Below, in pieces: positions 1 to 64,000 of a DNA stretch of 64,000 nucleotides. The stretch is from Naegleria gruberi (Eukaryota): assembly GCA_000004985.1 (NCBI GenBank), contig GG738894.1. The stretch is one strand, 5' to 3'. The translations under genes were made by a program, and so were the position numbers. Under the pieces are notes generated by a model. The model saw only the letters and a list, made by a program, of their open reading frames with translations, was not told where the DNA came from and did not search any database. How positions within the stretch are numbered: position 1 is the first letter of the stretch; the number at the start of each line of letters is the position of its first letter.

Positions 1-328
1 GCTAGAAAGAGATTTAAATGTTAGAAATGAATATTTCTTGACATGATTTTGTAACCAGAATGTTATCCAACTAGCCTCCTACCAATTTCCTAAAGTTTCC
101 GAGCTTTGTTATTTTTCATCCCACAAGTTGTTTCTAACTCAACTGATGGTGTGCAATCAACACTTTTCAACAAATTCATCAAGAAGAAAAATCATGTCTT
201 ATTCAAAAAACAGGCATGGAAAGGAATTTACCAATCCATTCTGCATCTCTTATTGGAATGTTGTAATCACAACACAATGTTTTAAAACCGAATTAAATTT
301 GATGACGGAACGTGCCAAGAACACACAT

Positions 329-916
329 TCAATTATCCAATTGATACATCTCTCTATTATTGAATGGAATCAAAGCCAACACAAGAGCCTGTTCGTAATA
401 GGCAGCTCTCGTAACAATCTCTCTCGTCAACAACCCTACAGCACCTGTTTGTTGCTTTGAATTGTGCTTTTTAAAGACAATATCATTAGCTTCTCCCAAT
501 TCCTTGCCCTCCTTGATGAGAAGAATAATCTCTGGTGGTAAATAAAAGCTCGATGTTTGTGCCGATGATACATAACCAGTCTTGTTTTCAACAACAACAG
601 TGAAAGCAGAGGAAGCAACTCGAGTCTCACTCTCAAATTCTATTCCTCCCTCGATACCAACAAAATAGATACCATCAGTGTGGGTGGCTACATCAGTAGA
701 TGATGTTTCTTGCTCGAGAAAGGCTTTCTGTACATTGAGTGCTCTTGTTGTGGCTCCGTGAAGAGTTTCCTTGTTGGATTTTGGTTGGGCATCAACACCA
801 GATGGAACAGAGAGAGAACGAAATTCTATGGACGTGTTGTCTGGATAGACTTTGATAAAGGCTTCTTTGGTGCAGCCAACTTTAACTGGATTGGTCGAGC
901 CAACAATGACGAGCAT
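329..916 (-). CDS. Inosine/xanthosine triphosphatase, YjjX family (NTPase_I-T)
   Basis: The 195-aa ORF aligns along its whole length with E. coli YjjX. [13 protein letters not shown] matches the ATTNPAKI N-terminus; [26 protein letters not shown] matches [53 protein letters not shown] matches [30 protein letters not shown]. Single exon. Confidence 0.75.
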   Translation of the reverse strand: [195 protein letters not shown]

Positions 917-1156
917 GATGTTGTTGGATTTTTTTTAAAGATTTTAATTAAAAGTTTTTTTCAAAATTGTTCTAACGGTTTCATAAATTTTCACTATTTC
1001 CAAATCTGTTATTAAGGGATCGTAGACTGATTAACTTTCTAACAAAAAATTAATTTCAGCAAGTTTTGGAAGTATATATCTTTCTCATGAAGCCCACTAC
1101 ATGTGTTAGTTTAAATAAGAACACTATGAAAATACAAAAATACAAACTGAAAAAAA

Positions 1157-3920
1157 ATGGAACGAGAACACCGCCCTCAATACAACACTTTGAGCAGCAC
1201 CTCGAATATTACTGAGAATATGTTTGCAAATGATGACTCTTTTGGTGATGACGATTTAAATATGATGGGAGTTGATCGTCAATATTCGGGTTCTAGTAAT
1301 GATAATAGTAATAATGATGAGGAAGAGGCTCGGCAAATTTCATCCTTCCTGAATACAACAGCAGGTTTATCACAAGTAAGGGATAATTCAATTCATTCGG
1401 GGACGGTTGATCCATCATTTGATGATAATTTATCTGATTATGGAGATGAATACTTGGGAGAGGATGTTATGATGCAGACAATGAGACCTAACAGAAATAA
1501 TAAGGAAAACAATGAGGATGAGGATGAAACACTCCTTCAAACAAATTCATATGAATATTCACAGGATAAGGTGGAACAGTTCATCAAAGGAGAAGACTTT
1601 GCTGGTCTATCTAAGGAGATTGAAAAGCTTCTCGAGTCAGATAATGCCACACCTCGTCTTGGAAATCAAACAACAACACCATTGGATAATATTGGAGAAG
1701 AATATGCATCTCTTTCTAACAATAGTTCTCTTCTTCAACAAGAAGGAGAAGGAACAAATGATATGAGCACCACCAATAAGGAATCTTCATCTTTCATCAC
1801 TGATGAAGAAGCAGAAGAGAGATTGAAATCACTTCTAATGAAATTGGACAAGTCAAAAATCTCGGAAACCAACACTAACAGAACGGAAAGCCCTAAACAA
1901 CAATCATCTCAATTCTTTCTTCCTCAACAGGAAAATATCATAACAACCAGAATGCTTCCAGATGCAAATGAATTGTCTATTGAAACAAGATCATCAACCT
2001 CCTCACCTGCAACAACACGAGAAAGTACTCCAAGTAAAAAGATTGAGGAAATTATAGAAAAGTATGAATATTTGGATAGTATTTCTCACAATAGCGATAC
2101 TGTGAAACCTGTTCATTCATCGAGAGAGGATCATCTCTTTGACAAGTATGATGCAAATTATAACAACTTGGATCAAGGGGAAATATCATTGAAAAAGGGT
2201 GAATCTAAAAGACCAGAACTCTTAAGTGCACCGTCTACTCCTTCACTCTCCTCTATAATTAATAATAACATGAATCACAATTTAGAGTTCAGAGAGCAAA
2301 ACATTCTGCCAGAAAAAGAAGTGGAAATTTCAAACATCTCAACTATTTATGAGGAGACCAACGTTAATAATATAATAGAGATGAAACTTGAACCAATTTC
2401 TCAATTGTTAAGGTCAAGTGGATATGCTGGCTTTTTAGGGGAAACTGATATTGTAAAGAGTAAGTTCACAACAATCGTGCAACCAAACAATATTTTAATA
2501 ATATCATTTCAATACGATAGGAATCAAAGAAACATTCCAAATGATGTTAGAAGATATGGAAAGAAAAACTAAAACCATTGAATTACAATCTAAGAATCAA
2601 CAAGAATTTACCAAAACCATGTTGAAATTAAAGCAACAGGTGGAAAAGGCCAATGAAGTTTGTAATCAATACAAGGTTCAACTGGAAAAGAAGGACAATG
2701 AATTGAAAGCATTCAAGGATAACAATCAAGTTAGTAGCAATAAGAATGAGAAGGAAATTTCTCAACTAAAAAAGATGGTTGAAGGAATGACCTCCAAAGT
2801 TTCGCAATACGAGTCAAGCATTACAGTCAAAGATGAGGAGATTAATGATTTGAAAAAGAAACTTTACCAAATTGTATCAAAAGAAGAAACTAAGCGAATT
2901 AATGCGATGAATATATTCAGTCAAGCCAATAAGAGAAAGCCTACAACTAAAACAGACTTGAAAGAAATTGATATCATTTCAATGTATGAAGAGCAGAGAA
3001 CACAACTGAAGAGAGAAGTTGCATTCCTTAAAACCGAGATACAGAGACTCAATGAAAGTGAAGTGCAAAATCAAAATGGCTCAGAAATTGTTCATAAGAA
3101 TGAGGAGCAAATCAAAAAATTAATCGCTCAAACGAGGATGGAACGAGAACGATATTCCAAGTTGGAGGCCGAATTTAATGCCGTTCAACAAAAACTAAGT
3201 GCACTATCGAATCAGAACCAAAGAGTGATAGCAAATCTTGAAGAGGAGAATTCCAGACTTTTGAATGAGCTAAAAGGAAGACCTCACGCTGAAGACTTTG
3301 AGAATCTCAGACAAAGGAGCGAACTAATTAGAAAGGAGCTTATTATGAAGAACAAGGAACTGACAGAATTGAAAAAAACTACAGACAAGTCTGCAGTCCT
3401 TTCTATACCCGGAGGGAAATGGTCTAACACTAAAGAGGAAGCCTCCTCAAAAAAGAAGAAAACCACTGACAATGTCTCTCTCCAAACCTCTTTCGAGAAA
3501 GAAGATCAGAAAGATCTCTCTATCTACAAGGATATTATTCAAGAAGTTTGTAAAATTCTAAACATCTCAGACGTGAGTGGACTTGTGGCCTCCCTCCAAA
3601 AGATGGTTTCAATTGTGAAGGCTGTACCAAAAATGGAAAAGTTTATTTGCGAGATTTGTGATATTTGTAAAAAGGGAACTGTGGATCTGGGCCACGAAAT
3701 TGATCTAAAACCAAAGGTGATTGCTCCATTGTTGGGATATTGGATTGAAAAATTGAGGGAAAATCAGGAAATGGAAAAGGAAATTGCTCAACTTTTGAAT
3801 AATAGACAAGGTAAAGAACCAATAGATTATTCCGATCCTGATTACAAGGAATTGAAGAGACAAATATTGACATCAGTTGCAGAGTTGGTGAGTTACGAGT
3901 CCAATCAACAGACTCAATAA
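1157..3920 (+). CDS. Hypothetical protein with acidic/Ser-rich N-terminus and long coiled-coil; two exons
   Basis: ORFs 1157-2572 and 2541-3920 are joined in frame by removing a roughly 62-nt intron (GTAAGT at about 2459, AG at about 2520; phase 1 gives ...GETDIVK-R-IKETFQMM...). Heptad-rich K/E/Q sequence follows. No recognisable catalytic domain. Confidence 0.55.
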
Positions 3921-3931
3921 ATCACCAACAA

Positions 3932-4642
3932 TTAATACTTTCTAGGTCTGCCTCTACTTCTCTTGGGTTTCAGACTATTCATCAATTGCTCTTCCCTGTA
4001 GGATTCCATGGTGTGATTCACAAGCTGCAAGTTTCCGTTTAATGTTGAAATATTTTGAGAGTAGGTTGATGAGCTATTTGTCGGTGATTGAATTATAAGG
4101 GGAGGTGGAGGGAAAGATGATTTTCTGGCTCTTTTTTGACTTGCGGTCTTGGTTGGTTTGGAAATTAAACTGTCTTTTCTGTACATGGGAACTGGTAATA
4201 TTATTTCTTGTTTGTTTTCATTAGATGGAGTGGTTTGAACGACATGATTAGTATTTAAACAAGAGGGGAATTGATCTAATGAAAATTGTCCTTGAACTGG
4301 ATTAATAGATATCGAAGTGATGGGAGAAGGAGAATTGAAATTTGAAACTTCTGAGTGTGGAATGAATTCAGTTTGAGCTACCATTTGTTGATTAGAAGAG
4401 GTATGATAGCTTAGAAAAGTTGGAGAGCTACAAACTTGATTGGATATTTCACTTGACGTGTTTTCATCTGATCTGTTAATAAGCGAAATGTAAATCTTCA
4501 ACAGTGAAAAAAACAATTCACTGTCTGCCTCTTGCTGTTGCATGCAATTGTAATTATTGGACATTTTTTTGTTATGGATTAGGTTTTTAATCGTGTTGAT
4601 GGTTTTAAGAGTGAGGAGAATGGTTACCATACCAATCAACAA
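3932..4642 (-). CDS. Hypothetical nuclear-type protein with a C-terminal AT-hook (RPKRSRGRPRKY*)
   Basis: 236-aa ORF, S/N/Q-rich, ending in the canonical AT-hook core GRP (KPKRSRGRPRKY). Its C-terminal 25 aa are paralogous to the neighbouring gene (MESYREEQ... versus MDSYREEM...). Confidence 0.5.
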   Translation of the reverse strand: MLIGMVTILLTLKTINTIKNLIHNKKMSNNYNCMQQQEADSELFFSLLKIYISLINRSDENTSSEISNQVCSSPTFLSYHTSSNQQMVAQTEFIPHSEVSNFNSPSPITSISINPVQGQFSLDQFPSCLNTNHVVQTTPSNENKQEIILPVPMYRKDSLISKPTKTASQKRARKSSFPPPPLIIQSPTNSSSTYSQNISTLNGNLQLVNHTMESYREEQLMNSLKPKRSRGRPRKY

Positions 4643-4770
4643 AGAGATATTCCTAATGAAGAGGATAGTTTTACCATTCTATTATATATCTCTAAATCTA
4701 GAATATCATCTTCAAATAAGTATACTCGAACATTGACATTTATAATATTCAAACAAATGAAATTGAATAT

Positions 4771-5497
4771 TTAATTCTTCCTGGGTCTTCCTCTTCCACG
4801 TTTAGGTCTATTCAAGTTCTTTTTCATTTCCTCCCTGTAAGAATCCATTGTTACAACAGAGAGTTTAATTCCATTTTCGTTTTCATTTAACTTTTGGGTC
4901 TGATCTACTATGATTTTTGAACTTGATGTACTAGAACTTGATGAAGATGATGTAGATGATACTGATCGAACTCTGGACATGATGTTTTGATTATTTCTCG
5001 ATTTGATTTTGGCAGGCTTAATAATTTTTTGTTCATGTGAAAAATTGGTAGATGTTGATGCATGTTGCGAAACATGATGTTTCTGTTAAGGTAAAGAATA
5101 CATGTACACATGTCGAACTACTTACATGTACATCATGCATGATTTCTTGGGATGTTTCAATAATTTCACATTTCGAAATTCCATTCTTTTCTGAAAGAAC
5201 TATTCTCATCATGGGTTTTGTCTTGGATGTAGAAGATTCATCAACAGCATGTTGTTGCTGAACTGACGCTTTGGTATTTTCAACACAAATAAGGCCTTCT
5301 ACATGTTCGTTTGTGCTATTCTGCCTCAGCATCCATTGTTGTTCCTGCTGTTCTTGTTGATATTGTCGATGAGCCAACATTTGTTCCTGTTGTTGCTGTA
5401 AAGCATATAATTGAAGCAAGATTTGCATGTTATTTTCACTTGGTTCATCACTGTTGTTGTTTTGAGATATTGATGATGAGGTATTGTTGTTAAACAT
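4771..5497 (-). CDS. Paralogous AT-hook protein (Q-rich N-terminus, poly-Ser, C-terminal RPKRGRGRPRKN*); two exons
   Basis: ORF 5033-5497 (MFNNNTSSS...QEIMHDVH) continues after a roughly 43-nt intron (GTAAGT at about 5125, AG at about 5083) into the frame of ORF 4771-4980 (...KHHVSQHASTS...MSRVRSVSSTSSSSS...RPKRGRGRPRKN*). Confidence 0.5.
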
Positions 5498-6119
5498 TTT
5501 TTAAGGTTTTTTCTCAACTGAAAGCTTCTCTAGGATTAAAGAAATGGTAGATTCGTTCCTTGTCCACAAAATTTCTAATTAAGGATATCGAATTTTGCTT
5601 AAATGCATTATGGGTTGTGCTTTTCACCTTAATAGAACAACATGCACCACCGCGTTTGAACGTACATCGCAGAAATGGCAGATTCGCACCGTGCGTCTTA
5701 TAACACCGTATTTCAACCCTAATTTGACTTTTTGTGCTGAGTCAAACCCACAAGAAATACGCAGTTGTGAACTCTAAGGTTTTGTTAAGAAACTATTTTT
5801 TAAGAACAATTCCAAGAGTCTTTCTTTTCCTTAGTTTTCCTCAAGGAAAAAACTGAAGAGACACATGCTGTGCACAATTATTCAGGGAAATTTGACTTGA
5901 ATAATTTTGTTCGTCGGCCATTAGTAACCAAGTTCGTCATTTGCTTGTACAAATGCTTGTAGTGATAATGTGGAAGACTCGCTGAAACGAGAACAATCCA
6001 AATCAATACACCAAACTCTTTTTCCCCTTTGATTATTTTTGAAAATCAATTAAGGTCAAAGAAATAGTAATATTTTCCCAACAATAACAAATTGATATCA
6101 CAATTGAAAGGCAAAAAAA

Positions 6120-6350
6120 AGATTTTCACTGCTGGGTTTCATCGCTGTTGTTGGTTAGAGATATTGATGAGGAGTATCTTTAAACATTTTTTTTCTCACT
6201 TTTGAAAGATACTCCACCACAGAACTACAGAATATTAAGAATATTCATTCTCCACCACAGGAATACACAGAATATATTGTGGTGGATTCTCTTTCATGAA
6301 TAATTCATTTTTGGATTGTGCGTCTCACCTTAATGGATTTAGATCACATA
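6120..6350 (+). repeat. Degenerate duplicate of the 5' end and upstream region of the AT-hook gene at 5440-5650
   Basis: ttcactgctgggtttcatcgctgttgttggttagagatattgatgaggagtatctttaaacattttttt (6121-6195) matches ttcacttggttcatcactgttgttgttttgagatattgatgatgaggtattgttgttaaacatttttt (5440-5505). ggattgtgcgtctcaccttaatgg (about 6305) matches gggttgtgcttttcaccttaatag (about 5612). Confidence 0.6.
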
Positions 6351-6922
6351 TAGAGTGTTGTGAAATGATCGTGGCTTGAATCATCTGTAAATAATCAGAG
6401 GTCTTTCTATTTCTGCTTCTGAATCATTTTCTGTGTTTGAGAATTTTTACACTACCTTTTAGCGACGATTATTTGATTGTTCTATGACACTTTTCTTCTC
6501 TCTCTGAATAGATTGATCGAGAGGGTATGAATTGTTGGATACTTTTAGATCATTTGAGTGGGACTTCTTAACAGATGACACTGTCATCAACTGAGTCATT
6601 CACATATAAAAGTTTCCATTGGATTGGTCGAGTATAACTCTGAAAGTTTCATCAATCCTTAAAATTGTGTATTTTTTTATAGTGATTGTGTGTTTCGTTT
6701 TCCTTAAACCGATTCAATATATTGATGGATGAACAAACAAAAGGAAAATGAACCAGGAGGTAAATAAAATTGTATTTAATTCACAATCTGATCTGACGTT
6801 AGGTTGAATAACGGCCCCTCTTCTTTGAAGATACCAGAGATGGTGAAAAACCTTCAGCACATGTCAAAAATCTCTCTCAGCAAGTTTCCCTCAACTCAAA
6901 CAGTTAAATTAATTTAAAAAAA

Positions 6923-9127
6923 ATGAAAACATTCCTCTCTAAACATTCCTTGCTGCCATCAAAATCAACGACAGGTGGCAGCACTGGTAAATCAAATCAA
7001 GACATGGCAAATTCAAAAACCGAATTAGAAGAAGCAACTATCGAAAGTGCACTTCATGATCCGAAATTACTAACTGTTGGTTCCGAACCTTCCATGAGTA
7101 AACAAATTTCCAAATCTCAAGGTCAATTCGATGATGGAATTTTGAAACGAGCCGAAAAGAGTTTTGGAGGTTTTTTCAAAGCATTGAGGAATGAGAAGGA
7201 TGACAATCAGAAAAAGAAGAAACCAAACAAATTTTCCAACTCTCTGCATAATATAAACAAGATGACTGATGACGTGACTAGTCCAAAAACAAGTCAACCT
7301 AATTTACAAAAGAATGGTACTGGTTCATTTCTCACTCTTCCCAATTTAAAAGCACCAGATGATCAGAGATTAAGTATTACATCTTATGACAGTAGTTGTC
7401 ATTCAATGAGTCAGGGAAATTTAGAAGAATTGTCTCCATCACCAAATGCTCAATATTTTCATAAGAGAAGAGAAGGGGAGAAATCATTGGATGATTTGTC
7501 GCCAGATGTATTGGGGTATATCATTAGCTTTTTGCCATCTAACTTGGAAATTGTTAAGGAATATTATAGAGATTCGTATAGTCAATTATTAGAAATTAGA
7601 AAGAGAGCTAAACTTTCAATGAATGGAAAGAATAAGATTGAAGCGATTAATAGCAAACAAAAGAAGGCTCTCAAAAAGTTGCTCTATTCTAAAAAGGAAG
7701 CAACTCGATCTTTTGGTGTATTTTCACTTTGTTTTACGAAACGATATTTCTATGAAGAGTTATTCGAAAGGGTTTCATTCTGGCAAAGTTTATGTGAGGT
7801 TTGTAACAGGATTGACTTGAGAAGTTGGGATTCTTTCTGTCAAAAAGTTGATCAATCACATGATGATAAGGAACAAATTGACATGTGGCAGAATATTTAC
7901 AGATATTACAATGAATTTTCTGCCAGATGGGAAATTCATCCAGATTTTGTGCATTCAGTATTCAAGATTTCTCAAAATGATTTGAAAATTAAGAGAAGTT
8001 CCAAAAAGTCAAAACTCAACTCAAGTCATCTTGGACACTTGATTGAATATAAGGATGAATTCAAGAGCTTGTTGAATACAGGTTCCAAAAAAGATTCATT
8101 ATGTGCCATTTCATCCAATTCATTCACTCCTGGTAACTTGTACTATATAGAATGTGAATGCAAGTTTAGTTCAATTTCTTCAAGATTAGCCATAGGTATC
8201 ATGCCAGATACAGATTGTTTCTTTAAGGAGCATCAAGATCCAACAGCTCACAATATGGACTATTCCTTCACCAGCTTTGATGACACAACCTCTCCATTGA
8301 AGAACATTTGCAGAAACTCTCTCAATATGGCTCAAAACATTTCACTCAACTTGTCCAATGTTCATTCACCATTCAATCCAAAAGAATACACCTCTCCTGA
8401 TATGCTCTGTCTCTCCATGCTTGAGAATATGGAAGATTCCCAACTCTTCCTCTCAGGAGACAAGATTAGTATCATTATCGACTATGCCCACACTGAAAAG
8501 AATGTTCTCAAATTGTACTATTGTAACAATTGGGATAGCTCAAAAGAAAGGACTACCTTTGCAAAATCCATCGAGAGAATTAAACTTTACGATAGGACAA
8601 GAGCTGAAGGTCAATTCGCTAATTATCTTCCTCAAAATTTAGCTCTCCAAGATGATAAGGTGTTGAATTACTTGATTAAGGATGAAATTTCACAAATTCA
8701 AAAGGAATGTAAAAAGAATTCTTCAACAACAACAACCACAGAAGACAATGTCAATCAATCATTTGAAGATAGAATTAGTGAACCATTCAAAAAGTACAGT
8801 TCCAGACATGTTTATTTCCTTTCCAAATATAGAAATTCCACAGAACAAAATTATCAATATCCGAAAGGATATAAATCACATGCAAGACGTGAAATTATTT
8901 CATTTTTCAAAGTTGATGAAAAGAATGAAAGTTCACATCCAATCAAATCTTTGAGTTCTGCATTTGATCCGACTAGGGAACGTCCAACTATTTGTACAGC
9001 TGACTTGTACTTGCCAAATATCAAACTTTGCATGTCAAGTCAAGAAGTTGGAGATTCTGTCAAGATTGTGAAACCTTCACTTCCTTATCCACCTTTCTTT
9101 TATCATTTATTATCACAAAAAGAATAA
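6923..9127 (+). CDS. Hypothetical 734-aa protein with a possible F-box-like motif (DDLSPDVLGYIISFLPSNLEIVKEY)
   Basis: Long uninterrupted ORF with a K/S-rich N-terminus. The F-box-like LPxxL...I motif is weak and no other domain is recognised. Confidence 0.45.
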   Translation: MKTFLSKHSLLPSKSTTGGSTGKSNQDMANSKTELEEATIESALHDPKLLTVGSEPSMSKQISKSQGQFDDGILKRAEKSFGGFFKALRNEKDDNQKKKKPNKFSNSLHNINKMTDDVTSPKTSQPNLQKNGTGSFLTLPNLKAPDDQRLSITSYDSSCHSMSQGNLEELSPSPNAQYFHKRREGEKSLDDLSPDVLGYIISFLPSNLEIVKEYYRDSYSQLLEIRKRAKLSMNGKNKIEAINSKQKKALKKLLYSKKEATRSFGVFSLCFTKRYFYEELFERVSFWQSLCEVCNRIDLRSWDSFCQKVDQSHDDKEQIDMWQNIYRYYNEFSARWEIHPDFVHSVFKISQNDLKIKRSSKKSKLNSSHLGHLIEYKDEFKSLLNTGSKKDSLCAISSNSFTPGNLYYIECECKFSSISSRLAIGIMPDTDCFFKEHQDPTAHNMDYSFTSFDDTTSPLKNICRNSLNMAQNISLNLSNVHSPFNPKEYTSPDMLCLSMLENMEDSQLFLSGDKISIIIDYAHTEKNVLKLYYCNNWDSSKERTTFAKSIERIKLYDRTRAEGQFANYLPQNLALQDDKVLNYLIKDEISQIQKECKKNSSTTTTTEDNVNQSFEDRISEPFKKYSSRHVYFLSKYRNSTEQNYQYPKGYKSHARREIISFFKVDEKNESSHPIKSLSSAFDPTRERPTICTADLYLPNIKLCMSSQEVGDSVKIVKPSLPYPPFFYHLLSQKE

Positions 9128-9296
9128 GAAACCTAACTAATCTAACCATGTTGAACTCACTAACTTTATAACTCAAATAACAAACTCACCACAACTTAAT
9201 AAAAACCTCAATCTAACCCTTCAAATATTCAGTCTCTTTATATCATAATCTAACCGAAATAACCAACAAAAACAATCAAAAAACAAAACAAAAGAA

Positions 9297-10163
9297 ATGC
9301 CACAACTTGAAGTTCACGTAATTAAGGGCGTAAATTTACCCAAGATGGATGTTGGAATTGGCGCCAAAAGTGATCCCTACGTTGTGATGAAGATTGGCAA
9401 GTGCAAACATCAAACCACCATTAAGAAGAATACTTTAGATCCGATCTATAATGAAACCTTCCTCTTTACCTTTGAAAATAAGGGAGAGGCTACCACCTCC
9501 GCTACCAAATTAAAATTACAAATGTTTGATTATGATAAGTTAACAAAGGATGATAAGATGGGAAAGGCTAGTATTGTTCTGAGTGGATTAAAGAAGGGAG
9601 AAGTAACCAAGCATACTATCAAGATTGGTCCGAAGGGAAATTTACTTATTGAATTGAGAGCCTTAGATTTTGGTTTGAGTGCTGATGATGATGATATTGA
9701 ACAAGATATTAAGAAGGCTTGTTATTATTACTTTAAAACACCAGTTGATGAGCAGGGAAATAACAATGAAATGGAATCAGAGGCCATTCAAAGTGCAGCT
9801 TTTGATGAGAAATTAATTGCTAATTATTTAGAGTGGCAAATTCAAACGCCCGATGATGAAATCACAACCTTTGTCAGATCTTCATTGGTGAATGGTGGTT
9901 GGTTCAGAGTGATGAAAGGCCAAATAGATGACAATTACTACTATTACAAGTATGCTGGAATTAATGATGAAGGTTTTGAGGAGTATGATCAAGCCACTGA
10001 AGAGGAATTGACAGATTTGGATAATGATATGAAACAGTGGAAGTTAGAGATGGAATATCAAGTCGATGAAAGTGAAAGGAAACAATTGTATTTTGTGACT
10101 GAATATTTGGATAGTGCCACTGGAGAATATTATGCTGTCTATTCTGATAAGCAACATCTATAA
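9297..10163 (+). CDS. C2-domain protein
   Basis: N-terminal 120 aa form a typical C2 domain: LEVHVIKGVNLPKMDVGIGAKSDPYVVMKIG...KKNTLDPIYNETFLF...LKLQMFDYDKLTKDDKMGKASI. The tail is acidic. Confidence 0.8.
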   Translation: MPQLEVHVIKGVNLPKMDVGIGAKSDPYVVMKIGKCKHQTTIKKNTLDPIYNETFLFTFENKGEATTSATKLKLQMFDYDKLTKDDKMGKASIVLSGLKKGEVTKHTIKIGPKGNLLIELRALDFGLSADDDDIEQDIKKACYYYFKTPVDEQGNNNEMESEAIQSAAFDEKLIANYLEWQIQTPDDEITTFVRSSLVNGGWFRVMKGQIDDNYYYYKYAGINDEGFEEYDQATEEELTDLDNDMKQWKLEMEYQVDESERKQLYFVTEYLDSATGEYYAVYSDKQHL

Positions 10164-10963
10164 ATTGTTATCAAATTAAATTGTTGAAGTTGACTTTGTT
10201 GGTGTCACGTTAAGAACTTAAAAGTGACCAATCTACAGATAATAGCTTAATAGATGGGTATTATACAACAGCGAACTGTACAGTAATAGTTCAATGATTA
10301 GTTGTGAAAAGAATCACGGATAAAGATGATTCTCGACGAAAGCTTGCCATCTTTTTAACACAATGGCAAGTCAATCTACCAATTCCACACTGAAATATAA
10401 CATTGTTATCGGTTCGAATAGATTAGGAAGGTATATGTCAGATGCAAAAGTTACTTTCCAAATAAATAAGAAATGCAAGTTCTATAATGAGCTACTAGTT
10501 GACTTAGATGAATTCGAAATTAGCCACCCATTTGTTTTTGGACCCACAGTATTTGATGTTGGATCTTTCTTTCTCGAGCCTTTATTGTTCTCCTTCTCAA
10601 TTTTTACAGGTTTCTAATAAATATATCATCTCTTTCGAATAGGTTTTAGAGACATTTCTACCTCATCTCCATGAATGTATCTTTGAATAAAAGCCCATTT
10701 TTATGTTTCTCTGATTCAGGGTGATGTGTTTCTTGATTTTATTTTCATAAAGTTATGTCAGTTTGCAAACGCCAAATAAAATCACCTTGATCCTAATTTG
10801 GAATACTGACAAGTGACTGGGCATGAAAATGCATGACTTAGTTGGCTGACCAGCATCAAAAGCAATCACTTAGTTTCCTTTTGAAATGTTTTAAAGTCTC
10901 CAACAATACACAATACAAAAAAACAACATTACATTTATTCGAAACAATAGTTTATTAGAAAGT

Positions 10964-12508
10964 ATGCATCACAATAGATCAGAAAGTGAACCAACAAGAA
11001 TACAATCTATCCGATTGCCTACTCATGATCGAAGAGGTCAATCTATGGGAAATTCTCCACAATCACCTTTAAACATACTTTCGTCTAGTACTCCAAGATA
11101 TTCTAAACGAAAGGAAGAACGAACAGTCAATCTAGACCAATATTCCTTCAAAACACAAACTAATCCAACACTTTCCCAACTCTTACTCAAGCTTGGTCAT
11201 GAAATATTCGAAAATTGGGACGAATTCTGTGGAAACTTGGCACTTCAAGCCAGAACCTTCAAATCTTCATCAAAATCCGATCAGGAAACTAAACCATTCT
11301 CTTCCCAACCATGTACTCTACTCAATAGAATGTTCTCCTACGAGAATGTCTTTTCAAAACTAACCATAGAACAGCAAATCCATTTAATCACCAATTTCAT
11401 CACAAACTATTCCTGTTATGAGGTGAATGGTTCGATAAATATGAGAATTCCAACACATCTGTACAAGTATGTGTTAGATGAGGAGGAGCACATTACGAGA
11501 TCACGTTCTCCATCTTCACCTACTCATCATGTTTCCAATTTTTCACATCATTCGAATAATGATAGATTTTCCAATATTAAAGGAAGAGCTCCAATGAGCA
11601 GGAGAATAGTTCCACAACAGGTATCAGTCCTTTCAGAAATGTATTTCCAATACGATGAGGAGAATGACAGATGCGATTCAATGATGGTTTTGGCCTTTTT
11701 ATTGGATGTGGTTTTGAGAGGTTGTGTCCAGAAGGAGTTGACCACAACTTGCATGGACATGAGAAGTGTGGAAACAATTCTTTCTGAGAAATCTGAGCAT
11801 CATGGAGATGATTCACCTTGTTTAGGAAGGGATCAAGATGAGGAGGTCAATAGTTATCATTGGAGAGAGTATGTTTGTGATGTTTTGAGGCAATTGGTGG
11901 TTGGAAGAGAATCGAATAGAGATTCGTTTGATGAGACAGATCATGGAAATGATGTAGATATGGAAATGTCTGCATTTTCAAATGACATGTCAGTTTGGGA
12001 TGCTTTAATAATGAGAATTTTCAAGAATTTTCTTGATTTTAATCAAAATGACAAGCTGTCACGTGTTGAAACAGTTAAGGAACAATGTAAGCGATTGAAA
12101 AAACATTTCAAGAATAGTGCCAAGAATGTTTATCAAGTTCTGCAACACGACATGTGTCGTTTGGCATTCGTCTGTCAAAATGCCACACTATTCCAACCAA
12201 ATTTCAGAACTACTGCCGAAAAATATATCGACTCTCTCAGAAAGGAAGATAAAATGAAAGATCTTCCATTGAGTTTGGAAATGAGTGGCGAGCTACCTTT
12301 CATTACCATTTGTTATTGGCATACCTTGATGTGTAGAGGAGTACATGCTTATTTATCACCTCTGGAAAGAGTGAAAGCATTCCACAGAGTGGTGGAGAAG
12401 GCAATCTTTCCAATCAAACATATTTCACCAAAGAATCCAACAGAACCTTCTCATGTTTCATTAATCTTGTCAAAATCTGTACAATCATTCTTGGAATTAT
12501 TCAAATAA
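10964..12508 (+). CDS. Hypothetical protein (514 aa)
   Basis: Single long ORF; no recognisable domain. Confidence 0.4.
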   Translation: MHHNRSESEPTRIQSIRLPTHDRRGQSMGNSPQSPLNILSSSTPRYSKRKEERTVNLDQYSFKTQTNPTLSQLLLKLGHEIFENWDEFCGNLALQARTFKSSSKSDQETKPFSSQPCTLLNRMFSYENVFSKLTIEQQIHLITNFITNYSCYEVNGSINMRIPTHLYKYVLDEEEHITRSRSPSSPTHHVSNFSHHSNNDRFSNIKGRAPMSRRIVPQQVSVLSEMYFQYDEENDRCDSMMVLAFLLDVVLRGCVQKELTTTCMDMRSVETILSEKSEHHGDDSPCLGRDQDEEVNSYHWREYVCDVLRQLVVGRESNRDSFDETDHGNDVDMEMSAFSNDMSVWDALIMRIFKNFLDFNQNDKLSRVETVKEQCKRLKKHFKNSAKNVYQVLQHDMCRLAFVCQNATLFQPNFRTTAEKYIDSLRKEDKMKDLPLSLEMSGELPFITICYWHTLMCRGVHAYLSPLERVKAFHRVVEKAIFPIKHISPKNPTEPSHVSLILSKSVQSFLELFK

Positions 12509-12593
12509 AAATAATAATAAATAATTGAGAGCGTTTTATTTACAATCATATATTTTTCAATAGTATGATAATGAAGATTTCGAACATCTTGAA

Positions 12594-14053
12594 TTAGTCC
12601 TTAATTACATGTTCATAATCTTTGGTGTGTTCAAATTCATAATCTAAATGTACATAACATCTTTCAACATCTGGTAATGATTCAATCTTCTTTTGCAATG
12701 ATTCACCAACATCGTGAGAGTCCAAGAGTGGAGTTTCCTTTGGAAGGACAACATCAATCTCAACAATCATGTTAGCTCCAGAGTAGTAGGCCATTACTGA
12801 ATCAACTTGTGTAATTAAAGGACTATGATTCAAGGCCATAAATGTTAATTTTTGAATATATTCCTTGTCTGCAGTCAAGCCAACCAGTTTTGTAATGTGT
12901 TCCAATGATTCCTGAATCCAACTCTTAATAATATAAGTACTCAAAAGAACTGCACCAATAGAATCTAACCACCACAAGTAAGTACTCAAGAATAATGAAA
13001 CAAGTAACAAGCTGTTCGATAAGACATCATTTCTATGATCGAATGCGTAGGCAATTACAGATGGTGAATGTTTGACTCTTCTGCAAACCAAATGGAGAGC
13101 CAATTTGATGAGAATAGTTGCCAACAAGACACCAATACCATACCAATAGAAAATTGAGGAGAGATATTTTGGAATCATAATTCCAAACATCCATTCAACC
13201 TCAGCATTGGAATCAGCAGAGCTATTATTATTGTAAACATCGCCAGTAATGAGACCTGTTACAATTTGAGATATACCTTCCTTGATAATTTGTAAACTTG
13301 CTGTACACATGCAAGTTGCAAAGATAACAAATCCAATTGGTTCCAATCTGTTTCTTCCAATTGGGTATTGTTCTTTCTTCTTCTGTACAATGAAGTAATA
13401 TAAATAATCAAACCAGACAATAAATCGAGAGCTGAATCAATTGTAGACGTAATAACTGAAAGGGAAACTGACAAGACACTCGCAGAACATTTCAACACAA
13501 ATAAGCAAACATTAGTCCAAAATGACAAGTGAATGCACCAATATTCCAATCGTTTCATTGCAGGTGAAACTTGTTCTTCCTGTTTGAATGCATCTTCATT
13601 CATAACAACAGATCTTCCTGTTAAATCACCTTCACTGGTTGTTTCATCTGCATGTTCCAATTTTGACTTGTATAGTTTTGCATACTCATCAACCATTTCA
13701 TTTTGCTTTTCGTAAAACTCAACTACCTTCTTCTTTTCAATATTGGATGTATCAATCAGTGGAAATTGCTTAAAATTTGATTGCCAATCCCTTGTAGCAT
13801 GTTCCACATACGACACATTTACCTTGGGAACTGAAATTGGATTAAAATTTGGACTGGAACCAATTCTATGCGTCATCATTTGTTCAGATGAATTTCCTCC
13901 TTCACCATTAGCAGCAGTAGCAACAATTGGTTTATCATTATTCATGTCCACAACTTCAATCATTTCTTCATCATCTGTTGCAGCAAGTTTGGTCTTTTTC
14001 TTTTTCGCATAGTGGCCATGATTAATTCCCTCCTCTAATATTCCTTCCGACAT
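12594..14053 (-). CDS. Cation diffusion facilitator (CDF) transporter, Mn-type (MTP8-like)
   Basis: STIDSALDLLSGLIIYITSL...(K)KEQYPIGRNRLEPIGFVIFATCMCTASLQ...AYAFDHRNDVLSNS...WWLDSIGAVLLSTYIIKSW...DSVMAYYSGANMIVEIDVVLP...VERCYVHLDYEFEHT is colinear with plant MTP8/Mn-CDF proteins. Homology runs through a frame change near 13350-13375 (see findings). Confidence 0.85.
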
Positions 14054-14446
14054 TTTTAAAGCTACTGTAATGAACGCACAAGTATATTTTTGTTATGAAA
14101 GTGTTGCGGCTTTGTTTTTGCACAAATTCTTATTGCGCAATTATTTCGTAAGTGTTGGAGTTCTGGAGCGATAATGATGAATAAAAGGCAAATAATCAAA
14201 TAAATGGGTAATAGCAACACTAACATTGTTGACTAATATGTGAAGTGCAGATATGAATGCTCGTTTTCAACAAGGTTTTTGAATAAGATTCCAATCACTA
14301 TTAATCATTTCCTTTCGAGCAATGTGTTCTAGAACGTTTTGTAGATGCATTGCTTTCCAGAACCAATTATCATTCATACCACTATAAAGATTGTTGCAAG
14401 TTGGTGGCAATTTTGTTGAAATTGCACTGAGAAATAGTTTTTAAAT

Positions 14447-15511
14447 TCATGGATAATTAAATTCCAAAACAGAACTATTCCAATTAAAAAATTCAACGTA
14501 AAATCCAAGATTTTTCATATCTTGCACATAATCCTTCACCAGAGAATGACTCTTATAATCAATAGAAAGAAACTCCTCACTTTTAAACCATTCCAATTGT
14601 TTAGGTAGTTTCATACCTTCTGCCAAAGATGCTTGGACCTCTTCATCATCTGAAACATCTTGAACCTTGTTTGATTTTCTATTGCTATTTTTTAAAGTAA
14701 GATTATCCACTTCATCTTTCCACCAAAATTGATAACCCAAATATCTAAACTTTGGAATAATTTCTGTAGCAAAAACTCCTTGATTATTATTCAAATAGTA
14801 CCAACTTCCAATATATGCATTAAACCCTTCATTCATTAATGCATTTTCCTCAGTTGCCCAGAATGGATTATCCTCATTGAGTGTAGTATGTATTAAGTGT
14901 TTCAATTGTTTTTCAAAATTTTCATTATTCGAACAATCTGATAATGGATCCAATAATTTCATTAATTTCCTATTCTTTTGATTGTAAGGCATTGCCTCTT
15001 CCATTTCAATCCACTTTTCAATGATGGCATTTGTGGCACTATAGACGAATATTCCAACTGGACACAATAGAATATCAAATAGTAATTTTCCTTGACAATT
15101 TGATAGATATCCCACATTATCGATGTGATCTTGTACAACTCCGATCATATCCTCACTATAATTGTAATATCAAAATTAATATTAAATAATTATTTAAATT
15201 AATTACCTTGATATTAAATTGGCCATATTAATAGGAAGTTTAGTCTTTCTATCAATTTCAATCGGATGACAATGAAAAGTATACGGAACATCATCATGAA
15301 CCTCACATAGTGTATAATCTAATTGTCTTCTTCCCTTCCTAATTGATGAAGATGCTTGTTCTTCATCTAATTGCTTTTGTATCGTTAGAATTATTACTTC
15401 ATCTATTTCCGAAAGAGTTTCATCATTATGATCATTAATTTTCTTTTTTTTACAAGTTTTTTCTTCTTTCCTAATTTTTTTTTTTTTTTTTTTGGTGATT
15501 TTCATAATCAA
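14447..15511 (-). CDS. Hypothetical protein, two exons (15511-15222 and 15148-14447)
   Basis: The intron at about 15149-15221 has GTAATT...TATAG ends and is phase 2 (...ANLIS-S-EDMIGVVQDHIDNVGYLS...). The K-rich N-terminus is encoded across a T16 run. No confident domain; a loose DxD-type glycosyltransferase flavour is only a guess. Confidence 0.4.
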
Positions 15512-17092
15512 AATAATAATATAATACCAGCTTGAGTACCCAAAGTATTCAAAACAGTATCAACATCACCAGAATAAACAAGAATTCTAATTTGAGGAAG
15601 CAACTTGGTATAGAATGGCAACATGGTAGTATAGATGGTGGTGTAATTAATGAAGGTTGAACAAACTTGCCATCCATTTGGATTACCAATATGAGTAGCA
15701 CCAATGGCTGATCTAACAGCTGGAGTATTGAAATAGGAAATGACAGAGTGATCTGGAACACAAGGTGAATCACTTTCGTCACCAACAATAGAGAAACTAG
15801 ATCTTCTTGATGTAGCTCTGTGAGTGTGAAGTTGGAAGAGTGGATGATTCTTAGAGTTGATAGAACGCTTTGGCATGTTTAAACCGTTATCACCCAACCA
15901 TGTGCAGCTAAATATTTTGTTGACCAAAAGATGAGAAAATTCCAATAATAAATTCCAATAATAATTCCAACAATTCAATTTTCATGAATTTTCAAACATT
16001 TTCAATAACATTGTTCACGTTAATATTGATATCAAATTACTTGGATAACTTACGAGTCATAAATGTAATATGGATTCAAATGGGTCAAGGAAGCATAAAC
16101 TTTTGACAAGAATGCAGAACAATCAGCACTGTTTTGATTAGCATAAAAATTACCCTTGCAACTAACAAAACCAGCATTGTAATCTTCAATGGTAATCAAA
16201 CTGTGTTCCTTATAGAAGAGAGGAACAGAGTTGGCATCTTCTTCACCATCAGTAACACCATTACCAACCAAAATACCTGCATGAAATTATATTAGTATAA
16301 ATTGAAATCAGAAACATACCTTGCAAGTTAATCTTTGGTAATTCACCTTGTTGATTTCCTTGTAAAATTCTGTAAGCAGCAGATGGAACATAAACTCCAC
16401 CATATGATTCTCCAGAAATAAAGAATGGATTCTTGACATATTGTGGGAATCTAGAGAAGAAATCTCTCATGGCTCCATTCATATCATTGGCAGCAGTAAT
16501 ATCGGTGATAGACATATAATCAGCAGTATTGTCACTATAACTATAACCCTATTTAGTTGTTTAAATCATGAACAAACTCTCTATGTAACAAAAACTTACA
16601 ACACCAATTGGTTGTTCCAAATAAATAATGTTAACTCTCTTATTCCAAGCAAATGGATTGCTAACAACAGTTTTACCATCAGCTAACACAACAAAAGGTC
16701 CATGTTCCGATACCATTCCGTCTATTGTTGAAATAGTCATTAGATGACATTGTTAAAACTTTAAATTTTCACAATTTTCACAAAATACTAACCAATTGAA
16801 GAGCAACCTGGGCCACCATTTGTCCACAAAACCCTATTCATTGTCAAAAGGATGATAATACTGAAACAACTTACACTGGTGCTGTAGCTGGATTTTCTTG
16901 ACATTCCATGAACCAATAAAACAAATGGTGTTGAGTAGAATTTCCATTCAAATAGCCAGTGTAACTCTTGAATGTTATTGGTTGATTATAACCAGGCAAG
17001 GAAGTAACAAGATGATCCCTCGAGGTTTGTCCCATAACAACCTGAGCATGCAAGAACATCAACAGAGCAAGGCTTCCGAAGACGAGTAACAA
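15508..17092 (-). CDS. Serine carboxypeptidase, peptidase family S10; at least 6 exons
   Basis: Signal peptide plus LPGY...SYTGYL...HLFYWFMECQENPATAPV (exon 1, 17092-16875). The next exons give [23 protein letters not shown]...NIIYLEQPIGVGYSYSD...GESYGGVYVP (catalytic Ser), then KINLQGILVGNGVTD, then ...RILVYSGDVDTV (catalytic Asp). Introns are 41-150 nt, GTAAGT/GTTAGT/GTATGT...AG. The expected C-terminal His region was not found (see findings). Confidence 0.85.
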
Positions 17093-17363
17093 AGTTCTGG
17101 AAACGTTTTTGCATTTTTTTTAAATTCAAGTAGCCGGCTATTGGTTGGCGGGTGATTTTTTCAGTGCTTTTTGAGGCAGGCAAAATATCTCAAGAATTTC
17201 CAATGTTACGGCTTTCATGTTGGGAGATGCTTTTTTGAAACTCCGGAGATGGAAAACAAAATTGTTAGTAATGACCCTTGAGTATCTTGTTCGTTATCTT
17301 CAAATAATATTGAAATACATCTATGATTCCGTTTTCCAAACATCTTAATTACAGATATTTTTT

Positions 17364-17603
17364 TCATTGTAGGGTGATATTTAAGAGGTCACAGCAATCA
17401 CAATAGCAACGCTTTTCTCTTGTGTATGGGACAATCATTTGGTTGTCGAGTTGCTTATCGTTATCCTTAGAAGATTGAAGAAGCATCAGAATTTGTTTAA
17501 TCCATTCTTCTTGTTTCCTATCTCTTTCTTCTTGTTTTCTATCACGTTCATCTTGCTTTCTATCCCTTTCTTCTTGTTTCTTTTCAAGCTTATTAACTTT
17601 CAA
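17364..17603 (-). CDS. Small ORF with KQEERDR tandem repeats (doubtful gene)
   Basis: 79-aa ORF built on 4 copies of a roughly 24-nt repeat encoding ERDRKQEE. It could be a small charged protein or non-coding. Confidence 0.2.
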   Translation of the reverse strand: MKVNKLEKKQEERDRKQDERDRKQEERDRKQEEWIKQILMLLQSSKDNDKQLDNQMIVPYTREKRCYCDCCDLLNITLQ

Positions 17604-18006
17604 TAATCTTATTTAAAACCGAAAGGATTAGGGAATTATTAAGTTTTAACATGTCGAGTGAATTCATTTTTTTCTATTATAGATTTAGTTTATTTAATAT
17701 GGGTAAGTTGTAGGGACTTTCACTGTACAATATTTGAAATGTGGGGGATTATTGGGTCTTTTCAAGAACTCTTTTGATTTCTTCGACTGTTTATCACGAA
17801 AATTGGGAATGTGTCAAATCAAGAAATATACAAGTAAAGAAGCATTTCAAAAGTTATGAGTAGAGCACAAATTTACAACTTGATTCAATACAGAGATCTT
17901 TTAAGTCATGTTTCAGATTTAGCTTTTCATGATGTTGCTTGACATTCGAAATAATCTTATTTATGCCTGTATGAAGTGAAAAGAACTATTTGGTTTCAGT
18001 CCTGTT

Positions 18007-18993
18007 TTATAAAAGAGAGCAATACCAATTTTTAATCTCCTCTTCATTTGCATCCTTTTCGAAAAAACTATTGAAGGTAAATTGTAATTGAATGAACCAC
18101 ACTGGTACATAAATATGTTTGAAATTCTTACAGTCAATCTCCACAAATACTGAGCGTCTATATTCATACGCTTTCTGTACAGCATCTTTCAAGCATACTG
18201 GTTTTCTTTCGTAGTGAGAATAATTCTTTTCTGAATGTAATCCTAAAACTATTCCTGTATCAGTATTATTAGATTGTAAACCCGCTAAGAACCATTCATC
18301 TAATTTGTTGAATGTCGATTCATGATCCATTGAAAATGCAAATAAACATTTCACATCATATTCTTGATGCCATTTATCTTCAATCATTTCACTCTTGGAG
18401 TAGAATCTTTCAACTCCATTTGTCTCCCAAATCTGATGCTTACAACGATTCTCCTCATTGGGAATTGTACATATTTTTGAAAAGTAATAAGGCCCAATAC
18501 CAACATTTTCCCTAAATTTTCCATGTTGAATAAAAGTTCCCAAAGTTGATTTTCCAATACCACTATCTCCTAAAATCATATAATTAATTGTTTGATCTTT
18601 GTGAGCTATTTCAAAATTAGGAAAAAATAATCGATAGAAATTCAACAATTCCAACTCGTTAGGATTGAGAATTTGTGAAATTTCTTCTGTATTTCTTTCC
18701 GGATCATGATTTCCCAATTTAAAAGCCAATTTTAACAAGTGTAATCGTATGAAATATTTTGCATTTCCAATTAATTTTACATGATCACTATTCGAATTTT
18801 CCGCGTTTTGATAAATTGAAATATTTAAATCTGATTTCTCGCCATTACAAAATTTACAAATATCATCACTAATAACAATGCAGGAATTTCTAATCAAGTT
18901 GTGAATATTCCGATTAACAGTGAGGAGAGAAGTTAAAACATCAATCGGTTCTAAAAATTGAATAATCTCCAACCAAGCAAGATCTTGCGCCAT
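18007..18993 (-). CDS. F-box-like N-terminus plus divergent Rab-like small GTPase domain (probable pseudo-GTPase)
   Basis: N-terminus is LAWLEIIQFLEPIDVLTSLL. The C-terminal half follows the Rab layout: P-loop ILGDSGIGKSTL, switch II IWETNGVERF in place of WDTAGQE, no NKxD. It is a paralog of 62420-63424. Confidence 0.6.
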   Translation of the reverse strand: MAQDLAWLEIIQFLEPIDVLTSLLTVNRNIHNLIRNSCIVISDDICKFCNGEKSDLNISIYQNAENSNSDHVKLIGNAKYFIRLHLLKLAFKLGNHDPERNTEEISQILNPNELELLNFYRLFFPNFEIAHKDQTINYMILGDSGIGKSTLGTFIQHGKFRENVGIGPYYFSKICTIPNEENRCKHQIWETNGVERFYSKSEMIEDKWHQEYDVKCLFAFSMDHESTFNKLDEWFLAGLQSNNTDTGIVLGLHSEKNYSHYERKPVCLKDAVQKAYEYRRSVFVEIDCKNFKHIYVPVWFIQLQFTFNSFFEKDANEEEIKNWYCSLL

Positions 18994-19660
18994 TTTTTTT
19001 GTAATGAATTAACACACCAACACTCACAGTCAACCACAATAAAATCTAATGAAATATCTTTCTCAATAAAATCCAAATTCCAATTATAGTTTGTCTGAAC
19101 CACCTCTCAATGCTAATTCTACTACTCCATCTCAATAGCACAAACCAATATTCCACATTCCACAATTCTCCACATCAAGTACAACTCCAACTTCGGATCA
19201 CCTCTCTACAAAATCAAAAACTTCCAACACCCACTTTCCAAGTGAACCAAAAATCAATCCTCCATAAAAAACAATAGGATTACATAATATTCAATATACA
19301 GTACACTGAAGCAAGCACACTTCATCATAATCGCGCATTATTATTTCACGAATATACTGAATATACTGCCGTGTCATTTCATGAGTGGACAATTCATGCA
19401 TAACTCCTTTTTACATTGCTAACAACCCATCATATCAAAAAAAGACCCAATACAACAATCAACAGCCAGTTAGTTGCCTTCATCCTCAACACACAACAAG
19501 CCTTTGATTTTTCGCGCTTTTTTTCTCTTGTTTTAATTTCCCTCCACAAAGCTCCTGTAAATAATTCAATATTTCATCAAAGAGCACACTCAATCTTTTT
19601 GCGTGAGTGAAGAAAGAAGAAATTAGTGTACAATAGTGGTTTTCCCGACATATTGAAAGT

Positions 19661-22600
19661 ATGAAACGGGTTGGAATTTCCCAGAGGAAGATCCATCATT
19701 TGATTTTAATTTTGATTTTCCTTGTCTTGTTTGTGATTAATAATTATGAATTATTAATTAATAATCATAATGCTGATTTGGGATCATCACCAGAGGCAGT
19801 GTTCATGGGAGGTCTTGTTAATGGTGCTTCTTATCGATTTTTAGGTGAATTAACCAATTCAACCAAAACAAATGTTTCTGCAGTCTATGTAGATGCACAA
19901 TCAGGTCAATCATTCACTAATTATACTGTATCGACTTCAACTTCAACGATTGGTTTTGGATCATTTTCATATACCTATGAAAGTGATGAATTTTCATGGC
20001 AAATTGTGATGGACAATGAATTGCCTTCATTTACCAATACGAGTAGTAGTATTTCATTGAGATATTATCGATTGGTACATAAGAATATATTGCTGACTGA
20101 TTTATCAAAGAATTTATTTATTAGTGTGGAGAATATTTCGACAGTGTTGACTCCTCTCAATCTGTTGAATGGATCTAATGGATTGGATATTAGTGTGAAT
20201 GGAATGCTTATTAGATTGAATGGAACAACTAAGGGAAAGTACTCCAATTCATCAAAATTGGTGGATATTCCTGAATTGTTTACATCTTCCTATTCATTAC
20301 AATTGTTTTCAATTCAATTGAATACATCAAAATTACAAGATAATAGTACCTATCCTGCAGTGGTAGATCCATCGAAAATTTTGGTCAATTACACTCAACT
20401 CAAAGGAAAGAATCCAACATATTCCTACCAGGTTCTCGAATCAGTGAAGGAATATATCAAGGTTCTTTCAGTAACCACTGTTTCATTGAAGAATTTGTGC
20501 AGTTCTTCCTCTCCTATTGTGGCCTTTACGTGGGGCTCTTGGAAATTGTGGTTCGTTTTGGCCATTGTCATTCTAATGTTGCTCATGCTTGTGGCTTCAT
20601 GGTGGAGGCCATACTTTATTGTTTTCATGACTTTGGTCATTTTGAATCTTTCAGGAATAATTAACCTTACACAAACTCTGAGTGGTTTCTCTAATGATGG
20701 TATGCTGACAGTCTTGCTGCTCTTCCCTATTGTCCAACCATTATCGGAGAATTCATTAGTATTGAGAGGATCCAAGTTAGTATTTGGTACAGCCAAGTAT
20801 GGTTTATGGTTGTGTATGCTTAGATTATGTTTGGTTATTTCAGTAATTAGTCCTTTCATTAATAATACTCCAATTGTCGTTACAGCCCTTCCAATTATTG
20901 TAAGTTTATTATGAATATTTCTCTTATTTTGTTTCTTCTATAATATTTTAATATTTATTTCATTAAAATAGAAAGATTGGGCCAGAGAAAATAACATTGC
21001 TGCCTCCAAATTCTTAATGGCCATGTGTTATATTACAACAGCTGCAGGCTTAATGACCTTGATTGGTACCAGTACAAACATTGTGACCAATGGTCTATTT
21101 ACTGCCTACGGTTATGAGGCTTTCACATTCTACGAATTTTTCTACATTGGATCAATTTTGACATTTATTACAATCATTTATTTGTGTACATATGGATTGT
21201 GGGTCTCTCCAAATAGAAAAGGTGGTATGTTTAGATTGGCCAGAGAAAGAGGTGAACAATTCTTGACAAAACTTGCAGTCGAAAGAAGGAATTCACCTTT
21301 AATTGGTAAGAACAAGACCAAAGTTATTACTTATTTGGGATTGGACAAGTTGGAAGTTGTTGAAATTATCAGAAAAAAGACCAAACAAGCACCAGCCGCC
21401 ACACCATCCAATGACCGATCGAATACTGATTCACCAACTAGGGTGGAGGTGACCACAATTATGAGTTCAAACGATGATGACAATTTGGAACATATTGTGC
21501 CAGTTCCTGACGATTTGACCATTCAACTCTATGATACCATCATTTTCAAAGGTCATCCAACCAATATTTTAAAACTCCACTCCATGGTTGGTGTTTCACA
21601 AAATATTGAACAAGATCCAAAGGAAGAATCCAACATTTTGCACACCATGTTGGGAACTGAAAATTTACAAATCGATACCAATGTAAATAATGCAAACAAT
21701 ACAGAAAAGAAGAGTCCACTTTCTCCAAGAAAGCCATCAACTGCTGAAGAGAATGATCAAGAAGTTGTTGTGGAAATTAGTGATAGTGAGGCTGCTTCTA
21801 CCAATGATTTGATTATTGGTGAGACAAATTCTACAGAGGATCAATTTTCCTCTGCACCACCAATTCCAAAAACCTCATTGAAAAATAAGATTAAGGAACA
21901 AAATCTTCATGAAATGGTTCTCAAAAAGTCAGTTGAAGAAGAAGAAAAGAGAAAGTCTTCTGTTGAAGAAGAGACTGAAATGGAGGAAATACAAATTCCA
22001 AATGATGTGGAAATTCCATCAAACCCTACTGATTCAGAAAAAAGAATAGACACAATTGACAATACAGAAAATAAGACAGTCGACACTACAACTGAAAGTA
22101 AAAAGAAGGAGGATGCCTCTGAAGCAGAATCTGAGAATGAACCAGAATTTTTCGAAGTGGTCATTAGTACCTTCAACCCATGCATGGGTGAATTATACTC
22201 TGATTTTGAAAAGAGATATGGAGTTGTCATTCTTGCAGTTCGTCACAATAAGGGTCTCGAAACTAAAACAGATATCACTGATTTCAAGACTACAAAGGTT
22301 AAAGCAGGAGATACTTTATTACTTATTGGAAAGGCTGATTTCTATTCCAAGTGGCATGAACTAAGGATTTCTATGTCATTTCCAGATGTAATGTTTCACC
22401 AAAGGAGAAGAGCAAACATCAAAAATTTATTGTCAAGATTCCATTCACAAAGAAATCAGTCAACTTGTGGTGGTGGGAACACTTGATTTTCCCATTCTTT
22501 ATTGCAATGATTGCTGTTGCCATTGCTGGATATTCAATGCTTCAATGTGCTATGGTTACTTTGTGTGTTGTAATTATTTTCAGATTAATCAATCCAATTA

Positions 22601-23064
22601 AGGCAATTGAATCTATCGAGTGGCCACTTATTGCCTTGATCGGTTCTAGTTTTGGTATTGGTACTGCAATTACTCAATCAGGTATGGGTGAGGCTCTTGC
22701 AGAATTATTAAGATTGATGAATGTTCCAGTTATTCTACTTCCAGCATTTGTCGTTTTCATTACTCTAGTAGTGACTGCTGTCATTACCAATAATGCTGCT
22801 GTGGCTGTTTGTTTCCCATTGGCTATGGCTATTGCTAGATCGTACGGTTTAAATCCTCGATGCTTTGCCATGTGTGTCTGTATTGCTGCCTCCTCTGTAT
22901 TTGCCACTCCAATTGGCTACCAATGCAATATGATGATTATGGGACCTGGTGGTTATTCCTTTATCGATTATGTGAAAATTGGTTTACCATTGACAATTAT
23001 TTACTTTTTCGCCGTTAGTACATTTGTTCCACTCATTTGGGGATTGGAAGTTCCAAACTTTTAA
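19661..23064 (+). CDS. DASS/CitMHS (SLC13/ArsB-like) anion permease with internal TrkA-C domains and a large glycosylated N-terminal ectodomain; three exons
   Basis: Exons are 19661-20899, 20972-22386 and 22438-23064. Intron 1 is GTAAGT...AAATAG and intron 2 is GTAATG...GTCAAG, both in frame. Permease halves LVFGTAKYGLW...PIVVTALP and KDWAREN...MCYITTAAGLMTLIGTSTN / NLWWWEHLIFPFF...GYQCNMMIMGPGGY flank two TrkA-C-like segments (TIIFKGHPTNI..., GDTLLLIGKADF). Confidence 0.7.
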
Positions 23065-23143
23065 AATATTTGAAAATATTACAATATTAGAAATAATTAT
23101 TTATTTTGAAATATATATCACTTTTGGATAATATACAAATAGT

Positions 23144-23965
23144 TCAAACTTCTTTCCTTTTACAGAAAATCAAACAGCTCCAAATAAATACTGTTAATAC
23201 AATTGCCAAACAACACAATACAATACAAGCAATTCCTCCTCCTTTGAGACTTGTTTGAAGTGCCAACAATCTGTCCACTTCATCCAAATTTATAATTGGT
23301 TTCACAGAGAGTGTCACATTAGAACTCAACACTCCACTAATCAAAGTAGAATTATTCGAAAATTGATTATTCAAGTTATTGAGATACCACTCTGTTTCAT
23401 TCATGTAGCAGATTCCTTTTCCCAAATTAATGCTTGTCAATTCAATAGTCGAAAATAATCGATTAGTTTCAAGAGTGGTATTTAATTGTGGGAAACGATC
23501 ATCCTCAATTCGAATCAAACTTGCACATTTTTTCACTTTACAAACATTCGTATAATAAGTCGTCGATCCACAATAATAAAAACTATCCACACATTTTGCA
23601 GTAACATTCAACACTGTACAATTCATAACAAATTGATCCCTCACCATACTTTCTCTTTCAATTGAAACCACAACTTTCGAATTGGGTGAACAACATTCGA
23701 ATAACAATCCAGCACTCGCACCCAACAATCCAAGTACCAAGGCAGGTAAAACAAGCACTCCAACCACCAATAAGAACGTCCAATGCTTCCTCCCGAATGC
23801 ATTCTCCAACGAGTGAGGAATACTTGTCGGTCTAGTGCCCAAATTAACAACGACCGTAGTGGATTGTGCAATTTGTGCGTTTTGACCTGCAGAGGCCTCC
23901 CGTGGTGGGATGGCTGCTGGATTGGAATGCGAGGTGGAGGGAATGTGGGCTGGTAGAGTAGACAA
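23144..23965 (-). CDS. Hypothetical Cys-rich type-II-like membrane protein
   Basis: 273-aa ORF with one clear TM segment (WTFLLVVGVLVLPALVLGLLG), a Cys-rich ectodomain with N-glycosylation sites, and a second hydrophobic segment near the C-terminus. Confidence 0.4.
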   Translation of the reverse strand: MSTLPAHIPSTSHSNPAAIPPREASAGQNAQIAQSTTVVVNLGTRPTSIPHSLENAFGRKHWTFLLVVGVLVLPALVLGLLGASAGLLFECCSPNSKVVVSIERESMVRDQFVMNCTVLNVTAKCVDSFYYCGSTTYYTNVCKVKKCASLIRIEDDRFPQLNTTLETNRLFSTIELTSINLGKGICYMNETEWYLNNLNNQFSNNSTLISGVLSSNVTLSVKPIINLDEVDRLLALQTSLKGGGIACIVLCCLAIVLTVFIWSCLIFCKRKEV

Positions 23966-24074
23966 TTTTTTTAAAGTTGTTTTTTGATGAATTTACAAAA
24001 ATACTTTACAATAAATTTCTATAATTGATCTACTAGTAGATCAGTATTGATTTATCGTTGATGAGGGAGGACTA

Positions 24075-24992
24075 TTAAACATGATTAACACTTGAATAGT
24101 AATAAACCACTGCTTCAGTTTGTTGCGCAGCATTCGAAGTATTTCTATCCGAATCTTGTTCATAATTCTCCATTGCAGTAGAAGAATACTCAACTGTTGA
24201 AGCTTCTGTATATCTACGTGAATTCTCACCTCTATCTCCCACATTATCAGCATTTTCATTTTCCAATTGATCACTACTTGCATTACTTGTTGAACGATAT
24301 GGATTCTTTCCATTCAAAACATCCAAAACCTTAAAACAACAATTAGAACTCCAATCTCCTTCTGAAATTGTCTTGTGAATTCCAAATGCACAAATTGGTA
24401 AGACACAAAATACTAAAATGAGACCAACAGGGACCAAAATGAATGGAAGAATGCAATTGACATCACATTGGTTGACTGCAGTGGTTGATTGAGTGGAATT
24501 GGAATTGGTTTCAGTTAGGACATTCAGAAATTGTGTTGAAATTTCGTTAGCTGAAACTATTAGAATCGAATGAGTTGACGAATGAATGAGCATGAATAGT
24601 ATAAAGGAGAGAATTAAATATTGTTTCCATTTCAATAACTGAAACTTTTTCTGCAACAATTGTGATTTCATATAATTTCTTCTTGTTTTTTGAATTTTCC
24701 CTTTTTCATATTCATCACATTTGTATTGTTGTAATTTCTTCAACTTATTATTGGTAATAATATTAATAATCCTATTCCTTCTTGTAGTGTCATCTTGATC
24801 ATCGGAATTACAAGTTATAGTAGAATTAATACTACTGTCATATTGTGGTTGTTGCTGAGAGGATTCTCTTCCATGAATTGTCACACTTGATGAATTCTCC
24901 ATCACAGTTGTGGCCCTATCATGACATTGTTGGTGGTGTATGAACATTTTTTGTTTGTTGTTCATGAAATAGAAGAGACTATTGTGACACAA
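24075..24992 (-). CDS. Hypothetical membrane protein
   Basis: 305-aa ORF with a His/Gln-rich N-terminus and two hydrophobic segments; no domain recognised. Confidence 0.35.
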   Translation of the reverse strand: MCHNSLFYFMNNKQKMFIHHQQCHDRATTVMENSSSVTIHGRESSQQQPQYDSSINSTITCNSDDQDDTTRRNRIINIITNNKLKKLQQYKCDEYEKGKIQKTRRNYMKSQLLQKKFQLLKWKQYLILSFILFMLIHSSTHSILIVSANEISTQFLNVLTETNSNSTQSTTAVNQCDVNCILPFILVPVGLILVFCVLPICAFGIHKTISEGDWSSNCCFKVLDVLNGKNPYRSTSNASSDQLENENADNVGDRGENSRRYTEASTVEYSSTAMENYEQDSDRNTSNAAQQTEAVVYYYSSVNHV

Positions 24993-25132
24993 ACAACAAC
25001 TTGCATTAATAACGGCATTGGGTGGAGTTGAAGTTCGATATTGTGCGGCCTCTAATTGTCAAAAATAGTTTTGTTTTATTATTTCATGATCCTCACAAAA
25101 ACGATAACAAGTTATTTGGAGTTCGATAACAA

Positions 25133-27331
25133 TTAGTGAGTTTCAGTTGTTGTGGTGGTAGCTTCTGTTTGTTGAGATTGTTCGTTTGTTGTTTGATTAG
25201 TGGCAGCACCAATACGTTGTTGAATCATATTAACGACAAAGGCTGGATCAATAACGTGTTCGAAAATTAAACCAGATCTTTCCATACCCTTAGAATTGAC
25301 AGTCTTCAAGTAAATTCTATTGTCTTCAGCCCAAACACTCTTAATCTTTTCATAATTGACACTGACCAAGTTCATTCTCAAACGAAGTGGCAATTCAATA
25401 ACTCTAACAATACGTTCAGAGGTGATCAAATAGTGAACACTTCTTCTCTTGAAGAGAGCAAACCAAGTAATGAGGGCAATAACACCCAAAGTAAAGTACA
25501 AATGCAAGAATCCACTGAAAATCTTGAGTTTGAAAATAGAGATACCAGCATGGAGAGTACCATAGGCAATCAAACCAATAACGAATAAAATAAGGGCAAC
25601 CTTGGCAATGACACACAAGATACGTCCAAACTTTCTCTTACCATTACAAGCACCATGTTTCTTACCGTGACATGAAATATTCTTCTTGGCTGGCTTTTCA
25701 TACAATAAGAGAGTTTCAGTTGCCTTGGTAGCAGTTGATCTCATAAGTTTCCAGAACTTGGACAATCTCTTTTGCAATACTCTTTCTTGACGTGGAGTAT
25801 TTTCCATCTGTAAAGTGGAAGAAGAGAGAAGAGTTCTAGACTTTGGTTCTTTTGGATCTTGAATAATAACAGCTGAAGAGGAAACTTCATCGAGTTTGTA
25901 AACTTCTCCAGTACCTTCAAATGGATTGGCAAAGTATTGTCTAATGAATCTATCACAAGAACGTCTACTCTTACCATCCAAAACCTTAAAACCAATAATT
26001 ACAAAGATTACAGTAATAACTACTGAAAGAATCAAGAAACCTGGAATAGCACAACGAAGACTACGACGGAATCTACGAGCAACAGTTTCACGAGTGGCAA
26101 TAACATCTTCATGGTTCTCATCTCCACGACGATCCTTTTGTGGTTGTCTATTGTCAGCAGGAGCAATTGATGAGGATGGTTGTTGTCCTTGTTTACCAGA
26201 GTCAGGTTTAGCTTGATCGTTTGGTTGACCAGATTGTGGTGGTGCTTGCTGATTATCATTAGATGGTGGTGCTTGTGGCTTTGAGCTTTCTAGGATTCTC
26301 TTTTCACCACGACCAGATTGTGGTGGTTGATGTTTGGAGTATCCTCCATGACCCTTTCCTGGCTTTTCCATATCAAAGAACATGTCCATAACTTCCATCA
26401 TTCTCATTCTGTCTTCATCAATATAGCAAGAAATTTCACCAAGTTTAATAACACGATCTCTGCAATCTAAAGTTTGTTGTTGTAATGGATATGAACAAAC
26501 TCTTGACATGATGAAGGATTTCTTGGCAATCTTTGGTGGTTTAGTGTAAGAGTCTGGTCTTGATCTCATTACATGTCTAATTTCTCTAGTGTGTCTGGCA
26601 TGATTAGCAATTGAATGATGACCAGGATGGAATTCATCATGACCTGGACCACCAGGACCCAAGTTTCTGTGTGCAACTGAAACATTCAATTCGAGATAGT
26701 ACACTCCACGATCATAGTCAAAGTGTACAACAGAGTTATCTTGGTCAGTATTGACCTGGCAAACGCTCTTTCTATAATTTAAATGATTGTCAGCACTCTT
26801 ACCAATAGTTAAGAAGAATGCAATGGAGAGGAAAATAAATAAGAGTGAGAATACCCCAACAGCTCTTGGAATTCTTGTCCAAGTCTTACCCTTTAACGAT
26901 TTCAAAAATCTTTTTTGTTGGGCATGTTTACAATTTCTCCACTTCCAGAGCCATGATCTACGAGGAGCTTGTTCTCTTTGTGGCAATGGAATGGTAGTAT
27001 CTTGATTATTGGTAGTAGTAGTGGATGATGGAATTAAATTTTGGTTCATTGGAACTTCTTGTAATTCAACATCATTATGTACAATTGAAGATGGAATTGA
27101 TGATGAAGGAGGAACGTAATTGAATGGAATTGGATTCATACCACTCCATGGATACATGGTTGGGAGGTTATTTGTAGTAGTTTGATTAGCTGTTGATGGA
27201 GTTGTGGAATTTGGTTGTTGTTGATGAACCGTATAATAGGGAACATATTGAAGATCTTCGGAAGCCCCATTCAATGATGGATATTGGGAAGTTGGTTGTT
27301 GTTGTTGATTATTCATCTTCACTACTAACAA
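25133..27331 (-). CDS. Membrane protein with a C-terminal bPH_2 (DUF304/YdbT-like) PH domain
   Basis: 732-aa ORF: P/S-rich N-terminus, TM segments, a PQ-rich linker, then two adjacent TM helices followed by ITSERIVRVIELPLRLRMNLVSVNYEKIKSVWAEDNRIYLKTVNSKGMERSGLIFEHV, which fits the bacterial-type PH (bPH_2) pattern. Confidence 0.45.
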   Translation of the reverse strand: MLVVKMNNQQQQPTSQYPSLNGASEDLQYVPYYTVHQQQPNSTTPSTANQTTTNNLPTMYPWSGMNPIPFNYVPPSSSIPSSIVHNDVELQEVPMNQNLIPSSTTTTNNQDTTIPLPQREQAPRRSWLWKWRNCKHAQQKRFLKSLKGKTWTRIPRAVGVFSLLFIFLSIAFFLTIGKSADNHLNYRKSVCQVNTDQDNSVVHFDYDRGVYYLELNVSVAHRNLGPGGPGHDEFHPGHHSIANHARHTREIRHVMRSRPDSYTKPPKIAKKSFIMSRVCSYPLQQQTLDCRDRVIKLGEISCYIDEDRMRMMEVMDMFFDMEKPGKGHGGYSKHQPPQSGRGEKRILESSKPQAPPSNDNQQAPPQSGQPNDQAKPDSGKQGQQPSSSIAPADNRQPQKDRRGDENHEDVIATRETVARRFRRSLRCAIPGFLILSVVITVIFVIIGFKVLDGKSRRSCDRFIRQYFANPFEGTGEVYKLDEVSSSAVIIQDPKEPKSRTLLSSSTLQMENTPRQERVLQKRLSKFWKLMRSTATKATETLLLYEKPAKKNISCHGKKHGACNGKRKFGRILCVIAKVALILFVIGLIAYGTLHAGISIFKLKIFSGFLHLYFTLGVIALITWFALFKRRSVHYLITSERIVRVIELPLRLRMNLVSVNYEKIKSVWAEDNRIYLKTVNSKGMERSGLIFEHVIDPAFVVNMIQQRIGAATNQTTNEQSQQTEATTTTTETH

Positions 27332-27971
27332 TATTTATCTCAACGTGATGACGATGATAATACAATTATTATTAACAAAGGAGATTTTGCCGTTGATGAT
27401 AGTTCGCTATTTAAAAAATGTCGATACAAAAATGCGCGCTAACTGGGTAATGAGTTGGTTTTTTTAATGTTGTTTTTGCTGTTTTGAAAGCAGGAATTAG
27501 AAGGTAATAAAAATGCGACGATTAATACGCCTTAATACAGAGTTCCGTTCCACTAGTACTGTTTACGTTCGCTGATGGTTGACTTGTGAAGGACAATATT
27601 GCAGGGTTTGGAACAACAAAGTAGAAGATGCTATTGTCCTGTTCAGTGATGAAGAACTTTAAATTTTAGAAACTTACTGTTCTGCTCAATAACTATGCAA
27701 TATTACTTTATCTGATCTAATATTGGGTTAGTACTTTATTCCTCGTTATTCGAATGATGTAGAATAGTTGAACAACATGGTTATTGCATGGTTGTATATT
27801 AAATGACACTTCATCTCAACAATTTATTCGCCAAAATATCCTATTCATCCATTCCATTCTCAAAAAGAAATTTCGCCTCCATCCTCATTACAATTAATAT
27901 TTATGCGTTCATTCCAAATCGTCATTTCATAAAAGAGTCGAATTTACAATCTTTCCAAAATCATTGAATGT

Positions 27972-30900
27972 TTAATGCTTGTCACTGGATTTTACCGAAA
28001 GTACAGAAGGACGGGTTGAAGATTTGACAGAGAGTGGAGAGTTTCTGGTATTATTTACATTGTTTGAACTGTTTGTGACTGAGAGCTGTTGTTGGGATTG
28101 TTTGATAGGAGTTGTGTTGACCTGTCTTCCAGTTGTTGTTGATGAGCTTGAACCAGTTGCTGTTGTATTGGATGTGCTTGGAGTACTGGAATACTTTTGA
28201 GAGGTAGTCACAACTTTTCCACTATTAACATTTGTATTGACCTTATTCGTTGCTGTTGGTTGATTAGCAGTTGTAGAACTTGTTGTTGTGGACGTAAGCT
28301 TTGGAACTGTATTGGTTGCAGTTGATTTGTTGGCAGTCTGAGTTGTTGGTTTGACTTCGACTGGTGTGGAGGTAAGTTTTGGAACTGTATTGGTTGCAGT
28401 TGGTTTGTTGGCAGTCTGAGTTGTTGGTTTTACCTCCACTGGTAGTGGTAAAATTTCATTATCTTTCAGAACTGTCTTGGCAGAGGTTGAGGTGAGAATT
28501 TGAGGTTCTTCTCTATTACCACACAATCTATTCTTTCTGCATTTTCCTTTGGCATTGGCACTGATTTCGATACCCCTCTTCTCACTGGTGAAAAGTTTGT
28601 TGAGCATGACGAGAGGGTCCGCATCCGATCCAATATATACATTCGATCCGCTATTGCTAAAAACCTTATTATTTACAATATTTCCGAGTCCTTCCTTTCC
28701 AATCTTGATACCTTCAGCCATGCTATTGTGAATTTGATTATTTTCAATTGTTGGATTTCCACCATCCTTTATAAAAATGTTTGCTTCCAAACTTCCAAAA
28801 ATGTCATTATCAGCAATAGTGCCATGAGCACCTGAATGTATTTGAATTCCAACATGAGGAGAGTCACGAATAGTATTACCAGTAATGGTTGGATCTGCCT
28901 TTTCACAAATTTCCAAAGAAACTCCCTTAAAGGTACACTTTTCGATGGATGCATCACATTTTGATCCCTTCAATTTAACAGTACAATGTGGGAGTTTTCC
29001 AGTTGTTTTGGTATTTGGTTTGTACTCTGAATTGTAAACTATCAAATTTCTAATTTTCGAATATCTGACATTGTCAAAGAGAATGACATCCTCAACATCT
29101 TTTGGTTTGTAAAGAATGGCATGTGATTTTCCTTCCGAAATTCCCTTCAAAAAGACACTTCTGTCAATGAGAATTTGTTCCTTATAAACTCCAGGTCGAA
29201 TATTAATAATTGGTGTTGTGAGTGGTCTGGTTGGTTTGATGATTTTTCTTCCGTCTGATGGCCTCACAATGAAAGGCAAGTTGAATTTTTGCATTAAAAG
29301 TCTCTGCTTATCAACAAGTGAAATGTCAAGATTGGAGAGTGGATTACTCTTGACTGGATTGTTTGTTCCCAACATGACTCCTCCACTCGATCCACAATCT
29401 TCATACTCTCCAATATCTCCCAAATTACCAGTTCTAAAACTACTGGCCTTCTTTAGCGAGCCCGAGTCTGAGAAGGCATTCTTCATGGAACTGGCTGAAA
29501 AGGTTTTTGTCAATGAATGAGATGGTAGTGGCCTCTTTGGTATAATTTTCGTAATATCCATTGGAAGAGCATTGATAGCTGTTTGAATGGATGTATAGTC
29601 TCCCTTTCCATTAATATCTACTGTATATTCGAGTGAGTTTTGGAGAGGAATACTTCTCAATTCGGTCAATATTTGAGAGAAGGTTGGACGTTCGTCTGGA
29701 TCCTGTAAACAACAAGTCGAAACCAATCTAACAAAGCAATCAATAATTGGTGATTCTTGTGCCAATTTTTCAGCATTTTCAATCTTTGGTCTTTGTCCCA
29801 TAATTACCTGTGAAGCTACAGTGAATGGATTTTGAACATCGTGAAATGGAATTAAGTGAGTAATCAACTCGTACATGACCATTCCGAAACTGTAAACGTC
29901 AGCTTTTTCTCCTGAAGATGCTGCAGAACTGAACATTTCCTGTTTTTCAAGTTTCGAATATAATAAGTAAAGTAGTAATATTTGATAATAATTTGTTGCA
30001 TAATTTGAATAATAAATTGATATTAAAAGTCAATGCAAAAATACTTACTGGAGCCATCCATCCAGATGTACCTTTCATACCAGATACTCCTGAATTTCTA
30101 TTTCTCACAGAAGACAATCCAAAATCTGAAATTTTCGAAATCAAATTCTTATCCAACAACACGTTATGACTCTTCAAATCTCTGTGAATGATTGGTTTTG
30201 GTCTCGAGTGCAAATGATGCATTCCTTCGGCAATATCAATGGCAATTTGTAATTTCATTTCATTGCTGAGAATTGGTTGTGATTGGAGGAATTTCTTGTA
30301 CTTGTCTGCTTGTTCATCCTCATCATCCATTGGAGATTCGACAATGGTGAGTCCAGTTCCGAGAAGTTTCTTTGTGGTTGGTGTGATCACTTGTCTATTG
30401 TTTTGTTGATTTGAAGGAGGTTTTAATTTGCCATTCTGTGATGATTCATTGGTTGGTGAGAGTTGAGAAGAGTTTTGTTTCTTGGATTTCATCAGAGGTT
30501 CATAGTCATACTCTGGAAAGGTTGTTTCTAATACTTTATGAAGAGAGAAGGGCAGAAATTCCTATTTTTCAATATTACATTATATATTAATTATATATTA
30601 GAATATTAATATGATGTTGTGTGTTGTTGTTATTAATATTATTCCGAATGATGTTTTCCAATTAATTAAATTAAACATTATAATAACAATTAAATTGTTG
30701 GAAGAAGTTAAACACAAATATAATGGAGAGAAGAGTCATAAGAAGAAGAAGAAATTACACTTAGAAAAGAGAGAAATAATTAAACAACTCACCATAACAA
30801 TATAAACACACTGACTATCATCGGACCAACCAAAAACATTCAAAATATTGGAATGTTGTACTCGTAACATGATGGCAATTTCATTCAAAGTCTCCTTCCA

Positions 30901-31466
30901 CAATTCATCATCATCACTATAGCTAGCAAGTCCAATCTTATTTCTTGGTGTTCGACAATTCTCGGGTATGAACAATTGTTTAATAGCACAAACTTCACCA
31001 TCATAGGTTCCCTTACTATTATCATCATCATCATTCGTTATTATTAATTGTTATTATTAATTCATATAATTCAAATATAATGGTTTAAATTCCAAATCAA
31101 AATATTACAGCAATATTTGGATAGATTACATTGTATATAATGGCAATCAGGATGATTTTAATTTTTCATAATTTGTAATTGTATCCGTTATGAAGATATG
31201 AAATTAATTGGCAAAGGAAAAGATTTGATAATTAAAAACATTAACAAAGGAAATGATAGAACGATCATTGAATCAACTACTGAACAGACAAATTAAACAA
31301 CAACATACTTTACAAAGCCTTTAAATAATATATATTAAAAAAACGAGGGAAAATATATTGAAAACATACCAAAACCTCCTTTACCAATCTTTTCTCCAAA
31401 TTCTAAATCCTCCTTATCAATTCGAAATTCTTTAATTTCGTCTTCCAAATCTCCGATATTATTCAT
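27972..31466 (-). CDS. Protein kinase (TKL-like) fused to a C-terminal right-handed parallel beta-helix (pectin-lyase-fold/PbH1) domain and an S/T-rich tandem-repeat tail; at least 4 exons
   Basis: Exon 1 (31466 to about 31368) gives MNNIGDLEDEIKEFRIDKEDLEFGEKIGKGGFG. Exon 2 (about 31011-30793) gives KGTYDGEVCAIKQL...LNEIAIMLRVQHSNILNVFGW...VYIVM. Exon 3 (30561-30049) gives EFLPFSLHKVL, an N/Q insert, then IIHRDLKSHNVLLDKNLISKISDFGLS...GTSGWMAP. Exon 4 (29939-27972) gives EMFS...ADVYSFGMVMYELIT, then YTVDINGKGDYTSIQTAINALP and repeated NxIxNN/GIxI beta-helix turns, then 2 x 78-nt repeats. The exon 1/2 junction phase could not be resolved. Confidence 0.8.
28291..28445 (-). repeat. Two tandem 77-78-nt coding repeats (VKPTTQTANK[P/S]TATNTVPKLTST) in the kinase C-terminal tail
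   Basis: Near-identical direct copies at 28291-28371 and 28372-28445. Confidence 0.8.
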
Positions 31467-32774
31467 CTTCTTTGGATTGTAAAACTAAAGGTTGTTGCAA
31501 CGACTGTAAATATTTCGTTTTTTATATATATTTGATTATTGTATTGGGTATCGTGTTGTTTTGTTCACTTTCTTGATGGACTTTGAAAAAAGGTCAATGT
31601 CCACTGATGTCTATTGTTTTTTTTTAACTTGACGAGTGACAATCGGGCTCATTCTTGGGTCATCCAGAAAACAACATTGATTTTGTCGTTCAAGCAAAAA
31701 GCAATTCTCTATCTTTTACCTTGCATTTTACCAACAGCAAACAAAGTAAACGCCAAAAATAGAAGAAATGGCTGGTTTCATGGTTCACCGAGTTGTAAAT
31801 TATTTTGGCGCACTCTAAGAAAATGCACAACATTTACCAAGTTTGTTAGGATGAGATTTTACCTGCAACGATTCAAAGAACGTTGAGAGTAATCACTTGT
31901 TTATTGAATTGGTAGAAGGGTAGAAGAAAAGAAGGCTTCCCTAGAAAATGAAGATGATTGAAAAATCTCCAAATCAGAATCAGAAATGAATTAAGAGAAC
32001 AAGGAACATATTCAAACCTGCAGTGAAAGATAATCTTGAAGTTAAGATTCTCTATCATTAAAGCAGTTTCTCTTCAATGGTAATAACAATAAGTTTTAGA
32101 TTCAGAAAAGATTCGTCAATAATTGAAATCTAATCTTGTATCTACTCTTTGATTAATTTGAATGGAGTCCAACATTATGAACAATTCACCTCAAAGAAGG
32201 TTCAAGTTCGTGACATTTCTTCAGCTAAGGAAATTCTACTTGAAAATGCTCATTATGCCTTAACTATGGATATGGCTCAATAATAGATCCAAACAATTCG
32301 ATTTGAGTTACGATTGGTCTCAGATATCATAGTTAAGTATTATTAGAATGTTTTTACTTCCCCCTATCTAGAGGTAAGTGATATTTCAATCAGGCTCCAA
32401 GCTGATTTATGTAACATTCTGGATTATTCAACATTTTATTGATCGATGCTCGACAGAGGAGGAAATCCTGACATTCTAATTGAAGGCGTAGCTGCTTAGC
32501 ATTGAAAGATAAATCGGTCTGCAGTAGAGTTTCATCAATTATTATTAATGAAATTTCTCTCGAAAGTTAGATGGGGAATCCAATTAAGCATCGCATCTTT
32601 GATTAATTAGAGAAGAGGTTAAGGAACTAACCTTATGGTAATCTAATTGAGGATTCATTCATCTCCCAAACTTTCCGTAGATTCGTCACAGTGCGCAAGT
32701 TTGTAATCTAAAAAATATTTTGACAGAGAAAAAACCTCAAATCTAATAGAAATCAGTAAGTAGAAAGTTAACAT

Positions 32775-33164
32775 TTGTTACTTATTCTTCAGCAGGGGTC
32801 GGTCATGTTAAATTCTATCATTAAGGAACAACTTGATAGTCTCAGTATCACTGGTGTAGATAATAACGAACTTTCGTATATGGTAGAGAATGGAGCTAAA
32901 TTCACCACTTCCATCGTTACTGCCATGAAAAGAGGAAATGAGGCACAAATTCAGAAGGAGGTTAATGATTTTTTGGCCACCACAGACAAAGCAATTGTAG
33001 AGATTTTCCTTTCCTTATCCTGTCGGTATCAACTTGAGAAAGATGAGCTTGAAAAAGACTTATTCACCAATATCACCCCTCAAGAGTTTAGCAGAAATAT
33101 TAAAGCAATTCCTAAACCTCAAATCTTAAAGAGATATTCAGCTTTAATAAGGCTCCATTCCTAA
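32775..33164 (+). CDS. Hypothetical ORF (129 aa); gene status uncertain
   Basis: Isolated ORF followed by a repeat-rich, multi-frame-open low-complexity stretch; no domain recognised. Confidence 0.25.
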   Translation: MLLILQQGSVMLNSIIKEQLDSLSITGVDNNELSYMVENGAKFTTSIVTAMKRGNEAQIQKEVNDFLATTDKAIVEIFLSLSCRYQLEKDELEKDLFTNITPQEFSRNIKAIPKPQILKRYSALIRLHS

Positions 33165-33291
33165 ATGTAATGAGAAAATTAATAGAAACTCATCGAATTG
33201 CATCGGAGAAGCAAGAGTTGGAAGCAAAGGAAGTAAGAAAGTTACTTTTCGCGGAGCAGGGTGTTCAACAAAAAACTGCAAAAAAATCAAT

Positions 33292-33332
33292 GATTTATCC
33301 AACAATACACCAATAAATTCGGAAATTATGAG
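33292..33332 (+). repeat. 41-bp dispersed repeat B, copy 1
   Basis: atttatccaacaatacaccaataaattcggaaattatgagc is identical to 33845-33885. Confidence 0.8.
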
Positions 33333-33726
33333 CTTTATTCTACTACACGCACGTAATAGATTATTTTCAACACTGAACAACCACAAAACCAATTTCTACT
33401 AATCTATTACCCTTGAAATACTAGCAAACCGAATAATGGTTGACAAGATGAAAAACTTGAAAATTAATTTTCAAGAAAATCTTGCCTAATTGTAATAGAA
33501 TCAATTCCATTACAATTACCTCGTCCAATACTACAACCATTATTCAAACACCCACAGAGTCTTTGACACTCCAAAAAATCCCCTCACCAACCCTAGAACC
33601 CAATTCTATGTTGGCCTATTGAGCGCAGATTTTTAAGCACCACAAAGTCCTTGATAACACACCACTAATAAAATAACAATAAAGACGTATCAAAAGAATT
33701 AATATACTCACCGAGTGTTGGGGTGG

Positions 33727-33885
33727 GTGGTGGGGAATCAAAGTATTAAGCTTGCTCAATGTTGAAAATTTTTTAGACAAATTTTCCTATTTCTTGGTGT
33801 ATTGTTTACAATAAACTTTAGTGAGTTGAATACTCACTCCAATTTATCCAACAATACACCAATAAATTCGGAAATTATGAGCCCA
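33727..33885 (+). repeat. Composite repeat A (about 112 bp) followed by B (41 bp)
   Basis: gaatcaaagtattaagcttgctcaatgttgaaaattttttagacaaattttcctatttcttggtgtattgtttacaataaactttagtgagttgaatactcactccaa recurs almost identically at 34718-34828; it is followed here by the B unit. Confidence 0.8.
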
Positions 33886-34717
33886 TACTAGCAACCTAAT
33901 TCTTTTGATACGTGATTGGCTAAAACTTAATCACAAACTCAACTATCTAGATAAACCATACAAGCTAATTCTTCCATATAAATGGAGAATGTGCCTTAAA
34001 GGAGCCTGAATCAATGCATTAGCTTAAATCAAAACATCACCTCTCTGGAGAACATCAAGCCAATGATTACTAATCGTGATGAATAAATAGGTTTCGCTGT
34101 GAATGGATCATTAAGGGTATTCAATTTTGGAGGTCAACAGGAATATTAATAACATGTGGAAGTGGAGGTGTGTGTTCAAGATTATATGCTTGGCTGATAA
34201 TATTCTCAAATTTAAAACATCTAGCCCATAACCCATTATGTCCAATATATTCGGAAGGATTGATTGAAGCCCTGAATCCTTTGTTAGCAATCAAGTTACT
34301 GTTATTAGGTGAGATGGAGACTTGCTGGTTCATCAGTCTTAAGGTTCATGAATTTCATAAAAGACTAGAGAACCTAAGGTGGAAGTGATGAGTCGTCTCC
34401 ACTTATTCCGAAGTAAGTATTCTTGGGAAATAATCTTATCTACTTGCGTATGGTTGAACTCTATCCTTTAGCGTTCACTTTTGCAACCATCAAGAAAAAG
34501 GATACTTGTTGTTGTGTATCACCTTGACTATATGAGCTTTCCGAAGAAGAACAACCGTTTTGAAAGTGTTAATGTGTTCTGTTGACTTAACAATTATTAT
34601 AAACAGTGTCCGAATGTTGAAGATGAAGGAACCGGATGTCTGGTCGGAAGAGAATTGGTGCTAGGTTTATCGTGCTGTTTCTTGCTCTGGTTGAAAAAAA
34701 TTACTCTCCTTGAATCA

Positions 34718-34828
34718 AAGTATTAAGCTTGCTCAATGTTGAAAATTTTTTAGACAAATTTTCCTATTTCTTGGTGTATTGTTTACAATAAACTTTAGTG
34801 AGTTGAATACTCACTCCAAAGAACAAAA
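34718..34828 (+). repeat. Repeat A, copy 2, immediately upstream of ORF 34921-35703
   Basis: Near-identical to 33729-33841. Confidence 0.8.
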
Positions 34829-34920
34829 AAAGGGCTGCTAAAAAGGAGAAGAAGAAAGAAAGTGTTCTGAATGCAACGATAATTCTTCAAAATGTAAAGT
34901 CTCAAGATAAGGAAGAAGGT

Positions 34921-35703
34921 TTGAATGAAACAACTTCCACATCTCCTCGCTCGCCTATTGAAAACATCAGTCCCGATATAACAAACGATGCTCAGTACAA
35001 TGCTATTGTTAATGCTAAAGATCTAAGGGAAAGTATTAAAATATTAACTTTTACGATGATTGAGATGAAAACAGACGTGCAAAGAGATATGAAAAGTATG
35101 AAGAAAGATATTGCAGAAATCAAAGTGGAAATTACAGAAATCAAAAAAGATATGTATAGCTTGAATAGAAATGTGGGCTGCCTTTACGAAGGCCAAGTGA
35201 AAGCAGAATTTGAGAAGAATTTTCAAGTTGAGTCTCCAAAGATTTTAGAATATGACAAGTTTTCAACTAGATTTGCTGAAGTGTATTCCCAAAATGGTTA
35301 CCTTAATGAATTGGTGAAGAAATTGATAATAGGAAATGTTTTGAGCAAGGAAGAAAAAAGAAAGTTGACCTTGAAAACCTTCAAAGTTGAGCTTAATTTT
35401 GTTCTAACCGACAACTCAAACTCCACAAAAGTCCAAATCATTGAAGCAACCATGTCCTCATTCTCAAATCCTAACAAGTTAATATGTAAATTAGTACAAT
35501 TGGAACGTCAAGTATTGTTTTATAAAGCTTGTTACCCATCTCATACAGTCACTAAAATTGGATTAGTTTCACCATCCGATTTGGATTCAGATATGGTAAA
35601 GGATGCACTTGATAAATACCCAGGATTGGTAGTTGTTAAATCATTTTTAGATGAGGGTAATTTTGAAACTATTAGATTGGGTAATAAGCCAGAGATTTTT
35701 TAA
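34921..35703 (+). CDS. Hypothetical protein (260 aa; the frame stays open upstream to about 34835, inside repeat A)
   Basis: Charged, coiled-coil-like ORF (IAEIKVEITEIKKDMYSLNR). No domain recognised. Confidence 0.4.
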   Translation: MNETTSTSPRSPIENISPDITNDAQYNAIVNAKDLRESIKILTFTMIEMKTDVQRDMKSMKKDIAEIKVEITEIKKDMYSLNRNVGCLYEGQVKAEFEKNFQVESPKILEYDKFSTRFAEVYSQNGYLNELVKKLIIGNVLSKEEKRKLTLKTFKVELNFVLTDNSNSTKVQIIEATMSSFSNPNKLICKLVQLERQVLFYKACYPSHTVTKIGLVSPSDLDSDMVKDALDKYPGLVVVKSFLDEGNFETIRLGNKPEIF

Positions 35704-35804
35704 TTTGAAATCCCATGATGTCCAAAAACAAGTAGTTCACTCTGATTGTTTCGTATTGTTATATTTATCAAGTTAGAATTGAAATAAATCAACTCTTCAA
35801 ATTG

Positions 35805-35950
35805 GTATATGTGCAAATGATTGAGTAGGGTGGAATTATTCCCTCATTAACTTTTTAATATTTAAGTATTATTTGAAAAGCCATTAAAAAGGAATTGGAT
35901 TTGTGACAGTTATTAAGGAGTTGATCATTAATATTCAATTCCCAAAACAA
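35805..35950 (+). repeat. About 130-bp direct repeat R, copy 1 (3' flank of the USP-cyclase gene)
   Basis: tgagtagggtggaattattccctcattaac...cattaaaaaggaattggatttgtgacagttattaaggagttgatcattaatattcaattcc recurs at 42525-42650. The 55-bp core is identical and the rest is about 85% identical. Confidence 0.8.
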
Positions 35951-36008
35951 ATGAACTAGATTGGAAATATATGCAAACCAATAAATTTATTTGTAGTGAT
36001 AATTCATT

Positions 36009-39000
36009 TCAAATAATGGAGTTTATTTCTTCAGTCTTGACGATTGCTCCCACATGATACTTATTGTCCAATAAATAAGTCTGAAGAATTCCCTTTCCTT
36101 TTACTGCGATACTACGCTCCTCAAATGTGAATTCTAAATCAAAAACTCTTTCATATGTTTTTCTTGACAGTTGAATTCTTCCAGGTAAACTAGTGCTTTC
36201 CATCCTACTTGCTGTAGTTATGGAAAGAAAATAAGAAAATCATTAAATAATTATTACCACACTTCAAACTTACCTGTGTTGATATTGTCTCCCCAAAGAT
36301 CGTATGCAAACTTCTTCTTTCCAATCACTCCAGCTGTTACACTTCCTGTGTGTATACCTATTCTAATATTTATCTGTTTTTCAACAGGCTTTCTTGAAGT
36401 AATGTTGTAGTTACGAATAACATTGAAACAATCAATGGAAAATCTAAGAATTCTCTCTGGATGATTAATGTCAACATTGTTTAACCCTGCACAACAAAAG
36501 TAAGAATCACCAATGGTTTTGATTTTTTCCACATTATATTTGTCAGTCAAACCATCAAATCCATCAACCACACAATTCAGTAATTGCACTAACTCTGTAT
36601 GTGTTAATTGTGAGGTCAATGCAGTGAATTCAACCATATCACTAAAGAAACAGGTGACATCTGGGTGTTTCTCCGCAATAAGAGATGCTCCAGCCAAAAG
36701 TTGACGAGCTACAGAGCTAGGTAGAATATTAAGAAGCATATTTTCCGATTTCTTCTTTTCTTCGTTTAGTAATAAAATTGCCTTCTTCTCTAAGGTGGAT
36801 TCTTTGATGAAAAATAATGTAATGTGTTTGTTTTCAAAGAATGTTACATAGATATTGACTGTTGCAGGGAAAGTCTTTTGATTTTTTCTGACACACTCAA
36901 GTTCAAAAGTTTCTCCTTTAGGGCAGGTTTTTGTTACTTGTTTTTTGATGGATTCGACTTCGTTCTTAACCAAAGTTTGGTGTTCTCTTGTGAATATTTT
37001 AATAGGTTTACCAATAACATCTTCGAGTTGATAACCAAACATTCTTTGAGCTGAAGGATTGAAAATATCCACTAGCATTGTATCATTACATGTAATTACA
37101 CCATCAACAAATGTGTTAAGAATTGTCACTAGTTTTGCATCTCGCTCTGACGTGACACCATTGTTGGTAAATAATTTGGATGGGTTTTCATTAGGTAGTG
37201 TTTTAAATAATGCAAAGTTTTTAAGTTTCTCGTTGAACACCAAAGTATCTATCGATAGGTAATCGAACATGATTCTCATTTGTTGTTCTGCATTAGCATA
37301 TTCACGGAAAATGTAATACATCGAACAAATCGAGCAAGTGACAAGTACAAAGCCAATTACAAAACTCGCTATCACATAATTAATATTTGGTACAGAGGCA
37401 TCAACAGCGAAAATATTTGCAAAATCAATCAATTTCATCGATGACAAGTTAAAAAGAAATAAAATCTTAAGTAAGGAAGTAATATGTTCCTTGATAGTCA
37501 CTGGTTGAAATAAAATTGTCTGGGCCAATAAATTTTGTTTCAACAATATTTGTGTTGATAATAATATATGTGTTAGCATTGTATCTATTCCAATGCCACA
37601 AGTGCTGTTAAAATGAGTGTCAGTTTCTGGAATGGTACAATTTGGATCGCCCTTAATCAAGTGGTCTGTACCGGGAAACATGCCTGCAACTACTGATTCA
37701 AAGGGTTTTGTAGTTGATCCGAATAAACACCAATCCCAATTCCTTTGAAGATTTGCTGCCTCTTGATAATATTGAAGAGTCATATTTAAAGCTTCATCCT
37801 CTGTTATCAATGGTATATCGTCAACATTTCTATAATAAGCATATAGTTCAGTACTGTAAAATGCTACATTTTGCAGATGCTTGGTAGTTTCAAATACGTC
37901 TTGTACATTTACAAAGGATTCAACCGAATAATGGGTATTGTCAAACAAGCCACATACGAATACTGCCGTACACACTCCAACTGTTAAAAATATTACTATT
38001 ATCAAAATGGGGAAACATATCTTATGTTTGAGAGGATCTACTTTTCCTGCATGAGTAATCACTTCTTGTGGTTGTTGTTCGCATAATGTGTGGTATATTT
38101 CACCAACTTCTGGTTTAGAGACACACTCTTTCAGTAGCTTGACATGATTTTTCAATCTAGAGAAAGTGAATCTTGAATATATCAAATATAATACACACAC
38201 TATTAACAAGCAAGGTAACACGGCTGCTGTGTAAATGATTAAAACATTCCTCGAATTCAATGCCTCATCTATATGAACTTGTGTGTAAGAATGACAAAAT
38301 AAAGAATATGCCTGTGTAAGGGTATTTTGATTTCTATAAAGAAACATGAACATAAAGGATGTGTAGGTTTGTAGTAAAGCTTCACTTGTTTCTGACAAGA
38401 AGCGATTTGCCAATAGTTTTAAAATCTTATTGATTTGAGAGAGTGGGTACTTGTTTGACTCAGTCAGGTTATATAAACCTCCTCCTGGTATTACAGTTGG
38501 AATTACTAATGAATAGTGGAAATCAGTAAATTGAGAGTAGATTTGAGGTGAAAACTTTGAGGCAAAAGCAACGTTTTCTAAATTGACTATCGATTGTGTG
38601 AAATATTCGACATGCTGTTTGTATTTATCCATGTCAAAATAAATATCATTCGTCCAATTATGTTCGATGGTGATATTTGATTGCATCCAGTGGTCAATAA
38701 TCTGATACCCTCTTCCTGAAAGTAATAAGTTAGTGACACAGGGTATTGTGGCACATGCCTCCTTAGAATGTAGCAAATTGCTTGTTGCTTGATTGGAATA
38801 AATCAGTGACAGCAAGAATGGAGTGATGAGAGCAACCAAGAACAGTATGCAAAAGCCAACAAATAGTATGATAAAAACAGTTCGGCGTGTTGGAGTTGCA
38901 AGAGCATTGCTATAAATCATCTTTCTTGTTTGTGGATCCAGTGTTTCAAATTCTTCTAACGTTTGCTCCTCATTTTCTCTCCCATCAGTGGTAATTTCAG

Positions 39001-42000
39001 ACACAGAAGATTCACCTTCAGCTTTTTTAGTGGATCTGTTGCATTCATTTTCTTCGAGTAAGTTTGCTTTGTTAAAATTCTCATTTGATAATTCTGGATT
39101 TGCTTTAAATGATACCAAATATTGTGCATATATTCTTAGTGCTGTTTTGTCTTGACTATAAAAAGGAACAAGGTTGTTAAATATACAGTCACACTCGGCA
39201 ACTAGCTTGGAGCTTCTAAAAATGACTCTTTCAATTTTTTCCATAATAATACTTTCTTTCAGAAACTCTTTCCAAAAATCCTTATGAAGAGCATAAAGTT
39301 CTTCGGTTTTTCTCCGAATTTTAGACAGTATTAATACCAGTTCTGACTTGGAATCATCTTCACAAAGATACGCCTCAATTTCCTTCTTCTTTTGGCACAA
39401 TGAATACGAAGAAACAAAATTTGCATACTTTGGTGTCATATTTTTTGTTAAAATTGAAAAAGCCAATGTACGTTCACCCTTCGTTTGATATGCCATTATT
39501 GATGCTGATACTAAGGGCAACCTCATACTGCTGTTTAAATCTTGTAAGGTTGCCTTGATAAATGCTATTATCCCTGAATGATACTTGCTTCGTTTAGGTC
39601 CTTTCATCATTTCAAACTTTAAAAAAAGACCCAATAGGTAAACAATTCTATCATCTTGGAGATTTAAGTTTTTTGAGACTGTATATGTTCCAGTGTCTGG
39701 TTCTTCTTTAAAAAACTTGTTCTTAAATTTATACATATTGTATCTTGTATAACATTCCATTGTCACACATCCAATTAAAGCCATCAATAGCATCAACCCC
39801 AGAGTAGCTGAAAACAATATTATTCCAAGAGTGTTATCGTTGGTCACATTGACAAAATATGTCACAAGACCAGATACACTTGTGGCCAGTCTACAGAAAA
39901 TGATACCACTAATAACAGTATTTTCAAATCTTCTTAGCATTGGTATTGTTTGAAAAACAAGTATTATCAATAGTAGAGTCGAAATTATGTGTACAATAGA
40001 TCTTAAATATGCCGTGTACGGAGGAATTAGATGATGAATGACAATCCCAACAACATTGCACAACGGAATAGTGGCCTGAAAGATAATATTGTCATTTAGC
40101 ATTGGGGAGTTGCTTAATGGATGAGAATTTGGTAGAATCAATATTGATAGACCAAGTACAATTATAAAAACAACTATTGAAAGCAATGATAATATCATCA
40201 GAGGAATGTTGATAGAATCGAAACAAGGGGAACCTGGGAATCGATTCAACACCATTCCATTAGGTGCCCGACTAAATGGAATAACTACAGCAAGTGGTTC
40301 AGGTTGCGTCAAGCCATAACTGCAGTCTACAAAGGAAGTTAACACGTATGTGACAGGTGCCGAGATCAATAAACAAGTGTAACATAGAATATGTACCACT
40401 TTTTTCAGGAGCTTCCTCCTGCTACTTACTCTTTTCACAGCAGTATTAGCCAAAATAAAACAGCACACAATTGCCACAATAGTGATCATAAAAAATACAG
40501 CAAGACCAAGGTTAGCATAATATGGAAATGTCCATGATGCAAGAGTTATTGGAAAGTTCAAAACTTTGATGATCCAACTAGCCCATACTCCAAATCTGAA
40601 AGACACTGGATTTAGTAACGGTATCCATACAAAACACCAAAACAATACAAGCTGTACGATGAGTTGCTTAAGAAACTCAATGGTTCCTTTTCTAATTTTG
40701 TTTGCCTGCATTGCAAACAAGAAGATAAAAAACTCATTCGCTATGGCAGACCCAAACTCTGATGATAGAGTAGAGCTCTGGCAAGTAATAGATGTAGAAA
40801 ATCCGTTTTGTTTTTTTTCATCCTTGTTTGTGTCCTTAGTTTTGTTTGGTTTCTCAATACTGATGGCTCCATTATGCTGAAGTCTTATATAGCCTTGCAT
40901 TTCGATTTCAAACTTTGCATTGTCTAATTCAACTTCTTGTCTCAAATCATTTGGTATGAGATTATTATCCACATTGTTAATATTCAACTTTGGGTCTCTT
41001 CTGCTGTACATGAGCATGTAAGCATTTGTGGAATCGCCAATAATCTCATCATTTCCATACATGGATTCTATTTGAGATTTATCAATTTCATCAATATAAT
41101 TATCATTAAATTTAAACCATTTCCCTGAATGGAACGATCTTATTAACACAAAGTAATGCTTTAAAAAAGGTCACTAAAAAGCTAGCTATTTTACATACCC
41201 CTGTAAGTGCATCTCCAGAATGAATGATAACACTATAAAGATCAAATAAATGTTGCTGATCATCTACATATTTTGACATGTCCAACACAAAGGGAAAGGT
41301 AACTTTGTTTCCAAGCTAATACTACAATTACATTAATATGAACAAGTTCATACTTACCTTGACAGGAGTATTTGTTTGATAATCAACCCTCTTGAGTTGA
41401 AGTGTTAAAATGTAGGGAAGATGAGCCAATTTTAAATTCTTGACCGCATCTATTTTCTTATTTCCAAGCTCCTCACAACACCATTGATTATCTCCCTTCA
41501 TTTCCTCAGATTTTAAAAAACTTTCAATGGCCTCCTCGACACTGGACACATCCCGAATAGCCAATTGCAAATCCATAAAACTGTCCACTTTGGTGGTTTG
41601 ATATACTTCACCACTTTGTTTCTTCTCATCCACAGACTCGATATGATCTATTACAGTGCCACAAAACAGGTCGCTGAAGGATACATTGCTATCGTTATTG
41701 TAATTTTTTTGTGGTGGTGATGAATCAGTTTCTTTAGAATGGGATCCGTCAGTCAGCACGTCGAACAAGATCCTAAACACTTCATGAATATCGTGTTGAA
41801 CTTTTAAATCTGATGCTTGCCAGCCTAAGCATAGAAAAATTTTCGCACACGAATCAATCATATTATGTGTTGATAATGAAATCTAAGGACAATCGAAAAC
41901 TTACCAAATGAATTTGTTAACTGTGTGGTGTCCACTGAGTTTCTCTTTGATAAAGTCAAATAGGCAAACAAGCGTTGCAATTGATAAGGGACGCAATGGT

Positions 42001-42211
42001 CCTGGTCAGGATCATGCTCAGGATCGTACCTCCATTTGAAAACCAACTCACGAAATTTTGGTGTGTGATGCAGAGATTGTAGTAGAGAATTTAAATAACA
42101 TGTGGTTCCATTATTGGTGAGGCCAACAAAATGCTCTTCCTCTTGTGCACTACAAGATTGACGCCAGTTGGTGTTGGATGGTCCACTTGATGTTTCGTGG
42201 TTGTACTGCAT
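36009..42211 (-). CDS. USP-type deubiquitinase domain fused to a multi-TM module, an extracellular loop domain, PAS and a class III adenylyl/guanylyl cyclase domain (receptor-type cyclase A); five exons
   Basis: Exon 1 (42211-41905) gives ...GLTNNGTTCYLNSLLQSLHHTPKFRE (USP Cys box). Exon 2 (41824-41358) gives GWQASDLKVQHDIHEVFRILFDVL...NQWCCEELGNKKIDAVKNLKLAHLPYILTLQLKRVDY. Exon 3 (41315-41200) gives LGNKVTFPFVLDMSKYVDDQQHLFDLYSVIIHSGDALTG. Exon 4 (41160-36275) gives HYFVLIRSFHSGKWFKFNDNYIDE (USP His box), then with no intervening stop about 12 TM helices, a roughly 430-aa loop between two TM helices, PAS (VTILNTFVDGVITCNDTMLVDIFNPSAQRMFGYQLEDVIGKPI) and cyclase (FFSDMVEFTALTS...KIKTIGDSYFCCAGL...IRIGIHTGSVTAGVIGKKKFAYDLWGDNINT). 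Exon 5 (36211-36009) gives ASRMESTSLPGRIQLSRKTYERVFDLEF...*. Introns are 39-83 nt, with GTAAGT/GTATGT donors. Confidence 0.8.
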
Positions 42212-42524
42212 GGTGATGTAAATTGTACTTTGTTTAAGTGGCGTTCCTCCTATTTTAATTGAAATTGAGACTTTAGTGTGACAAATTTATTATCTAATCT
42301 ATTTTGGTAAAATTGTAAAAATAGTAATTAGACTTCCGTAAAAAGTTGCGTCTTTTTGAAGGTACAAAATACTTTCACGGTAAACACTGCTTGGAACACA
42401 AAATCTGAGCAACACTCAAACTGTTTTCAAACAATTCTTCCAAGGTAAACTGCAAACAAACCAACTGCCGCTTAGTGCAAACTCTTAAATTGATTAAATC
42501 TCTGGTTCCAAAAACCAAATGTTT

Positions 42525-42650
42525 TCCATTGAGTAGGGTGGAAATCATTCCCTCGTTTAATTGTTAATTATTTGAAAGGGCATTAAAAAGGAATTGGATT
42601 TGTGACAGTTATTAAGGAGTTGATCATTAATATTAAATTCCAAAAAAAAT
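42525..42650 (+). repeat. Direct repeat R, copy 2 (immediately 5' of the ATG at 42649)
   Basis: See 35805-35950. Confidence 0.8.
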
Positions 42651-43558
42651 GAAACGACAACAAACCTGCGCTAATCCAGAAGAAAAAAGCGAAAAACGCT
42701 CCAAACACAACGATCAAGCGAAAATTGTAACCTTGCAGATGGATGAGGCTTTGGCGGGAAAAAATTCTAGCCTCTTATTCAGTAAGAAGACGAAGAATAT
42801 TGAAATGACAATTCATTTGAACGGAATGGAGTGTCATGAAGGGATACTTTCCACCATATTTGATTTTCTGGATGTGAAAGATTTGCAATTTATTAAATCA
42901 GTATCATGGAAATGTTATGAATTGGTGCTTGCTGATAATTCAAGATATGCACAGAGAATGAGGGAGGAGTTTCCAATATATTGTAAAAGATTGGAGTATT
43001 TGAATGAGTTTGCTGAAGGTTTGATGATAAAGTGGCTGAAGAGGAGATTTGTGAAAAGACATGGCGAGAGATTATTATGGTAGATTGTGGAGAAATCAAA
43101 CGGGAATCATGAGAAGGTTGTTGAAATTATTGTGAATTATGGATTGTTTGATCTTATTGAAATATTATCTGATGAGTTTCTAAATGCTAGACTTGCATTA
43201 TATGAATGTGGAAAGAAGATAGATGAGTTTGAAAGTCTCTTTGAAGGTAAGCTATTTAATTGTGTTTGCCATCCCTAAAATGTGTACAGATGATTATGGC
43301 CTGTTTGCAATAAGTGAAATCATTTCACAGGGGGAGGAGTTCTATAAAAAGGTTATTGCTAAACCTGAGCTTGGTAAATCAGCACTTCGATACGGATATG
43401 AGGAATACATGTATTGTTTCCATTCTCTCTATTACATTCCAACTCAAAACTATATTGCAGAAAACGAAATTCAGTACGAAAGAAGAAAACAAAAAACCAT
43501 CAAAGCACTTATTGAAGGGTATGATGTTTTTAAGAATTTCAATCCTATCTATTGTTAG
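42649..43558 (+). CDS. Hypothetical F-box-like protein (ECHEGILSTIFDFLDVKDLQFIKSVSWKCYELV); an in-frame TAG at 43081-43083 and one intron
   Basis: ORF 42649-43083 and ORF 43087-43278 lie in the same frame, separated only by TAG. A 43-nt intron (GTAAGC at about 43249, ...TGTACAG at about 43291) then joins ...SLFEG to DDYGLFAISE...NFNPIYC*. Confidence 0.45.
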
Positions 43559-43973
43559 GTGGTTTCCAATAACAGGTTGTTTCTTTAATATTATTCCATT
43601 GTACAACAACTTGATTTCCAAGAGTTTAACCAAAAAGAACAAAACCTCAACAACAAATTCCTAAAATACTCATTAAGAAATGTTTCATCATCTTTGATGG
43701 TTGCAAACTTTCTGTAGTCTGAAACCAATCAATTAAAGGATTTTTATTAGAATTGAAACAATTACAAGTGAGAGGAAAGTATCGAATGAGGATTTTAGAT
43801 ATTCTCCAGAAAGAATCTAAAAAACGGAGCAAGACAATCCGTTCCAGACTATTTTTACAATCGGAACGGAAAAGTATCTCGGAGACGGAGTCATTTTTCA
43901 CTTCAATTAAACAGTGGACAACCAACACAATCACTTGCCGTATACACACTGGTTTCCCTCTTTCAACCTATAA

Positions 43974-45154
<1,181 letters not shown>

Positions 45155-45537
45155 ATTTCACACCTGTGTATTGAAATAAATTTTGTAAATATATTTTAAA
45201 AAACTCAAAGCTAATTAATATTGTAAACACAAATTCAATCGTATTTTGCCCATCTCTCTAAAAAGCCGATTCCTTGAACCAAGAATCCAATTTTGCCTCC
45301 TCAATTTATATAAGGCACTGTAATATTTCATTTTTCTTCTTCTAACATTTTGTAATGATGCCAATTAATTTCGCCGCCTGCTATTCCACCTCTTGACTTG
45401 GCCAAGGTTTGCACCGACAACACACATTTTTCAAGTTCACCTTTAAATAGCATTTGGCAAACATCACAAGATTTCAAAAAAAAAATATCAACACCCTCAC
45501 TTGTAGTACATACTTTTAGTATAATTTTAAAACAAAG

Positions 45538-46245
45538 ATGATCTTTAGACAATTATTCTCTGCTGATACTTGCACAATGACTTTTATTTTGGGATGCGAA
45601 CAAACTGGACAAGCTGCCATTGTTGATCCTGTCATTGAAGAATGCGAAAGAGATGCCAAGTTGGCTAAGGAATTGGGATTGACTATTACACATATTTTGG
45701 ATACTCACGTTCATGCTGACCATATTACTGGTGGTATTGCCTTGAAGAAACACTTCCCACAAGCTACTCATGTTTATAGTATGCATTCCGGAGTTACTTT
45801 CACTACAGGATTGACTTTGGCCAAGGAAGGTGATGTTATTCAAGTTGGTTCTCTCAAGATTCACGTTTTGGAAACTCCAGGACACACCAATGGTTGTTTG
45901 ACCTATTATACCGATGATAAGAAGATGGTTTTCACTGGTGATGCCTTGTTCATCAGAGGATGCGGAAGATGTGATTTCCAACAAGGATCTGCCTCCAAAT
46001 TGTATGATTCCATCATGAAGATTTATTCTACATTGCCTGATGATTGTTTGGTCTATCCTGGTCACGACTATAAGGGCATGATGTTCTCCAGCATTGGTGA
46101 TGAAAAGAAGAATAATCCAAGAATTTTCGCAACTCAAACTCGTGAAGGATTCTGTGAAATTATGAATAACTTAAAGTTGCCAAATCCTAGATATCTTGAT
46201 GTTGCTTTGCCAGCTAACTTGTTGGGTGGTGTCAAGACTAATTAA
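45538..46245 (+). CDS. ETHE1: Persulfide dioxygenase ETHE1 (metallo-beta-lactamase fold, glyoxalase II family)
   Basis: MIFRQLFSADTCTMTFILGCEQTGQAAIVDP...THVHADHITGG...ETPGHTNGCLTYY...FTGDALFIRGCGRCDFQQGSASKLY...PGHDYKG...NPRIF is colinear with human ETHE1 (MIFRQLFESESCTYTYLLGD...HCHADHITGSG...SPGHTPGCVTF...[25 protein letters not shown]...PAHDYHG). Confidence 0.9.
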   Translation: MIFRQLFSADTCTMTFILGCEQTGQAAIVDPVIEECERDAKLAKELGLTITHILDTHVHADHITGGIALKKHFPQATHVYSMHSGVTFTTGLTLAKEGDVIQVGSLKIHVLETPGHTNGCLTYYTDDKKMVFTGDALFIRGCGRCDFQQGSASKLYDSIMKIYSTLPDDCLVYPGHDYKGMMFSSIGDEKKNNPRIFATQTREGFCEIMNNLKLPNPRYLDVALPANLLGGVKTN

Positions 46246-46491
46246 TTATTTCCGTCATCATCAAATAATTATTATCTATATTTTAAATAATTGTGATGAG
46301 AATATATTTTGATTGTCCGACTTGCTAAAAACAATATGTACATAGAGAAAATAAATTTTGAATTTAAAAATCTTTTTAATTTACAAAATAATAATACAAT
46401 TTGATAAATTCCAAATCTTTCAAAATATTTACATATATAATATTTCAATAATAATTATATTAAAATTTTCCATTACTTCATCATAAAATTA

Positions 46492-47025
46492 TTACTGTCT
46501 TTTAACAACAGTTTTTGGTCTTTTACTACCTCCCATCAAGGCAGAATTCGACACTGATACCAAATCTTCCCTCTTCCTAAACGAATCAAATCGTTCTCGT
46601 TGTTCCTGTTGATTTTTCCTCTTCAAAAAAGCCTTCACCAAATTACGTTGTCTCGTCAGCTGTTCTGCTTGTTCCGTCAGCAAATCTGCAGCATCGGAGG
46701 CTGAAGCAGAATTGGCGCCATCTCCGCCACCACCACGTCTCTTCTTCTTATTATTGAGCGAAAATTCCAACATATCGATACGACGATTTCGCGCCTCAAT
46801 ATCCATCTCGAGTTGTTGAATGTACATGAGCATGTGATGGAATCGTTGTTGGAGTATCGAGTTGTGTGAGGAGAGTGAATCGTCCCATTTTTCAAATTTC
46901 ATATTGGAGAGAGGATGCGATTCGAGGGCGGCAACTTTTTGTTTTAGAGTTTCACATTCGATTTCTTTCAGCATGAGACGAATGTGGAGAGGTGAGGTGA
47001 GGTCCAAGGGCAGTATTGAAGACAT
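46492..47025 (-). CDS. Hypothetical coiled-coil protein (177 aa)
   Basis: ORF with heptad character and a basic C-terminus; no domain recognised. Confidence 0.4.
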   Translation of the reverse strand: MSSILPLDLTSPLHIRLMLKEIECETLKQKVAALESHPLSNMKFEKWDDSLSSHNSILQQRFHHMLMYIQQLEMDIEARNRRIDMLEFSLNNKKKRRGGGGDGANSASASDAADLLTEQAEQLTRQRNLVKAFLKRKNQQEQRERFDSFRKREDLVSVSNSALMGGSKRPKTVVKRQ

Positions 47026-47303
47026 TTTTTTTTGATGAATTATTTGAATGACATGTTTGACATGATCTGTTCTTTTTGTTTTGAGGATTCGTATTTGAAA
47101 GGTTTAGAATAGCAGTTCTATAGAAATATTTTCAAAGTAATTTCATTATCTGTTATATTCAATGTATTGTAATATAAAGATTTAATGTATTGAAAGCAAA
47201 GAAATATTTTATTCTAATTGTTTCGAATAGGAATACATCTATTTTCACATCAAATTTCCATTAAAAAAAAATTCAAAAGTTTGCACGGACTTGTCCAAGC
47301 AAC

Positions 47304-49998
47304 ATGTCCTCATCGAATAACAATAGCAAAACAATACGTTTCTTTTCGGATACCAATTCGAATACACTTATCAGAAACTCACCATCCAACAATACAAACT
47401 TAAAGGACAACTCTAATCCCATCCTCTCCATCACCACCACCACAACTCCCAACAACAACAAATCCACCACTCAATCTCCTCACCATTTAGACTTTCAACT
47501 TTCTCCAAGTACTTTACAAAACACTCGCAAATTCTCCCTCAACAAGGATATATTAATTTCCATGATCAATAATTCATCTACATCTGCTACATCTCCATCC
47601 TCTTCATCTATAAATTCTCCTTCATCATCTTCATCATCATCACAACAATTAAATAATAATTTTTCATCATCAAATAATTTATTCAATTCCGTTGATCCGG
47701 ATTCGAGGAGGCGGAGTAGTGGCGGAGAAAATATTAATATCGGTAGTGGTAATGGTAGTGGTAATAATAATGCGAGTGTTAATAGTTTGGGAGGTGCAGG
47801 GAATAATTCAGTTCTCTTTTTGAATTTGGACGAAAGATTGGCCATGCAAACACAGAATGAATTGAATTCTTCGAGACCGATCAATCATCAGAGGAATAGA
47901 CATAAGGGATCTGGTGGTATTTCTGAATATTCATTTACGGTGGATGATTTGATATTGCCAAATAGTGATATATCATCACCTAGATTGGCAATTTCAAGTA
48001 ATTTAAATTCGAATATTGTTTCTTCTAATGTTTCGAATGCGAAGAGTCCAACTCCTCATTCAAAATCAAATTCAACGACTACAGCTACCTTTGTACCATA
48101 TATTTCTCCTTTAAATACTTCGAATAGTTTGGAAAGTAATGAATTGGGAACTACAGAATTTGTCAATTTGGATCTCACTTCAATTTTACCTCATGGAAAA
48201 TTATTGAGATTCTTCCTTGTGAATAATCAGGACTATTTCACAGACACTGTCCAATTGAGAAAACACAGCCCCGTCATTGCTCAGGAAATTGATTTCCAGC
48301 AACGATTGAATGAATTTGAAAATCAAAACACTGGATTCTTTTCAGATATTTCCATTAGATTTGTACCGAGTGGAAGAGAGATTCGTGCCCATAAATTCAT
48401 TCTCTCCATGTATAGTCCCGTGTTGGCTACACTGTTTAGTTCGAGATGGAAGGAAACTCATGATAATGTCATTGAGGTTTTGACTGAAGTTAGTAATCAG
48501 AGTGGTGGTGGTGTAAATTTTGAGGAGGTTGACGATGAGCAATTATTTGTGGAAATGATTCTCTGCATGTATAGTGGTCAGATTTATCAAGTGGAGCAAC
48601 ATTTAATTGTTCCATTGTTGGAGTTATCTGACAAGTATCAATTTACAGAATTGTCGAGAGCTTGTGAGGAGTATTTGAGAGTTCACTTGAATGAACACAA
48701 TTGCATTTCATTGCTCTATCTTGCCAATGGAATTTCCATTGAGAATACTCTTCAATCCTCTGCAAATACGAGACTTTCCATTTCATCAACAACTGGAAGC
48801 AAGTATTCAAAGGGAAAGTTTGATCGATTGAAAGAGAGAGCACTCGCCTACATTGATACACATTTCGAGTTGGTTTCCAAGACCAAGGCATTCCTCTTTT
48901 TAGATGTTAACATGTTGATTTTCCTCCTTAATCGTGGTGAGCTCAGAGTTGATTCTGAGGATGTCATTCTCAGTGCCATTTTAAATTGGTGTGATGGTGA
49001 TCTGTGCAATAGGAGAGAACTCTTATTCTCAACTCTATTGGAACATGTTCGATTGTACCACCTCTCTCCCAATCGATTGGCTCATTTGGGTGAAGTATTG
49101 GAAAGGTACACTGGAACATTGGAGAATTCCTCTCTCATGATGCCATGGATGAATAGAATCATGCAAGCCATGTCCTATCAAATGTCTCACACTCTCGGTT
49201 TCCAACTCTCTCAGAGTATGCAACAGAAAATTGCACTCGAATGTCCTCCAAGAAAGAGAGCTACTCAAGATATTACAAGAATTTCAAATTTATTATCACA
49301 GGAGCAATTTTTACAAATTGCAGAGTGGATTAATGAGCAAGGAAAGCAAGGATTGATGAAGGATGTTTCTGAAAGGTTTGTTTCCATTTTCCCACTCTAA
49401 TTGATTAATTTTCTAATAATTTTTTGTAAATATATACTTCACACATTTTACAAATATTTCACACAAATACAATCTCAAACTAATCAGAGAATGGCTACTT
49501 CTCTACAGAGGAACAAGGGATGGTTTTCAAGGTAAAGCTTTCCATGCCAAATGTGATGGAAAAGGTCCAACTTTTTGTGTCATTAAAACAGATAAGGGAT
49601 TTCTATTTGGAGGATTCACATCCAAGAGTTGGCACAGTAACAACACTGATGAGAGTGACGAATGTGCATTTTTATATTCTCTCTACAATCCCTATCTGAA
49701 CAACAAAATGACAAGATTTAAAATCAAACCTGGAATGTCAGCTGCCATTGGATGTTATGCAAACTTTGGAGTAATTTTTGGTGGAGGAAGAGATTTAATT
49801 CTCTATTCTGAAAGTAATATTAACAATTCGAGTCATTGTGAATTCTTTGGCCACACTTATCAATTACCAAATTTAGCAGGAGTTTGCTATGGATCTCTGA
49901 AGAGTAAAACCTTCTTCAATGGAACTGAACAGTTTAGAGTGAATGATTGTGAAGTTTTTGGATTAGTTCCATCCTCAAATAAATTCCTTACCAAGTAA
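47304..49998 (+). CDS. BTB/POZ-BACK protein with a C-terminal TLDc domain; two exons (47304-49375, 49488-49998)
   Basis: S/N-rich N-terminus. BTB is SDISIRFVPSGREIRAHKFILSMYSPVLATLFSS...; the BACK-like region is ...LIFLLNRGELRVDSEDVILSAILNWC.... A 112-nt intron (GTTTGT...AATCAG, phase 2) joins ...KDVSE-R-EWLLLYRGTRDGFQGKAFHAKCDGKGPTFCVIKTDKGFLFGGFTSKSW...FGGGRDLILYSES...EVFGLVPS, a classic TLDc signature. Confidence 0.7.
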
Positions 49999-50115
49999 TA
50001 CTTGTCCTATTTCACATTGAGAATCTTTTTGCATTTCACACACAAGTCAATCGACAGTTAGCTCCATAACAATAACATTTAAATGAGCACACTAACTTGT
50101 TTATAATATTTTGGG

Positions 50116-50550
50116 TTAAACGATTTCACAACAGGTTTTTCTTTCAAATTCTAACAATTCCAATTTTACTTGTTGCAATTCGTCTAAATCTTCCGAATCT
50201 TGAACAGTTTCCACAAAATGTCTATCAATAGATAACAAGACATTCTTCACCTCTTGAAACTTATCGGAGTAATATTGAATTTGATCTTGTTGTTCTCTTG
50301 TTGGATTTTCAACTTTGATTAACATTAGTTTTTCTAGACGAAAGTCAATTAAAGCAATTTTCTTTTCCGTAATTTCTTGATTAGAATACTTGGTTGGTTG
50401 TTGATAGTGATGAGCTGGTTCCTGCAGACCGGTATCTTCGAAAAAGCTTGGAGGACCATAAGGAACAAGTTGTCTGTAGAAAGATGGCATTTTTTTGAGT
50501 TTAGAATAGTTCGTTTCGTGTTCATGATCATTTTTTGTTAGGTGGCCCAA
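50116..50550 (-). CDS. Hypothetical protein (144 aa)
   Basis: ORF only; acidic C-terminal half. Confidence 0.35.
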   Translation of the reverse strand: MGHLTKNDHEHETNYSKLKKMPSFYRQLVPYGPPSFFEDTGLQEPAHHYQQPTKYSNQEITEKKIALIDFRLEKLMLIKVENPTREQQDQIQYYSDKFQEVKNVLLSIDRHFVETVQDSEDLDELQQVKLELLEFERKTCCEIV

Positions 50551-50740
50551 AGGTAATGTGAGAAAAACTTTTTACCATGTGAGAATAAAAGTTAATGAGA
50601 AAGCTGTTCAAAGATCTTTCAATTTTTATGTTTAGCAACCTAACAAAAAATGATCTGACGTCATTAATGATAAATTCAAAATTTATTTACAAGATTATTT
50701 ACAAATATTTCATCACAAAAGAAGGTTTCTACTAATGAGA

Positions 50741-51628
50741 TTACTTTTTCATATCCAAAAGGACAAATTCAGTCATTGAATTCACTCCCTCAATGAATAA
50801 TTCCTCTTCAGTGGATGAATCTGAATGAATGAAACAACCATCTCCTTCTTTCAATGTTACAATTTCTTGATTGTTTCCATGAGAAAGTTTGATTGAAATT
50901 GGGTTTTCTAAATTTGGTGATTTGAATAGTTTCATTTTCAGATAATTGGAAATGAAAGGGTTAGCTTTACGAAGTAAAGAAGAAAACAAACCATTTAGTT
51001 TAGAATCTTCAACTGAAGATGATCCAATTCTACTCATAATTGGAACGTGAATATAAATTTGACGACCAGGTTGCAAAGTATGATTGACTTTCTTTCCAGA
51101 TTCCAATAAACTTGAAAGTACATAAATATCTTGATCAATTCCAATAAATTCTTCACTCAATTTGGCACTTTCGTTTGGAACAATCATTAAACGCAATTGA
51201 TTCAGTTTTTGTTCTGGTGTGAAATCTTTCGTTTGATAATTTGGTTTCGAATTGAAATTTCGAGGTTTCACCCAAATTTGTAAGAATTTGACATGCTCAT
51301 TCTTATCCCTATTAAACTCACTGTGATAAACTCCACTTCCAGCTGAAGTAAACTGAACTGAACCCTTCTTACAAACTTCTGTATTTCCCATAGAATCTGA
51401 ATGAGTCAAATTTCCAGACAAGATATACGAAAATATTTCATAATTCTGATGAGGATGCATTGGAAATCCGCTTGATGGCTCCACTGTATCTTCATTCAAT
51501 ACTCTCAATGGTCCGAATTGAGTAAACTTTTGATTTCGATAGCTTGAAAAGGAAAATGTGTGGTAGGTATCAAGCCAGCCTTCATCATAGTGTCCTCTTT
51601 CTTCTGATGGTCTAATTTCAAATTTCAT
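50741..51628 (-). CDS. Pirin-family cupin protein (YhhW/quercetinase-like)
   Basis: GFPMHPHQNYEIFSYILSGNLTHSDSMGN fits the pirin N-terminal cupin motif HPHRGFETVTYvleG. The 295-aa length suits a bicupin. Confidence 0.8.
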   Translation of the reverse strand: MKFEIRPSEERGHYDEGWLDTYHTFSFSSYRNQKFTQFGPLRVLNEDTVEPSSGFPMHPHQNYEIFSYILSGNLTHSDSMGNTEVCKKGSVQFTSAGSGVYHSEFNRDKNEHVKFLQIWVKPRNFNSKPNYQTKDFTPEQKLNQLRLMIVPNESAKLSEEFIGIDQDIYVLSSLLESGKKVNHTLQPGRQIYIHVPIMSRIGSSSVEDSKLNGLFSSLLRKANPFISNYLKMKLFKSPNLENPISIKLSHGNNQEIVTLKEGDGCFIHSDSSTEEELFIEGVNSMTEFVLLDMKK

Positions 51629-51690
51629 TTTTCTTGTTATTTGGCGCGTGTGTTGTTGTTTGTTTTTTTTTGATTTGAAAAATTGAAAAG

Positions 51691-51706
51691 TTTGTTGGCG
51701 GGAAAG
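51691..51706. promoter_or_regulatory. GC-box TTTGTTGGCGGGAAAG (E2F-like TTGGCGGGAAA) about 70 bp upstream of the pirin ATG, in the bidirectional pirin / cyclase-B intergenic region
   Basis: An isolated GC-rich motif in AT-rich DNA. The same TTGGCGGG core occurs at 17143-17153, about 55 bp upstream of the S10 carboxypeptidase ATG. Confidence 0.25.
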
Positions 51707-52527
51707 ATAAAGAAAATTGTGAGCGCAAGAACTTGCTGGTTAGTGCGCACGGTTTTTGTTGTGCCAATTCCGTTGGTTTTTTATGGGCAAATTGCTGCAC
51801 TTTACAACCTTGTTCACGGAAAAGGGAGTTTTAGTACCAGTTACGGATTCGAAGTACTTGAATGTTGCAAACATGTTGGTTACAAAAAATGGTCCTTAGA
51901 TTGTACTTATGAATGCCTTAATGGATCACTCACATTTTGGAAACAACAATCCTAAAAATCTGGTGGCTATTAATTTTTTTAAATGGTTTTCTATTTTTCT
52001 TTTTTGAATTACTTTTTTTTAAGGATATGGATATGGAGATTGATCAATTAATAGGAGCACTAAGCTTACTTTCCTTGAGTTTAACACTTTTTATGGGGTA
52101 AGAAAGTGCAGGGGTTCGCAATCTGAAGTCAAATTTCTAAAATATCTTGTATTCATCGATAAAGAGGCAAACCCTTATTTCTCAAAAACCCACATTACTT
52201 TTCTCTCAAAGAAAAAACAAATTATCGAGTTTCACATTGGATATTTAAGGTAAATCACCGAGGACTGCCTGTGATTCTCTGCCTTAATTAGAGGTTAAAA
52301 TTTCCAAATAGAGGCACTGGAATGACTCTCCTTAATGAGATACACAACATGAATCACTAACAAACTTTGCTTTAACAACCCTCAAAAAACATAAGCAACT
52401 CTTCATCATCAACCACAACAACAAATTTTGAACTGTTTAAAATTTCTAACCAACATTAATATTAAGGAACATCAAAATCTACAACAGCCATTTAAAAGAA
52501 CAGTAGATTTATATAAAACACAAGAAA

Positions 52528-55500
52528 ATGCAAGCCTCATCTAGTGGACAATTTGAATCCGATGGAGAGGGTTCTGATTTTTTGACAAATAACAATAATA
52601 TTAATGGTGGAGGTGGAGGAACCAATGGTGCTCCCTTAGCAAATCCACAACAAGCAATGAGTAATGTCGGAACGAGTAGTGTTGGTTCGACAGTTTCAAC
52701 TAATACCGATTCTAATCTTTCAAAGAATGTTGTGTCCATGTTTAGAGATCAATTCATTGGATTTATGATATCATTCAATGCAAAAGTATCGAGAATTTCC
52801 AAGCTAAAGTATGGTATCCTTAATATTTTGATATATGTGTACTTGTGGTACGTTACAATGGTACTCTCCTCTTGTCCTTCAAGAATTGATGAAGAAACAT
52901 CTGCATCTGCATCATCATCTTCAACAACATCTTCCTCACATCACTACTTGTGGGGAGAAATACCAGGTTGGATTCATAGAGCCTTATTCTATCCCATAAA
53001 TTTTGGCGTAGAACATTACCCTTACGAGCTAACATTGACAATATCTGCGCTATATCTGCTTGCTGAGGTTATTTGCATTGGACTCTTAGTTCTCTTTCAA
53101 GTGGCCAAGAATAAGGGAAGCAAATGGAGTGAAAAGATTAATTCAATTGCTTCCAAACTGATACTTTTCCTTATTGTGACTTCACATTTTGCATTGTGGA
53201 TTCATACAGTACCTATGGCACCACTCGAATCAATACCACTAGGACACGGTTCATCAACAATAACGAGTAGTTCATCATCATCAAAAACATCTTCTTCAGC
53301 AGAGGAGGACACTTATCTTTACTATTATCCTTCTCTTTCAATTAGTTCAACAGTGAATATTATTTTCATAGTGATTGGTGCACTTGGTGTGGTTTGCAAT
53401 GTTGGAGTGACACTGTTGGGATTCATTCTCACTGCAGAAACTGTTCCACCAATGAAGAAATATTCCTTATTTTCAATTGATAGAGTGGAGCCAACAGCTG
53501 TTCTTCTTTTCACAAATCAATTGAGTGTAATTGTTACTGTTATTGTAACTTCTCATTTGGCAGTCGTGTCGAGTGCATTCAAGATTGTAATCTCTGGAAT
53601 ATGCTTGATTTTCTTCATGAACAAAATACCCCACTACAGAAAGTGGGAGAATTCTTTAATGGTGGGAGTAATGTTTGGAAAGACTTTGGGAAGTATTGGA
53701 CCTCTTGTTTCTGATCTAATAGTCTCGGGCGAAACAAATGCAACTACTCTTGGAGGAGCACTAACTGGTGTCACTATTGGATTGCAAGTAATTGGATTCA
53801 TTATAGGATTCATTGGATTTTACATTTATCTAAGCATGATAACTAGGTCTGTTCGTAAATTCTTATTATCAGAATTTGAGGATAAGAAGAAGGATAAAAT
53901 AGGAGCACAACAAGCATTTGCCTATTTTGAAGAGAATAAGAATATGAAGAAGCTGTCACTCTATATCAAATTATCAATGGGAGAAAATGGTTCTGCAAAC
54001 TTTAATGTGGCCACTCGATTTGTGAGGAATATTGGTGTTTCCAGAAGTATGACCAATGTGGATTTCCTCATTACAGCAGCCATATTCTCTGCATTCCATC
54101 CGGATGTAGATGACCAATTTACATGCATTGCCAATGCCATTCATTTACTTCAGAGAGCTCAAAAACAACATCCATCACTCTCGTTCAAGTACATGATCAT
54201 GTTAAGGCATAAGGAAATTGAGGAGAATATGAATACCATATCTGCTATTAATATTGAATTGAGACAAATGTTACAGACATTGGATAAGAAACAACACTTG
54301 TTACAATATTTCCATAGAGAATTTTACAAGGAACTTTTGAATGAACATCCTTCATTGTCCAAGATGGAAAATATCAATAGAACTATATCCATTATAGTTC
54401 AGGATTGTGATCTCAAGTTTAGAAATTTACTAGTCTCCCATCCTAATGATAAAACCCTATTGAGATCGTACGCCTGTTACTTGGAAACTTGTAGGTGGGA
54501 GAAGGAGCTAGCAGCTGAATACTATGATGATGCCAATCAAATTGAGGAAGAAGAGGCAAGAAAACACCATCATAAGAAGGCAAAGAATAACTTTATGAGT
54601 AGTGACTTTTCAAAGAGAAGAGCCATTCCAACAGCATCAAACAAAGTCGTACCAATATCCAATATGGCTGCTAATTTCGATCGTAAAATTAATGCCTCAC
54701 TGGATTTTGATGTTGTGGAGAAATCGTTAGATCATAAACATGATGAAGAAAATTGGGAATCAGTATCAAATGCAGAGGAGTTATCTAAGAAGGAAGACTT
54801 GTTCAGAATTGCAATCAACACTGAGGATGACCATACTTTTACCAAAATTTGGTTTTCCATATTCACCATGTTCTCTATCATTGTCATTTCTGTAATTATT
54901 GGTTTTGGAATGGGCCAGCTCAAGATTACAACAGACAGAGTTTCACTGCAAGAGAAGGTTTGCTCACTGAGTGGAATTCCTTACCTCATTGTTTCACAAT
55001 TAAGATCAGTGCAGTCCATCTATAGATTCTCTTCCTCTTCGTGGGAGCAAACTCTCAAGGTACCACTGGTTGCAAATATAGCAAAGAATCAATTAAGCAT
55101 GTTGATGGAGAAGGTACAACATGTCAAAGATGCCTCAAACAATGGTGAATTTGTTCCCGAAGTTGTTGAAATGTACAATGAAGTTCGTTGGACGAATATC
55201 ATTCCTATTAAACAACAAACAGAGGAAACAAGCATTCCATTGTACCATAAAGTGAACGGATCGATTGCAGAGTTTGTCGAATCCATGTTGACACAAGCTC
55301 ATGAACTTGAGAAACAGTTTGATAATTTACATGTATTGAATGTTACCATGTCAAATTATAACTTTTTATACTAGTAAGTTTTATATCCTTCATTGAATTC
55401 TCTATAACGTGAAATAGTTATTTGGGAAGAACTGAAATGACAGAAGCTTTTGACTATTTTTGTTCTACCTTCATCAAGAGTTCAGAAAGCACAGAAATAG

Positions 55501-57928
55501 AAGGTCAAAAAGAGTTTTACATTCTCTGTGGTGTTTTGATGGGTACCTATGCTCTACTTGCTTTGATTTATGTAATTGTTTTGAGAACTCAGCTTTTACA
55601 AACATTGAGAATTATTAGATGTATATTCAAGAAGATTCCAAAAGAAGAAAGTGGCAAAATTTTTCATCGTTTTGATAAGAAACTCTATGATGAAATACAT
55701 AAGGAAAATAGAACAGTGTTGACACCTAAGAATCTCTTCCTTGTCACTACCATTTTGATTATTTTGATAACATTCCTTGTGTGTATATTGATCATTATTG
55801 ATTTCGAACAGGGATCACAAGAAATTATGTCCACAATGGTGACAGTCTCATCGCTAAATGATGTTATTACCATTTCTTCAAAGGTTACCTTTACGTTGAA
55901 TGAGTTAATCACAAAAAGTATAATCATGAATGAAAACTGGATTGATTTGAGAGATAGAAACTTGGAAGATTTGAAACAAGCTGCCATAGCATGGAGAGAC
56001 ATTACCATTGGTGGCAGTGAAAATAATTTCAAGCCAACAGTGTTTGGTATTTTACCTGAAATTGATGACTTGTTGGATGGAACCTGCAGCAATAAGACAT
56101 TCCAGGTGTCTGAACCTCTCAATTACACAACAGTCATGTCAGAATTGAGTTGCAGAGGAATGGATCAATTGTTGAATATATTTATGGATAGATCCTATGA
56201 ATTGAGTCAAGATTTTTATTCTAATTACTATGATAAGGAAAGTGCTATGGAGTTGTACTTTACTTACATTTATTTCCTCTCTGTAACTTTCTCAGACAAG
56301 TTATTGGACTTGATAAGTGTGTATGTGAATTTCGCAAAGCATCCAGAAGTTGCCTTAGCAGCGGCATCGACTTCTGTTGGTTTGATATTAATTATCATGT
56401 TGAGCTACTTTGCCTATTCAAATATTTCATCCTATTGGATGGAAAAGCAAAATTTAAGAAGTTTGTTAAATTATATTAATTGGGAATTGATTGAACAAAT
56501 AGACGATTTGAAGCAGTATGCAGTTTCACATAGAATTAAGGAAAATACCTATCAAAGTTTGGAAAAGGTTTCTAGCAAAATTTCCAAGTTCAATGTTTTC
56601 AAATTTGAAGATGGTGACGATGAAGAATCCAACGATCCATTGGCCATGACCAAATCTATTCTATTGGCTGCAGCTGATGGCAGTATCGTTTGTAGTTCAA
56701 ATGGCTCTATTACAATTTTTAATCCAGCAGCTGAAGACATGTTTGGTTTGAAAGGAAGCGAAGTCATGGGAACACACATCACTGATCTATTCTCCATTCA
56801 AGATCAACCTAAAATTGCAAATTTGCTCAAATCCATGAATAGTTCACTAAGTGCCTTCTCTGAAACATTCGAAGCAACAGCTATCCGAAAGAACAAGACA
56901 ATCTTCTCTGTGAAACTCTCAATGAGTGTTTGTATCTTTATGAAGAAGGCCATTGTTTCATGTTTCGTCAAGGATATTACCCCAGAGAAGAAACAAAATG
57001 CTCTCATTGCTGAAGAAAAGAAGAAGAGTGAAGATTTATTATTGAATATTTTACCACTTCCAGTCGCAAATCGATTAAAACAAGGTGAAACATTCATTGC
57101 TGAAAAGTTTACAGATGTCACTGTATTCTTTTCTGATATGGTTGGATTTACCAAAATGTCATCAGGAATGGAACCAGATCAATTGGTTAAAATGTTGAAT
57201 ACCATCGTTAATGAATTTGACAAGCTGACAGAAAAGTATTCCATTGACAAGATTAAAACTATTGGAGACGCCTATTTTAGTGTAGGTGGTTTGCATGCTT
57301 CCAAATCAAGTGATCACCCAGAAAGAATGTTAAGAGTAAGTTGTAATAAGTTTACAAAAAAACGCAATATTCACACAAAACATAGTTCTCAATTGATATC
57401 TTTTTCTTTTTGAACAAATTCAACACAGAGACCAACAACAAGATTAACCTAAGAGTTGGCCTTCATACTGGTGGTTGTGTGGGTGGTGTAATTGGCAGTA
57501 AAAAGTTTGCCTATGATTTGTGGGGTGATACCATTAATACTGCCTCGAGAATGGAATCTACATCCATTGCTGGAAGAATTCAATTATCCAGATCTACCTA
57601 TGAGGTAAGTTTCTTTCTAAAAAGATTACAAGATTATTTCTAATACTATTTTCACCTCAATGTTTAGAGAGTTTTTGATTTGGATTTCCAATTTGAAGAA
57701 AGAGATGGAATTGAAGTAAAAGGAAAAGGATTAATGAAAACCTATCTAGTCCATCAAAAACACCATCCAATTGCTTTTGAAGAAGAACACGAAATGACTC
57801 CAATTATTATTGAACCACAAACTTGTCATCCTCCATTATTGGAATCAAACAACATGTCAACACCACTTCTTGAGGAACATTTGGAAAACAATGATGAAAC
57901 CCTAGAGTATACCATTGTCCAACACTAA
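52528..57928 (+). CDS. Receptor-type class III adenylyl/guanylyl cyclase B (multi-TM, extracellular loop, PAS, cyclase), paralog of cyclase A but lacking the USP domain; four exons
   Basis: Exons are 52528-55373, 55418-57335, 57386-57604 and 57668-57928, with introns of 44, 50 and 63 nt (all GTAAGT...AG). PAS is ILLAAADGSIVCSSNGSITIFNPAAEDMFGLKGSEVMGTHI. Cyclase is FFSDMVGFTKMSS...KIKTIGDAYFSVGGL...HPERMLR|FSIDIFFFLNKFNTETNNKINLRVGLHTGGCVGGVIGSKKFAYDLWGDTINTASRMESTS...STYE|RVFDLDFQFEERDGIEVKGKGLMKTYL. The exon 2/3 junction was set by alignment to cyclase A (ERILRFSIDCFNVIRNYNITSRK...INIRIGIHTG). Confidence 0.8.
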
Positions 57929-58002
57929 GAAAAACCCACAATAAAATTCCATTCCTCAAACCATAGGGATGGAGTCATGTCATTATTCACCCATCAAAAA
58001 AA

Positions 58003-59808
58003 ATGTATCATCATCACAACAGTAGTAGCAGTGGATATGATAATGATAAATCCACAACACCCATTCCCATTGGAGGTGGCAACAACAGCAAATCTCCATC
58101 ATCGTCATCATTAAAATCCTCACCACCAACCTTTTCCTCCTCTCCCAATACTTCAACTTTTCATTCCATAAGTAAAAATCAAGCATCAGCAGTTCCTTCA
58201 ACATTGGTTTTTACTAGAAATTCATCGACAGTATCACCTTCTAGTCCTATTAGTGCTAGTTATAGTGGTGCAAGTGGACAGGTTCATTTTCAATCATCAA
58301 ATTTAACATCAAATGTGACAAGTGAAAGGAAGACTACCATGTTTCATTTTGGAAGAAAGAAATCAGTATTGAAGGCTACTCCGATTATATCACCTCTTTT
58401 GTTACCAACTCCTGATCAATCTAATAATTCGTTTAGTTTAGGTTCGAATAATGCCTTGACAAGTACAAGTAGTGGAATGTCTTCACAAGGATCTACTGGA
58501 AATTTGGAAAGTGTTGGGCAATCATTATTGGAAAATTCTACAATGGCTACTTTTGCTTCATGGGAAGAAGTTAATGGATCCATGCTCAATTCATTCGATT
58601 CATTTTCTTCAGTTTCGTCCAATTCAGGAAGTTTCGATTCAAATTACGAAGAAAGTTCGGAACCTTCTAAAAGATCAAGTGTTGGGAAATCTAGAAAATT
58701 CACAACATTTATTTCGAAAATATTTGGAAAGAATCAAGAAAATGCAATTCAATCAACCTCTCCAAAATCGAATAGAAGCAAAGCCAAGTTTCTCAATTCT
58801 CTATCCGAAACTGATGATTTTTTCAGGGATAGTGCAATGGGAATTGAACCAAGTCCTTCACCATCAACCAGTTCAGGAAGTTTGAAAGGCCACCATGCAG
58901 CATCCAATTCACTAGAGCAACAAGATAGATCATTTACAGATTTGGACACCAAACAAAAATCAATGTTTAATGGATGGTTCCAAGAGAAGGCCTCCATTTT
59001 GGAAGATTTATTCGACAAGGAGGGCTGCGTGTATTTTTACAAGAATCAAATCAAACCAGGTCAGAATAAGAAGAGATCTTCCACCACTCTTAATCTCAGT
59101 TCGAATAGTTCAAGTAGTAATGAAGGAAATGACGATGATGGAAATGGTGATCTCTCCAGGGAGGAAGATGTTTTTGTTGAGAGATTTTTTAGTTGTAAGA
59201 ATTCGGCCATTACAATTTTCGAGAAGGGAACTAAGGATTCTCCTGTCAAGCATTCATTCTCATGGAATCAGAATGTTACATTTAGTTTGGTTCCTACTGA
59301 AAAATCATTTGATACAGTTGTTGCCAAGTCGATTAAGAAAGCCACACGATACAACAGGTCACAATATTTCCTATTTGAAATTAGAGTGGAACAGGGTGAT
59401 AATTTCTATGTGATGGATCCACTCATTCTTGTTGGATTAGTCAGAACTAAAGAGGAACGTGATGATTGGGCTGATTTATTCGAAATTTACTCAATTTACT
59501 CATCACTCAATGTGTTAACAGAGGACGATTTCACACTCTCATCAACCATGACAAGAGAGGAAACTCTTCGTGATTATTTCATTCAGGAATATGAACTTTT
59601 CGATGAATATCAAAATGAAGTGAGAGAACAAGGTGAAAATCAACAAAATTTCAATAACAGAGGAGAAACTGTAATGGACCCTCGATTGTCAACTATTGAA
59701 AATCCATTCGAAGAGACAAATGCATTCCAGAGAGAAATGGAAAAGTCATATACTTTTTTGATTCAATCATTTGATCCATATCTAGCAATTAATTCTCAGT
59801 CTCAATAA
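58003..59808 (+). CDS. Hypothetical Ser-rich protein with a possible PH-like fold in the C-terminal third
   Basis: 601-aa single ORF with a long S/N-rich N-terminus; no catalytic motif. Confidence 0.4.
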   Translation: MYHHHNSSSSGYDNDKSTTPIPIGGGNNSKSPSSSSLKSSPPTFSSSPNTSTFHSISKNQASAVPSTLVFTRNSSTVSPSSPISASYSGASGQVHFQSSNLTSNVTSERKTTMFHFGRKKSVLKATPIISPLLLPTPDQSNNSFSLGSNNALTSTSSGMSSQGSTGNLESVGQSLLENSTMATFASWEEVNGSMLNSFDSFSSVSSNSGSFDSNYEESSEPSKRSSVGKSRKFTTFISKIFGKNQENAIQSTSPKSNRSKAKFLNSLSETDDFFRDSAMGIEPSPSPSTSSGSLKGHHAASNSLEQQDRSFTDLDTKQKSMFNGWFQEKASILEDLFDKEGCVYFYKNQIKPGQNKKRSSTTLNLSSNSSSSNEGNDDDGNGDLSREEDVFVERFFSCKNSAITIFEKGTKDSPVKHSFSWNQNVTFSLVPTEKSFDTVVAKSIKKATRYNRSQYFLFEIRVEQGDNFYVMDPLILVGLVRTKEERDDWADLFEIYSIYSSLNVLTEDDFTLSSTMTREETLRDYFIQEYELFDEYQNEVREQGENQQNFNNRGETVMDPRLSTIENPFEETNAFQREMEKSYTFLIQSFDPYLAINSQSQ

Positions 59809-59873
59809 ATGTGTACAATAAATTTAATTTACAAGAGTATGAGTGATATTGAATTACATTGAAAAATAATTGT

Positions 59874-62120
59874 TTAATTGGCTGATTTCAAATCAAATAG
59901 TTCAATAATATCTTCCATTTTGGATCCCTTATTGGCAACCAAAACGTCAGTGACAGAGACGAGTACCTTAATTGGTACTGATTCACCATACTGATCACAA
60001 ATTGCATCCATGAACAGATCGAGATCTTGTTTGCTAGTGAAAATAGGTTCGCCAGCAATACTTTCAATGACATCCTTAATGTTATCAACTCCTTTAACAT
60101 TTGGTACTCTCAATACTCTGTCAAATTGCTCAACCAAATCCAAATCTTGCAAAGAGCTACTCATTGAACTGGTACCAATGATCAATAATTTACGTCCCTT
60201 TGGTGGAGGTGTTCTGATACAGGTCATTAAAGTTTGAAGTACGAGATTAGAAAATCTTGGGCCAATTCTTACCAATTGAATTAATCTTTCCACATTATCC
60301 AAAATAATGACACTCTTATCTGAACGGTAAGAATCTTGGAAAGCATCTGAAATGTATTGACATTGCTCATATTCTGAAATCATTTTGATCATTTTGCTTG
60401 GTGAGACAACCTTGACAAATGGGAATTTAGTTTCCAATGCCAAACTTGCAGCAAGGGCAGTCAAACCACTTTTTCTAGAACCAGTCAATAAAACACTGGA
60501 GAGGAATGTATTTTCACCCTTATCAATTTGCTTCATAATGAGTGAACATTTTTCTTTCAGTTTTTCAAATTCTAATCCATGAGTAATAATTCCCTTTCCA
60601 ACAAATGACTTCAAGTCATCCTCGTCAACACTAAACGATGGTTTTGATTCAAGGAGAGCTCTATTAAAATCTTCCATTGTAACTTTGAGCAATTCAGAAA
60701 ATTCCTTGATATTCTTAGTTTCGACTTTCTGATTTTTAACGTCGATTCCTCTCGACATGGCAAATGATCTGGCACTTGCAACAAGACCCATAATATCAGA
60801 ACCTGTATAATTCTTTGTTCTCTCAACAATACTTGCAAAGTCTACATCACTCGACAGGAACTTGTTCTCTTGCAATTTTTGGGTGTGAATTTTCAAGATT
60901 TGCATTCTTCCTTCTTCGTTTGGAAGTCCAATTTCAATCTGTACATCAAATCTTCCCTTACGAAGAAGAGCTGGATCAATCAAATCCAAACGATTGGTCA
61001 TGCCAATAATTAAAAAATTGTTTGGAGTATCAACACCATCAATCATAGAAAGCAATTGATTGACCACATTATCTCTGACACCAGTATTGTCTCCAGCATT
61101 ACCTCTTTTTTTACAAATTGCATCAATTTCATCCATGATAATCAAGTGCAAACATTGAGTTTTTCCATTACTATCTTTCCAATCTTGAATTGCTTCAGCA
61201 AATAATTGTCTGATTTTCTTCTCAGATCCACCAACAAAAGAATCGAAAATTTCTGGACCATTGACAACTTCCTTCGTTTTACAATTCAATACTTGGCCAA
61301 TTTTCTTTGCAATCAAGGTTTTACCAGTTCCAGGTGGACCATAGAGAAGAACACCCTTAGTGTGCATTGCTCCCATTTTCTCAGCAACTTCTGGTGGATA
61401 AGCTCTCGAGGCAAATGCTCTTCTGAAGAGAACATTTAATTGTTTTTCTAAACCACCAATTCCCAAAGTGTTGAATGTGAAATCTGCATTGAATAGATCA
61501 GGTTGTTCCTCCTTCATTTCTTCTTCACTCAAATTGAGATTTCCAATTCTAATATCATCATTCAATTGAGTTGGAAGAGCATTAATATCATATGGTACAT
61601 TAGAGAATTTCATAATATTCTTTCCTGAAGACAATTTGAAATAAATAGTTGTCAAATCATCAATCTTGACTCTCTGTTTCGAGGTACAAACTGCCTTTGC
61701 TTGTACAAATTCTCCATTCATAACAAACAGTATCGATTGACCATAGGTCAATATATGAGCATTAAATGCCTTCTTTACAATACTAATCATTTCAACAATA
61801 TCTACAACTTTTCTATCGACAATTCTTTCATCCACAAACTTGATCTCAAAAACCACATGTCTCTCCTCCTCACAATTAATCACCGATAAATCATCAAATA
61901 CTTTAAATTCATGCTTTTCTCCCAATTCAACACCTGCCTGACTTCTCATAAACTTATTCAATCCAATTTCACCTTTTTGTATGGTCGGATAGGTTGAAAC
62001 TCTCGTAACCAAATTACCACAAATTAAATAGGATTGATGACCAATATCATCGGGGTGAAGATAGGCCAAATTGGAAAATTGTAAGTGTTTCACTGGTGTA
62101 CTAGCAATAGTAAACTTCAT
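59874..62120 (-). CDS. NSF: N-ethylmaleimide-sensitive factor (NSF), vesicle-fusing ATPase
   Basis: 748 aa with an N-domain (MKFTIASTPVKHLQFSNLAYLHPDD...), D1 AAA with Walker A GVLLYGPPGTGKTLIAKKIG, Walker B LHLIIMDEIDAI and the conserved NRLDLIDPALLRKGRFD, then a degenerate D2 (SVLLTGSRKSGLTALAA). Single exon. Confidence 0.92.
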   Translation of the reverse strand: MKFTIASTPVKHLQFSNLAYLHPDDIGHQSYLICGNLVTRVSTYPTIQKGEIGLNKFMRSQAGVELGEKHEFKVFDDLSVINCEEERHVVFEIKFVDERIVDRKVVDIVEMISIVKKAFNAHILTYGQSILFVMNGEFVQAKAVCTSKQRVKIDDLTTIYFKLSSGKNIMKFSNVPYDINALPTQLNDDIRIGNLNLSEEEMKEEQPDLFNADFTFNTLGIGGLEKQLNVLFRRAFASRAYPPEVAEKMGAMHTKGVLLYGPPGTGKTLIAKKIGQVLNCKTKEVVNGPEIFDSFVGGSEKKIRQLFAEAIQDWKDSNGKTQCLHLIIMDEIDAICKKRGNAGDNTGVRDNVVNQLLSMIDGVDTPNNFLIIGMTNRLDLIDPALLRKGRFDVQIEIGLPNEEGRMQILKIHTQKLQENKFLSSDVDFASIVERTKNYTGSDIMGLVASARSFAMSRGIDVKNQKVETKNIKEFSELLKVTMEDFNRALLESKPSFSVDEDDLKSFVGKGIITHGLEFEKLKEKCSLIMKQIDKGENTFLSSVLLTGSRKSGLTALAASLALETKFPFVKVVSPSKMIKMISEYEQCQYISDAFQDSYRSDKSVIILDNVERLIQLVRIGPRFSNLVLQTLMTCIRTPPPKGRKLLIIGTSSMSSSLQDLDLVEQFDRVLRVPNVKGVDNIKDVIESIAGEPIFTSKQDLDLFMDAICDQYGESVPIKVLVSVTDVLVANKGSKMEDIIELFDLKSAN

Positions 62121-62419
62121 CTTGAATTATTATCGCTCTCTATTTCAATTAATAATAAAACAATTGATCGTTGTTCTCTCCTTTTTTTTATGTTGAAAAT
62201 ATGAACTTTTTTGAGTGTTCTTTAAATAGGTTTTAAAGTTATCTAAAAACAAATTGATGACGCAAATTCAAACACTCTCAACGGATACCATGACGTACTT
62301 GCCACTTCAATAGTAAAAACAGATTTAACCTATTCCATTCAAATGATTTGTTTTTGAATAAGGTTGTTTTTTGGAGGAGGTTTTATGAATTGGAATTTTT
62401 TTTGTAATACTTATAAAAA

Positions 62420-63424
62420 ATGCATCAAGATGTTTGGAGGGAAGTTTTTCAATTTTTGGAACCGATTGATTTGGTGAGTTCAATGTTGGCTATTGTAGAA
62501 GAATCAATTGTTACGTTTGAGAGTATTGCTTTGGGAGATTGTAGAGTTTCATTCCGATATATTGATCACAATGATGATTGGTCAGAAAATCAATTAAATT
62601 CTGAATATTGTTTGGATTATGTTAGAATATTGGGAAATGTAAATTATATTGTTAATTTATATTTATTAAAATTGGGAATTAAATTGGGAAATTTTGATAG
62701 TCAATCGAATGTTGAATCGATACTTGATAGTTATCAATTTAGTTTATTGGAATTTTATAGAAAAAGTTTACTTCAAGTTGAATTTCCACCATTTGAACCA
62801 ACTACACCAGATAAAGCATATGTATTGAAATATGTTACAATTGGAGATAGGTCAATTGGAAAGAAAACTTTACAAATGTATTTGAGGGATGGAAAATTTG
62901 ATCCTCACCCACCAATTGGAGTTGATTTCTGTATCAAGAGGTGTGCTCTAAAAGGAGGACCAAATATTAAACATCAAATATGGAATGCTTCAGATATGAG
63001 ACAAGAATCAAAGCCAGAACTTATTCAAAAACTTAGTCGATATGGATTTTCATTCCTCTTTTGCTTCTCAATGGAAAATGAGGAAACCTTCAAAGTGATG
63101 GAACAGTGGATTGAACCTCTTAGGAACCTTGATATTTCAAAAAGATTGGGTTTAATCATTGGCTTTCATCCATTCATTAAGAACGAAACAAAACAACACT
63201 TGACTCGATTGGAAGCTGTGAAAAAATCTTGGCAATTTGAAAAATCATTATTTCTCGAAATTGACACTGCCAAGAACCAGAATATATATGCTCTTGTTTG
63301 GTTCCTTCAGATAAAGTATACATACTTTAAACCTCCTTCGACAATGTATTATGTAGCACCTGAAAATATTACAAAGCAACAAGAAGAAGAGCCTGTTAAA
63401 AAGTCATTCTGTATTATACAATAA
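62420..63424 (+). CDS. F-box-like N-terminus plus degenerate Rab-like domain (pseudo-GTPase), paralog of 18007-18993
   Basis: MHQDVWREVFQFLEPIDLVSSMLAI versus MAQDLAWLEIIQFLEPIDVLTSLLTV, colinear throughout. P-loop VTIGDRSIGKKTL; switch II IWNASDMRQ (no DxxGQ); no NKxD. Confidence 0.6.
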   Translation: MHQDVWREVFQFLEPIDLVSSMLAIVEESIVTFESIALGDCRVSFRYIDHNDDWSENQLNSEYCLDYVRILGNVNYIVNLYLLKLGIKLGNFDSQSNVESILDSYQFSLLEFYRKSLLQVEFPPFEPTTPDKAYVLKYVTIGDRSIGKKTLQMYLRDGKFDPHPPIGVDFCIKRCALKGGPNIKHQIWNASDMRQESKPELIQKLSRYGFSFLFCFSMENEETFKVMEQWIEPLRNLDISKRLGLIIGFHPFIKNETKQHLTRLEAVKKSWQFEKSLFLEIDTAKNQNIYALVWFLQIKYTYFKPPSTMYYVAPENITKQQEEEPVKKSFCIIQ

Positions 63425-63768
63425 GGAAAATTTAATGATACTATTTGGATATCAATTGGATATTTTCAAAGATAATTTCATTTTCACTGTAGTTGTCAAT
63501 TTGTGAAAAATTGTAAACTCTGTCTTTGTGCACCTTTACAAAACATTAAATGGATTACACTTTAAAATCAATATAACTGGATTGTATGAAGGAAATGCCA
63601 TTGATTTTAAAGTGTAATCCATTCGCATCCATCATCACTTTCCAAATCCGTTTATTCCATCCACAAATTCTCATTCCTTATTCGTCAACTCTTTACCGTA
63701 GTGTTTTTAAAAGAAAATAAATTTGGGCGCGCTTTTTGAAAAATCTTTTTTTTTCAAATCCAAAAAAA

Positions 63769-64000
63769 ATGGCAAAACAATCGCATCATCACGAAGAGGT
63801 GGATTATGGCTCGGCGTTGGATAGAACAACTTCGCCGCTTGAGGAGGAGAAGAATCACAATAATAATACTATGAATGATGAAGAAGAAAAACACTTGTCG
63901 AGTAATGCATCGGCGTTGATTAATATTATTAAAGCAAATATTGGATCGGGTATTTTGGGTATGCCCTATGCATTTCGTTGTGCTGGATATTGGCTTGGAA
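63769..64000 (+). CDS. Amino acid/auxin permease (AAAP, SLC36/38-like) transporter, 5' part (runs off the window)
   Basis: Starts MAKQSHHHEE...; the frame is still open at the window end in ...SNASALINIIKANIGSGILGMPYAFRCAGYWLG, the typical start of TM1 in AAAP carriers. Confidence 0.55.
   Translation, partial: MAKQSHHHEEVDYGSALDRTTSPLEEEKNHNNNTMNDEEEKHLSSNASALINIIKANIGSGILGMPYAFRCAGYWLG

What the first reader, a model, noticed from the sequence alone, without database searches (positions are those of the whole stretch)
47304..49998. BTB-BACK protein with a TLDc domain added by a downstream exon
The 698-aa BTB/BACK ORF appears to end at 49400. However a GTTTGT donor at 49376 and an AG acceptor at 49487 splice it in frame (phase 2, codon AGA) to a canonical TLDc exon (EWLLLYRGTRDGFQGKAFHAKCDGKGPT...FGGGRDLILY...EVFGLVPS). 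BTB-BACK proteins usually end in Kelch repeats. A Cul3-adaptor scaffold carrying a TLDc module (the OXR1/NCOA7/TBC1D24 domain implicated in oxidative-stress responses and V-ATPase binding) is an uncommon pairing. It would be missed by ORF-based annotation.
Basis: partly seen in the sequence, partly recalled or inferred. Interest (0 to 1): 0.5.

Follow-up and report, generated by a model that had tools for sequence, protein, structure and literature searches.

The report
Truncated Naegleria BTB-BACK-TLDc gene model
The proposed splice is almost certainly real and restores a full BTB-BACK-TLDc protein that the Naegleria gruberi reference annotation cuts short, but the same domain combination is already annotated in sister species and described in insects, so this is a gene-model correction rather than a new kind of protein.

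Summary
The window is Naegleria gruberi NEG-M. The 698-aa ORF at 47304-49400 is the reference protein XP_002672866.1 (NAEGRDRAFT_51907), which stops at 49400.

The described GT (49376) and AG (49487) sites are present. Removing this 112-nt, 23% GC intron gives an 860-aa protein with Pfam BTB, BACK and TLDc domains. The TLDc match starts 30 residues before the junction, so the intron splits the domain; the exon does not add a separate module.

The N. lovaniensis and N. fowleri orthologs encode the junction residues ...SEREWL... in uninterrupted DNA. The spliced product aligns to them without a gap. Of 223 in-frame GT..AG joins, this one scores best against the N. fowleri ortholog. Exon 2 is under strong purifying selection (pN 0.10, pS 0.69) and has no start codon of its own. 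An AlphaFold2 model (pLDDT 92.5) matches only solved TLDc domains.

The "uncommon pairing" claim fails. The orthologs are annotated BTB-BACK-TLDc, Acrasis kona has one, and Bombyx Bmmp and Drosophila CG7102 are described as such. About one third of the closest TLDc relatives carry a BTB-fold domain.

The likely function, a Cul3 adaptor with TLDc as the target-binding module, is inferred. No RNA evidence was available.

The parts
47304..49375 (+). Exon 1: start codon to the first two bases of Arg-691. It encodes the Ser/Asn/Thr-rich N-terminal region, BTB, BACK, a linker and the first 30 residues of the TLDc domain.
   Evidence: Identical to reference protein XP_002672866.1 up to residue 691.
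47304..48173 (+). N-terminal low-complexity region (about residues 1-290). It contains short motifs conserved across Naegleria species: RKFSLNKD, DPDSRRRSS and RPINHQRNRHKGSGGISEYSFTVDDL.
48324..48683 (+). BTB/POZ domain (residues 341-460). It includes W382-K383-E384 (48447-48455), which aligns with the phi-x-E Cul3-contact motif.
   Evidence: Pfam PF00651, 52.1 bits. KLHL11 ...GQFSESRSGRVEM aligns with ...SRWKETHDNVIEV. The motif is defined in PMC3616122.
48819..49085 (+). BACK domain (residues 506-594). A Ser/Thr-rich insert of about 30 residues lies between BTB and BACK.
   Evidence: Pfam PF07707, 69.2 bits. PDB sequence matches to the BACK regions of KLHL3, KEAP1, KLHL11 and KBTBD2.
49284..49965 (+). 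TLDc domain (residues 661-850), interrupted by the intron after residue 690/691.
   Evidence: Pfam PF07534, 84.5 bits, profile 5-169 of 170. AF2 pLDDT 92.5. Foldseek top 16 hits are all TLDc structures.
49376..49487 (+). Phase-2 spliceosomal intron, 112 nt, GC 23%, GTTTGT...ACTAATCAG. If it is retained, the in-frame stop at 49398-49400 gives the annotated 698-aa product.
   Evidence: Both splice sites are identical in a second strain, while the intron interior has a 3-nt indel and 2 substitutions. The site is intron-less in N. fowleri, N. lovaniensis and Acrasis.
49488..49998 (+). Exon 2: the last base of Arg-691 plus 169 codons and the stop (49996-49998). It encodes the rest of the TLDc domain.
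   Evidence: pN 0.10 and pS 0.69 against N. fowleri. One synonymous difference in 511 nt between strains.

Best explanation
Positions 47304-49998 (+) are one two-exon gene of Naegleria gruberi, NAEGRDRAFT_51907. Its reference model is truncated because the 112-nt intron at 49376-49487 was not recognised. The mature mRNA encodes an 860-aa protein with a disordered N-terminal region, then BTB, BACK and TLDc domains. How it most likely works is inferred, not shown. The BTB domain dimerises and, with the first helices of BACK, binds Cullin-3. The C-terminal TLDc domain occupies the place that Kelch, MATH or SPRY domains take in other BTB-BACK adaptors and binds the target. In that case the protein is a substrate receptor of a Cul3-RING ubiquitin ligase. 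The most probable TLDc partner is the V1 sector of the V-ATPase, because every TLDc protein tested so far binds it. My confidence by step is about 0.9 for the gene structure, about 0.5 for the Cul3 adaptor role and about 0.25 for V-ATPase as the partner. The single confidence value given for this explanation refers mainly to the gene structure and domain architecture.
For: Gene structure:
- The Pfam TLD match spans the junction (661-850, junction at 691) at 84.5 bits. The unspliced 698-aa product has only BTB and BACK.
- N. lovaniensis and N. fowleri encode S-E-R-E-W-L in uninterrupted DNA (TCC GAA CGA GAA TGG), and the spliced gruberi product aligns to them without a gap.
- This join is the best of 223 in-frame joins against the N. 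fowleri ortholog.
- Exon 2 has 169 open codons with pN/pS of about 0.10/0.69 against N. fowleri. It has no usable start codon.
- A second strain from metagenome contigs has the same intron. Differences are concentrated in the intron (5 of 112 columns) and the 3' flank (about 12 of 116), against 1 of 511 in exon 2.
- The AF2 model of the spliced domain has pLDDT 92.5 and pTM 0.89. The exon-1-encoded helix (residues 666-680) is modelled at about 95.
- The top 16 Foldseek PDB hits are all TLDc domains: NCOA7, Skywalker, OXR2, mEAK7, Oxr1 and Rtc5p. The next hit has E = 0.35.

Mechanism:
- The closest solved BTB-BACK sequences are KLHL11, KLHL3, KEAP1, KBTBD4 and SPOP, all Cul3 adaptors.
- The phi-x-E Cul3-contact motif is present as W-K-E. 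Homologs have W-K-D, M-Q-E, M-R-E and F-K-E.
- TLDc domains of this subfamily are repeatedly fused to Cul3-adaptor-type BTB domains: 29 of 102 carry KCTD-type BTB_2 and 6-7 carry BTB+BACK.
- N. fowleri paralogs have SPRY in the same C-terminal position.
- TLDc-V-ATPase binding is documented in PMC8608904 (read). PMC9263379 and PMC8804929 were seen as title and abstract only.
Against: No transcript evidence was obtainable. The spliced 860-aa sequence is not in the protein collection, and the spliced junction was not found in metagenome contigs. From general knowledge, the donor GTTTGT has T at +3 where A or G is usual; the introns of the two sister species in this gene use GTAAGT and GTAGGT. 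I could not derive N. gruberi's own donor statistics. The putative branch site ACTAAT lies only about 4 nt from the AG. On mechanism, nothing here shows Cul3 binding, and I did not check that N. gruberi has a Cul3. This TLDc subfamily (FHxxCD motif) is only 15-20% identical to the V-ATPase-binding TLDc domains. The position I take to match Ncoa7 S817, matched from my memory of the OXR1 sequence and not from an alignment run here, is Q in gruberi and N in the sister species.
Confidence: 0.85

Rival explanations
1. The annotated 698-aa BTB-BACK protein is the real and only product. The downstream TLDc sequence is a decaying remnant, or a separate gene with its own transcript.
For: This is the current reference model, XP_002672866.1. 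The donor GTTTGT is not the textbook consensus. No RNA evidence was found.
Against: Exon 2 keeps 169 open codons at near-saturated synonymous divergence (pS 0.69) with pN 0.10, so it is a translated sequence under selection. It has no start codon except one giving a 96-aa fragment that begins mid-domain. The first 30 residues of the domain, including a helix modelled at pLDDT about 95, lie in exon 1. The orthologs encode one continuous protein.
Confidence: 0.04
2. Both forms are made. Regulated intron retention gives a BTB-BACK-only isoform of 698 aa that could act as a dominant-negative or alternative adaptor, alongside the full BTB-BACK-TLDc isoform.
For: A retained intron meets an in-frame stop after only 7 extra codons. 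Bombyx Bmmp is reported to produce BTB-BACK-TLDc, BTB-BACK and BTB-only isoform classes (bioRxiv 10.1101/2021.07.26.453796). The weak donor would favour incomplete splicing.
Against: The truncated form would carry an unfoldable 30-residue stub of the TLDc domain. N. fowleri, N. lovaniensis and Acrasis have no intron at this site, so no conserved switch can depend on it. No expression data were available.
Confidence: 0.12
3. The gene structure is as proposed, but the protein is not a ubiquitin-ligase adaptor. In this reading BTB-BACK serves only as an oligomerisation scaffold, and the TLDc domain acts directly, for example as a stoichiometric regulator of V-ATPase assembly like Oxr1 or Rtc5, or in an oxidative-stress role.
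For: Known TLDc proteins act by direct binding, without ubiquitination (PMC8804929 and PMC11066047, abstracts). Many BTB proteins do not bind Cul3 (general knowledge).
Against: BTB plus BACK with a phi-x-E motif is the hallmark of Cul3 adaptors. The same TLDc subfamily is also fused to KCTD-type BTB, RING and B-box domains, all parts of ubiquitin-ligase architecture.
Confidence: 0.3

Closest known systems
Naegleria lovaniensis C9374_012149 (943 aa) and Naegleria fowleri FDP41_006097 (XP_044559336.1, 1007 aa), annotated 'BTB domain-containing protein'
   Same: These are orthologs, 73-76% identical over the aligned regions. They have the same BTB-BACK-TLDc order, the same conserved motifs in the N-terminal region, and 83-85% identity over the TLDc region.
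   Different: They have no intron at the gruberi site. Instead they have a phase-1 intron after ...NNSSHC, which gruberi lacks. They carry much longer low-complexity inserts between BTB and BACK and after BACK. The immediate neighbouring genes differ.
Acrasis kona AKO1_002919 (483 aa, BTB/POZ domain-containing protein)
   Same: It has the BTB-BACK-TLDc architecture in another heterolobosean. It is 35-40% identical (35% in the alignment; 40% over the matched stretches), with an M-Q-E phi-x-E motif.
   Different: It lacks the long N-terminal disordered region. It is intronless and present in two near-identical genomic copies.
Bombyx mori Bmmp (KWMTBOMO06924) and Drosophila CG7102
   Same: They are described as BTB-BACK-TLDc proteins, and the BTB domain is required for function (bioRxiv 10.1101/2021.07.26.453796). 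Reduced CG7102 expression confers hypoxia tolerance in flies (PMC1871610).
   Different: They are animal genes with wing-development phenotypes. I did not obtain their sequences, so orthology against independent fusion is untested. No Cul3 or V-ATPase link has been reported for them in the papers read.
BTB-BACK-Kelch Cul3 adaptors (KLHL11, KLHL3, KEAP1) and SPOP
   Same: They give the best solved-structure sequence matches for the BTB and BACK parts, and the phi-x-E position is conserved.
   Different: The C-terminal substrate-binding domain is TLDc, not a Kelch propeller or MATH domain. There is an extra acidic/Gly insert in the BTB domain (EVSNQSGGGVNFEEVDDE).
TLDc proteins OXR1, NCOA7, TBC1D24/Skywalker, mEAK7 (TLDC1), and yeast Oxr1 and Rtc5
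   Same: They share the fold: Foldseek E of about 1e-9 and target-normalised TM-score up to 0.85. Pfam TLD matches at 84.5 bits.
   Different: Sequence identity is only 15-20%. This protein belongs to a subfamily with an FHxxCD motif, which is mostly fused to BTB-fold domains. None of the characterised TLDc proteins has a BTB domain.

Membership tests
TLDc domain (Pfam PF07534) | Sequence match to the family profile above the curated threshold, over the full length of the profile | tested here: met
   84.5 bits against a cut-off of 24.5, profile positions 5-169 of 170, residues 661-850 of the spliced product.
TLDc domain (Pfam PF07534) | TLDc fold: an N-terminal helix packed on a beta-sandwich, as in zebrafish OXR2 (4ACJ) | tested here: met
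   AF2 pLDDT 92.5 and pTM 0.89. The top 16 Foldseek PDB hits are all TLDc domains; 4acj has a target-normalised TM-score of 0.82 and rmsd 3.1 A.
TLDc domain (Pfam PF07534) | Conserved core residues (the G of RDG, FGG, GxG-D, E-V near the C-terminus) | tested here: met
   G421, F449-G450-G451, G507, G509, D511, E564 and V565 (numbering of the 578-aa query) are invariant in the BTB-BACK-TLDc alignment. They are nearly invariant across 62 and 102 relatives.
TLDc proteins as V-ATPase binders | Physical binding to V-ATPase V1 subunits | not testable with these tools
   Known for Ncoa7, Oxr1, Tldc2, Tbc1d24 and mEAK7 (PMC8608904). Here it is inferred only from the fold.
BTB-BACK Cul3 substrate adaptors | A BTB/POZ domain followed by a BACK domain | tested here: met
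   PF00651 at 52.1 bits and PF07707 at 69.2 bits, in that order. PDB sequence matches to KLHL11, KLHL3 and KEAP1.
BTB-BACK Cul3 substrate adaptors | The phi-x-E motif in the alpha3-beta4 region that inserts into Cul3 | tested here: met
   W382-K383-E384 aligns with F-S-E of KLHL11. Homologs have WKD, MQE, MRE and FKE. The motif is defined in PMC3616122. This test rests on sequence position only.
BTB-BACK Cul3 substrate adaptors | Binding to Cullin-3 and assembly into an active ligase | not testable with these tools
   No experiment was possible. The presence of a Cul3 gene in N. gruberi was not checked.
BTB-BACK-TLDc architecture (Bmmp / CG7102 type) | The three domains in the order BTB, BACK, TLDc on one polypeptide | tested here: met
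   Met for the spliced product, conditional on the splice. The same order is found in the N. fowleri, N. lovaniensis and Acrasis proteins and in five environmental proteins.
BTB-BACK-TLDc architecture (Bmmp / CG7102 type) | Common descent with the insect genes, as opposed to an independent fusion | not tested
   The insect sequences were not retrieved by the word-indexed searches.
U2-type spliceosomal intron | GT...AG boundaries, in-frame restoration of the coding sequence, non-coding composition | tested here: met
   GT at 49376 and AG at 49486-49487. GC is 23% against 36-37% in the exons, and all three frames are closed within the intron. The product is gapless against the orthologs.
U2-type spliceosomal intron | Observed removal from mRNA | not testable with these tools
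   No transcript data were reachable. The spliced protein and the junction are absent from the collections searched.

The most novel reading that the evidence does not exclude
BTB-fold-TLDc proteins (the BTB-BACK type here and the more numerous KCTD-type fusions) could form a widespread, uncharacterised class of Cul3 ligase receptors in protists and invertebrates. In this reading the TLDc domain docks onto the V-ATPase and couples proton-pump assembly or turnover to ubiquitination. N. gruberi would offer a tractable member, with a species-specific intron inside the TLDc domain that could switch the receptor module off by intron retention.
Probability: 0.12. Interest if true: 0.6.

Novelty: new member of a known kind. 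Interest (0 to 1): 0.2.

Why it matters
The practical value is a corrected gene model. The N. gruberi reference protein NAEGRDRAFT_51907 (D2VSH6) lacks its C-terminal 169 residues and carries 7 spurious ones. Domain censuses and orthology tables built on it will therefore miss a TLDc protein and misclassify a BTB-BACK protein as lacking a target-binding domain.

More broadly, the survey shows that TLDc domains of this subfamily are habitually attached to Cul3-adaptor-type BTB domains. Work on mammalian TLDc proteins, none of which has a BTB domain, does not reflect this. It suggests an untested link between TLDc and ubiquitin ligases.

Tried and rejected
- RNA evidence. The exact 860-aa spliced product is not in the 15-billion-protein collection. 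The 31-nt spliced junction has no match in metagenome contigs. No gene record could be retrieved for the N. gruberi contig itself.
- N. gruberi splice-site preferences. I tried to derive them from other split ORF pairs in the window by brute-force enumeration of GT..AG pairs. There were too many candidates per pair (26-151) to be informative, so I abandoned it.
- Introner-like repeat. I tested whether the intron is a repeated element; it has no second copy in the window.
- Other BTB or TLDc genes. tblastn found none in the window.
- Insect homologs. A profile search with a BTB-BACK-TLDc alignment returned only 18 hits and no insects, because of the word index.
- A more distant Naegleria-like relative, P0010. 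Its contig ends before the TLDc region.
- Residue mapping. The statement about the S817 equivalent rests on my memory of the OXR1 sequence.
- Assembly error. I rejected a sequencing or assembly artefact as the cause of the stop, because two independent contigs of another strain show the same intron.

Full report
**Source and annotation status**

Exact-sequence look-up places the window in Naegleria gruberi NEG-M. The 235-aa ORF at 45538-46245 is XP_002672865.1 (NAEGRDRAFT_83261, persulfide dioxygenase). The 698-aa ORF at 47304-49400 is XP_002672866.1 / EFC40122.1 / UniProt D2VSH6 (NAEGRDRAFT_51907, 'predicted protein'), on a contig of 499,907 bp. The public model for this gene therefore ends at the 49400 stop. 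The 860-aa spliced product is not present anywhere in the collection.

**The observation**

- The ORF ends ...KDVSERFVSIFPL*.
- GTTTGT begins at 49376, after two bases of codon 691.
- CAG ends at 49487.
- The join creates AG|A (Arg) and continues EWLLLYRGTRDGF... to the stop at 49996-49998.
- The intron is 112 nt and 23% GC, against 36-37% in the exons. It is closed in all three frames.
- The ATG at about 49490 opens a 14-codon dead-end frame.
- The TLDc frame has no start codon except one producing a 96-aa fragment.

Pfam finds three domains in the spliced protein: BTB (341-460), BACK (506-594) and TLD (661-850, 84.5 bits, essentially the whole profile). The TLD match begins 30 residues upstream of the junction. 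The intron therefore cuts through the domain and does not separate a scaffold exon from a TLDc exon.

**Is the splice more than chance?**

By itself, no. I counted 223 stop-free in-frame GT..AG joins in 48900-49900. The comparative evidence decides the matter.
- The N. lovaniensis ortholog (C9374_012149, 943 aa) and the N. fowleri ortholog (FDP41_006097, 1007 aa; genomic contigs L002 and L003) read ...KDLSEREWLVLYRG... from uninterrupted DNA, TCC GAA CGA GAA TGG.
- The spliced gruberi product reads ...KDVSEREWLLLYRG... and aligns without a gap.
- Scored against the N. fowleri protein, the 49376/49487 join is the best of the 223, at 1101 against 1047 for the next.
- Exon 2 is strongly constrained, with pN 0.10 and pS 0.69 against N. 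fowleri.
- Metagenome contigs of a second gruberi strain (L004, L005) contain the same intron with identical splice sites. Between the strains, differences fall at 5 of 112 columns in the intron and about 12 of 116 in the 3' flank, but at only 1 of 511 (synonymous) in exon 2. All indels in exon 1 are multiples of three. This also excludes an assembly artefact.
- An AlphaFold2 model of residues 648-860 has mean pLDDT 92.5 and pTM 0.89. The exon-1-encoded helix (666-680) is modelled at about 95.
- Its 16 best Foldseek matches in the PDB are all TLDc domains: NCOA7, Skywalker/TBC1D24, zebrafish OXR2, mEAK7, Oxr1 and Rtc5p. The next hit has E = 0.35.

What is missing is RNA. No transcript data could be reached. 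From general knowledge, the donor has T at +3, which departs from the usual A or G. The sister species' intron in this gene uses GTAAGT or GTAGGT.

**How common is the architecture?**

The 'uncommon pairing' reading does not hold.
- Both Naegleria orthologs have all three domains.
- Acrasis kona AKO1_002919 (483 aa, intronless) has them too, as do several environmental proteins.
- A preprint describes Bombyx Bmmp and Drosophila CG7102 as BTB-BACK-TLDc proteins with isoform classes lacking TLDc.
- An older study found that reduced CG7102 expression confers severe hypoxia tolerance in flies.
- An exhaustive HMMER search of 1.84 billion representatives gave 10,858 hits at E<=1e-3. Of 102 top hits scanned with Pfam, 101 have TLD, 29 also have KCTD-type BTB_2, 7 BACK, 6 BTB and 2 BTB_3. 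Single cases carry RING, B-box or SPRY.
- A profile of the closest TLDc relatives matches KCTD5, KCTD16, BACURD and SHKBP1 in its N-terminal half.

TLDc domains of this subfamily (FHxxCD motif) are thus habitually fused to Cul3-adaptor-type BTB domains.

**Likely mechanism (inferred)**

The BTB-BACK part is closest to KLHL11, KLHL3, KEAP1, KBTBD4 and SPOP. It keeps the phi-x-E Cul3-contact motif as W382-K383-E384; homologs have WKD, MQE, MRE and FKE. N. fowleri paralogs carry SPRY where this protein carries TLDc. This fits TLDc acting as the interchangeable target-binding module of a Cul3 adaptor.

All characterised TLDc proteins bind the V-ATPase (for PMC8608904; abstracts), so the pump is the leading candidate partner. 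However, identity to those domains is only 15-20% and nothing here tests binding.

**Verdict**

The splice is very probably real, at about 0.9. The result is a correction of a truncated reference gene model and a new member of an already known domain architecture. Interest is low. The residual novelty lies in the uncharacterised BTB-TLDc class as a whole, not in this locus.

Noticed in passing
window 49376-49487; L001 about 8665-8757; L002 about 8131-8226; L006 3001-4452: Intron positions in this gene differ between close relatives. N. gruberi has a phase-2 intron at SER|EW. N. fowleri and N. lovaniensis lack it but share a phase-1 intron after ...NNSSHC, which gruberi lacks. The Acrasis kona homolog is intronless. 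This indicates intron gain or loss within the genus.
   Followed up: partly
window 50741-51628 (-): This 295-aa ORF is pirin-like (Pfam Pirin on the matching gene of contig L004). Its exact sequence is not in the protein collection, although both upstream neighbours are. The reference model for this gene probably differs from the plain ORF, through another intron or a different start.
   Followed up: no
window 47526-47549, 47694-47720, 47874-47951, 48156-48218: Short motifs inside the otherwise low-complexity N-terminal region are conserved across Naegleria species: RKFSLN[KR]D, D(P)DxRR.SS, RPINHQRNR[HN]KGSGGISEYSFTVDDL and EF[VI]NLDLTSILPH[GQ]KLLRFFL. They are also present in the more distant relative P0010. 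They may be phosphorylation or docking sites.
   Followed up: no
window 1157-3920 (+), 21017-23064 (+), 27972-30492 (-), 52528-57413 (+), 12594-14053 (-): Several pairs of long same-strand ORFs abut or overlap. They could be single genes split by short introns or frame changes, like the one studied here. The reference models for these were not checked.
   Followed up: no
proteins P0014, P0015, P0038 (representatives search): Some of the closest TLDc relatives are very large proteins with 6-8 tandem TLDc matches (1513-1865 aa). Of the 156 proteins with a TLDc match in the set I scanned locally, 87 have two or more TLDc stretches.
   Followed up: no
P0109 / P0163 (N. fowleri FDP41_011640, FDP41_011103): N. 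fowleri has two near-identical BTB-BACK-SPRY paralogs whose BACK region resembles that of this gene. They point to a small family of BTB-BACK adaptors with swapped C-terminal modules.
   Followed up: partly
L006 and L007 (Acrasis kona JAOPGA020000676.1 and JAOPGA020001125.1): The Acrasis BTB-BACK-TLDc gene and its neighbours (an ADH-like gene, a cNMP-binding EF-hand protein and a ubiquitin-like gene) occur on two contigs with the same gene order. These are probably allelic haplotigs or a recent duplication.
   Followed up: no
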